Of a DNA stretch of 64,000 nt, positions 1 to 64,000 are shown piece after piece. Where the stretch lies: the NCBI RefSeq assembly GCF_037042905.1, contig NC_087245.1:18292001-18356000 (forward strand), written 5' to 3'. Below the pieces are notes generated by a model. That model did not search any database. It saw only the letters and a list, made by a program, of their open reading frames with translations, and was not told where the DNA came from. Numbering within the stretch: position 1 is the stretch's first letter; every line of letters starts with the position of its first letter. This DNA comes from Lytechinus pictus. Taxonomy: Eukaryota. Position numbers and translations under genes: made by a program.

Positions 1-318
1 GAATTATAAACAAAATGTCAAACTCTAGAGAAATGGCTAATACCGTATGGATCCAAGCCCAGTGGCGTATCTAACATGTCTATAAAGGGATTCGGGCACG
101 AACTCCGGGCGGCCAGGGCGATGATTCTTCTCAGAATCGCATAAGTTTACGTCGCTATAATATTTCTAATTCCAGAACTTTGGCGTATGTTGAATTTCAT
201 AATGGAAAATGGATAGAAATCACCCAGGAGCCCTCCTCCCAGAAAACACATGTGTTCAGACACTTCAACGATATCTGTGACCTAAAACTAGTCAATTTCT
301 TATAGCCGGGTACTCTTA

Positions 319-636
319 AGGCGACCGCACACCTTACGACTGGTCTGCGACCCGATTTAGGAACTCCTTGCAAGCCCTTATTTTGGAGTAAAGTCCAAAT
401 TAGGTTCAAATCGTAGCCAATCGTAAGACTGCTATGACGTCATTACGACTAGATATTAAATTCGCTTTTATTCTAAGAAGGATGATAGCATAGTCACAAA
501 TTTGATCATAGGTATTCGTACGATGATTTCGAACATTACACAGTAAGATATTCCAAGTCTCAATATTAGCATCAAATTCTATTACATTTTATTCTGAAAT
601 CGGGTCGCAGACCAGTCGTAAGGTGTGCGGTGGCCT
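319..636. mobile_element. PIF/Harbinger MITE, copy 1
   Basis: ~40-bp TIRs AGGC(G/C)ACCGCACACCTTACGACTGGTCTGCGACCCGATTT; TSD TTA. Confidence 0.85.
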
Positions 637-3600
637 TTAAGTACTCTAACTGTAAAACTTGTAGTGGATAAAATCAAACCGGGTTGGTGTTTTTTTGTTG
701 CAATTTTTAACTTTTTGAAGCACATTTTCCAGGACTTTTAGTTTTATAACATATCACAATCAGAAGTATTAAGACCTCGAAGCTCTGATTTCAAGCAAGC
801 AAAATCAATGCTAACCAAAGCCTTTAATCGGCACCCAATTTGAGTTAGGAAGTCATTACTGTCATACAAAACTTATGGAGACTTCAGGAACGCTGGAACT
901 GGAAAAATTCTCGAATATCGGAAGTTATCAGGTACATATTACAGAGCTAATCCTCTCGACTGTAACTTGACTATTTCCTGGACCAATTTTAAAACAATAA
1001 ACACGGGGTATTCATCGCTACCGTACAGGATATGAGCAGTCTATTGTTTGTAAAAAAAGTCACCCCAAGTTGGGCTCAAATTAAAGATAAATCAGAGAGA
1101 AGGCATCCATATTATTGTTTAAAGGGTACCCTCGAGTAAATAAGTGGGAGTACCATGTCATGATCTTGGCAAAATTTATCCGACATTAAGTCGATATTTC
1201 TGGAAATTGTAGGGATCGCTTAACGTCTTCAACAATAATCTATTTTGGTCGAAATAATTTTCACGTAAAAGTGAGGACACAACTGTAAGCTTGCCAATTG
1301 TTTTCCGGTGTACCCCTTTCACCCCACCTACTGACCACGAATGGACGCCCCCTATGCGTGACTCAATTCTAGAGGAGTAACTGGGTCTCTGATACCATGC
1401 CAGAAACAGTCAAGGTGATCTTTGCCTCAGAAGATTTAACACTCAGACGATAACAACCTTTGATAGTGTCGTGGCGGAAACGAGATTTAGGAGGGAATGC
1501 ACATTCGCTTCTTGATACTTTTATAAGGGTAACTACCATTACCAAGTTGGTTTTGAAAGAGAAGGAGAGCTTTAGTAAAATGGTACGATTCGGAAACCTC
1601 ATGGTGTATCAGAAGTAGGGGAAAAAAATAAAGGCATGCAGGAGTAGTAATAACTGCAAAAATATTCTGGATGATAGCAATGGTAGTCATGATAGTAGTA
1701 GCAGCAGCAGCAGCAATAAATCAACAATCAAATGATATTTCGTAATAAAAGAAAAATCATCGACAAAAACTGCGAATGCAGCCATTTCAGTAAACAATCA
1801 TGATCATGAAGATGGAATTTGATACCATCGAATTCCATCTGTTTGGTAGGATAAGAAGCAGCAATATCAGTAGCAGAATTAGAAGTAGTGGCAGCAGCAG
1901 TAGATGTAGACATAGTAGAAATAATATGAAAATGTAGGGAAGAAATATAATACAATATATTTAATAGATGCATGACTAATTCATTGGTAACTGTATATTT
2001 TGCTGATTTGTGATAATGGTCTCAGTGGGAATTATTTTAGTTTTGTCTTGCATCGGGGTTTTTTGGGTGAAAATGAGGACATATTACTGTGTGTCAGACT
2101 ATTGTACTACGGACTGTCTTGGCACTAACACCTCGATGGTATGACTTTACATATTCTTTGGGTCTACATAAAGTCATGAGCTAAGGTAGATTATAGCACC
2201 GGCGGCAATCCCGGGTGGAGGGATGCCCCCTCCCCCCCCCCCCCGCGAACTTTGAAGTTTGTACAGCAGCCTATGCGAGAGAGCCTATACTCTTCACCTG
2301 GACCAAACAAATCTCACGAAAGAAGTAAACTTTAAAATAAACCTGCTCATTCCATCCTAAGAACAAGCTGTCACACACCTAAAATGTTTGTGTTTCAGGA
2401 AAAATTTCATTATATGAAAATCATATATAACCAGCGTGCCATCTGATGTGGAAAGGGGGGGGGGGGTATTTTGGCATTTTGAATCCATCACTGATTACGG
2501 CTTTCATCATATCGCCCTTAAATCACAACAGACGCCATGATTCTGAATCGCTTTATTAATATACTTTGAGGCGAGCAACATTATTCATTGGTCCTCATCT
2601 GTGCCCTATTTATGCCTCCTTCAATCAGCAACCCTGTAATTCGAGCGAACCTGATCACCGACAACTACTGGCTTACTTCAGTTACACAGTCAAGGTTAGG
2701 CATTCTTTACGTGTCTGTCTCGAAACGCTTGGTATGGCTCCGATTAAGTCATAAGTATATTGGTTCGAGTTCATCCATTGACGTTTACACGCAATCCATC
2801 ACCAGACCATCAGAAAAAAGTAATAGTATTTATTGTATGAATGTCCAAATTCTCTCATTTTCAGTTCGTCATGGATAAAACAATAACAATCTGAACAGAG
2901 GCTATTTTTCTAAATATACTCCGTATTTAGCCCATTCAGTAGGACCTCTTTCGGGGGTTCTGTGGCCATGTTTGAGGACTACTTATTTGGCATTTAAGTG
3001 TTGATTATTTTATACTTCGCAACAGAAATTATATTACAGCTATCTGGAATGTAGCAACTTTCCTGTGAGACTTTTTGTTTCTTTTCTGAAATAAAATAGG
3101 CCGATCATTTTGTTTGTAGCTTAAAATATAGAATTTACCATGTACGTATAAATTCATATTAAACATCTTATGAACTCTATATTTCGGATCCCCATTTGTC
3201 TTTATTTTTCTAATGATTATATCAGGATAAATGTTCAATCAACTTCGTAACGAGACAAACAACATGCGAAACCGATGCAAATCACGTTACATGTTGTGTT
3301 ACCTGTTCGGTCAATGGCTTTGATGAAGGTCCGTGGGTCTGCTATAATGATGCTGTATCATCATGATTATGGTGGAGGAGAGGATCGTGTAATACCCTAT
3401 TTCCTTTTCCCCCATAGACAAATATTAGGCTCAATGATACAGATGGAAGATTGTTTTTACTTGATGACACCTATATCCCAGCCTCTACTAATGACTTATA
3501 TAGTGGAGCCTTTGTAGGCAGGAAAGTTTGATGACCTTAAGTCGGCTCCACGCCGAGTGTCTGACGCAGATGCTCTTTTCTTTTTTAAATTGCCGATCTG

Positions 3601-4896
3601 TCGATCTTTTTTATCACAAATATATTTCACAAAAACGAAAAGCCAAACTTTTCTTGTTTGCTGGTTGGGAAAATAATGCCAGCAATGTTTCCACACTAGT
3701 TTGTCCCGTTGATTAATGTTGTAAAATTAAAGAGTGAATCAACCATGTCAACCGAGTGTTGCCGGTGATGACCTATTGCAAAATAGACCTCCGTGGGTCG
3801 ACCCAATTTAGCTGCATATGAGGAGCCATTTCTATAACTCAAAAGGAATACCTCAGCATTAAAAAATACTAATAAATCATAACGTTTGGATATTAGGGAG
3901 GCGGCAGTAATCTACGCATCTTGAAAATTCTGAACCCGATTTGAAAATCTAAAGGTAAGTTCAGTATGAGCTCGGGTAAGGTCACAATTAGCTTAAAATT
4001 CGTTGCGAAAAAATATTTTATATCAAAATTTTTAATTTGTGAATCCAATAGTATGGTAAACGACACCTGCGTCAATTTGAAGTGAACTTCTCAGTGTCTT
4101 GTACTCTGGACAAATACACGTTTTTCAGTTGAATGAATGAGAGGTGTTACGTATAAGGCGGATATGTTTACGCATTAAAGTTTGTTTTTATGTCTGGTGC
4201 GTGACGGTTAACGTGTAGTAATCGAAATTTATAGTTTCCGTATTACGTCTGTATTGATGAGCGTACTTCTTGTATCCGAGACCCTTCGGCCAAGAAACAC
4301 TTTCATCATGACTTCACCTTCTCAAGAATGATTCTCTATGGCTAAAATTTACTAAAATGTGAAATAATATGTATATATGTTCACGATCAGACGGCTTTAC
4401 ATTTATATTACGACACAATGGTATCGTCGCGACGGTGCTATACTCATTGCTTGTTTATCTGTCTCTTTTTAAAGGACCTTCAATTTATAGACCCTTTTTT
4501 ATATCATTATTTTTGTGAACGCTTTCGACGAAAAACAGTTTGTATGTGAGGGTAAAATTGCTGTCAATAGAGTTTCTTATCCACAATGTTATTAAGTAAC
4601 ATTTGAAATTATATCGACGTGACAGTTTTATTCCGCATACCGCATTTATCAACAAGTCCCATAAATTCCCACTTAGTTAGTCCCAGCGTTTTGCTTGTTT
4701 GATTTTTCTCTGTTTATTCAAATCAACATTTCTTCTGGGGTGGGCTTGACCTTTGAATAATTGCAGTGATGGTAGATCGTATCAGATCAGTCTATGTATT
4801 TTGAATGGTTGATATTTTTAGCGATAAGCTACGAAAAGCCAATCGTGGTTTCGTGACGGATCGCGCGGCAGTGGAACGAAGTATAGGTAAACTTAC

Positions 4897-5121
4897 GACA
4901 TGTTGGTGCTGGCGCTGTCCATACGCCCATGATACAAGTTCGTGTCGTTGACCCCACCAGTCGTGTCCTTCCGGGGTCTTGGCACGCATGTGTGATGACC
5001 GTTCTAGCCGGGAATGTCTTGCTGCTCTCCGTGAAATTGGCATTCTGATCAATCGTTATGAACTGGATGAGACCGGTAAGAGTCGGTGGTCGTCGGCAGC
5101 GTCGAGTGTCGGATGAAATAC
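4897..5121 (-). CDS. Coding exon 3, Sushi/CCP/SCR domain
   Basis: Acceptor cccttcag and donor C|GTAAGT. 225 nt, phase 1-1: ISSDTRRCRRPPTLTGLIQFITIDQNANFTESSKTFPARTVITHACQDPGRTRLVGSTTRTCIMGVWTAPAPTC. It has four Cys with the CxxP...C..G..L.GS..RTC..G.W....P.C Sushi pattern. Confidence 0.88.
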
Positions 5122-5246
5122 CTGAAGGGAGTCCTTTTTTATGAAATTTGGAAGGAAAAAAATTATTAAAATTAAAATGTCGAACAAATATGTGAATATA
5201 ATTTCCTCTCGACTATAATAATTTACAAATAAATAATAATAATTGA

Positions 5247-5480
5247 AATTATAGAAGTGAAATACACAAAGTCAACGGTATGTAGAAAGGGACAAAGAGA
5301 AAGATGAACTGGAGTGCCCCAAAGAATTATAGAAGTGAAATACACAAAGTCAACGGTATGTAGAAAGGGACAAAGAGAAAGATGAACTGGAGTGCCCCAA
5401 AGAATTATAGAAGTGAAATACACAAAGTCAACGGTATGTAGAAAGGGACAAAGAGAAAGATGAACTGGAGTGCCCCAAAG
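5247..5480. repeat. Perfect 78-bp x3 tandem repeat
   Basis: Units start at 5247, 5325 and 5403 and are identical. Confidence 0.95.
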
Positions 5481-5486
5481 AAAAAT

Positions 5487-6332
5487 AACAAATGGAACGC
5501 CTCTGGCTGTCTCGCCTCCATTACGCGATTCAATATAGCAGCAGTGCTGACTTTGAAAACAGCTATTGAATAATTATCCACACAAAAAAACCACTCATAA
5601 GATAATAAAATATTATGTCCATTGACCCAACATGACATATGACTATGATCATGTGACCTAAGACGTGTGCAAAACAATCATTCATACTTTGTTAACCGTA
5701 TATCTATGTTTCATGAACTACATGTGTAGATCCATAAACTTTTTAAGTTCTGATGATAATTCAACAAATGCCCCCAGCATGGCCAAAGTTCATTGACCTT
5801 AAATGACCTTTGATCTTAGTTATGTGACCTGAAACACGCATAGGATATTGAGGGATACATGATTACTCTAATGTCCAAGCTTCATGAACAAGATGTATAA
5901 ACTTTTAAAGTTATGATGACAATTCCACAAATACCCCTAACATGATCAAAGTTCGTTGACCCTAAGTGACCTTTGACCTGGAAGGTAATTTGACCTAAGA
6001 CTCAAGCAGGATCTTAAGTGATACACTATCACCCTAATGTCCAGGTTTCATGAACTAGATCTATAAACTTTTAAAGTTATGATGACAATCATAACTTTAA
6101 AAGTTTATAGATCTAGTTCATGAAACACCCCCAACATGGTCTAAGTTCATTGACCCTAAATGACCTTTGACCTTAGTCATGTGACCTGAACCTCAGGCAA
6201 GATTTTCAGTAATACTTGATCACCCTTATATCCAAGTTTCATGAGCTAGGTCCATATACGAGATATGAGATAAGATATGAGGACATTTTTAAAAACGTAA
6301 CCTTGGTTATTAAGGTTTAATGTTGATGACGC
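5487..6332 (-). mobile_element. HINE of the same family, 5'-truncated at the GGC microsatellite
   Basis: Reverse-complement homology to ~37065-37957, including the TGACCTTTGACCT core repeats. Confidence 0.82.
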
Positions 6333-6522
6333 TTTATCAAATAAAATTTGTTTACTTTATTTATCTTTCTCGTGGGTTTGTGAAAATGAAAATGTAAATT
6401 TCCCCAAAAATAGAATTTAACTGAGTTGGCGACGATGGGATTGATGGAGATTCAGATCATAACACAAACATTCAAATCATCATAATCATAAAAAAGGGTG
6501 GGTGAAGCAGTCGAGTGATTAA

Positions 6523-7023
6523 AGGGTAAGTTCACCCTGACAAAAAGTTTATTGTAAAAATAGCAGAAAAATAATAGAAAATATTGCCGACGGTTTAAGG
6601 AAAATCCATCAAAGAATTAAAAAGTTTTTAGAATTTAAATTATCTGATTTGTGATGTCATATGCGAGCAGCATTCTTACATATCGAATGGTAAAAAAATC
6701 AATGAAATGTCATTTTCTTAGAAAATTGAAAATTGTTTTTACTATACCTTTTGTATATCAATGCACAAACCATTTTACACCCGGTCATAAAAAGAAAACA
6801 AAAATAATTCATCAGGAACCATTAAAAGAATGAAATTCGATCATGCATTTTATATTACACAAATAATGGGGCAGCTAATCGTTTGTGATGTCACAAATCC
6901 CAAAATTTTAAATTCTAATAACTTTCTTAATCTTTAACGAATTTTCATCAAACCATCATCAATATTTTTAATTATTTTTTTCTGCTATTTTTACAACAAA
7001 TTTTTTCAGGGTTAACTTCTCCT
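6523..7023. mobile_element. TTAA-targeting MITE (Kolobok/T2-like)
   Basis: TTAA|AGG...CCT|TTAA with long imperfect inverted arms. Confidence 0.8.
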
Positions 7024-8419
7024 TTAATAGAAACATGACACCCTTTATATTTTTAATAAAGTGTGGTTTCTAAAAAAGAAATATTCATACGCAAGATTTG
7101 ATTTTTAAGTATTTTGTAAGCTACTACAACCTGGTCGTCATTTCTGAAGGACACATGATCCTCTGGTTCCTTATCTCAATCAAATCTTGTTTCTATATGT
7201 CATCGTGGTCACGGTCTTTGTTCAAAGAACTGCCTTTTTCTTTAACTTTTCGATTTTCTAGTAATCAAACTTGATACTAAAGATACATATTAAGCAGCGA
7301 ATATAGTCTGAACTGAATCAAAAGCCAAATCGGATCATTAACGAAATGATAATTAAAAAATAGCTTTTATGTAATGATCTTTAAAAGGTTATTTCAACAG
7401 AAGAAAATGTAATGTACATAGCTCTATATATAACTGCAATGGTGGATCAATAATTTCATAATCATAATGGAAGGGGTAGAAACTAAATCCATTTTGCTCA
7501 GCATAATAAGTTTTATTGGGTTGTCATTAAAGAAATGTTTGATTTTTCATTCCCTAAATTCTCGTAAGTTATGAAAAAGGGTCTTTATTGAAAGGATGTA
7601 TTTGAATCCTCATTTCCAAGCGCGCGTTGCGTGCATTTATGGGGGCACTACCCACCAAACGAAATAAATCACTGAATGTTTTTGGTCAGGAAGATGGAAT
7701 GCTCCCTGTGTCCCCCAATCCACGCCTGGATTAAATAAAATATCTCCTCAAAGATCCAATGGGTATTCGAATGGACCTCATCAACAATAATGTCAGTAAT
7801 TTATTTAGTAGCAATAGGAGCGACTTTAAGTTGTGCCAAGGTGGATTTGTCTGACTGTGAATGATGAATCAAATTATTCCCAGAAGCATCAGGCGATTTA
7901 AAATTTTAGAAGGAAAACTCAACTAAATATAGAAGTTACACAAATCTACTCGGAAAACAATATCACGTGTCTTTAATTCTCAATTAATTTCAAAACTAAG
8001 AATTAACTACATTTCCCCCAAAAGAGTAACAAAAACCAAATACAACTACGATACAACTTTTATAAACCCGGGTTATCTGAAGAAAATCAGTAAACTCTTG
8101 TGGTTTTTGTCGCCCCATTCTTTCAGAAATAATCGAAAGTGAATTAAATCTGACAAGCTTGTAACTTTGGTGATAAAGGAGATGAGACAAATATTGCCTT
8201 CCTGAAGTAAGATTTAGGATTCGTTCAAGATCAAGTTACTTGTTTTGAAAATGGTTATATTTCATTTAGGTTACAAGTTCATTCACGGAGCATCTAAAGC
8301 ATTACATAGACTAAAGATAATGAAAATATAGCCTGAGAATATTCATTATCATATAGCCAATTTACGGTTTTTCGAATCCGAGATTCATCTCTTTTCTCCG
8401 AGGAGTGGTTTATTCAGTA

Positions 8420-8421
8420 AA

Positions 8422-8488
<67 letters not shown>

Positions 8489-8513
8489 AAGTGTGTGTGT
8501 GTGTGTGTGTGTA
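8420..8513. repeat. (AT)n/(GT)n microsatellite
   Basis: Direct reading. Confidence 0.95.
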
Positions 8514-8759
8514 TAATCGAAAAAAAAAGTCTGCTTCGACATATAAGGAATAAAATAATCAAAATTTGTGTAGTAAATCGTAGATTTTAAAAGGATTTTA
8601 GATCTAAAAAAAACAATCACTCTCCGTCAGTGCACATGATGTGACAAAAAAAAAGAGAATTCAAAATCCCTTTCTGAAACGGTCATGAAAAACAGAACAG
8701 ACATGTTTTTTCACGACCGTTTCAGAAACGGATTTTGAATTCTAGCAGTGACAACTTAC

Positions 8760-8858
8760 TTTGCCTTGTTCTTACTATAGTTGTTCTTGTTCTGCTAATT
8801 GTTCGTCTGGTAGATGTTATAGTAGTTCGTGAGACGGTTCCACTCTGAGACGATACTT
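8760..8858 (-). CDS. Coding exon 2, Ser/Thr/Arg-rich linker
   Basis: Acceptor ttctcatttgtcacacag and donor A|GTAAGT. 99 nt, phase 1-1, open: VSSQSGTVSRTTITSTRRTISRTRTTIVRTRQ. Confidence 0.7.
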
Positions 8859-9699
8859 CTGTGTGACAAATGAGAATGCAAATCCATATTAGTTAATAAA
8901 TGATTCCTATGATACTTCATAAGGAGTTGATCGAGTGAGTCCATTTTCTGATGACGATGCCAAAACATCATATCAGTCAGTAATATAAGTAAACACATTC
9001 GACAATGAAATTTCCATGCTGATGGACGGAGAATATTTAGAAACAATAATTGGATATGAATTTGAAGGAAAAAAAATCGTTTAAAAATGAACAGAAGGAG
9101 ATAAATAAACACACAAGAACAAAACATATTGACAATAATCAAAAGATGAAAAAATAAGAAGTATTATACTAAATCATTATTTTGCTTTTCTGTATAATTG
9201 TTTACGGTTCTCAAAACCAATTTATATAAATTCTATGTGCCTTTATCACGCGAGTGTGTATGGATATATGACTAGATATACCCCCCCCCCCCATGTATGC
9301 TAATTGCGTGGTCTATAAAATTTCTAAAACTTGGCTCTTCAAGACCATGTTAATAAAACTTTTCATGAGAAAAGGAAGAAATAATACAAGGAGTTGCGGA
9401 AATATCAGCAAGAAACGCTGTCAGCTGACTGGCATATTTAAATAGTTTTCGACATTTTCTTGTGAATGTACTACATAGAAAAGCAGCAGAGCGGAAAGCA
9501 CCCAGTCGTGAACGGGAAACCACTGGCGGAACTTGCCTGCCACCCACGGGTCTTCAGCCAGTTGCTCGAGAACGCCCCTATACCTTTATTAAATTGGCAT
9601 GATCGGTGGGAGAGAAAAGAAATGGAGGCAGACAGAGAGATCAAAAGATAGAGAGATGAATATGAGAGGTAAAATGAGGAGGTAAATGTAAAATGCAAA

Positions 9700-10380
9700 C
9701 AGACAGACAGAGGGAGAGAGAAACATAGAAAGAGGGAGAGAGAGAGAGAGAGAGAGCGAGAGAAAGAAGATTAATGGGAGACAAGGGCATACATCAAAAC
9801 ACAGGGAAATATAAATAGCCCCAAAATAGGTGAAAAGCTGCATGGCTGGTTGGATATCTTGAAGATGAAAGAATGGAGAAGGAATAGCTAAATCGCTCAA
9901 AAAAATAAATACAAAGAGAAATGTACATAAAGATATTGGGAAGGTACCCATTGAATGTGAACCTTACCATGCTAACAGTAGGTTTGTGAATAAGAGGAAG
10001 ATTGAACAAGAAATAAAAGGCAACAGAAGATATGAAAAAAGAATTAGGAATAGAAGAAGAAGTAGAATAATGATAATAATAATAATAAAATACTAAGAAC
10101 AATAATATTAAGAAGAAGAAGAAGGGCAAGAAGGAGAAATAGTAGAAGAAGGAGAAGAAGAAAAAGAAGAAGAAGAATGAGAAGGAGGAGAATGAGAAGA
10201 AAGAGAAGGAGAATGAGACGAAGAGGGGAGGCGAAGGACATGAAGGAGAACTTGATGAAAGGGAAAAAAGAAAACGAAGTAAAGTTTGAGGGGAGGAGGG
10301 GAGAAAGGGATGAAGACGAAAAAAGAAAGAAAATGAAGATGGAAAAGAGGGACAACAAAACCAATAAAAAGAACAATATC
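9700..10380. repeat. Purine-rich low-complexity region, (GA)n/(GAA)n
   Basis: Direct reading; explains several spurious ORFs. Confidence 0.85.
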
Positions 10381-10710
10381 TACAATACCAACATCAACGA
10401 GAGATATGCAAATCATTGATACATCAGTCTACAACTTGAGTTCCCAAGGTAGCTTAGGAAGAACCCTCTTCCGAATAAGGCTATATTGAGGTTTCCTGAA
10501 ACGTGTCTGTTTAACAATCTGTTTTGGGGGGTATTCTCTTAGGTGACATATTGAACTTGAATCTTCCACTCTTATTAAAGGTCAATAACAATATGGTTCC
10601 CATTCATATTCATCTGTCAGGGATTAGAATTATATTTTTGTAATGTATAATAATGTTAATACAAAACAATTATAAAACATTTTTTCCTAGGGTTCAGCGA
10701 AATAAAAGCA

Positions 10711-10766
10711 ACTACTACTACTACGACTACTACTTCTACTACTACTTCTACTACTACTTTACTACT
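10711..10766. repeat. (CTA)n microsatellite
   Basis: Direct reading. Confidence 0.9.
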
Positions 10767-13700
10767 TGTATTGTTAGTATTATTATTTATTTTCATTATC
10801 ATTTTCATTATTATCATTTTTATCATCCTCTAATAGGCCCAACTAACTTTCATTGTAAAAAATAATGTTAAACTATCTAAACATGACATTTTGGCGCGAA
10901 GGTTGATTTTATTTTCGAGAAGCAAATAGTGAGATATCATTACGTCTTATGTCATCATTTTGTCTTACACTTGCAGATTATCCTAAGAAAAAAAAAGTAC
11001 AACTATACACAAATTTAATTTCGTGTGTTATAAAAGATTATTCCATTATTACAGAAAATATGCTTTGCCATTCAATGATCCAGTGGCAACGAAGATAATC
11101 GAAACCGATGATTCGATGAAAGTGAAGTTTTTCTCACCTCCATAGTTTTATTCAATTCTTCTCGAATAAAAATTTTCGCCTGGTGGAATTGGTTTCCAGC
11201 ATAGCCCTTTTAGCTGAGTGTGATGATGAGTTTTTAAACAACCCCTTTTGGAAATTGATAGGCAATAAGGATACAAGTAAGCAATAATGATAAGAATATT
11301 TTATGAGCGAATTGAGTAAACGTTGAACAAAAATCCTCACCATCTTCATTTGAAGATGCACTATCTATTCCATTTTTGTCAAAACGATATAATGTAATAA
11401 ACTGATTTTTTGGGTGAAAATATATGGTTTGGTCTGTGCTATGCGCAGTTTGGTTAACCCGACAAGGATACAAGTAGCTCATAAGGTTCACAATGTTTCG
11501 GGCAATATTTGAAAATCTCAAATATGTGTTAACTATACTGTGCATGTGCCTCAATTAAACCAACAGTTTCTTGATTATTTTAATGTATTCAAGATTATTT
11601 ATTCAAATATACGTATTTTGGTATTTACATTTATTTTCGATTTGGTGATATGACTTATTGCAAGAGGTATATCTATGACAACGAAACGGGATTAAAATAC
11701 ATTATCAACAAGCACCCACAAACACACGAACACACCCACAGGCACTATTTCTCTGTCACCACCCTTTGTCTTGCCCTGTCACTATCAATCACTCCATTTT
11801 TCCCCTAATATTCCTGATATGCACCACTCATTTTACCCTTCACGCAAAAGACAACTCTCATGAACCCATCACTACATTATATGATTTTAAACATTTGCCC
11901 CTTTTCATACCTCCACTTTGTGCACAGTTGTCCCCCCACAACAACTGGACAATGTGACCACTATTTTATATAAGGTGAGAACAATGCAGTCCTTGCATTG
12001 TCCTTTTTTTGTTACGTTTAAAGTTCAAGGTTTGATTTTATTCATACTGCCAGAAATGTCCGAAGAATGTATTTTTGCATTAATATACATTTAGTGTCTT
12101 CATTTGAGTGTTCTCAAATGACAAAAAATAAAGCTTCGACTAAAACGACTAATTCTGTTAACGTTCGTTTGTAATTGTGGTTTTGCTCTGTATCACAATG
12201 AAAATATGTAAAATGCATATTATTTATGAAAAATAAAAGGAATGGAATAAGGGGTGCCCACCCTTCTACCTAATCTAGAGACGCACAATAAAAGGATGTG
12301 GCAAAGGTCGTCTGATAGTACACTCACTCTAAAAATCCTGATGCATCTTTTGAAAACTTATTTTAGATTCTGCTCACTGAGCTGTACTGTGTCTTGTAAT
12401 ATCTCATTCAAGTGTCATGTTTCGGACGAAGATACAAAGATACAGTATTTGTATCCTAGTCTCTCAACATAACTACCCACCTAAATATAATAATAGCGTA
12501 TCAACTTTGCATATTCAAGCACTTTTAAATTCATTTTTTCGTCAATTTACATTTCAATTCAGGTATTTATGCATGTACATGTAAAAGGACGACATGTGAC
12601 GGATTGTATTCTTATCCTAATGTAGGTGAATACTAACATCATATATTCAAGTCTAATGCGAATTAAGGCTTACATGATAAGATAAGTTGTACGCGCCCGA
12701 TGATATGACAACAGGATATTACATGGAAGAGACAATCTCTCTGTCTTTTGAGCAGGATCTGTATGACGACATTATGAAGATCTTCCTGGTTTCGGCAAGA
12801 AATCGAAGATTGATATCATAAGTCAGGAATAATCTTACTAATTCCGGAGTTTGGATGATCTTTTCCATGCATCAGAACAGAAATGCTTTGTGTTTCTGTT
12901 ATGGTGTCGAGTGATGTCTGAATTAAAGCTTTCCTTTCGCGTGTCCCAAACTTTGATAAGTCAAGGCACAGATCAGTGTTCATTCGGATGACGAATTCCA
13001 AAATTACGGGAAAGTGATGATTCAAACGACACGAAAGACAACGGATTAAATCTGTTCCTGAATTAATAACTTGTGTACCCTTGATTGCATTGTTTAATGA
13101 AACATTTCAAGAGGTCATAAAAGGTAACGGTAAAGTAATTCTTAATTGTATTGTATGTGTAATACGACTGATAGCTAAGGTTATAGCTAAATTAAGTGAG
13201 TCATAATACACAATCGTTCAGCGCGATTTTAGAGGTACTGCTTAATTACCAATCGATATAGGCATGATTGAATTGACAAACTCTTTGGTGCACTGACGAT
13301 TTTGAAAGTGGGAGGGGAGGTGGGTTGATCATGCAAAATAAGTGGGGAGGGGGCTGATGCTCTTTAAGGCCCCTTCAGTCCCAGCGTTTCCGCGGATCCT
13401 GTAAATTATTGGCTCATAATGCTCATACTGCTGACCTCCTACTAATACTTTTGCTTCTATTCTACAAATACACGTACATTCCTCATTTGATTCCTCAATG
13501 ATTCAACTGGATTATCAACTTCATATCTTTATGGAATGACTCCAAGTTAAATGACAAATGAATTGAGAAGCTCATTTGCAACAGAGATATAATATTTTTA
13601 CCATTCCAATTGCTAATAAATATACCTAGGATTAATGTGCTAAATGCGTCCTTTAAAGTGCAAGACAACACAAGTTTACATAACAAGTCAATAAGTATTA

Positions 13701-14766
13701 ATTAGGCTTCGATAAAAATACTTGGGAGTTTCATATGGGTGTCGTCTATAAAGACGCCTCATGGCTGACCTATTTTGAGAGAGAGGCCCTACCTACTACT
13801 TCAAGGATAGAACACAAATTGCACTGAAGATGCAGCTGCAAACAAAAATCATTGCAATGTTCACTTAAGTTCAATTTCATATTTAAGAGTCCATGATAAA
13901 TGCATTTGAACGGATAAAATAACCAAATGATAAATTAATATCACATATTTCATTGAACCCTTAATTCGATTCGGATTGAATTCTGGTTTTGTTTTTACTC
14001 CGATGCAATTACTTCTAGAATTATCACCATTGATATAGCTTATCACGGAATGATATAACAATAAATGGATAACACAGTTCTTTTGACAAATTGAACTCAG
14101 TACTTCTTTCATGAATTTCACAGAACACGAGGGAAAAAAGACATGAACATGAAACAAAGTTTGTAAAACATCAGTCCCTCATTGGGATTAATGATGAAGT
14201 CCACCTGAAACAACAAGTCATTTAGGGTAAATACAGAAAATTCGACAAACATAGCAGTAATTAAACAAGGATATCAAATGAAAGTAATAAAGTATCGCTT
14301 TTTTTCACAAAACAGTAATTTTGCACATGCTGGCCAGTGTGCAAATGAGTGAGCCGATGATGTCACGAACTCACTATTTTCTTTGTACTTTATGAAATAA
14401 GAAATATCTAGGTTTGATAGATTAGACGATAAAGAAGCCTTCGACTAAATCCTTCAAAAGTAAATAATAATAGTTTTATATATTAAATGAGAAATTAAAT
14501 AAAGCAATATCATACGAAAAAATGATTATTTGATATTAACAAAAATGCCAATATGTAGTGTTCCATATATCGACCTTTTTCCGCTTGCCTACCAATGATA
14601 AGCCTATCACTGTTTTCTGAAAATAACTGAAAAATTGATGTCTTTGATGATTTTTTTTTCGTTAGAATTACAAGACACAATAAAAAAGCAAACATACTAT
14701 CTATTAGTTCTATGAAAAGGCATCAGAAGGAGGGGAGTGAACATGACTATGAAAGAAGGATACCTG

Positions 14767-15021
14767 GGGCCCGTCTTACAAAAAGTTGCGATTGATCCGA
14801 TCAATCGCAACTATGGAAAGCCAGCAACGTCAACATATGAAATGCATGTTTGTTCAAAACATTTTCTAGATATGAATGTATATTTCTCGACAATGTGGTG
14901 TGATTTCCTTTGTTTACAAAGGACATTTTGCAAATTTCCTGTAGAAAAAATTATGGCACTGATAGATTTCCATAGAGTTACGATTGATTGGATCAATCAT
15001 AACTCTCTGTAAGACGGGGCC
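14767..15021. mobile_element. Harbinger-like MITE
   Basis: TIRs GG(G/C)CCCGTCTTACA; TSD CTG; subterminal palindrome AGTTGCGATTGATCCGATCAATCGCAACT. Confidence 0.8.
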
Positions 15022-17637
15022 CTGGAATACAAGATTCATCAACATAGTGCCATGTTTAATCTAATTTGATATAAATAGTAGAGAATAACAAATCTATCGG
15101 CTCATCGACAAGTTAACAGGCAAACGTCCTCTCAGTTTATTTAGTTTGATAATTATTTTAGTTATATATTATTTATATCATTTATTATTATTTATAATTG
15201 ATTATATTATATTTATTTACATTCATGAATAGAATTATGATTCAGGTTTTGTATTACATATTTTATTTTTACTTACACATTTCTTTGAGCATGGAAACCC
15301 ATATTGTCAGTCTTTGATGAGTTTTTCAGTTAACCCAAATTTAGATTGATTATTAATTCAAAAAATTAGATTAATAGCTAAAGAAATACATGGGAAAATT
15401 ATATAATTCTATGCGATGTAATGAATGGATTCAGTAGAATATGAATAAATAGGAAATATTATTCACGTTTCTTTGGCACATATTCCATTTGTTTTCGAAA
15501 AAACCTTACTCACACTACTCGCAAAATATAAATTTAATTATATGTTTAATAGAGAGAATGAATCATACCCGGAACTGTGTCTGTTAATGATGTTTATGTG
15601 TTTCAATATTAAGTCTGTATCCCTCTAAATTCAAGATTTTGAATGATGATGCGTGAATCAATATAATGGAATTTTATTCAAACACAATAATAGAATTAAC
15701 AAAAAAATATTGAGCTCTCCATTAATGACATGAGTAACATATTCCAGTTTGATAATGTTTGCGTATATGCAAAATAAGAATTATATAATGATACCATTCA
15801 TTTATTATGCTATTTAAGAAATTCTAGCAAACATCACTCTGTTTTTATATAAATGTTTGAATGTTCCAGACAGACAATGTCATGTGTCAGATTTTAAAGA
15901 GTGGCAAGCAACAACTACAGAACAAAACACACCCTACCACGATCATATTAATATTTCTGATATGATCACGTTTCAACCTACCTGATTCTCTGAAAATACT
16001 CCTTTTCCAGTCTCAAACCGAACGATTGTCATTGCAAATGTCATCGTCTACCCACCGAATCCATCGGTCTACCAAAATATGCCCGATCTGGCGTTTTATG
16101 TTTCATTCCTTTGTGGGTGTGTTTTGACTCATGTTAGGATAGAGGACAGTTGCCCGTGTAGTTGCCTAATGTGGTAATTAATTGTGTTGGGTATTTGTTT
16201 TTATTCGGTTTGATATTTCGGAAAATTTAGAACGAACAAAGCGATCGAGCAAAACCCAAGATCTTTCTTAATTTTAAATTAGAAATGGTGTTTTTTTTTA
16301 AAAATAAATTCTGCATCTAAATTTTCAATAATGTTAAAAGATTTCTAAACGTTAACAGAAATATTACCATATGATTTTTTTTGAAAATGTAATTTAAGTC
16401 CTATATATTGTCATTTTATATAAGAAAGCAAATAGGGGCGGGGCAACTTGAAGGTAAATGGGCTGAAAGATGTTTTCAAATTTCACTTGGCATACACCCA
16501 AACCAATTTTAGTTGGTCAAGGACTGATGCCCTGCAAGGATGTACAGTTACCGAGTCAAATTGCCGGGGATGAGGTTGGCACAGGATGGTCATGTGATGC
16601 TACGGTTACGCCAAGTGTTTCCTTGCGGGTAATTCATTCAGGAAGCTACCCGTTTACCATCCCTTAAAACTCGAACAAAATTGTTTTGCAAGATGCATGA
16701 TCTTCATATCTTGATGAGGTTATACAATAATCGACCACCAACTGGAAAAAAAACCACAGCAACCATTTCATATCACACACCAGCAGCATATAAAATGATT
16801 TTTTTTATCACGCCTCTTGCCAACTAATTTTCGTGTTTTCATTGTATGATAGTATTAGTATTACTACTATTTAATGCTTTGTCTCTTTTTCTTATTTTTA
16901 TGAACTGATGCAATGCTCCCAAATTATTGTGATTTGGGCAGTTCATGTAGAACTGAAAAAAAAATTGAATTTTTGAGGGCAGGGGTCAATCGTACAAACA
17001 AGTTGGCTGATTCGTCTCCAAGTGCTTCTATGAAGGATGTTAACTCCGATAAATTTTGGAATATCAATAAAATTTTATTAGAATGGATTCCCCACACTGA
17101 AGATCAAGTTGGCAAGAACGTAAAGTGTCAAATTAAAAAAGCAAAACATTTCATCGCAATTGAACAAAATAACAACTTTAAGAGATTGTATTGTTTCCAG
17201 AAATCAGAACTGAGGAAGCTCTGTCCAAAACAAAGGGTGATGTGTAGTAACAAGTCTCTCCTTTATTTTGTATTTCATTACTTTAATTAAAAATCCGCCA
17301 ATTTTCCCCCTTCAAGAAGGTGAATTAATAATCCTTATGTAATGACCAATGTACAAATCTCACTCGCTTTTACTTGATATTTTGGTTGGAGGGAGAATTT
17401 TCTTTGAAACCATAAGTTCTGAAAAAAACTAATGAACCGGGAAATTGAATTGCTTATTACATAAATAATAATAATTATAACAAAATAACATCACTTTGCT
17501 TTCCATTATCGGCCTCTGTAAACTTTGTACTTTGTATTTTTGATTTTTTAACAAGTCCTTATACATTGGTATTTATAATTCATATAGCATTTTTCATTTA
17601 TTTGACGTACGATAAAACAGCAATGTGGATAAAATAA

Positions 17638-17715
17638 GTACCGAGAATCGAACCCGACCCGGATACTCGAATCTGCAATCAAGCGCCGCGCCTTAGACCA
17701 CTTGGCCACGGTACC
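17638..17715 (-). mobile_element. tRNA-like SINE head or tRNA pseudogene
   Basis: GGTACCGTGGCCAAGTGGTCTAAGGCG...GGGTTCGATTCTCGGTAC. A and B boxes are present, but the anticodon and T arms do not fold canonically. Confidence 0.6.
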
Positions 17716-20700
17716 GCCGCTTGTACTTCAACGGCATTTTGTATGATGACATAAGTCCCTATAATATGCCGCGCCCTGCCATGCCCCGACGTTGTACACG
17801 TGACCTTCATTTCATACGTCGTTTTTCCCGGTTTTATAGGTAAGCAGGACCGCTCTCTGATTTTAGTCCAAATCTTAGTTACATTTCATTAATTTCTGCT
17901 TGCTGTTTATACTTTCGTGTAAGTGTAAGTGAATCAGTATAGGAATGCGTTATATGTTCAGATAGTTTGATATTTGTTTACAGAAAAGTGTAATTCGAGG
18001 CGAGAAAGATGTTACGTAATGAAATGTGAAGGGAGTCAATGCATTACACACGTAGGTGAATTGAATGCATATGCCTGTATTTGTATGTACGACGTGCATA
18101 GACCGATGACCAATGCCTATGCGCACACAGTCCATTAGGCCTTGGCGTCACGATACCGTTGTCAAAGTCCGGAGCGCTCTGGAGGCCATTACCATTACCG
18201 ACACGTGAGATTCTTATCTACGCATGTCGCATGGGAATACACGTTTCCTATATAATTATGGCATGCATGAGCTAAATACCCCAGGCGCGGATCCAAGATT
18301 TCGTGGGGAGGGGGGCCCAAATTTGACCTGATTTTGGGCGCCCATGTGTACTTTTCGAAAAATGGCGCCCCCTCCCTCCCGGCCAGGCTAACTTAAATGT
18401 AACTTAAAAGCCTTAAATGTATTTTGAATTATTGCATAGGCCTAATCACATTAAAAAAAAAGGCAATTAAATACCACTTTTTTAATGTGTTCTTGAAAAA
18501 TAATCCATGAATATATAATGTAATATCAATGGGAGCGCGAAGCGCGAGCGATTTTTGGGGGTCTCAATTTGGTTTAACTTCTCACCAGAGTAGGCCCTAC
18601 TAGAATATTGTGTGAACGGGAGCTGTAGTTTCTTTACTAGTTGTTTAGAATAGCCTTCAATAATATCAATGATAACCTCTTGGGAATAATGCAATCTCGA
18701 AGCAATCGACTCAATCTCCTCATCAGTGGCGAAGCTGTGATTTATTCAGCAGGGTAGCACGGGGGGGGGGGGCTTGTTGAACTTTTGTAGAGGGCACCAA
18801 GATAAAAAAATAAAAATAAAATGGGGGGGGGGGTAGAAGTTAAAGAAATTCCGAAATTTTATTCTTAAAAACACATTGAGGTATCTCACAAGGCCTAAAT
18901 AAATAATGATAACGCGAAGCGCGATATATTTGACATAATATTTGGAAAATAACATCGTATTTCACCATAATCCCTTTCCTTTTCATTCTTATTTTCTTGG
19001 TCGTGATTTTTATTTTATTTTATTTTATCTATTTTTTTTTTTTTTGGGGGGGGGGCAAAACGCCCATGTCCTAACAGTCATATCCTAGCTTTACTTTATA
19101 AACAACATTAATGTGCAATAATCTCATAAGCCCTAAGCGAGATAAAAAAATAATTAAATTTAATGTATTTTGACCTGAAAATTGAACATTCTGGGCAATG
19201 TTTGTGAACCTGAACAACATGCGTATGTAATTAGATATTTACTACGAGCGCGAAGCGCGAGCAGACATTTGTAATGTGCGTTCTGGCCTGGTCGAAAAGG
19301 GACCTGTTAAGGACGTTTTGAATTAGCCATTAAGACGATACATATTTCAACGATTAAAAAAATGCGAGCGCGAAGCGCGAGCTGAACATTTCTGATATTC
19401 CAACCTAAAAAAATAGATTTCAAACCCCCAACGGGACACTCGATTCATGTTTTGTCACTCATGAAAAATGATGGGTAGTTTTTTGTATCTTCCTACATTA
19501 ATAATGCGAGCGCAAAGCGCGAGCAGAAAATTTTTGATATTCTGATCTGAAACTGGATAATTTTAGCACGTTTTTAATAAGATCAAGATGCGTATCTCAA
19601 TAAACATGCGTGCACGTGTTTTAGAGTTAGACAGAATCTGGGCATTCTGCTGGAAATAATATTTGAAATTCCGAAATGAAATGGGTCAATTTAAGCAATA
19701 TTTAAAGCACTGTGTATATAGGGGAATTGTGAAGTGGATGTGGAAAGCACTTAATAAATGATGCGAGCGAAGCGCGAGCTGATATTTTATTATTATTTTA
19801 AACTAGGATCGAGACATTTTAGGCCTAAGGACATTTTGTCATTATATAAAAATGATGCCTATTCCTCTTCCTAAAACTTGTCGATATATTTTTCTGAAAA
19901 AGGGACAAACTAGTTATGAATTCATAAAAAAAAAATTATTTCATATTTATTAATCTAATAAGCCTAATGAGTGCGTGAAATTTGTTGACAGTGCATGAGG
20001 TCTGAAAAACTGGATATTTTATATTTTTTGTAATCATGAACAGCATTCATGGGTAGATACATTTATAGCAAATAATGCGAGCGCAAATCGCGATCCGAAA
20101 TTTTTTAATGAGGGGAATTCAAGTAGTTTGTTATAAAATATATAGGTACAGTGGCGTACCGTGGGTCACGGCATGGGGGGGGGGCACCACCACAAATTTG
20201 GTGTCACTTAGGGAGCGCGCTCAGTTGCCAGGTATGCTGACCTAATAGAGAAATTTTAAGGACATGCAATGCCATTAAACGGATAAGTATCTCACTGATT
20301 AAATAATGCGAGCGCGAAGCGCGAGCTGAAAATTGTTGATATTCAGACCTAAAAGGGACATTATAAGCAAATTTTTTGTAATCGTGATACGTACCTGTCT
20401 CGCTAAACAAACAATGCGAGCGCGAAGCGCGAGCTACAATTTTTGTATATATTGGCCCCAAACAGGGACATTTTAAGGACTATATATTTAAGGTATCCAT
20501 TAAGAGTATGCATATCTCAGCATAGTCATATAATGATAGTGGCATCCTTTGTTGATTTTGTTAGAATTACATCTGAACATATAAAGCACTTTTTGTAGTC
20601 ATTGTAATCATGATTATCATACGCATCTCACTAATCAAATACTGCGAGCGCGAAGCGCGAGCTGAAAATCTATGAAATTCAGACCTGAAGAGGGGCATTC

Positions 20701-21799
20701 TAAGGCTTGTTTGTAGGAATTCACTAAGTCCTTACGTATTTCACTAACCAAATGATGCGAGAGCGCGAAGCGCGAGCTAAAAAATGTTGATATTCAGATC
20801 AGAAAAATTGACATTTTAAGTACTGATTTTAGGAATTCATGAAGAGCAGACATCTCACCAATCAACTAATGCGAACGTTAGCACGGACAGGAAATGTTTT
20901 ATATTAAGACCTTAAAATTGGGCGATCACTTTAAAGGGAATAAAACCTTTGGAATAAGTAGGCTTGTATCGAAACAGAAAAATCAAAGAATAAGAACAAA
21001 GAAAGTTTGAGAAAAATCGGATAAATAATAAGAAAGTTATGAGCATTTGAATATTGCAATCACTAGTGCTATGGAGATCCTCCCGTTGGCAATACGACAA
21101 TGATGTGTGATGTCAATTTCCCTTTGATGGACTATAAAATACCCTCAAAATGTCTCTTTCTGCTTTTTCTTGTGGTGATACAAACTTTTAACCATGATGT
21201 ATTCTTTGAAAACTTTTTTATGATGAAATGAAAAGGACATTTTCAGTTGTTGGATTAGAATATAAAATATTTTCAGCTTGAGCTTCTCGTTCGCATAAAA
21301 AAAAACTGTGAGGTCGGGATGCGTATATAACTAAACAGTGATGCGAGCGCGAAGCGCGAGCTCAATTTTTTTATATACTGACTTAAGAAGGACTCTTTTA
21401 GGTGTAATTCCTATTCTAAAAGTTTTTCCTTCATCTCTTCGTCTTTTTTTTCTTTTTCTTTCCTTTTTTTGCGCCACCTAGGGGGGGGGGGGCAAAAACT
21501 TTTCCCCCTGGATCGGCCTATGTATATTGATTTGAAAAACACTTATGTACGTGTGATCGATGGAGAGGATACACACCTCACTAATCAAATATTGCGAGCG
21601 CGTAGCACCAGCTGAATTTGATATTAACCCCTTTTCTGACCCTGAACAGGATACCTATCTCGCCAAACAAACTTCAAACTCGAGCACATTGATTTTTGTC
21701 TATTATCGTAAAAACGGGATATTTTAAATCAGCCGCATTAATGTAACCATTTTGGGCAGGAAATAAATTTCACTATAAACAGGCAATACGAGCAATGTT

Positions 21800-22856
21800 G
21801 CGCCCCCGGTCGAACATGAATTCGCATGGAGCCCCCTAAGTTTAAGGTCAATTTGGCGCCCTCCGTTGAACATGAATTTGGCGCCATGTGAAATATCACT
21901 ATGCCCTCCCCCTTCTGAAACATGTATTTGTCGCCTTATGGTCAAACATCAAATTAGCGCTCCCCTAGTTCGAACATCAATTTGGCGCCCCGCTAGTTTG
22001 AACATCAATTCGGCGCTCCCCTAGTTCGAACATCAATTTGGCGCCCCTCCCAGTTCAAACATCAATCTGGTGCCCCCATCTAGTTCGAAAATTAATTCGC
22101 CCCCTCCCCCTTGTTCAAACATCAATTCGGAGCCCCGTAGTTCGAACGTCATTTTGGTGCCGCCTAGTTCGAATAGCAATTCGGCGCCCCCTAGTTCGAA
22201 CATCAATTTGGCGCCCCTAGTTCGAACATTTAATCGGCGCCCCCAGATGTCGAACATAAATTTTGCGCCCCTACGTCGAACATCAATTCGGCACACCCCC
22301 CCCCCCCCTACGTCGAACATCTATTTGGCCTCCCTAGGTCGAACATCAATTTGGCGCCCCCAGTTGGAACATCAAATTGGCGCCCCTAGTTCGAATATCA
22401 ATTCGGCGCCCCCTAGTTCAAACACCAATGTGGTGCCCCTAGTTCGAGTATCAATTCGGCGCCCCTACATGTAGGTCGATCATCAATTCGCCCCCCCCCC
22501 CCCCCGTTCGAACATCAATTTGACCCCCAGTTCGAACTCAATTTGGCTTCCCTAGTTCGAATATCATTTCGCCCCCCTAGCTCGAGTATCAATTTGGCGC
22601 CCCCCTAGTTCGAACATCGATTCGGCGCCCCCTTAGTTTGAGTATCAGTTTGGCGCCCCCTAGCTCGAACATCGATTCGCCCCCCCCCCCCCTAGTTCGA
22701 GTATCAATTTGGCGCCCCCAGTTCGAACATCATTTTAACATCCCTTCGAACATCATTTCGGCGCCCCCCTAGTACGAACATCGATTCGGCGCCCCCGTAG
22801 TTTGAGTATCAGTTTGGCGCCCCCTAGCTCGAACATCGATTCGCCCCCCCCCCCCC
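21800..22856. repeat. ~27-30 bp minisatellite (CTAGTTCGAACATCAATTTGGCGCCCCC)
   Basis: More than 30 tandem diverged units inside the hAT-like element. Confidence 0.92.
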
Positions 22857-23201
22857 CTTTCCTCTCCATTTTCCTTCCCTTCCTTCCCCCTCTTCCCTTT
22901 TTCTTCTTTTCTTTCCCCCTTTCCTCTCTCTTTTTTCTCCTCTTCTTCCTTCCCCCTTTTCCTCTCTCTTTTCCCCTCTTCTTTTCCCCTTTCTCTCTCT
23001 TCTCTTCTTTCCTCCTTCTTCCTCTCTCTTTTTTTGTCCTTTTCCTTTCCCTTTCCCCCTCTCCCTCTCTCCTTTCCTCTTTTCTTTCCCCCCTTTTCCT
23101 CTCTCTTTTTTCTTCCCTTCTTCCCCCTCTTCCTTTCTTCTTTTTCTTCTTTTCTTTCCCCTCTTTTTTCTCTTTCTTCCCCTCTCTTCTTTTTTTTTTT
23201 T
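22857..23201. repeat. Polypyrimidine tract
   Basis: ~345 bp almost exclusively C/T. Confidence 0.9.
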
Positions 23202-24059
23202 AGCCGAAGGGGGGGGGGCCAAGGCCCCCTCGGCCCCCCATGGATCCGCGCCTGAAATACCCCGGGTATAGACCGATTTGGTTTGGAAGCTGCTTTATGA
23301 CTTCTCACTTGGGGCGTCAAGTATGCCTAACAAAAGATAATTATAATGGACTAAACATAGCAATACACCTGTATCATGGCATCATTCATCAACAGTAGAC
23401 TTACAGGAGCAACACTGGAGCTACAGTAGAACGGAACATATCCCGTCACCAAATGCGAGGATCAGTGGCGTAGTGAGCCCAAAAATCTGAGGGGTCAAAC
23501 CTGATTATGGGGCAATATTTTGTAGAAAAACAAATGTGCGAGCGAGCATATTTTTCAATGTTCATACAAAACAAATTGTGATAGTTTTTAACATAATATT
23601 CAGAAGTTATATCATATTACACCCTTTTCCTTTCCTTTCTTTTTCTATTTTTTCTTTGGTTGCGAAAATTTAAAGGTGCCATGGCCTCCGAGGCTCTAAG
23701 TCCCCCAGTGTTTTGAAGTCGCTAGACCAAACTTTAGACTGATTCACAATTCCTCTAATGTATGCTATTGTACAGAAATTATTCTACAATAAATAATAAA
23801 ATATGATAATAATTTCACAGACCAACTAAATCTGTATTTGAACTTATCTATTTCTTAAGCTTTGTAAACATTTCGATTCGCTACATTGAGAAAACTGTGT
23901 CTTAGACAGACAAAAAGTCCTCCCACCATTTTCCTCATTGATAACTTTACAACCTGAAACTGTGCAGGCTGCAAGTACAGCCTCGGCCGTTCAAAGGCAC
24001 CAGAAATCGAATTAATTAGAAGGGAAATAAGGGAGCACCTTGATGTCTATTAGCACTGA

Positions 24060-24160
24060 CACGCATATCTTTGGAAACCAAGGTTTTTACAGCATCGCGC
24101 CTAGACGTGTGGGAATAGCCCACGTGATGCTGTTAAAGAGGGACTTCAAAACAAGGTATC
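24060..24160 (+). mobile_element. Possible old L2-like LINE remnant
   Basis: FGNQGFYSIAPR then a frameshifted W/NS, resembling the FGDRAFSxxAPxLWNSLP motif. Confidence 0.3.
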
Positions 24161-24650
24161 AATTTGGCGAGGAAATTGCCCATATTACGCCATTCATTAT
24201 TTTCATTGTATCTCGGAATTGATCTGTAGAATGCCCAGGGACTCCTTCAGTGATTAGCTGTTGACAACATCCGGCTTAGCACTACCAACACCTTGTTCAT
24301 TTTGATTAGTTTAATTACTGAATTTCTCCTCTCTTCATTGTTTCCGTTTTTCATTTTTCGAAAGAATAATATCTTGAACTCAACCAGTGCCAAACTTAAG
24401 GACGTGCATTTTTTCCCTTGAGTTGCTTTATTTCATAGCCATTAGTTGAGATATCAAGATCAAATTGTTATAATCATGATAATGACTCAAATCTTGTTCA
24501 TGATCGGGGTTATTTCTTTGTTTGTACTCAATAATCACACCCGGATTTATTCATGATAATAGAGCCTTAAGGAGCTGAACGCACAGCATTTCAGTTACCT
24601 TTGAAAATCTTATCTCCTGTCTTTCTATATAAAAAGTACATAGCCATTTT

Positions 24651-26091
24651 CAACCGCGTAGCCAGGATTTCATTTTGGAGGGGGCGGTAAATGCACGCGA
24701 AGCGTGCCAACACTTACAGAGTGTGCGAAGCGCGCTCCCCAGGGGGTGGGTGCAGGGAGGAGGAATTTGCCCCTCCCGCGCGAAGCGCGAAGCTTTCGGC
24801 GTTTCATGAATTAAAATGAAAAGGAGCCGTCTCTCTTGTCTCTAGTACCTATATCAGCTCCAATTCAGTTGACTATATTGTGATTTTGAACCTTGTTTTC
24901 AAAAGTGATTGTGAATGCACAAAAAAGGATAAAATGGAGGAAATTAAAATAACAATTACCCCGCGCAAGGCGTGGAAGCTTAAGTGTTTTATCAAAAATT
25001 TTCCAAAGAAAAGGGTCCCGAGATAAGGGTTCTCTAAGTTACAATGAATACGTCCCTTGGAAAGATCAGATTTGATTACAAACAATTATATCTTTAACTC
25101 GCAAAATAGATGAAAAAGGGTATATGCCGGGAGGAAGATATTCCTCCCCGCCCTGAGCAATGAAACTCTGAAATTTCAAAGGGCAGACGTTTCATCAAAT
25201 GCAGATATCTCTAATACCCCATCGGCTCTAATTAAATTGATTCTATAAGATTATTGAAATTCATTACAAGGAAAATAGTGCACAAAAATTGAAACTTCTG
25301 TGATTTATTAAATTATATGAAAAATTAAAAGGATGATTTCTTTGACTATTATCCTGAACCGCTTCATTTTGAATGATAAAGAAACTTAGGTGTCATTCAA
25401 AATTTCAAACTGAGGGCGTAAAACAGGACAGGAGATGAATGTGCAGGGACATGAAGTTTAATAGAATTTGAAGAAAAAAAACATTGTACTTTTTTATTTA
25501 ATACGACACGAATTGTATAACTTCCTCTTTTTAAATAAGTACCTGTTTGCCCCCAAATTATGGTTGTTTAGTAATGAGCTGAAAAGCGGGAGAAGTTGCC
25601 TATATGGAGGTGACGGCAGAAATTGATATTAAGATTTTACCCGCCCGGAGTCGACCCGACCAGAAGTTGCGCGATCAATTTGAAAAAAAAAGATAACTTC
25701 ATATACTTCGGACTAACCTTACTCTAATTCCATGCCCTAATGTATACATTTGAACTTTAACTGGCAAGAAACACATAGCTGAGGTGGAAAAACAGGGTTA
25801 GAGAAAGGGTGAGGGGATACAAAGGAGAACTGCAATCCCGGGACTGCAATATTGTCATTTAACCGCGCGCGGCGCGGAAGCAAAATTCATATAAATTTGG
25901 AGCAAGAGTGAAAGATTTTCTCTGTTGAGAAAAAATAAGAATAAAAAGAAAACCCACAAAGCTACATTTTTTCCCTTTCCTCCCTTCGCTTTTCCTTTTC
26001 TCCTCTCTTTTTTCCCTTCTTTTTTTTCTTTTTGGGGACGTTTGGGGGGGGGGGCGACCGCCCCCACCGCCCCCCCCTGGCTACGCGCATG
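24651..26091. mobile_element. Non-autonomous hAT-like element, copy 1
   Basis: Same termini as copy 2; 8-bp TSD GCCATTTT (24643-24650 and 26092-26099). Confidence 0.88.
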
Positions 26092-29022
26092 GCCATTTTA
26101 AAGGACAAGTCCACATCAACGGAAAGTTGATTTGAAGAAAGAGAGAACTTAAATTCAACGAGCATAGCATTGAAAATTTCATCAAAATCGGCTGTAAAAT
26201 AAGAAAGTTGCGACATTTTAGAGTTTTGCTTAACTTGACCAAACAGTTATATGAACATATTAGTCGGTATGCAAATGAGGTGACTGATGACGCCATCCAC
26301 TCACTATTTCTTTTGTATTTTATATGAATATGATATATTTTTATTTTTATTTTGATGACTAAGCATCACTCATTACGCTCCTCTTCACAATCTACCACAA
26401 GGTGCCCTTGTTTTCCCCTAGATAATTCCATTCAATCCATTGATGATTCAACGTAAATCCTCTAACCTAGCGCATTACTTTACTTTGATTTTCTGAGGAA
26501 TGTCAATCAAGAAGGTGCTAGCTTAGGTTGAAATTGAGACACTCATTTTTCGTAATAAATGTATGAAAATTCATATCGTTTCGTATCTCCTGATCGATTC
26601 TTTTGTTCTCATTTAACGCACAGGATGCATGCTAGCAGGTAGTGATCATTGTTCATATCTACAATTAATTTTTATTTTACTGTTTACGACAGTAGTGGAA
26701 TTTATTTTTTAGAGAAAGTGTAACTCACACTACCCATAAATACATGGGGAGGAGAGAGGAACCTCTCCCTTCTGAAACCACTCTATTTTAAATGATAGCT
26801 TGGCATGCGAGCACGGGAAATAATCTTTCCATGGAAGAAGTTTATTTCGTCATTGTTCATCATACAAATAAATGTTGTATATACCTATCGTACATACATA
26901 AATATTGAAACATTCATTTGGGCCATTTTTACTTGCAGACATTGCTCTCCAAACCTCATCGTCTTACCACGCCTTTGCCACCCAATACGTACAAAATGTA
27001 CCTATAACTTGCCCAATCCGCTTCCCTATTTATCCTATTACGATAAAGAACAGCAAGTGATTTGCAAGAAGCGTTATATCATCAGAATACAATAACACAA
27101 TAGACTTAAGCTCTATAAAATAAATATTTTTGATCACTTTAACTGCCCGATATGACTTATTCTGACATTTCGCTTGCCGACAAAAAACATTTCTATTTCA
27201 ATGAGCAAGCCTGAAGATCGACTGACAAAAATGTATTCTAAGAAATAAAAGAAAATGAACATATAAGTGAATAAAAATCTTACATTTCTGTATAATGTGG
27301 GGGAGTCGGAAATCTTTATTTGTTATTCTTCAACACCTTGCTTGAATAAAAGTGATCACTGATTGGTCCCCCACAATTGAGCTACTGAACTTTTAAGGGC
27401 AAGTGTAACGAGTGAGCGACAAACATAGGGATATTTAATGCTGAGAAAAATTTGAATTATGATTCACCTGGCGAAGTTTTGCTGAAATTTAAAAAAAGAG
27501 TACTTTATGCCTAAGCAGGGAATATGTGCAACAAGGAGGAAAGTCTCCTCCATCTCGGAAGCATACAACTGCTCCTAGACTGGAGACGAGTTTTTGTTTT
27601 TAAATTCTATATCCCTGCTCGCTTTAGCATAACGAAGCAAAGTACTTGCAAGAAATAAATATTAATCATAGTGACGGCTACGAAACAATTTTAAGTTGTA
27701 CACGTAAAAGAGAACGTACGCGCACAAAGTAAATTTTTTGATGTATGTTTAAAGTTATTTTTAAGAGAATTGGTAAAAAAGGAAACATTTTGACCGTTGC
27801 GATCATGGGGAAAACATACATTGTAAAACTGAAAAGGGGTCCACTTGGGGAAGGGACATGTCCCGTAACCCCCCCCCCCCCCGCGTAGTCACGGTGTATT
27901 GTCTATACTGGGCATTATGTTTAACATATAATAATATTATTTCACATTTTGTTTAAGAACAATATTCGGCCCTGAATAATATATACACAGGTCAGACTTA
28001 ATTGCAGGATATATCATATTCAGGGCCTATCATAGTTATTTCACAAAAATGTAAATTAATATCCATATATTTCATACTTAATGCACATTCTTTTCCAACT
28101 TAAATTTTATGTTTGATTTCACATACACGCAAATTAATCTACCCGTTTTGATCTGGATCGAAGCGTATATTTATTAACAAATCAACAGCTCTTTTCTTTC
28201 GAAATGCGAATTTCACCTCGGATCGACCGAAATCAACGAATAGATTCCTTGCTGTGTGTAAGGAAAAGACAATTTTCGACTAATTCAATCACAAGAGAAT
28301 ATAGTCAAATCTGTTTATCACTAAGCTCCATATATTTTTCAAAAAATGTTTTAGTCATATTTTACACCGCTGGGAGATCAAACTGGTTTCATGTTAAGCC
28401 ACTAATTCCATATTTCCCGTTCTCGAAGAAAGTATATTGCAAATCTCTTTGTTCTCACAATTTATTCATCCTCACCTTGGCTTGAACGAGTTCTTTGTAT
28501 TTTTGTTGGTCATATGTTTAGCCGATTAACTAAATGGCATCATCAAAACAATTTAAACACATACCTGCCTTGTTTTCTACAAGCGCATTAAGCAATTAGT
28601 GTCCTTTTAATATCGAACCAAAGTTCATTAATTCAAAATAATTTATGGCCCTATCTCACTATCAATAATTACAGGGAAATCGAATTAGAAATATAAAATT
28701 AACAATCCGTTGCATGCATGCAGAGCTGCAATACCTTTATACTATACCCTTATTTTTGTACTAGATAACTGTAGTTATGAGGGACGTTTTTTTTTTAAGT
28801 TAAACATGCTAAACCGATCTTCGATTGAAATTGGTGGTATTAGCATTGCAATGAATTTCGACTGATTCACGTTTACATTTCATATAACCTTTCCACAATC
28901 AGAATAACATCCATAATATACGATTTCAAGTCGAACTATATTTCTTTCCACAATTCATTCTATAGGGTATATATATTTTGTGTTTGATCGGCTTCTGCCG
29001 TGACGCTTGATATACTAATCAC

Positions 29023-29365
29023 AGCGTCGTGGTGCAGCGGTTCTGACTCTCGCCTTGTAACCAGAGGGTCGTGTGTTCGAATAGAACCATGGCCTAGCGT
29101 CCTTTGGCAAGGCGTCTATCCACACTTTGCCACTCTCCACCCAGGTGTTAAATGGGTACTTGGTAGGATGCGAAAGCCTATGTAGTATGCCTAGCAATTG
29201 AGTCATGGAACTCTTGTTGGAATGCTCCTCAGGTATTGGAGAAGGGAAAATCCATACGCTGTATGCGGGCATGCACGGATCCGATGACAGGGGTAATCTG
29301 TAAAACGCTTAGAGACGTAGTTCCGATGGATTAAGCGCTATATAAAAACGGCATTATCATTATTA
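29023..29365 (+). mobile_element. tRNA-derived SINE
   Basis: A box TGGTGCAGCGG and B box GTTCGAAT. Central CCTTTGGCAAGGC...CTCCACCCAGGTGTTAAATGGGTAC domain, then an L2-like tail (AAGCGCTATATAAA) with ATT repeats. Confidence 0.85.
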
Positions 29366-29837
29366 ACTTCACATCAAATTTTATTAGATTCCTCTCAATT
29401 TTTTCTAGAACTCTTTTCTCCTTTCTTTCTTATTTAAGCCAACTTAATATCGGATTGACTGTTCCCTTTAACACAGGACAAGGACCTGAATTAGCACCAC
29501 ACTGAGCCGTGGTCAGTAGATGGAAATGGTTAATCAACCAGAGATTTGGAATTGACGTAATAGAAGAAAGTCTTATGCCTGAGACATCCGTTCTTCTGGA
29601 GAATCAAATCTTGCTTATTGAGTAAGTATGATTTTAATATTACGACATGAGTTTAAGGGATGATAGAGCCATTCAAGATGGAATCAATTAATTACTTCTT
29701 TTAATCCCCTCTCTGAAAAAAAAGGAAATCCACCCAGTGTGATCTCGTAGTACAAGATTCGAAGAACTAATAAATGCTTTTCGGATGTTCGACAAACTGA
29801 TATTCTCTTTGTTTAATGCTTAAAAGAATCAAATTAA

Positions 29838-30425
29838 ACGATAATTCCGCCCTAAAAAGAGTTGATTGGAATAAAATGAGAAAAATCCAACTAACACAAC
29901 ACTGAAAATTTCACTAAAAACGGATGTAAAATAAGAAAGTTATGATATTTTTTAGCTTCGCTTAATTTCACAAAATAGTTATATGCACATCCCATTTGGT
30001 ATACGATTGAGGGAACTGATGACATTACTCACTATTTTTGTATATTATTATATAAAATATTCTAATTTTCTCATTGTCCTGGGAAACAAAGATTCATTTC
30101 GCCCTGAACATGTACATGATGTAGAATTACAATTGTTTAACATTTTATGGTTCAGTCAAGTTGGTCCTTATTATCAAATCTGTAAAAATTGAAATATTGT
30201 ATCATTCAAACAATATAAAAAATTGTGATTGAGTGAAATCACCGATTCTCTCATTTGTATGTGACTAAATTGTGCATATAACTATTTTGTGAAAACTAAG
30301 CGAAACTTTAAAATGTCATAACTTTCTTATTTTACATCCGCTTTTGATGAAATGTTCAGCGTTATGCTAGTTGGATTTTTTTTCTGTTGACTCAAATCAG
30401 CATTTTTCTGAGGTGGACTTGACCT
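29838..30425. mobile_element. TTAA-type MITE (Kolobok-like), diverged full copy
   Basis: Inverted arms CGGATGTAAAATAAGAAAGTTATGA / TCATAACTTTCTTATTTTACATCCG. Related fragments at ~4685-4757, ~14190-14400, 20935-21215, 26102-26350 and ~44901-45446. Confidence 0.75.
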
Positions 30426-30981
30426 TTGAGGTAGTGAGAGCCGCATTATCAGTATGAAATCAAATAAGAATGATTAATGAAATAGCATTTAGTGAACAAG
30501 GGTAGGATATGGACAAACTCGACTGAATCAACTTATGGAAAAGGGGTCACTGTCCTCAGAATATGTGGATCTAAGATAAAATGTGTATGTCTTTAGAAAG
30601 TTGAAATCAATCTTTCATTAACAGTTGAAAAGATCTTATAATGTACAGTGTAATTTATTTTTTTCAGACTATCACACTTTTTTCCGAGTCCGATCTCTTG
30701 TTAAACTAAAGTTTCCTAATAATGTCAGAATATAATACTGACGTTATTCAAAAACATGGCGATGCTCTATACCTAGCCATACCCCAGTATGGAGTTCCCT
30801 TGGAGTTACCTTATAGTCCAAAAGTTGGATGGTGTGCAGTAGGCAGAATTCGCAGAAACATCTGGGATTTGAACCCTAAACTCTGGGTAAGGTAATAGAG
30901 GAGGACTAACCACGAAATAATATCACCTGTGACCTACTTGCACACATGCACCTTTTTTCCCACCGAACAGTAGGTGACCTG

Positions 30982-32909
30982 GGGCCCATTTCATAAAGAG
31001 TTGCTATCATAGCAAGTAGAATAGCAGCTTTTACTTGCTATGCTAGCAACTTTGCATTTCATAAAAGCACATTCGCTGGAAAGTCAGCTTGACTTTCCAG
31101 CTATTTATTTGAATAGTCATGTACGAGGCTGATTAGGGGGAAATCCCCTTTCTCTCCAGTTTTTTGTTTTCAATTCAAGTCATAAGTTTTGGTAGAAAGC
31201 ACTGGCGGATCCAGGGGGGGGGGGCACAGCCGGCCCGTGCCCCCCCCCCCCCCCCCACCTTTGAGAAGCAAAATTAGAAGAAGAAAAATTGAAAGAGAAT
31301 ATTATTATTTTTTTGCTTATTAATTTTTTCGGGAGCGAAATTATTATTTAGCAGCTGCAAACAGGGTCTGCAGCATAAGACTAGCAGTTGAAGCAGAGTG
31401 ATGGCTCTATGGCGATAGTTTGCAATTCTAGAAGAGAGTAAGAAGAAAATATCTATTTGTCACAGGATGGCATAGCATTGTTTCTCCATTGTGTAAGTTT
31501 TCAGAGAATTGATTTCATTTAGCCCTATGCCAGGGAAAAAATTATTTAAAAAAGGGGGAAAATTTATTATTATTGCCGGTCGAAATTTCACCTTCAACAA
31601 ATTTTCTACCGTACAAGTTTAATCCCAGTCCCACACTTGACTATTTGTGTCGGTAATGCAAGGTTGTATCAACAACAAGGCAGGCGGCGGCCCACTGCTG
31701 GTGCAGTGCTGTATGATCACCCTAAAGCAAGTAAATTTGTAGGCTCTAATTATGCATGAAACATCGAAAATGACCTTAAAAGATTATTTTTGTTCAAAAT
31801 GGAAATGATTTTTAAGTTATCGGTTTCAACGGTGAATAACCATTCAGTAAATGGATTCAACAATGCCATCCATGGCCACAACTTTTTTTTTTTGAGAAAG
31901 TCAGAAACAGAAAAAAAAAGCAATCATTTTTTTATCGCATACATTCGTAATTCCGAAGCTTCATTATTCCGTAGGTTCGTTAGTCCGAAAACGAAGTGAG
32001 GTTCGTAATTCCGAAGGTTCGTTAATCCGAAAACGAAATGGTTAACGAACGTTATTTCGTTTTCGGACTAACGAACCTTATTTCGTTTTCGGATTAACTA
32101 ACCTTCGGAACAACGAACCTTATTTCGTTCTTGGATTAACGAACCTTCGGAACATCAAACCTTATTTCGTTTTCGGATTGTCGAACCTTCGGAATAACGC
32201 CACAAATGTTCGGATTAACGAACTCTTTTACGTTTTCAGATTAACGAACATCGAGGTATAGGCAATTTACGTGTTTCGGAATTACGAAGTGTAACCTTTT
32301 TTATGGCCTAGGGCTTTTTTAATTTAGGCCTTGCATTAAACACTTCCACATGATAGATCTACCTTCCTCTATTTTTTCCCACAAGAAAAAAAATCCTCTC
32401 AATTTTTTTTTTTTTAAGTCTGTCTATAACTTGCCTCCCTTTTTTTCCCTTTGCCTGCCCTGGGAAAGACTGAAAAATTTGCTGTTTCGGAGGAATTTTT
32501 AGAATTTTTTTTTTTGGGGGGGGTAGGTAGAACAAAAAAAAAGAAACAGCATTTCTACTAGAAAGCATTACATTAATATTTTCTTTATTAGCATTATCAC
32601 ATACATTGCTCTAAATATCTGTTCTCTTGTAAGAGCCCTTTGGGCATGCCTGAGCACAACGTACACCATTCTTAACAATGAAAAACCCTTTACAGTGTCA
32701 ACTTGACGCTCCCCCATGACCAGCGTCAAACCTATTTGACGCTCCAGTAACCATACTTGTCGCTCCAGTAAAAAGTTGACGCTCCTACTGGAGCGTCAAC
32801 TTTTTATGAAATGCGCTGTAGCGTCAAATATTTAATTTGACGCTGCAGGTGAAAATTTGACGCTGTTTTGGGACTTGACGCTGACGCTGTACCTTTATGA
32901 AATAGGCCC
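30982..32909. mobile_element. 1.9 kb non-autonomous Harbinger-like element with nested inserts
   Basis: 17-bp TIR GGGCC(C/T)ATTTCATAAAG; TSD CTG; subterminal TTGACGCT repeats at ~32700-32890. Confidence 0.8.
31936..32296. mobile_element. Fold-back MITE built from TTCGTTAATCCGAA-type repeats
   Basis: Repeats switch orientation at ~32045; flanked by 8-bp TTTTTTAT duplication. Superfamily uncertain. Confidence 0.7.
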
Positions 32910-35179
32910 CTGTTCTTATGACTGATAATGTTATGGGGTACATGGATGGTTGACAATGACTTATCATTTTTCTTTCGTGATATTAATGGGAAGACATATG
33001 GCAGTTAAGAGATGACTAACACCGTCTAGGTAATCAACGATAAAGGAATGCAGACCATGGACTGATTACAAGGTTGGTTGTTTTCTAAAGGTTACACTAA
33101 CATGTAATGCGTAGATTATAGGGAAGGGGGCTCAATCCAGCTGTATGTTTCAGATCATCCTATTGAAAGACAGGAAGAAAATTGGAAGACCACGCCCGTT
33201 TAGATCAATGGTGTATGATTATGTTTTGTACATGTATGATACTTTAATTGTCATTTAGATTTTGGAATTCCCAAACTGAAGTAGTTTTGTTCAGTCAAGA
33301 TAGTTCCCCCTATAGATCAATAAATGTGTAAATGTAATTGTTTATTCTCGTTTTGTTCTAATGGGTCGTTAAGCGTGCGAATTGAACCCCCCCCCCCTCA
33401 TTATGTAGCTCCACACTTAATGTGCTTTTAGAAGTTAATGTTAAATTCATAATGTTAAAACAAATCAAATCTGCGAAAACATTGGATAATACCAGGTTAG
33501 ATGCAGAGTGACTGTGTCATGAACATGGGTTCAATCACCGGCATAATGACCGTCTGTGTTCATAACTGGACGTTTTGCATTTAGATTGAATGACAAACGG
33601 GGCTGGGTGGTAGATTTTTTTTATAACGGTAGAGGGTATAGTTGCTACCATAGGTAAATGGAACAACGTTGTTGTATATTGTTTGTTTAAAATATAGTTA
33701 GCATAAACATATTACCTCATTAACCACAAATCATACTACGATTTTAACGTAGACGGTTCATATTTAGGTATTAAAAATTCGAACTTCGTATTGGATCGAT
33801 GTACAAATCCATTGCCTAAAAGATAAACGTGATATAAAATTTTTTTTCCATGTAACAACATTACAATGCCTGATGCGTTTTTGTTGCCCCAACCCCTATC
33901 CCGTATCATAACACTGATCAACGCCCCGAGCTCTATCATAAGCTACCTCATAAAGGGACAGGCAGAATTCATAGAAACTGAAACTTAGTGAAACCCATAA
34001 AAGGGGGAAAATATCATTAATGCTCACAATGATTGAGGAAAGTATAAATCAAGACAAAAAAATAAGATACGGAAATTTGTCTGTGTTATTGATATCACCA
34101 TGGACGTACATGATATCACTATCATATGGTTTTCCGAAGGGAGACACATAACACTAAATATCTGCAGATGAAGCTAGTTTGGATGTTTCAAGTCTCACGA
34201 GTCCTGTTGTGTCTACTTATTACCGGCTAAGCAATGGGATTCATGGTGTTAAAAGACTGCTTTTTGTTCCTACGAGTGTGAAAGGAAATTGTACAGTTTC
34301 ACTGACGTATGAAATGCTCGAGCTATGGCATCGAGGGAGTAAGAAAAAAATACAAAGATTGGCTAAAGTATAAATAATGCTTTTTATAGAGAAAAATTAT
34401 TTACATTTCACAATTAAACTAAAACATAGTATGTCGTTGTTTGTGATGACTTCCACAGAATCCATTCATCTGAAGCATTTCCTGACAGGGGTACTGCCCA
34501 TTCTCCATAAGAAAACAATGTTACGACATCAAGAGGTGAAAAAATTGATATTAAAATTTGCTGGCAGAAAATGCCGTCATCACTGAAAAAAAGCCAAAAT
34601 TAAATATTACTTTGATATGAATTGAGTTTCTGGAGATTTACGCTCGGTTAGTGAATCGTGCGATATAGTTCACGGATGGCACACAGACCGGGAAAGTATT
34701 TGAAAAACATATGTCGTGATTTCCTCAAATTTGGTACTTTCTCCGGCAAACTCTACTTTCCTATTGGGTTATGTGATCTGAAGTAGAATCGGTGCTGTGC
34801 TGGGCAAGAGCATTGTGTTTGCTGATAGTAATGACAATCATGACGATGAATGGTTTAGTGATAGGAAAAGAAGGTGCTTTCATTGGAATTGAAATGACCG
34901 AGATGCAGGTGTGGTTGAATTTGTTTACCATCTGCCATCATACGGCTTATTCGATCCAGTCCTTCCAAACAGTTCCTCATCAATCGAAGAGACTTTCACA
35001 AAATCATATTAAGTGTACTGTAGATGGTGTTTCTGACATTGTGATTTGTCTTTCAAATAGTAAAAATATAATGACCAATGTATGTCGGATTTGTCATAGG
35101 TTTATGGCATTTTTGCAATAACAGAATTTGTGTACGACACAAACAAAATAACATGAATCTTACAATGGAATATTTCAAT

Positions 35180-35422
35180 CACTGGCGGATCCAGGAGGAT
35201 GGGCGGGGGAGAGCAAAGCCGGCCCGTGCACCCCTTTTGAGAGGTGCAATTAAAATTTGTAATGTAAAAATGCCGTTAAAACAGAAGTTTGCCCACCCCC
35301 CCCCCCCCCCCTTGAAAGTAAAGACCCTTTTTTTCCATTTTTTTTTCTTTTTTTTTTGCATGTCAATTTTTTTGCTCGGGAAAATGTGCTTCCCTTTTGG
35401 AAAATCCTGGATCCGCCCCCTG
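35180..35422. mobile_element. hAT-like MITE
   Basis: CACTGGCGGATCCAGG...CCTGGATCCGCCCCCTG; near-perfect 8-bp TSD ATTTCAAT/ATTTTAAT. A related left end lies at ~31200. Confidence 0.75.
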
Positions 35423-36538
35423 ATTTTAATGTCTTTAAAAATGACATGAATTTTTGGCTATTCCTAGAATCGTAATCTGCTTACGTCATAACAGGTGTGG
35501 TCGCAGTACACCCAAAATGTATACCGACATCGACAGGACCTCTTCCAATTAATGTCTTCGTTTATTAATGGATAAATGAACGTGGGGTTATCTTGTCGTT
35601 TTATTAGCGAGATTTCGCAACGGGGACAGATTCTACAACACAATATATGTATTGAAAATGCCCGCCAAATCACAATAAACAGCTTAGAGGTCTTTGTCGA
35701 AAATTGATGATTCAGAGCTGACGAAAAATTGCAAATATGTCGTTTGTCCAGAGGCCAGGACGGCACTGCTTTTTTGATTCACCGATTTTCGACATTGGTT
35801 TCTTTGTCATGAAGGGGTTTTGACAATGGATTCTCTACGTTTCAGAAAGCGTATGCGTAATGGTTGCGATAACTCCCTAATACAATTTCACCACTATTGC
35901 TTTCTCAGCAAAGTTAAATAAAACACACCTATTCTTATATGGGTTGTTTTACGATAAGTGTTTACCCGTATTTTTCCTCATTTAATGTGTTTTAAGCAAG
36001 ATTATGTTCTTTTAAATCATGAAGAAAGAGGTCACCCACTTTTCAAACTTTTTTATTAGGTGTTCCGTCGATTGCTGAATTTGGACACTTTTGGAAAGAA
36101 ATCGATTTGAAAACCTTGGTAAATGAACAAAAAATTAGTGGATATGAGCAAAGTGAACATTCTAAGTTTTTTTTTCTTAAACAAGTGTTCTTTTAGAAAA
36201 AAAACATGATCAATTAATGTCTAACTATGCTTTAAAACAATAAATTCCTGGAGAACATTCAGGACAGAATCAGCACCCCATTAATCTTGGTTTATAATCA
36301 CACAAAAAAACATTTTTCATCTCTACCTTAATGGGTTTTCAGTCACATTTCCATGATTAATAATGGTAGCTATTATGCGCGATCCTAACATTTGGAAAAC
36401 GCTAAAATGCTAGATTTGGTCAATTTTGAGAATTAAACTTGTATTTCAATGTTTTTATTCTCTTGTAGGTTGCTTTAAAAATGTCAAATCGCTTACCATT
36501 GTAAATTGATATTACAATACATATCTGTATTGTATATA

Positions 36539-38297
36539 CACTGCGTATGAAGAAAAGTTTACATTTGAAAATAATCCCATCAAATAATAAGCCTATATTC
36601 GTAAGGCTTTTCCACATTTATACATTGGTACATGTCTCTTTAAGCGAATGACGAGGTAACTGAATAAAAATCTTTCCGCCGGAAAGATTTTTTGCATGAA
36701 CTTTTCAAAAGTGGTGCTCACTCAAGTTGAGTGAGCACCACTTTTGAAAAGTTCATGCAAAATGATTTTCGCAAAACTTGAACAGTTATATGGATAAAAG
36801 TAGACGTCAATCATGAAGAGCACACGGATTTTAGCTAGGAAGAATGATTTGAAGATAACTTTTACCGTTTCAATGTGTTTCCTTGCCCCAAAACTGCCTG
36901 CGAACGCCAATATACGCCCCTCCCACACACAGAGGACATCGTGATGATATTTGCTTTAGGCCTACACATAGCAGTGATGAGCATGAAATGGCTGAAGCTT
37001 GATTTTTGTCTCACCTGCATAGCAGAGTGAGACTATAGGCGCCGCTTTTCCGACGGCGGCGGCGGCGGCGTCAACACCAAATCTTAACCTGAGGTTAAGT
37101 TTTTGAAATGACAGCATAACTTAGAAAGTATATGGACCTAGTTCATGAAACTTGGCCATAAGGTTAATCAAGTATTACTGAACATCCTGCCTGAGTTTCA
37201 TGTCACATGACCAAGGTCAAAGGTCATTTAGGGTCAATGAACTTAGACCATGTTGGGGGAATCAACATCAAAATCTTAACCTAAGGTTAAGTTTTTGAAA
37301 TGTCATCATAACTTAGAAAATATATGGACCTAGTTCATGAAACTTATACATAAGGTTAATCAAGTATCACTGAACATGCTGCTTGAGTTTCACATCACAT
37401 GACCAAGGTCAAAGGTCATTTAGGGTCAATGAACTTTGGCCGAATTGGGGGTATCTGTTGAATTACCATCATAACTTTGAAAGTTTATGGATCTGATTCA
37501 TGAAACTTGGACATAATAGTAATCAAGTATTACTGAACATCCTGTGCAAGTTTCAGGTCACATGATCAAGGTCAAAGGTCATTTAGGGTCAATGAACTTT
37601 GGCCAAATTGGGGTATTTGTTGAATTACAGCCATAAATTTGAAAGTGTGTTGGTCTAGTACATAAAACTTGGACATAATAGTAATCAAGTATCACTGAAC
37701 ATCCTGTGCGAGTTTCAGGTCACATGATCAAGGTCAAAGGTCATGTAAGGTCAAAGAACTTTGGCCACGTTGGGGGTATTTGTTGAATTGCCATCATATC
37801 TCTATAAGTGTATTGGTCTAGTTCATAAAACGTGGAAATAAGAGTAACCAAGTATCACTGAACATCTTGTGCGAGTTATAGTAGTTTTCAAAATCAGCAC
37901 TGCTGCTATATTGAATCGCGTGATGCAGGTGAGACGGCCAGAGGCATTCCACTTGTTCTTCTGTCAATCATTGTCAAATTGTTGTGAAAAATGTGGAGAA
38001 AAAAGTATTAAAATGAATTGTATAGGAAATTGTAAACACACTTTAAATGATAAAATCGTATCGAACAAATTCTTTTTCTTTGACCCAGCGTGAAAATGAA
38101 CATTCCTGCACAAAAAGATTCCTGCGAGCTTTACAAAAATGGACAGTGCTCACTCAAGTGTTGCATTCTGTCAATATTTTTACTTTCATCTGATAGATAA
38201 GACCCAAAACCAATTATGTGAAAAATTATCCACATGTTGTATATTTTCAAATTCCCATGACTTTTTCAAAGTGTAAACTTTTCATTGATGTGCACTG
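36539..38297. mobile_element. Tc1/mariner-like non-autonomous element hosting a HINE
   Basis: Left end TA|CACTGCGTATGAAGAAAAGTTTACA matches the right end reverse complement TA|CAGTGCACATCAATGAAAAGTTTACA. Confidence 0.65.
37003..37957 (+). mobile_element. Helentron-associated interspersed element (HINE/DINE-like), complete
   Basis: T-run target; subTIR GTCTCACCTGCAT (37008-37020) pairs with ATGCAGGTGAGAC (37923-37935). Also a 5' internal inverted repeat, (GGC)n, tandem units of 192/163/162 bp, a 3' hairpin and a CTTGT end. Confidence 0.85.
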
Positions 38298-38757
38298 TAT
38301 ACAGTAAAAAAATAGAACATTGTTTAAGCCTGTCACTCTAACAACAAGTTGTTTAAACTTTTTTAATTGTTTAAACTTAATAAACAACTTGTTTTAAAAG
38401 AAACAGTTGTTTAAAAAGATTTAACAATAGTTAGAGTGGCTTGAACAACGTGCTTAAAATTTTAAACGTTTTTACAGTATATATATCATTTTATTTGTTT
38501 TCATTTTTTTCACTGTTTATTATTTACAAGAGAGTCGCCACAGGTTGTGTGTATTTATCTAATTTCCCTTACTCTCAAATATTTATATGTATATATATAT
38601 ATGTGTGTGTGTGTGTAATTCACAGAAAGCCCTTTAAATTACAAAACAGCACTGATATTAATCTCTAATACAATACGACAAAGACAAATCATTACTATAA
38701 AATATTGTTCCTTGCAGGAGACTAGTTTCCCTTTTCATTGTTTGAAATATCAACATT

Positions 38758-38889
38758 ATAAATACATTTTCTTTTCTTAGCAGAAGTATCCGATTAGCAT
38801 AACAATGCTTGCGTGAGGAGTGTCTGAATTCCTAAACGATTCGGAATTCACTGACCGAGTTCGACACAGCACAGTACGGACGTCTTATT
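38758..38889 (+). repeat. Split direct repeat A1 (132 bp)
   Basis: Identical by eye to A2 at 44291-44422. Confidence 0.95.
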
Positions 38890-38971
38890 TTCAACGCTTC
38901 TTCCACGTGTTAAACTCTATAGGCCTTATCGTAATAGATCTACGTTTGGATTCGATGTTAAATATAAAATA

Positions 38972-39900
38972 ATGGCGAATCAAGAAATTAACCTCGGGTT
39001 ATGCCACAAATTAAAGGCAGTTTTCAGAAAATTTTACTCAATAATCTGGAGTCTCTTCGCCTTCTTGTAAGCAATGCTACAAAGGAAGCATTGGCTCGTT
39101 TAAAGATTGGGCTGGCTGTTTGATTATGTTGATTCTCGATACATTGCCCGGGTCAGCGGAGCTTCTACAACTAAAAAAGGGCGTCGGAGATGTCTTTCGA
39201 AAGGTAATAAGGTTCAATATGAATATAATTCTAGAGGCCAGGAGGAGTTGGATAAGAAATTTGCCTTATTAGAGTAAGGTAAGCAGCGGGCGCAGCCCTT
39301 GCTTTGCTGAAGTAAGGTATTGCAGATATAATTAAAAGGAAGAAACATATCAGAAAAGCAGATGAATCTGAAGCAGGTTAGTGAGATAAAGATGAATGAA
39401 AATTCCAAACTAAGCTATTGCTTTTGAAATTTATGAACGGTTGTACATAATAGATATGGCCTTATGTTGTTAATGGAAGCTGTTCGTTTTTCAGCGGAAT
39501 TACTTTATGACTTAATTATGGGAGATTAATCAAATAAATATATAGAGATCATTTTTATATTTTAGGTTGGTCCGCATTGGATGAATACTGATGAGGGAGA
39601 AAAGAATGAGGCAAGCTCAGGCTTGTGTAAATAGAAAGCGTAAGTTATTTCGTTCAACAAACAAAGGTTATATTGGGCAAGAATGTTGGAAATTTTCAAG
39701 GTTCTTCTACTACTTCCGACAACTTATATTCGTATACCCTTTGGGTCAAGAAATCGATATTCGCTTGGCAGTGTCGCCAACTTATATGTACAAAATAGTT
39801 GGCGCGGGTATGCAAGTTGCCTCAGACCACCGACGAACGTTTTGCCTGTGGTAGACATGGGCACTGGAGAAGTTGCCCAGGTATCAGGAAGCAAGATCCC
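38972..39900 (+). pseudogene. Decayed gag-like ORF of the YR retrotransposon, with a GT-AG intron at 39377-39565
   Basis: Motifs KGNKVQYEYN, RKKHIRKADESEA|GWSALDEY across the intron, and a degenerate zinc knuckle RFACGRHGHWRSCP (~39838-39879). Contains stops and frameshifts. Confidence 0.75.
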
Positions 39901-40379
39901 AGCAAGATTCATCCTTCAGAGATAACAATGCTCAACAGAGTTAAATGATCCATTGATCATGGTCTGAGCAAGGTAAATGTCAGTTTTGTTCTGTATTTGA
40001 CGAAGTGTGGTATTTGAGAACTGAAGAGTAGAATGATCAGAAGGGCGTAGCAAAGGAATCTATTCTTGATTCTACCTAGTCCATAATTATATGTTAAGAA
40101 AAGATGTGTTATTTTGGTTGAATTCCACCTCTTACTAATGAACCTAGACATAGATATGACACAGATCAAACAATCTGGAATATATTGACTACTCCTGGTC
40201 CGTCAGCGGGCCCTTCTAAATTAAGAAATATAGAAACAGAGCATTGTTGAATTTGTTTCGGTTGGGAAACATCGAGTAACGTTAGTGTTGATTCGACAAG
40301 ATGTGCAGGGTAGGAGGAAGAATTTTATTTGAGAAATTATGAGTATGATCAATGAAATTCAGAACCTTTGGTTAAAGGT

Positions 40380-41790
40380 AGATTGAATGCTTCCTTACAA
40401 TTTGGAAATCAACTGATGCATCTCAATTTGTTGTAGATGTCAATGAACATGGTTACAAATTACCTTACAATAAGATGATAAGTCAGCATTGACATCGATC
40501 CCGATTTCGTTTATGAAGCCATTAACGAATTATTATTAAAAAGGGTTTGGTTGTTGAATCCACCACTACACCCCATGATGTTACCCCCTTTCAGATTCAA
40601 TTCAGAGTTCAGATATAAAAAGAGACTGATTCTTGGTTAACGTTATGTCAACTAACACTTGTGGAAGAACACTATTATACTTGAAGACTGGAATGTAGTC
40701 ATGTCTTATTTAAAACAGGGAGATTTTATGCTTTCCTTTGAACTTAAGCAAGGTTATCATCATTATTACATTTTTCAAGTGCATGAAAAATTGTAGGCTT
40801 TAGTTGGGAATTTGGTAGTGGTACAAGGTTTTTCTCCTTTTAGGTGTTGTCATTGGGTTGGCAACAGCTACCTTTGTTTTCATTACACGATTTAAGCCTA
40901 TCGTTAATCATTGGCGTATAGAAATGGTATTTTCATTTTTTTTTTATATAGATGATTGGGTCGTGCTGCTTCCTTTGATTCGTATGATACTATGGTCAAG
41001 ACGGTGAAAAATGACTTACTTGAAGCAGGTTTGATACCACATGTTGAGAAATATCTCAATGGACTCCTGTCCAGTGTTTGGATTGGTTAGGAATACCACG
41101 GGAAAGCAGAGTAGCTTATATAAAGATTACTGAAAGAAGGATGAAGGATCTTGAGTTATGTTCAGATTCATTTCAAGCAGAATTGCCTGAGGTTTCAGAA
41201 CGAAAGATCGTAGTTATAGTTGGAAAGATACATTGTATCCAGTGTTTGGCACAGTTACTCAAATTAAAACCAGATTTATGCATCACGAAATCATCCGGAG
41301 GGTACATTGGGATAGGACATAATGTGATCAATAGTGATGAATTAATATTCGTGTTCTTCTTCTGGAGAAGAATTTGCATATTCTTAACGTAAACATTATT
41401 TCTGCTTATTAAGTTCCACAGACTTTCATCTATTCTGATGCAAGTCCATCAGGCTGCGGGGCCTGGGTTTCTGAGTGCGCAGGCATGAAATGGGATGAGA
41501 TTGGTTTGAGTTTGAAATGGTTAAAAACTCCACTTGGAGAGAACTCAAGTCAGTAAGTATGACACTGCAAACAGTTGTATCTCACATGAGACATAAAACT
41601 GTTAAGGTCCTCTGTGATAATAAAGGAGTAGGATCGATTGTAAATAAAGGAAGTATGATTGCAGAATTGCATGAGATGAGTTTACACATCTTTGAGTTGT
41701 GTAAAAGAAACAACATTAGTCTTCACGTTCATTGGGCTCCCAGAGAGGAGAACCGTTTTGCAGATGCACTAAGTCGCATGATAGATTTTG
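40380..41790 (+). pseudogene. Decayed reverse transcriptase / RNase H
   Basis: FMLSFELKQGYHH (~40725-40763), YIDD (40945-40956), YSDAS (41431), NSTWRELKSV, CDNKGV, WAPREENRFADALSR. Many frameshifts. Confidence 0.88.
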
Positions 41791-42180
41791 ATGATTGGGG
41801 TGTATCAGATGAATTTGTCGGATTTTTGGACAAAATCTGGGGCCCTCACACTGTGGACAGACTTGCGGACGATTTTAATTTCAAAATTAAGAGGTTCAAT
41901 TCTAAATATTGGTGTCCCCTAATAGATCATGTTGATCCCTTCTCATGTGATTGGTCGGGCGAGAATAATTGGTTGGTTCCACCTATCGAATGTATAGCAT
42001 GTATAGGGCAAGTACTTAAGCATCTGAATGTTTTGTTCTGCTAGGGGGACTTTGGTTGTTCCCTTCTGGCCGTCTGCACCCTTCTGGCCGATTCTTTTCT
42101 CTGAACAAAGTGATTTTCGTTCCTTATTCTCTGAATACTTCAAAATTGATAATCCTCAAGGAATTTTCGTTCAAGGCAGA
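41791..42180 (+). pseudogene. DIRS-type DNA N6-adenine methyltransferase-like domain
   Basis: DWGVS...WGPHTVDRLADDFNFKIKRFNSKYWCP...DWSGENNWLVPP, then frameshifted GTLVVPFWPSAPFWP. Confidence 0.8.
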
Positions 42181-42924
42181 AATAATAATAAAAAAAAAAA
42201 TAATAATAATAAAAACGGTTTGTGAGAGATGGCTGACATGAATGCTGGTATGTAATAAATCCATTTGATGGAGGTTAATTCAAAATTATACTGTTGGAAT
42301 GCAACATGTAATTTTTACACGGCCGCATGGCAGATAGCTGCATAGCTAGGATCCACTTATGCTGCAGAGCAAAGAAGTGGTGATGGAAATTGGAGAATGT
42401 TATGATTATGTAAAAGGATAACCATCGTAAAGGTTGATAAGGAATTGATATGAGATTTCATTCTCAAATTAGTTATAATTTACTGGCGGCGGAGCTCAGA
42501 ATGAAGAAATTGGTGATGATTGAAAACATTCAAAGTCTCAAAATTACAGAATTCTTGTGAATGAAATGTTTCAGAAAGTTTTTTGCAAGTGTTTTAAGGC
42601 AAAAATAAATATTTTCGCAAAGGAAATGAATCCCAAAGCTATTGTTTTGCTAAGCCTTCAAGACGATTGAAACGAATTATGATATGGAATTGTGATCTAA
42701 TGAATTTCATACTGAAATTTTAGTGAAAATATAAAACCACCTGGTTTGAGGATAGCTGCATAGTTAATGTTTAATTTTGCTGTCATGGCTGTAAAACGTA
42801 TTAGAAGTGATTAAATTTTGAATGAAGAATGACTGAACTTGAGAATTTATCACAATTTGAATATATTGTGTTGAGATAAATATATACCAGCTTATAAGTT
42901 TTGTTTAATTTTTCTTAAATCCAG

Positions 42925-43904
42925 AAATTCTCTTCATGAAGGATATGATATAACTTTGAACAAGGTCTTGACAGCTTCGAGAGCTGATAACACTATGAGT
43001 AAATACAACAGAGCGTTGAATACCTGGAGAGATTAGTGTAAGCAAAATAAAGTAAATTCTGACACAGCAGAACCAGAAGATATTAGTCGCTATCTTATTC
43101 ATTTGTATCAAAGAGAAGCTCCTTATTCGAGGATAGAATCGGCTTTTTACGCCATTAAGTGGCATTTTGACTGCAAGCCAAGGATGAATTCATGTTAATC
43201 CCTGTGATCGCAAGTTCAAACATATTGTTTTACAATGTTAAAAAAAAAAAAAAATTACTAAACAAACCGATCGTTAAGAAAGAAGTTATAACCCCAGACA
43301 TTTTGAAAGCAGTTGTTGAGAAGTATGGATCTTCAACGAGTCTATTAGATATTCGATTATGTGCTATGATTTTGATTTCCTACGCAGGCATTCTACGATT
43401 TGATGAAATGATACATATTCGTAAATGTGATTTAGACTTGTATTTGTCTCATGTGAATACTTTCATCATGAAAAGTAAAACCGATATTTACAGGCAAGGA
43501 GCATGGGTTCTTATAGGTGCTACAAATTCCCCACCTGCCCCGTATTAGCTTTGAGGAAATATTTGATTGCAGCGGGGCTTAACGATGCCTCTGATGAAGT
43601 ATTTCTTTTTAGGCCTCTAAATTACTGTAAATCCAGTAATAGTTACAAGTTAAGACGTGGACAGTTGTCTTATACTAGATGTTTAGAATTATTGAGAGAG
43701 GCGTTGGCGAAAGTAGGGTTGAATCCAAAGAGTTTTGGCATGCATAGCCTCCGAAGTGGCGGAGCCACAGCAGCAGCGAACTTTGGTGTTCCAGACAGGT
43801 TGTTTAAGAAACATGGTAGGTGGAGGTCGGAGACTGCTAAGGATGGATATATTAAAGACAATATGAAGGATTGTCTTTCAATTTATATGAATTTGGGGCT
43901 TTAG
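42925..43904 (+). pseudogene. Tyrosine recombinase, frameshifted
   Basis: Catalytic motifs ILRFDE, KSKTD, HSLRSGGATAA and KHGRWRSETAKDGY, split over ORFs 43192-43548 and 43503-43904. Confidence 0.92.
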
Positions 43905-44125
43905 AATTATTTTTATACCGGGTAAATTAGCCTCAGCCTAGTATGATTATACGTATAACTTTGTTAAAGATGGATTGTAGGCGTTCGATGAGATTGTTGA
44001 ATGAGACATGTATTATTATCATTATACATTTAAAGTTGGTTAAATTGAAATGATTGCGTCGTGTAACTCATTTTCTTGTTTACCCGTTCTTTGATTGACT
44101 GAGAGGGGGAGCTATAAGTTTAGCT

Positions 44126-44294
44126 TGTCTTGCCGTCGAAGCTTGGTGCTCCCCTCGAAACAGGTATGTTTTTTGGAAAGTATATAAATGTTTTCTATTT
44201 CAGGTGTTGATGTTGTTGCACTGGTTGTGCTTAAGGATAGTGAGGCGTGACTGAAAATAATTTATTCACGATTGAGAGTCGAATTAGGGAATAA
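44126..44294 (+). repeat. Split direct repeat B1 (169 bp)
   Basis: Identical by eye to B2 at 44585-44753; overlaps A2 by ATAA. Confidence 0.95.
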
Positions 44295-44422
44295 ATACAT
44301 TTTCTTTTCTTAGCAGAAGTATCCGATTAGCATAACAATGCTTGCGTGAGGAGTGTCTGAATTCCTAAACGATTCGGAATTCACTGACCGAGTTCGACAC
44401 AGCACAGTACGGACGTCTTATT
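44291..44422 (+). repeat. Split direct repeat A2
   Basis: Copy of 38758-38889. Confidence 0.95.
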
Positions 44423-44584
44423 CGGGATGGATATGTGGACGATTGACTGGATGCAAGAAGATAGAGCAAAGAGAATTCTGATGGATGAATAGGCCTTACA
44501 GCATGTACAGTACATTGATGAGTTCTTCGAGATCTGAACTCAGAGGGAGGCCTCAGTACATTCGTCAGTAAGTACCGTTCGTGC

Positions 44585-44753
44585 TGTCTTGCCGTCGAAG
44601 CTTGGTGCTCCCCTCGAAACAGGTATGTTTTTTGGAAAGTATATAAATGTTTTCTATTTCAGGTGTTGATGTTGTTGCACTGGTTGTGCTTAAGGATAGT
44701 GAGGCGTGACTGAAAATAATTTATTCACGATTGAGAGTCGAATTAGGGAATAA
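44585..44753 (+). repeat. Split direct repeat B2 (element 3' end)
   Basis: Copy of 44126-44294. Confidence 0.95.
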
Positions 44754-46214
44754 GAAAGGTCTCGAACATTCAAACAGTAGAAGCACATCAGTAATAGTAG
44801 AAGTAAAGGCCAAGACATGAGTCTCACAATGTCTGTCTATCAACCTGACACCATCAATCTAATATTGAATAGGCCTCTTCTTGTTATTAATGGATATTAA
44901 AGACCCTTTTCCCCCTTTTGAGTTTATTTCACCTATCTTTAAAAAAATTGAGATGAATAAATAGAGAAAATCAAACCAAATGTCATCAAAATCGGAAGTA
45001 GAAGTATTTATGATATATTTAAATTTCGCCTAGTTTCACAAAGCAATGCTTTGCACATCATAAACGATATATGGACGTAGGGGACCCGATGCTGTTACAC
45101 ACTGTATCCTTTGTATGTTTTATTACCTTTATCAAATATTTCATTTTTCCTCAAATTATGCAGTCCTAAAACCTGCAGAATCTTCATTTTATTATTCATT
45201 GTAAATGATTGGAGAGTTTATCTCTATATCACCTAAGCTAAAAATCAAGTTTATTACATGAACTATTGTAAAATACAAGCGAAAATCGAGTGTGTCACAT
45301 CATTGGCCTCCACATCTGCGTACATCACTGGGTATTTTAAACCTTTTATAATCTAACATTCTATTTTGATGAAACTTTCAGTGTTATGTCTTTTTTTCTG
45401 GTTTTCTATTCAAGTTTATTTATTTTTGTTGACGTGGACGCGGCCTTTAAACAGCCTACCGTATTACATCTCACTTGCCTTTCAGTGCGTGAAGCGAGTA
45501 GGATCATCACGTTTAAACGAGGAGCTTTAGAGGTTAAGTTCAAACCCAGCATACCAGGCGTGCCTGTATCATCACGTCCGTTGAGAACAACTCGGCACTG
45601 ATACCATAACCATATGTTGTATGCAATACGTCTTCATTCCAAATCCACCATGTGATGTTATGTGGGAGGACGGCTTAGGGGAGGTGGATCCCTCTCACTT
45701 CAAATCCCAAAGTAAGCAATGCATATTGAAATTAAATATATATTGTTTTTTTTCTCTGAAAAAATACAAGACATTTCATAGTAGAATGAAAGAACAGATG
45801 AGTTTATATTCACCCAGATTATTTTTTTAATGAACAAATGAACTCTAGCATAGCATACAGACATTGATACATTACAAAATAACCGAACAGATTTAGGATC
45901 CGAGGAACTGGTATATACCATGGACCTACTACGTCCATGTATATACATACGGCATTGTTACTGGAGATTAAAACCTTGATTTTGACAAACCCCATTTGAT
46001 CAGCTACATTGAGATCGGAAGTGGTGCGGCGAATGGTGATGTCGCCCTTCATCGTTATAAACATTGTGCTAAAATTATGAAAATACATCCTTACATGATA
46101 TACACCATGTGTGAGAATCCAGTTTTTGAAAATGTTTAATCCCCTATCACATAGTTTGTTCATAGGATCACGACTTCGTACGAATTTGCTTGTTTGGTTG
46201 ATCCTTTGTGGAGG

Positions 46215-46500
46215 TACTGTTCTGGATCTGGATGTAATACAGTGCAGGACCGTTAGGTATAATGTACCGGGTTAGGAGAGGGCGCAAATGAGTTTAGTCA
46301 AAACGTAGGTGGCTTTCTTCGATCTTTGCTTTAAACACCTCTGGTGATGTACTGCTGACAACTTCGTTAGGGAGTTGATTCCAGGCCAACGTTGTATTCA
46401 CAAAAAAAAAGAATTTCTTAACTGCTATATGTTACAATGTCTTATTGAAAAACATTTGGAGTTATTTGTTACTTGTCTCTCTACCACATTAGTAGCATCA
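46215..46500 (-). mobile_element. LINE (CR1-group) 3' fragment
   Basis: Translates to RNSFF..VNTTLAWNQLPNEVVSSTSPEVFKAKI (ORF2 C-terminus), followed by an ATCCAG-repeat tail. Confidence 0.7.
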
Positions 46501-47848
46501 AAGTTTACAAAGAGAAATACTGTCACAACGAGACACTGAACATTGACGTTAACCGTTGAATGTTTAAGAAGTTAGAGAGAATCGAGAAAGAAAGTATTCT
46601 AACATACAATCAGGTCAAAGTCATGACCCCGTTTACGTATTGGAGGGGACTGGCCTCAGTGGCCTGTCCAGATGATACTTACATTCAAAGTGGAACGATG
46701 GACACCATGTCCATCGGTACATCAAATCTGTAGTTTCCTCTAGTAAAATTTACGTTTTTTATGGACAAACTCAAAACACTTAACGAAATGCGAACGTAGA
46801 TGACGTAAATATTTTCTTTATGCTGAATGAACACCAAATAAAAAAACAAGAACAACAAATACTTTAAGTAGTAGGCATAGTTTCTTTACTGTGTAGCTCT
46901 CAGGAAGGAAATCTCACGTTTTCGAGACAAGACCTAGGCAAATGGCTCTAACACTCCCACCCACACCCCACCCCCACATCAACGCTGTTGACACGCACAC
47001 ACAACTTATTCCTCTTCCCCTACACGAACATTTTTTGACTATTTGTGACAAATAAAGGTAATGTTGCCAATAATCGGTACCGTGTCCATTACTTCATTTA
47101 CTTGATCTACTTTGACGATAATTTTTGTTCCGATGAGCGATAATCAAACTCACTGGCATTAAGTGTTATCACAAATGACATTGACATTTCGACTATCACT
47201 TTCCACATCCGACGAGCTGGTTTCGCTCGGTTGTGTAGAGTTTTTAATCAGGACGTTCGGCAACACAATAATTGGGGTCCATATATCAATGTAATTAGAA
47301 TAATTACTCTGAAAAAAAAACAGAAAGACGGCTTTTTTGGTATTATTACTCGTTTTTCAAATACGACTTCCCCGATCATCAGAATCCACTGATAAGTGTT
47401 TTTACTTTTGTCCACCCTTTTGGGAGCATCCTTGCAAAAGAACAATCCTTTGCTAGGAATACTGTATTGGCTATGGCCTTTGTACAGAGATTGTGGCATT
47501 GCAAAAGGACGCTTGTGTTTCCATTGGATTCAGACACAAGCCCTATCGATCATGGCGAAAGTCATAACCACCACATTCCGACGCTTCCTATGTTGAAAAC
47601 GATTGAAATGTGAAATCATCCAAATTTCGTTTATCAGAAGTACTTTAAAAGTGATCATCTTATTTTGAAGAAATAAGTCATGAACACTGGGTAATGTTGA
47701 GGTACAGAATGTCCAGTAGTATAAAGGCAAACAAAAAAAATACAATATATACTGAAATAGATTCGAATAGTTGATTCAAAGAAAAAAATGGTAGAAAAAA
47801 AAAGAAGAATTGGGCTCGTAGCTTTTAATGGATAATTGGAATACTTAC

Positions 47849-47921
47849 CCAGTGATATCAACAGAAGCAAGCCAAAAATATAAATCCATATTGGAAAGCG
47901 TAGGAATATGAGGAAATCCAT
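47849..47921 (-). CDS. Coding exon 1 (signal peptide) of a secreted or membrane Sushi/CCP-domain protein
   Basis: ATG at 47921 reads MDFLIFLRFPIWIYIFGLLLLISL, then a G|GTAAGT donor in phase 1. It joins in frame to exon 8760-8858, giving ...LLISLEVSSQSG, a plausible signal cleavage site. Confidence 0.7.
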
Positions 47922-48279
47922 CTCAAAATCAGCTGATATTCTAAACAATCACAGAGGACAAAAATACTTTGGTATTCTCTTAAACGCTATTGTCGGCAAA
48001 TTAGGTGAACTTTTCACCTAAAATAAAATCCAAATACAACACGTTCAGTCGTTCGGTTTCTGAAATTGTCGCTAACGGTCACATTTTCTCCCCATCGATT
48101 TGTCTCATAACTTCCATGTCAATACGTTATCACAGGAAAACAAGAGGAGGACACATCAAGCAAATTGCCAGACTGGTCGAGAAAGGAAAAAGATCGAGAT
48201 CAAGAGCACCGGCTGGATATGCACTATGTAATAGACATGATAAGGCGTTAAAGAGTCTCAACAACTTTCCCTCCACCAA

Positions 48280-48420
48280 ACTTTCACGCGCTCGTGCCAG
48301 TCGTGTGTCGTCTATCGTAGGATTGTGCAACTGCTAATCCGCAGAATAATACGGTGCTGCCTTATTGGCCCGTAAGTTAATAACTCGCGCGTGCGTGCAA
48401 AAGTTCCACTTCCGTTTAAA
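48280..48420 (-). promoter_or_regulatory. Candidate promoter of the Sushi-domain gene
   Basis: CpG-enriched patch ~400 bp upstream of the ATG, with a minus-strand GGCCAATAAG (CCAAT box, ~48362-48371) and a CGCGCGTGCG tract. TSS not determinable. Confidence 0.3.
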
Positions 48421-49693
48421 GTTCAATCTCTTTACCGACTTTCATGGCATCATTGCATGGAGCTTCGGGAGCCTGCTTTTATATTAAAGTTTCTTACTTT
48501 TGCAACCAAGGAGCTCCTTAATGCAATTTTTATGACCCAGAAGTAAAGGCAGGTTACTGAGTTAATGAGAAAAAAAACTGTATTAAAACGAACATTCGAA
48601 ATGCAATCCCTCATGTATATAAGCAACTAGGGTTCCTGAAAGCTACTCTCATTTTACCCAAATGCTTCATACGTCAAAATCTAATGACGGGAAAAGTAGA
48701 GGAAATATAAGTCGGACATCGGTGTGATAAAGCATGCTTGTTCATATATCTCACCGAGTCGCAAGGGCAGGCTTCGTCTGGACTTTGGAAATTGAAATTT
48801 ATCATGTTTGTCCCAACAGGGCTGGATAAATTGCAATGATGTTATTTGATTCAGGATACTTGGTGCGTTCGAGTCTACAGCCAGTGCTGTCTAGCCGTTG
48901 GGAGGGAGAAGGCCAAGAGTTTATATGATTACTTTTTATTGTTAACGTATGGAAGCTGGTTTTCTTAACACATTGGGCAGAGCAAATATTAGTGTCTGAT
49001 AGAAATGTGATAAGGATAGTAATTTCAAAAGAAATACCATTATTTTTTAGTGTAAATGAAAGTTGAGTAACACAGAGATGCGTATATGAAATGAATGATA
49101 ACATTTCTGCCCTTCAGGAAAGTAAAAAAGGGGGAAAGCGCACTATTCCACCTCCACCCCTTTCTTTCGGCATCCCTTGATGAAATTACCTCTCTATTGC
49201 TCTATTAAATGTTTAGGGTAAGTTGAAATGTAGCTGAGAATCACTACAGTTTAGCATTCAGAATTCAAATCGGATTTTGATGAGACTTTCGGTGTTGTAA
49301 TCCGGAGAAGCAAATGTCTTTGTTATCTCCATGATTAAATTTGATGTTGGAATCGACTTGGCTTTTATATGTATACAATGTTGAAACTAACTTAAAATCA
49401 AAGTGGGAGCTTTTCAGGTATTTCATTATGAACTGTTTCCCCTTGGAATCGGGGAGTGACCCTGCAAGAGAAACACCATCTCTGTGTCTGGTCATAGATT
49501 CCCATTTTCCCATCAGTCTAGCCACTTTCCAAACCATTTCCTATCGACGATGTGTTATTATTCACAAAATGTCATCGAACAAACACTTTGCAATACATGT
49601 AGTTTCCTGGATTTGTTTCACAATGATCTCTTGTCAATGTGTAATCGATGCAGTACCATTTTCAAAACCATTTTCAGAACCTTGGTGGCGTAA

Positions 49694-50109
49694 AGGCCAC
49701 CGCACACCTTACGATTGATCTGCGACCTTATTTTGGATTAAAATGTAGTAGAATTTGCTGCTGATATTAAAACATGAACTATCTTACGGTGTAATGTTCT
49801 TGGTACCTATGTTCAAATATGTGACTATGCTATCTTTCTTATAAGAATAAAAGCGAATTTAATATCAAGTTGTAATGACGTCATCGATTGGCTACGATTT
49901 GAAACTAATTTGGCCTTTACTCCAAAGTAAAAGAGTGCAATCGTCCGAAATTATTATACTAGTATTGATTCAGTTAATCAAATAAACGATACTTTTATTC
50001 ATATTTAAAGAAAATGAGCAAAATTCGATTTGTTCCAAAATCGGATCGTGGACCACTGATCTGAATTCAGATCAGTGTCGTGGACCAGTCGTAAGGTGTG
50101 CAGTGGCCT
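49694..50109. mobile_element. PIF/Harbinger MITE, copy 2 (opposite orientation)
   Basis: Same TIRs, TSD TAA; interior is the reverse complement of 319-636. Confidence 0.85.
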
Positions 50110-50594
50110 TAATCAGACAAATATTCTGAGGCGCCACAAGTTTGCGTATGTGAAAAGATAAACATTTAAAAAAGTCGTGAGCGAGCGAAAATTTTCGCCT
50201 TTTAAACATGAATTTATACTTTTGAGATAACTTTTTACCTAATGATCAACATTGTGATATATTTATGATCTTTCCTTTCCCTTTTTCTTCTTTTTTCTCC
50301 TAATTATTATTGTTTTCTTGGTGTTGGAACTTGGAGCGCCAGAGGCCCCAAGTCGCCCTATAAATTGATAAATAATGTGAATGTTACCTACAACCCATAC
50401 GCCCCCAAAATAATAGATAAATGACAAGCATTAAAAATGGTAGGAAACAAGGAAATAAGGCTCTGAAATGTTTTTCACTCATCCTGTCATCATGGTCATG
50501 ATCCTGGTGACGAATTCTACATTATCAACCCACTCCCTGGACTCATTGTGAGGGAATGTGTAATGGATGGAGATGGAGGTATATAGAAATGTAT

Positions 50595-50686
50595 ACACAT
50601 GTGTGTGTACCTGTGTATGGGTAGGGGTGTAAGGTCGTGTGTGTGAGAGGGTATGGGTATGTGGGTGTGTGTGTGTGTGTGTGTGT
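50595..50686. repeat. (GT)n-rich microsatellite
   Basis: Direct reading. Confidence 0.85.
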
Positions 50687-51491
50687 GGGAGGGCTGGAGG
50701 TAGTATGTATAAGGGCGTTTGTCAAGTTCTTCACTAAATCCTGTTTTATTCCAATGATTTATTTATCTCTCCCTTTCCGAATCCCCATCCCTCATACTTC
50801 GTGAGGCGCAGCCCAGTTTTGCACAGTGTAAATCATAATGTGGAAATTCATTGTGACAGATTTCTATTCTTGTGGATCCAAAAAGGGTAAAGAGGAGCCG
50901 CCTCTATAACGGTAACAATCTCTCCTGATATAGATCTACTTGGAAGAAGCATATACGATACCAATGATATACTGTCCACAGGCAAAGCCAGACTTATCTT
51001 ATAACATAAACAGTTTGCTACTGTTTAACGACATGCACATTTTCATGTGATATTTTGAAATTTTGCTGAAGACAGTATGATGGGAAAATGGACCCCTTGG
51101 ATTTCCCGCCAAGAAGCTGCAGCTGATTCAGAATATCCTCTTTCATGTTCAAGTCCGTTTGACACGTCTTCCTTCCTACGTCACTAACGATTCCTCCATA
51201 GACTACTTAACGTCTGCTTCAGTATCCCATTCAGAAGCGTGATGTCTTCGATGCACCACAGAGACGTTGCTCGATCCAAATTGAATCCCTGGGGTTGATG
51301 CATGCTGGCATCGCCGACATCCAGGGTAGCAGATATATACATTTTTTTAACGGGACTCGCACTGTTAAATAGTGATGTATTCAATAATATATTAGGGGAA
51401 ATGTATCTGTACTGATTAAAATTGGAATTGACCGACCATAGATTATAATGTGCTTTCATTTTAAAGGTCAAACATCCCGCAGAAGTGGGTA

Positions 51492-51733
51492 CACTGCAAC
51501 AACTCTGGTGTTGATTTAACACCAGCCCGGAATCTATACATGTCCACACCAGAGAAGTGTTAAACAACACCAGTTTCGGTTTGGTCTAACACCTGATAGG
51601 TGTTTATACAACACCAATTAGTATCAAAACAGCATCGGTTTGATTCCAAACTTGTGTTGTTTCAATACTTCTCTGGTGTGGACGTATATAGATTCCGGGC
51701 TGGTGTTAAATCAGCACCTGAGTTTTTGCAGTG
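51492..51733. mobile_element. CACT-terminated MITE (EnSpm/CACTA-like)
   Basis: CACTGCAA...TTGCAGTG; ~80-bp inverted arms; TA duplication. Confidence 0.8.
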
Positions 51734-54700
51734 TACGAATCGGCGTAAATATACGCTCTTCAAGAAAAACAAAATACAATACGTATGTGGCGCGTTTTGG
51801 GCGTCAAAACTTCAAAATGAAGACTATTACGCACTCGCATGTTACCAAAGACGTAATCTACTAAACTAAAAAAAGTAATATGTCATAACTAGTAAGCAAT
51901 ATACAGTGCGTCCCACAAAAAAGGAAACCTGTTTTTAGAGATAAATTTCACAACAATTAGATATAATTTTATTATGAATTTGATACTTATGGTAAAGAGT
52001 GGTATCTCATCTTTAATTTGAGACAAACATCATAGCTAATCATTCACGCGTGGCAAGTTACAAACAATAAATATTACGGCCTATCAGAAACGATTTGCGC
52101 AGAAACTGACGTAAGAATCTGAATAGACTCTCATTTCAGGGATCAGTGGGAGAAACAAATCCATACCAAACAAACATAACAACAGGGAAGAATGTAAATC
52201 AGTAATTATCAGTGACTAGAAATTAAGACATGATATATTATTTTTGAACGAATAGATTCTTGATATTCTGGACCTTGAATAAATTTGTTATTTGTATTTT
52301 CCCGTACTTGTTGTGATGTCGTTATGGTTGGATGTAATATTCAAAGCAAAGATTCAAGAAAGCCCTCCTATTAATATTATCATATACCACTCTTATGTGG
52401 CAACATACTTATGTTAGTCGTCGAAATATGCAGTCAAGCCAATTTTCTCAGTCCAGGTTATATTTATGAAACCTGATCATTATAACGTGTTATTTTCCTC
52501 TCAAGCAACAAAACCGAGTTCCTGTCTCACCCTCTGAATGCATTCAATAAGTTCATAATGCAATAAAAAAGCTGTCAATCCATGAGAAAATAATTTTTAA
52601 AAAACCCGAACAAGCTCAACGGGTGAAGTAAAGAACGTTTGGGGAAATTGAGGGAACGTGGTCATAAACCATCGTTTATGTTTTCTCACTAATTTTCACT
52701 CGGGAGAATCATCTCTCATCGTTTAGATATTGATAGGAGTGATATCCCATCATTCCTTTCGACAACCCAAGGATATGGGGTTCAGTGGCAGTTCAGGTAG
52801 CAATTGGGACAATACTTTTCAAAGATGTTTCTCTTTTCCTCAAAACTCCTATTAAATTCTGTTTTCAATTTTGATAAAACTATACGAACTTGACGGAGAA
52901 TATTAGATCCCTATTGTGACTGATATAGTTAATGTTCATGTTCTAATTACGATTTTAAATGGTTCGAAAAGTGGTGGACGTTTTGTAATGTTCTTCCTAG
53001 GCATGACTGTATGACCGCCTGGTCACTTGTCCTTGTAATAGGCGATATACGGCAGGTTATCCGTGTTTAAACATACAGTGGTAGAATTATGGCATATCCT
53101 AAACTTAACATTCAAATTATAAAGATTACAAATGAGAATTTCAACCTACAGGGATCGGAATCTGGCTTGGTATTTTTATTAAATTCCATTCACCAAGCCT
53201 CATCACCTTTCGCTTGAAACTCGCCCATCCGGATGATTACAGGCTATATGGGAAGCAGCGAAACGGTTTCCCATCTGTCGATCGTCATGAACGTGACTTG
53301 ACGACAGATGACAGCAATATGAAATAATTTCGGTCTTTTTGTCACTCTAAATCATTTTTTGGTCATTTTGAGATAAATGACTTTTGAGGTAGATTTCTTA
53401 GACTCAGTTTCAGACTGTGATGTTTCCCTTTTCATTCCTCTAACACTGCCCAATTTCTTCATGTCTCCTAACTAATTAAAAAAAGATGCACTGTGCATTA
53501 TAACCATCCAAATTAATCCATTACAATCGACAGGACGCATGAGGTAAGCCTATGGGACCAAGAAGAGAGAATGTTTACAGAAAAGGACACGAAATTGTAA
53601 ATACATCAGCGGTGCAATCATTCATCGCAGACATTATTAGGAAATAAAAGGGATGAAAGTTTGGGTATTATTGCTACCAGGAAATTGTAGAGTTGAGCTT
53701 AACTGTAATGATGGATGATGACGGAAATGAAGACGTCTAATTTCCTGTGATTTTCGTCTAAATATGAAATAGATATCCTTTGTCGGCGGATACGATTCGA
53801 AAAAAAAATCGTTTATGATCGTTCTGATCCCCCCATTTCGACCTCCGCGTTTCGTCAATTTTTTCCTGTGGTCATGGTGGTAGCATGTTTGAATGGTCGT
53901 CTTAATCGGTTGATTGAGAACAAGAAAATATGGATCAATAAATTATTTGCAAATTCATTTTCGTTTCTGTCATGAAACCTACAATGAAAGTTAATAAAGT
54001 CTGAAAATTATAATTGTATAAATATAAAAAGAAAATACATCAGCAAAAACAATGGACATCAACGAAATCAAATGAAAAATGGCACAGATACTCTCCCTCA
54101 TTATTGCATTAATTTGGTCACAGAGTTTTATTCATTAAGTCCTTTATTGATTTCCGTGTTCAAATATATTATGTAAATATGATAAACAATTAGCAAGTAA
54201 GCTGTTTTAATACAGGCCACATAATACAATAAATAGCATATCGCAATTGATATTCACGTGCAAAAACTAAATAATAGTAAAGATCAGATTAGGAATTTGG
54301 TCCACAAAATTGTGAACCGACTCATATGGATGTTATATGGAAAGGATAACTATCCAAAGAGTTGCTATTCTCCAGTAGCAACTGCGGCAATGTCGGCACG
54401 CTACCTTGCTAGACACCTACACTAACATTAATACATAAAATACAAATTACCATGGTAACATCCGCTTGTGTCCATAAAGTAAATATTAAACCATTTTGAT
54501 GTATCGTAGGTTAAAAAATATTTTTCCCGTTTGAATGATACTCTATCATCAATAATGTAAATACTTGGTTATATCACGAAAACGATAACACTATAATGCA
54601 GGCAAATTTATCCTCACTGTTCCTAAAAGCATGGTAGGTATTCAAGAAGGTGTTAATGAACAAATTATGTCAGTCAATTTTTACATGATTAAAATCTATG

Positions 54701-54983
54701 TTATGGAAAGGGTTGGAGAGGGGACACTTTTGCCACTCCGAGAGTAGCCTCTTGTCGAGGCCCTGTCGGCTGCTTTCTGAGCGAACATGGCGAAGCAAGG
54801 GAGAGAGCGAAGCAGAGCGCCGCAAGACAGGGCCTCTTGACATCTGGGCCGAATTTCACCGACTTTCTTTTGTTATTTTATTGTTTTTACCAATATACCG
54901 ACCAAAAACTGGTCGGTGAAAATCATCCAATGAGAGCGCGGGCTGTTATGACGTCATATTGAATATTCATGAGCTCATCTTGA

Positions 54984-56650
54984 ATGGCGACCCGTGGATT
55001 CTTGGCGAAGAGTGACGACGAAATATCAAAGAGCATTGAATATCAACCGCGTAGCCAGGATTTCATTTTGGAGGGGGCGGTAAATGCACGCGAAGCGTGC
55101 CAACAATTACAGAGCGCGCGAAGCGCGCTCCCTAGGGGGTGGGTGCAGGGAGGGGGAGTTTCCCCCTCCCGTGCTTTTGGTGTTTCATAAATTAAAATGA
55201 AAAGGAGCCGTCTCTCTTGTCTCTAGTACCTATATCAGCTCCAATTCAGTTGACTATATTGTGATTTTGAACCTTGTTTTCAAAAGTGATTGTGAACGCA
55301 CAAAAAAGGAATACAATGGAGGAAATTAAAATGATAATAAACCCGCGCGAAGCGCGGAAGCTAAAGCGTGTTATCATTTGTTTTGCCATGAAAAGGGTCC
55401 CGAGAAAAGGGTATTCTCAAAGATACATTGAATACTTCCCTTGGAAAGATCAGATTTGATTACAATTTAGCGACAGTGCATATCTTTAACTCGCAAAACA
55501 GAGGAGAAGAAGTGTATATGCCGGGAGGAAGATATTCCTCCCCGCGCAGAGCAATGAAACTCTGAAATGTCAAAGGGCGGACGTTTCATCAAATGCAGAT
55601 ATCTCTAATACCCCATCATGCCCATCGGCTCTAATTCAATTGATTTGATAAGATTATTGAACTTCATTACAAGGAAAATAGTGCGCAAAAAGTTGGAACT
55701 TCTGTGATTTATTGAAATTATGTAAAAAAGGATGCCTAATTTCTTTGACTTATCCTGAAGCGCTTCATTTTGAACTATCTCAAGTGTCATTCAAAATTTC
55801 AAACTGAGGGCGCAAAACAGGACAGGAGATGAATGTGCAGGGAAATGACATGAAGTTTAATAGAATTCGATAAAAATATTGTACTTTTATTTAATACGAC
55901 ACGAATTTTATACCTTCCTCTTTTTAAATTAGGAACCTGTTTGCCCCAAAATTATGGTTGTTTAGTAATGAGCTGAAAAGCGGGAAAAGTTGACTTTATG
56001 GAGGTGACGGCAGAAATTGATTTTACCTGCCTGGAGCCGACCCGACCAGAAGTTGCGCGATAAAAAAAAGATAACTTCATATAGTTCGGCCTAATCTTAC
56101 TCAAATTCCATGCCCTAATGTGTACATTTGAACTTGGCAAGAAACACATATAGCTGAGGTGGAAAAACAGGGTTAGAGAAAGGGTGGGGGAAACAATGGA
56201 GAACTTCAATATTGTCATTTAACCGCACGCAGCGCGGAAGCAAAATTCATATATAAATTTAGAGCAAGAGTGAAGGAGTTTCTCTTTTGAGAAAAAAATA
56301 AAGAATAAAAAAAAGCTACCTTTCTTCCCTTTCCTCCCTTTCCTTTTCTCCTCTCTTTTTTCCTTTTTTTTTCTTTTTGGGGACGTTGGGGGGGGGCGAC
56401 CGGCCCCACCGCCCCCCTGGCTACGCGCCTGTTGAATATGCCTCTAAAATGCTGAATATTGACCAATTTAAGGATTTGCAAGTCGATAAAATTAAATCTG
56501 CACTGAAAGGACGAGATGTTTTTGGAAATCTACCCACAGGATATGGAAAAAATATTATCTTTCATGCGATTCCACTATGTGTCGATTATCGTTCTCCGCA
56601 GTGCAGTGAGGGAATGCTGGAGTAGAGTTGTTTCCCCTTGACTCGAGTCT
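54984..56650 (+). pseudogene. RecQ-like SF2 helicase N-terminus of AcademH, interrupted by hAT insertion 55044-56431
   Basis: Removing the insertion and one TSD gives MATRGFLAKSDDEISKSIEYASKMLNIDQFKDLQVDKIKSALKGRDVFGNLPTGYGKNIIFHAIP (Q motif plus Walker A), followed by a frameshifted VVSP (motif Ia). Confidence 0.8.
55044..56431. mobile_element. Non-autonomous hAT-like element, copy 2
   Basis: Ends CAACCGCGTAGCCAGG / CCTGGCTACGCGCCTG; 8-bp TSD TTGAATAT; collinear with 24651-26091. Confidence 0.88.
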
Positions 56651-58583
56651 GACCAGCGGCTGACCAGTATCTCCTGGGAAGTTTCGGGGTGGTGATGGGT
56701 CTTTTACGGCAAGTATGATGGGGTGTCCAAACTTCGCGCACTTTTCAAAAATATTCATCAGGCTTAATTTTGTTTACAAAATATTCATAATTTATACAAA
56801 ACCAATTCTATAAATAGTTACCACATTGACGGCAAGATCGTAAACTATAAAATCACGAACGAAAATGTAAAGTAGGTCAAGGGGTTTCGCCGGTATCGCG
56901 ATCTCAAAATTCTATTCCGATCGGCGAATGCGGGCTGTGCTGGAAAACCGTTCAGAAAAAGTGTGACCTAACTTCGCGCACCAAAGCTTTTGTGGAGATT
57001 TAAACAAAAACTCAAGCTCAAAAAGTGAAATATTTATATCAGATTGATGGCAAAATGCTATGGAATCGGTTAGTACCACATTTAACTCACATTTTTGATG
57101 ATTTCTGCTTGCAAAATGGTGATATCGTGATGCTTGTTGATTTCTTCAAAACGGGCGCTAGCGGTGGCAAATTTGCCGATCTTTTGCCAATATTTTCATG
57201 AATACTGAACTCATCCTAAAGAAATTTTCACTAAAGGGTAATTTTAGGCGAAGTTTGGACTCGCTGCCATACTAGTAGTAGTAGTAGTACCACTGCTTGT
57301 AGCATTTTGCTGGTTATATCCCCTTTAGTGTCCCGCATTTAATTGAATCCCCTGCAGAATAGTGGACTACTATAGTATTCCGAACCCCGGACGAAACAGC
57401 TTTGACATTTCATTGGTTTACTAGGTGACCGGTGATATTACAACTCATGTATATTCATTAGGAAGACGTTCCTCATGAATATATAATTCAGCTCAGGGAA
57501 GCAGCCGCCAGGGCCTCGACAAGAGGCTACTCCGAGAGCAGTTTAAAGTCGAAATGACCCTTGTAGACACATAATGTATTTTTGGGGTGTGTTACACCAC
57601 AAATTGTCACCCCTTACAATTGGGCGACAATTTGTGCCAAAACTGACACCACAAATTGTCACCCCTACACAAATTTTTAAATTTTGAATTTTTTTGAAAA
57701 TATGCTGAACTTCTATCACTCTTATGTCTGCTCTATTTTAAGATCATTTAAGCGCTATGGAATGAGCCATCAATTTCACATAACTGTAACTATAATGACA
57801 CTCATATTCCTAACATGAAATCAGTCTATTATTCAAAGTTGGACGATCCCATTGTTATATCATGTTTCATAAAGATACAAATGATAATATTGCACTAATG
57901 AGAGAATATTGCCTTTTAAAAAAGGGTGAGCCATCTAAAATGATTACCTTTCCCCGATCCAAATACTAAGCGGCTAGCAGACTCTAGTTAGAACGAAAAT
58001 AAGAGTGTGTGTGCGAGGGATGGAACCTAATGAGATTCCGTGCATGAGGTGGGCGCTCTTTCACTGAGCCACCATGACTTGGTTAACAATGCGATCATCA
58101 TGGTGATGATGATAGAGTGTTTTCCTTTCCCCGTGCCGCGAATATTATACCAAAGAAACGCTAATTATAAAGCCAAAATGCTCTCCTTGTTGTTTTGCAG
58201 AATCTAGATCACTAAACGAATATTCAAAAACTTATTCAAAAGATTCTGGGCTTGAATGAATGTTCAGAAATAAAATACGATTACCCTATAGTGAGTATAG
58301 TGCATTGCGATCAAGAAAAATAGCATTGAAAACGTCTAACCAAGGAGCTTCCTCCTTGGTCTAACTACCTACGTGGAAGAAATTATCGTATTGTTAAGCC
58401 TCATTAGTAACCTCCGATGCATTTGATACCTTAGTTTAGAAGTTTGAGGCATACGGTTGACCACTATGTTTATTCATAACATAAGGGATCAAACTTTTAT
58501 TGTGCTGTCAACATGGTCAATAGATTTAATTTTCGGAGAGGATACTTTTGGATAGAAATAGTATTTACGACATTGGAACTTTT

Positions 58584-58976
58584 AGGCCCGACTTCACAAA
58601 GGTAGTTTTGAAAACCCACGGTTGAGTCCATGGTTTATGCAGATTTCCTGTATAAATTACGCTTAAATTAGCGCGTATCGGGCGCGTGTATAAAATGTCC
58701 AATGCGCGCTTTTGTCACAGTGCGCCAAATTGACGCCTGTTGCCGTGGTTATCCACGCTATTTTATTCATGAGTCCACTGTTTTTATTCACGAGTCCACT
58801 CTTCAAACAGTGGACTCTTGAATAAAATAGCGTATCTAACCATGGTAACATGCGTCAATTTGGCGCACTGTGACAAAAGCGCGCATCAGCATTGGACATT
58901 TTTTTATACACGTGCCCGATACGCGCTAAATTAAGCATAATTTATACAGGAAATCTGCATAAACCATGGTCTCAAC
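58584..58976. mobile_element. Palindromic Harbinger-like MITE, right tip lost
   Basis: Long inverted arms ~58620-58750 and ~58845-58976; left end AGGCCCGACTTCACAAAG. Confidence 0.65.
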
Positions 58977-59082
58977 CAACGAACGTAGAGGGCAGCAACA
59001 CACAAGCGTGTTGCTCTAAGGAAGGTCAACTCGATACGCGCATACAGCTGAGCTGCGCGCATATTTTATTGTTCATGCCAAC

Positions 59083-60790
59083 CAACGAACGTAGAGGGCA
59101 GCAACACACATGGCATGGACGGCGAAAAAAAACAACCCACGCATCAGATGCATTGCATTGGCTGCGCGCTGCGCTGCAGCTGCACTGTGATGATGGGTTC
59201 AGCGAAGAGCTCAGAGAAAATAAGGTGGTCATATTCAATCCCGAAATGCTTTGCGAGTGGTCACAAAATCGTCTCGACGCAAATCACCTAATACAGCCGA
59301 TTTGGTAATGATTTTAGTTTCCTGAAACTTATATTTGTAAAGTTTTAAATATCAAAGTATGTTTTTATATGTATGTATATTCCTCAACATATTTTTTAAT
59401 GTTATCTTTGACATTGTTGTAGTCATATTCTTTCATATTCGTTTCTTGATCGCTACTAATTTGTTGTTGTATTGGATCGGCACAACGAACGTAGAGGGCA
59501 GCAACACACAAGCGTGTTGCTATAAGGAAGGTCAACTCGATACGCGCATGCAGCTGAGCTGCGCGCGTATTTTATTGTTCATGCCAACGAAATCAAATGC
59601 CGATCCAATACAACAACAAATTAGTAGCGATCAAAAAACGAATATGACAAAATATGACTACAACAATATCAAAGATAACTTTAAAAATATGTTGAGGAAT
59701 ATACATACATATAAAAACATACTTTGATATTTAAAACTTTACAAATATAAGTTTCAGGAAACTAAAATCATTACAAAATCGGTGATTGTTGTTATCAGCG
59801 ATTTCACCAGACGGCTGTATTAGGTGATTTGCGTCGAGCCGATTTTGTGACCACTCGCAAAGCATCTCGGGATTGAATATAACCACCTTATTTTCTCTGA
59901 GCTCTTCGCTGAACCCATCATCACAGTGCAGCTGCAGCGCAGCGCGCAGCCAATGCAATGCATCCGATGCATGGGTTGTTTTTTCGCCGTCCATGCCATG
60001 GTCTCGGACTCAGAGTTGAAATTTAGACCCGGATTTCGGGGATACAGCGCCTTTATTTCAGATTTATAGACTTAAAAGTCAAATGACATTTAAAATTTGA
60101 AATCTAACCTTGAACAATCATCGTTGATAAACATCAGCCCTGAAGCCATTACACTTCAAATCAGGCCAGGCAAATTAGACGTCATTGTCTAAGTTGCTAG
60201 ATCTATGACGAGTCGCCTGAAGCCCCAGCGCATCATCAACGTCACTAGCTAGCTGCGCGACCGGCCCAGACTCGGCGCACCCAGGCCAGAAAAATGACCT
60301 CGATTATTACGGTGGTTGTCTATGCATTTATTAGTGGTGCAGCGAAATTCAGCAGAAGAAAATAAGAGATATGAGGTATCCTCGTCACAGGCTTAATATT
60401 CCAAAATGAGGAAAAATGTCAAAATCATGATTATTTAAGCTAAATATTTTCTTTAAAAATAAAAGTAATATTTTTAATATTTATACCCAGAATAACCGAT
60501 CTAATAATTGTGCATTAAAAAATATTTGAAATTAACAAATGAAATAAAATCAACTCGACAAATTTCCCAAAACCCCACCTTATTTTTTAAAGTGGTCACA
60601 AAATTCGAGCGGAGTTGACCTTCCTTAGAGCAACACGCTTGTGTGTTGCTGCCCTCTACGTTCGTTGGATCGGCATTTGATTTCGTTGGCATGAACAATA
60701 AAATACGCGCGCAGCTCAGCTGCATGCGCGTATCGAGTTGACCTTCCTTAGAGCAACACGCTTGTGTGTTGCTGCCCTCTACGTTCGTTG
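59083..60790 (-). mobile_element. Same element, middle copy (inverted, internally deleted)
   Basis: 8-bp TSD ATGCCAAC (59075-59082 and 60791-60798); one TIR cut to 28 bp. Confidence 0.85.
59483..60667 (+). mobile_element. Same element, innermost full-length copy
   Basis: 8-bp TSD GATCGGCA (59475-59482 and 60668-60675); nearly identical to 62725-63910. Confidence 0.88.
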
Positions 60791-61507
60791 ATGCCAACGA
60801 AATCAAATGCCGATCCAATACAACAACAAATTAATAGCGATCAAGAAACGAATATGAAAGAATATGACTACAACGATATCAAAGATAACAATAAAAAATA
60901 TGTTGAGGAATATACAACCATATAAAAACATACTTTGATATTTAAAACTTTACAAATATAAGTTTCAGGAAACTAAAATCATTACCAAATCGGTGATTGT
61001 TGTTATCAGCGATTTCACCAGACGGCTGTATTAGGTGATTTGCGCCGAGACGATTTTGTGACCACTCGCAAAGCATTTCGGGATTAAATATAACCACCTT
61101 ATTTTCTTTAAGCTCTTCGCTGAACCCATGCTCTATGCTTAAGCTACATTATGCTCCGTCGTCTGCTTAGATCTCAACCTCTAGTCTAGCACTGGTACTT
61201 GCTAGGCGTCGATCAGCATTTATCTGCAGCCCATAGACCGTGACTAATTTATTTATTAGAACCGGCAGCAATGCCAATGGGTATTAAACAAACTTATTCA
61301 CGTACATCTATCAGTAGTATGTTATTTCTTTTCACCATTTTCCCAAAAACTTATAAATTTGGAAATACATTCCAATCAGTAATAAGTGAAGTCTACATCT
61401 AACTTAGATCTTGATCATGTTGATCGATAGACCCAAAGCTTCAGTCTCTGTATTTTGGTTGTTCTGCTGAACTGCGCTGGCTCACTCTCACCGATGGAGA
61501 TTATAGT

Positions 61508-62560
61508 CAGTGGCGTAACTACGGGGGGGGCACGTGCCCCCCCCCCCCCCCAATCGGCTGGCAAAAAAAAAAAAAAACGGGGAAGAGGAGAAAGGAAGAG
61601 AAACGTAGTGGGAATGAAGAAATTATTGTTCACTATAATGTTATATTATAATTATGTTATGTTATAATATATAAGAAACATTATTTCATTAGTTTATTTT
61701 GCTTAAGCCTAGATGTCTTCATTGTTCCCGGTACTCGCATTGTCTAGCGTTTTTAAGTCAATATACACCAAATATATTTCCTCGCACTTCGACTCATTAT
61801 TGTTTTATGTAGTGACATATGGTTCTTTTTCATGACTACTTAAAGTGATTGCCCCGTTTTAAGGTGTTAATATAAAACATTTCCTGTCCGTGCTTATGTT
61901 CGCACTAGTAGATTGGTGAGATATGTCTGCTCTTCATGAATTCCTAAAAATCAGTCCTTAAAATGTCCCTTTTTCTGATCTGAATATCAAAATTTTTCAG
62001 CTCGCGCCTCGCGCTCGCATCATTTGGTTAGTGAAATACGTATCGTATGGTCTTAGTGAATTCTTACAAACAGGCCTTAGAATGCCTCTCTTCAGGTCTG
62101 AATATCCTAAATTTTCAGCTCGCGCTTCGCACTCGCAATATTTGATGAGTGAGATGCATAGTATCATGATTACAATGACTACAAAAAGTGCTTCATGTGT
62201 TTAGATGTAGCAAAATCAGCAAGCGCTTTGCACTCGCATTAGATGACTATGGTGAGATATGTATACTCTTAATGGATTCCTAAAATATAGTCCTTAACAT
62301 GTCCTTGTTTGGGGTCAATATTTACACAAATTTCAGCTCGCGCTTCGCGCTCGCATTGTTTGTTTAGCGAGACAGGTATGTATCATGATTACAAAAATGT
62401 ACTTATAATGTCCTTTTTTGGTCTGCATATCAAAAATTTTCAGCTCGCGCTTCGCGCTCGCATTATTTGAGCAGTGACATACATATCCGTTTAATGGCAC
62501 TGTCTTTAAAATGTCCCTATTAGGTCAGTATACCTGGCAACTGAGCGCGCTTCGCGCGCT
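61508..62560. mobile_element. hAT-like element arm, inverted homolog of ~20215-20934
   Basis: Starts CAGTGGCGTAACTACGGGG. 61840-62550 is the reverse complement of the segment nested from 20149, with repeated GCTCGCGCTTCGCGC motifs. Confidence 0.75.
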
Positions 62561-62724
62561 CACTAATACCGTGTTTACACTTAATCGGCATTTGGTTCTG
62601 AACCAATTGCCGATGCAGAATCGGCATTTGGATTGCGTTTACACGTTGTTACAGCTCGCGGTTCAGAACCGCGAGCCGATGCAAAAACCTAAAATGATAC
62701 GCATACCTACAATATAGTCATAAT

Positions 62725-63910
62725 CAACGAACGTAGAGGGCAGCAACACACAAGCGTGTTGCTATAAGGAAGGTCAACTCGATACGCGCATGCAGCTGAG
62801 CTGCGCGCGTATTTTATTGTTCATGCCAACGAAATCAAATGCCGATCCAATACAACAACAAATTAGTAGCGATCAAAAAACGAATATGAAAGAATATGAC
62901 TACAACAATATCAAAGATAACTTAAAAAATATGTTGAGGAATATACATACATATAAAAACATACTTTGATATTTAAAACTTTACAAATATAAGTTTCAGG
63001 AAACTAAAATCATTACCAAATCGGTGATTGTTGTTATCAGCGATTTCACCAGACGGCTGTATTAGGTGATTTGCGTCGAGACGATTTTGTGACCTCTCGC
63101 AAAGCATTTCGGGATTGAATATAACCACCTTATTTTCTCTGAGCTCTTCGCTGAACCCATCATCACAGTGCAGCTGCAGCGCAGCGCGCAGCCAATGCAA
63201 TGCATCCGATGCATGGGTTGTTTTTTCGCCGTCCATGCCATGGTCTCGGACTCAGAGTTGAAATTTAGACCCGGATTTCGGGGATACAGTGCCTTTATTT
63301 CAGATTTATAGACTTAAAAGTCAAATGACATTTAAAATTTGAAATCTAACCTTGAACAATCATCGTTGAAAAACATCAGCCCTGAAGCCATTACACTTCA
63401 AATCAGGCCAGGCAAATTAGACGTCATTGTCTAAGTTGCTAGATCTATGACGAGTCGCCTGAAGCCCCAGCGCATATCATCAACGTCACTAGCTAGCTGC
63501 GCGACCGGCCCAGACTCGGCGCACCCAGGCCAGAAAAATGACCTCGATTATTACGGTGGTTGTCTATGCATTTATTAGTGGTGCAGCGAAATTCAGCAGA
63601 AGAAAATAAGAGATATGAGGTATCCTCGTCATAGACTTAATATTCCAAAATGAGGAAAAATGTCAAAATCATGATTATTTAAGCTAAATATTTTCTTTAA
63701 AAATAAAAGTAATATTTTTAATATTTATACCCAGAATAACCGATCTAATAATTGTTCATTAAAAAATATTTGAAATTAACAAATGAAAAAAAATCAACTC
63801 GACAAATTTCCCAAAACCCCACCTTATTTTTTAAATGGTCACAAAATTCGAGCGGAGTTGACCTTCCTTAGAGCAACACGCTTGTGTGTTGCTGCCCTCT
63901 ACGTTCGTTG
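62725..63910 (+). mobile_element. 1.19 kb non-autonomous TIR element (P-element-like), stand-alone copy
   Basis: 56-bp TIRs starting CAACGAACGTAGAGGGCAGC with 1 mismatch; 8-bp TSD GTCATAAT. Superfamily inferred from CA ends and the 8-bp TSD. Confidence 0.85.
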
Positions 63911-64000
63911 GTCATAATAAAGACAACGCTGGATCAGTGCGCTTACAATTACGTCACAATGGCAAAGCAATTGAAATGCGCACAAATTGCTGGTGCAGAA

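What the first reader, a model, noticed from the sequence alone, without database searches (positions are those of the whole stretch)
38758..44753. PAT-like retrotransposon with dead genes but identical terminal repeats: recent mobilisation in trans
Seen: A1=A2 (132 bp) and B1=B2 (169 bp) with no mismatch I can find, while gag, RT/RH, MT and YR all carry stops or frameshifts. Known: split direct repeats are homogenised at each retrotransposition. Inference: this copy inserted recently and was already coding-dead, so it belongs to a full-length non-autonomous lineage that uses an active helper.
Basis: partly seen in the sequence, partly recalled or inferred. Interest (0 to 1): 0.7.

Follow-up and report, generated by a model that had tools for sequence, protein, structure and literature searches.

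The report
Gene-dead PAT retrotransposon, young end repeats
A 6-kb jumping gene in a sea-urchin-like genome has about 36 breaks in its genes but two pairs of perfectly matching end repeats, so it most likely moved recently on enzymes borrowed from a relative, a known way of life for mobile elements that is shown here for one copy only.

Summary
Observation confirmed. A1=A2 (132 bp) and B1=B2 (169 bp) are exact; gag, RT/RH, MT and YR carry about 36 breaks, 0 in 7 control alignments of intact relatives. Decay in place from an intact insertion predicts 17-36 differences in the repeats; none is seen (P about 6e-8 or less). It is a PAT-type DIRS element (MT present, split direct repeats with a spacer, ATAA crossover core). 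Two additions: breaks drop from 16 to 3 per kb at about 41500 (scan P 0.001 or less), so the body is a mosaic of two ages; and gag has a 189-nt intron at a site shared with echinoderm relatives. Recent movement in trans is the best reading, but sister copies, helper, empty site and transcript were not seen: no genome was held and no reads were laid. That split repeats are fully homogenised at each jump is not established in the papers read. Precedents exist (TOC1; wheat non-autonomous Angela), and the scan noted gene-less split-repeat elements elsewhere in this genome.

The parts
38758..44753 (+). Whole PAT-type tyrosine-recombinase retrotransposon, 5996 bp, order A1-gag-RT/RH/MT-YR-B1A2-spacer-B2
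38758..38889 (+). Repeat A1 (132 bp); begins with the ATAA core at the left junction
   Evidence: exact match to A2
38972..39376 (+). gag exon 1, dead (6-7 breaks, 2 of them stops)
   Evidence: 68 of 132 aligned residues identical to P0258, a Diadema setosum gene model
39377..39565 (+). 189-nt spliceosomal-type intron in gag (donor GTTAGT after CAG, pyrimidine tract and AG)
   Evidence: sequence; relatives' ORFs end or diverge at the same codon; splicing itself not observed
39566..39938 (+). gag exon 2, dead (5 frameshifts), with a decayed CCHC zinc knuckle near 39830-39880
   Evidence: 59 of 114 aligned residues identical to P0258; no Pfam hit on the window's own piece
40320..41499 (+). RT and start of RNase H, heavily decayed (19 breaks in 1180 bp; first catalytic Asp reads Glu at 40740)
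41500..42183 (+). C-terminal RNase H and Dam-like methyltransferase (MT), lightly decayed (1 break)
   Evidence: Pfam RVT_3 E 2.9e-7; Dam E 0.12 on own piece, 2e-5 to 3e-4 on aligned relatives; 52-58% identity to P0001
42184..42919 (+). MT-YR interval, A+T-rich, about 200-450 bp longer than in 5 related loci; ends in an acceptor-like site before YR
   Evidence: distances read; no protein or in-window match; acceptor inferred from where Diadema gene models enter YR
42920..43904 (+). Tyrosine recombinase, dead (4 breaks); R, H-x-x-R, H and Y active-site residues still readable
   Evidence: 77% identity to P0121 of Diadema antillarum; Pfam Phage_integrase and Phage_int_SAM_1 below cut-off on the pieces
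44126..44294 (+). Repeat B1 (169 bp)
   Evidence: exact match to B2
44291..44422 (+). Repeat A2 (132 bp); 44291-44294 is the ATAA shared with B1, the internal image of the circle junction
44423..44584 (+). Unique 162-bp spacer between A2 and B2, with a GTAAGT donor-like site at 44568
   Evidence: a relative (L007) has a 205-bp spacer between two 304-bp repeats
44585..44753 (+). Repeat B2 (169 bp); ends with the ATAA core at the right junction

Best explanation
This is a young copy of a coding-dead, full-length PAT-type retrotransposon that is moved in trans. Shown: the anatomy, the dead genes, the exact repeats, the single ATAA core at all three junctions, the two-age mosaic. Inferred: the unspliced full-length RNA (it keeps the gag intron) is packaged and reverse-transcribed by the proteins of an autonomous relative; the cDNA ends are joined on the internal B1-A2 junction into a circle; the helper's recombinase crosses the circle's ATAA with a genomic ATAA. 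gag and RT died first (about 5-8% neutral change); later the 3' half (RH end, MT, YR; about 3%) was replaced from a younger copy, most simply by template switching between co-packaged RNAs; repeated rounds kept A and B identical while the genes drifted.
For: 0 differences where decay in place predicts 36 (lower bound 17; P 2e-16 to 6e-8); even the lightly decayed 3' half, dated by conserved columns, predicts about 19 (P 7e-9). Repeats at most 0.5% diverged per lineage (95% bound). Break density 15.8 versus 3.0 per kb with a step at 41500; 0 of 1000 and 1 of 1000 uniform simulations reach it; MT shares the RT reading frame, so protein-level selection cannot easily spare it once RT is broken (inference). 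Both ends are complete and carry the core. Other two-copy repeats of the window are mostly 69-99% identical (27 listed; besides A and B only one short tandem array is exact). Eight runs of two studies hold 0.56-0.64 of the sampled words of 37900-46500, of which the flanks can supply at most 0.30, so at least 37-48% of the element's words occur exactly in other data sets, against 9-32% expected from an intact ancestor: the decayed sequence is not private to this assembly. Precedents: TOC1 (PMC9940879); wheat RLC_Angela non-autonomous subfamilies of full size with degenerate CDS (PMC9744471).
Against: Only one copy was seen. No helper: best intact relatives in the protein collection are 59% (RH-MT) and 81% (YR) identical, though the host's own elements may be absent from it. 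Exact look-ups of 5 of 5 window fragments found nothing; the A repeat was absent from metagenome contigs; the scan's index had no look-alike stretch. The run shares fit equally a uniform 98.2-98.6% (label A) or 97.7% (label B) match over the whole stretch, that is the same locus in other individuals or a second species label, which would make the insertion older than its repeats suggest. The divergence estimates rest on 8 stops and on 164 conserved columns (after dropping 2 RT columns that were a register slip and 1 MT column in a small duplication). By frameshifts of the 3' half alone, identical repeats are unremarkable (P 0.24).
Confidence: 0.55

Rival explanations
1. Old insertion that decayed in place (after an ectopic exchange that made the mosaic), whose repeats were later made identical by gene conversion within the element or from young family members. 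No recent movement.
For: Uniform 98-98.6% identity across the stretch explains the run shares as well as a multi-copy family does, and a second organism label holds 0.49. Conversion between LTRs is known for LTR elements (recalled; mentioned as a route of LTR transfer in PMC9744471). B1 and B2 are only 459 bp apart.
Against: Needs two recent, full-length conversions, one over 5.5 kb, erasing 17 or more expected differences to the last base. Neighbouring repeat pairs are not homogenised, including a 163-bp-unit array 900 bp away at 61-79%.
Confidence: 0.2
2. One-off jump: a long-dead copy (not an established lineage) was transcribed and moved once by a helper, and that single round rebuilt both A copies and both B copies from one template each.
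For: Explains exact repeats with only one copy seen and no look-alike in the scan's index.
Against: Needs complete re-templating of 301 bp in one round, which the DIRS-1 model does not demand (inference), and a dead donor that kept working cis signals. The two-age mosaic points to at least one earlier event.
Confidence: 0.15
3. Assembly or polishing artefact: repeats collapsed to one consensus, or lesions are sequencing errors in an intact young copy.
For: 4 of 18 pol and YR frameshifts lie near runs of 5 or more equal bases against 5% background; 6 of 18 near runs of 4 or more against 18% (P 0.10). No reads were laid.
Against: 8 stops, 10 of 56 conserved RT columns changed against 2% in 48 relatives, and in-frame deletions are not homopolymer errors. 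Only 12% of the stretch's 31-mers cross a break, so word shares cannot clear the indels one by one, but they show much of the decayed sequence in other data. Repeats of 132-169 bp are shorter than any long read (inference).
Confidence: 0.06

Closest known systems
Echinoderm-form Pat1-like elements (PAT group of the DIRS order; described from Strongylocentrotus purpuratus; PMC4157794 section 7)
   Same: gag with zinc knuckle, RT/RH, MT, YR on one strand, A1...B1A2...B2 split direct repeats, internal repeat not between MT and YR
   Different: All genes dead while the repeats are exact; intron in gag; two-age mosaic. No SpPat1 sequence was at hand, so closeness to it is untested.
TOC1 of Chlamydomonas reinhardtii (called a non-autonomous DIRS retrotransposon with copy-number variation among strains, PMC9940879 passage; listed as active in laboratory strains, bioRxiv 2022.05.23.493040 passage)
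   Same: Non-autonomous, split-repeat element of similar size that still moves (split-repeat structure, size and spacer recalled, not from a call)
   Different: Green alga; movement is observed for TOC1 and only inferred here; here all four genes are still readable against close intact relatives.
Non-autonomous RLC_Angela subfamilies of wheat (Copia; PMC9744471 passages)
   Same: Full-size elements with many frameshifts and stops that keep moving with autonomous partners and can exchange terminal repeats with them
   Different: LTR element with DDE integrase, where both LTRs are rebuilt in each round by a known mechanism and thousands of copies prove the lineage.
Ngaro elements (PMC9210276, PMC8547959 passages)
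   Same: Split direct repeats after YR; gag-less deletion variants occur in Cafeteria
   Different: Ngaro lacks MT; this element has it.

Membership tests
PAT group (DIRS order) | RT/RNase H plus tyrosine recombinase, no DDE integrase | tested here: met
PAT group (DIRS order) | Methyltransferase domain after RNase H | tested here: met
   Own piece Dam E 0.12 only; aligns at 52-58% to P0001, whose residues 560-665 hit Dam at E 2.8e-4; other relatives E 2e-5 (all under Pfam's cut-off)
PAT group (DIRS order) | Split direct repeats A1-B1-A2-B2 | tested here: met
PAT group (DIRS order) | RT/RH tree places it with reference PAT elements | not testable with these tools
   No named reference sequence was returned; the tree only places it in a supported set of 12 rows with P0001, P0002 (Amphiura), P0003, L001, L002
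Echinoderm-form Pat1-like | Zinc knuckle in Gag | tested here: inconclusive
   Relic motif with first Cys replaced and one residue missing; aligns to the intact knuckle of P0258; no Pfam hit on own piece
Echinoderm-form Pat1-like | YR on the same strand; internal repeat not between MT and YR | tested here: met
   placement rule from text of PMC4157794 section 7 (figure not seen)
Ngaro | No MT domain | tested here: not met
   MT region present
DIRS1-like | Inverted terminal repeats and internal complementary region | tested here: not met
   No inverted repeat joins the two ends among the 25 longest of 34 pairs shown; ends are direct repeats
Non-autonomous lineage (TOC1 / Angela type) | No functional protein encoded | tested here: met
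   about 36 breaks over gag, pol, YR
Non-autonomous lineage (TOC1 / Angela type) | Several copies at different sites sharing the lesions | not testable with these tools
   No genome held; no reads laid; word shares are compatible but do not tell sites apart
Non-autonomous lineage (TOC1 / Angela type) | Autonomous partner with matching terminal repeats, active at the same time | tested here: inconclusive
   None found among proteins (best 59% and 81%) or metagenome loci (best 72%); host genome not searchable

The most novel reading that the evidence does not exclude
An animal PAT lineage that has lived as a full-length parasite of its helper for long enough to lose all four genes in two steps, keeps a spliceosomal gag intron through reverse transcription, and has both split repeats rebuilt completely from a single template in each round; the dead copies would then be a natural marked-repeat experiment on the untested replication mechanism of split-repeat elements, and the spacer's donor-like site could feed the recombinase gene only once the element is a circle.
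Probability: 0.25. Interest if true: 0.62.

Novelty: new variant of a known kind. Interest (0 to 1): 0.42.

Why it matters
How split-repeat (PAT, Ngaro, VIPER) elements rebuild their ends has been worked out only by analogy with DIRS-1, as far as the passages read show. A dead body that has drifted 3-8% between perfectly matched repeats bounds that mechanism: either each jump rewrites all 301 bp, or the lineage has never rested. It also warns that dating such elements by their genes, or by their repeats, can differ by more than tenfold, and that gene-finding misses the intron-split gag of this echinoderm clade. Without sister copies it remains one well-described fossil of a known life style.

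Tried and rejected
Whole genome: none held, so no copy count, helper search or empty-site search. Reads: one search returned no data, so which part of the stretch the runs hold, their letters at the lesions and any junction reads remain open. Exact look-up of 5 window fragments: 0 of 5. A 22-base pattern from repeat A in metagenome contigs: 0 matches. Related loci: 20 in metagenomes, best 72% on the YR piece, none of this family; none in viral contigs. Earlier findings by sequence and nearby: nothing. Host exons: 0 Pfam hits in 102 of 126 ORFs of 70 aa or more outside the element (24 low-complexity or overlapping ones left out); short exons would be missed, so an intronic position is not excluded. 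RNA structure in A, B, spacer and junction: z from +0.16 to -1.58, no signal; Rfam: 0 matches in 43905-44800. CpG depletion does not date the parts. Ngaro and DIRS1-like membership rejected (MT present; direct repeats). Chance identity after decay in place rejected. The segment chi-square used boundaries chosen after seeing the data and was replaced by the scan test.
Full report
OBSERVATION. The repeats are as described. A1 (38758-38889) and A2 (44291-44422) agree at 132 of 132 bases, B1 (44126-44294) and B2 (44585-44753) at 169 of 169, and similarity ends abruptly at each border. This fits integration of a circle by a tyrosine recombinase at a short shared core, as described for DIRS elements (PMC7192593 section 26). 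A unique 162-bp spacer separates A2 from B2. A metagenome relative, L007, shows YR, a 304-bp repeat, a 205-bp spacer, the same repeat and then gag, which I read as a circular or tandem junction of an element with the same design. No second copy lies in the window.

THE GENES. Protein searches returned 225 relatives of the RH-MT piece (best 59%) and 593 of the YR piece (best 81%, Diadema antillarum); with earlier notes on this genome this points to a sea urchin host (inference). A frameshift-aware alignment gives 20 breaks in RT-RH-MT with either of two references and 4 in YR with either of two, and 11-12 in gag against a Diadema setosum model: 36 in 3624 aligned bases, 8 of them stops. The aligner made 0 false breaks in 7 of 7 intact controls. 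In RT, 12 of 58 conserved columns differ (10 of 56 after removing a register slip at the YxDD motif) against 2% in 48 relatives, and the first catalytic Asp reads Glu; RH end 1 of 20, MT 4 of 29, YR 6 of 60. The MT is weak in Pfam on its own (E 0.12) but aligns throughout to relatives that hit the Dam family. With MT, split direct repeats, YR on the same strand, the internal repeat behind YR and a relic zinc knuckle, the element fits the echinoderm form of Pat1-like elements as defined in PMC4157794 section 7 (figure not seen). It is not Ngaro and not DIRS1-like. Placement against SpPat1 could not be tested; my tree (34 rows, one 181-residue piece) only shows a supported set of 12 close rows.

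IS THE CONTRAST MORE THAN CHANCE? About 4% of random substitutions make a stop in intact relatives. Eight stops give about 5% neutral change (lower bound 2.3%), plus 0.5-0.8% frameshifts per base. Two copies of each repeat ageing independently for that long should differ at 36 places (lower bound 17); the chance of none is 2e-16 to 6e-8. Conserved columns give the same answer independently: about 7.5% for RT and 3% for the 3' half, the latter still predicting 19 differences. The weakest version, frameshifts of the 3' half alone, predicts 1.4 and says nothing (P 0.24). The repeats are at most 0.5% diverged per lineage. So an intact element did not insert here and then simply rot.

A TWO-AGE BODY. 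Breaks fall from 15.8 per kb (31 in gag and RT) to 3.0 per kb (5 in RH end, MT, YR) at about 41500. A scan over all change points is matched by 0 of 1000 uniform simulations, or 1 of 1000 without gag. MT is in the RT frame, so selection on protein cannot easily explain its better state once RT is broken; replacement of the 3' half from a younger copy is simpler, by template switching or by ectopic exchange (inference). Either way both halves are older than the repeats.

AN INTRON IN GAG. gag is interrupted at 39377-39565 by 189 nt with a good donor and acceptor; removing it gives the spacing seen in contiguous relatives (8 proteins; loci L006, L007, L012). Of 11 close gag relatives, 3 unspliced-type ORFs stop at exactly this codon, 2 run on into peptides that fit donor sequences, 2 Diadema setosum models continue with the exon-2 peptide, 3 others read straight through (spliced or intron-less, unknown) and 1 ends earlier; the query model P0240 also leaves homology there. 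Their DNA was not seen, so this is read from peptides. The intron therefore belongs to the active clade, and the RNA that is copied must be unspliced at this site (inference). Splicing itself was not observed.

OTHER DATA SETS. One search listed 23 runs; 8 rows of 2 studies (label A) hold 0.56-0.64 of 888 sampled words of 37900-46500 and 1 row of a third study (label B) 0.49. The flanks are 30% of the stretch, so at least 37-48% (A) and 27% (B) of the element's words occur exactly, against 32, 17 or 9% expected from an intact ancestor at 3, 5 or 7% change. Much of the decayed sequence thus exists outside this assembly. The rows are chosen as best holders, one may be related to the source of the window, and none was laid, so the shares fit either many near-identical dead copies or the same locus at 97.7-98.6% identity in other animals. 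The second reading would make the insertion older than its repeats (about 4-7 differences expected by hand arithmetic) and favour conversion. This is the main open point.

HOW IT MOST LIKELY WORKS. Shown: anatomy, dead genes, exact repeats, core, mosaic. Inferred: an unspliced RNA from A1 into B2 is copied by a helper's Gag and RT; the cDNA ends are joined on the B1-A2 junction to a circle; the helper's recombinase inserts it at an ATAA. If that holds for PAT, exact repeats need a lineage that kept moving (best, 0.55); if one round rewrites everything, a single jump of a long-dead copy is enough (0.15). Old insertion with conversion gets 0.2: it needs two complete recent conversions, while 24 of the 27 repeat pairs listed for the window are 69-99% identical and the third exact one is a short tandem array. 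Artefact gets 0.06: 4 of 18 frameshifts are near runs of 5 or more bases, but stops and changed conserved residues are not such errors.

COMPARISON AND NOVELTY. Non-autonomous DIRS-order elements are known: TOC1 (PMC9940879), SIRE as an A2-B2 derivative of VIPER (PMC6681497), gag-less Ngaro variants (PMC8547959). Full-size elements with degenerate genes that keep moving are documented for wheat Angela (PMC9744471). The scan itself noted gene-less A...BA-spacer-B elements elsewhere in this genome, one said to have about fifty copies (unchecked notes), which suggests helpers of this general kind are active there; no sequence link to this element was found. [quoted passage not shown] 1988: not seen) and Repbase. 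What I saw: passages of PMC9940879, PMC8226300, PMC9210276, PMC6681497, PMC9744471, PMC3266345, PMC12477816 and bioRxiv 2022.05.23.493040; passages plus one section each of PMC7192593, PMC4157794 and PMC8547959; search listings only for the rest, including search 49 on LTR conversion. No supplements were read; those of PMC9210276 list the state of repeats and ORFs per copy and may hold like cases.

VERDICT. A real, well-bounded PAT-type element whose ends are at least several times younger than the death of its genes. Recent movement in trans (lineage or single jump together about 0.7) is the best reading, of a kind already known; the mosaic and the gag intron are the new details. Interest 0.42.

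Noticed in passing
window 44290-44295 and 38757-38762: The internal B1-A2 junction spells AATAAA (a polyadenylation-signal motif, recalled); the left genomic junction spells TATAAA; the right junction spells neither.
   Followed up: no
window 44164 and 44623 (in B), 38780 and 44313 (in A), 44568 (spacer): Both repeats and the spacer carry splice-like sites: a donor in B with an AG about 40 nt later, an acceptor in A, and GTAAGT after a short reading frame in the spacer. On a circle the spacer donor would lie upstream of YR.
   Followed up: partly
window 39939-40319 and 42184-42919: The gag-RT and MT-YR intervals are longer than in related loci and match no protein at hand; close relatives' RT and YR ORFs begin with pyrimidine-rich, intron-like peptides, so RT and YR may be expressed by splicing in this clade.
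   Followed up: partly
L007 652-1464: 304-bp direct repeat (99.7%) around a 205-bp spacer between YR and gag: looks like a circle or tandem junction of a related PAT element, with an ATAAA near its middle.
   Followed up: partly
window 36690-36762: Perfect 36-bp inverted repeat with a 1-nt loop.
   Followed up: no
window 58966-63911: Young rearranged cluster: 1.2-kb direct duplication at 98.7% with inverted pieces of 95-100% between the copies.
   Followed up: no
window 37071-37877 and 5727-6280: Array of about 163-bp units 900 bp left of the element, with inverted relatives 31 kb away.
   Followed up: no
window 19237-21639 and 61914-62514: Many spaced copies of a short G+C-rich near-palindromic motif, with an inverted set near the window's end.
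   Followed up: no
window 24650-26091 and 55043-56431: Two copies of a 1.4-kb dispersed repeat at 85% identity.
   Followed up: no
window 5247-5487: Three nearly exact tandem copies of a 78-bp unit.
   Followed up: no
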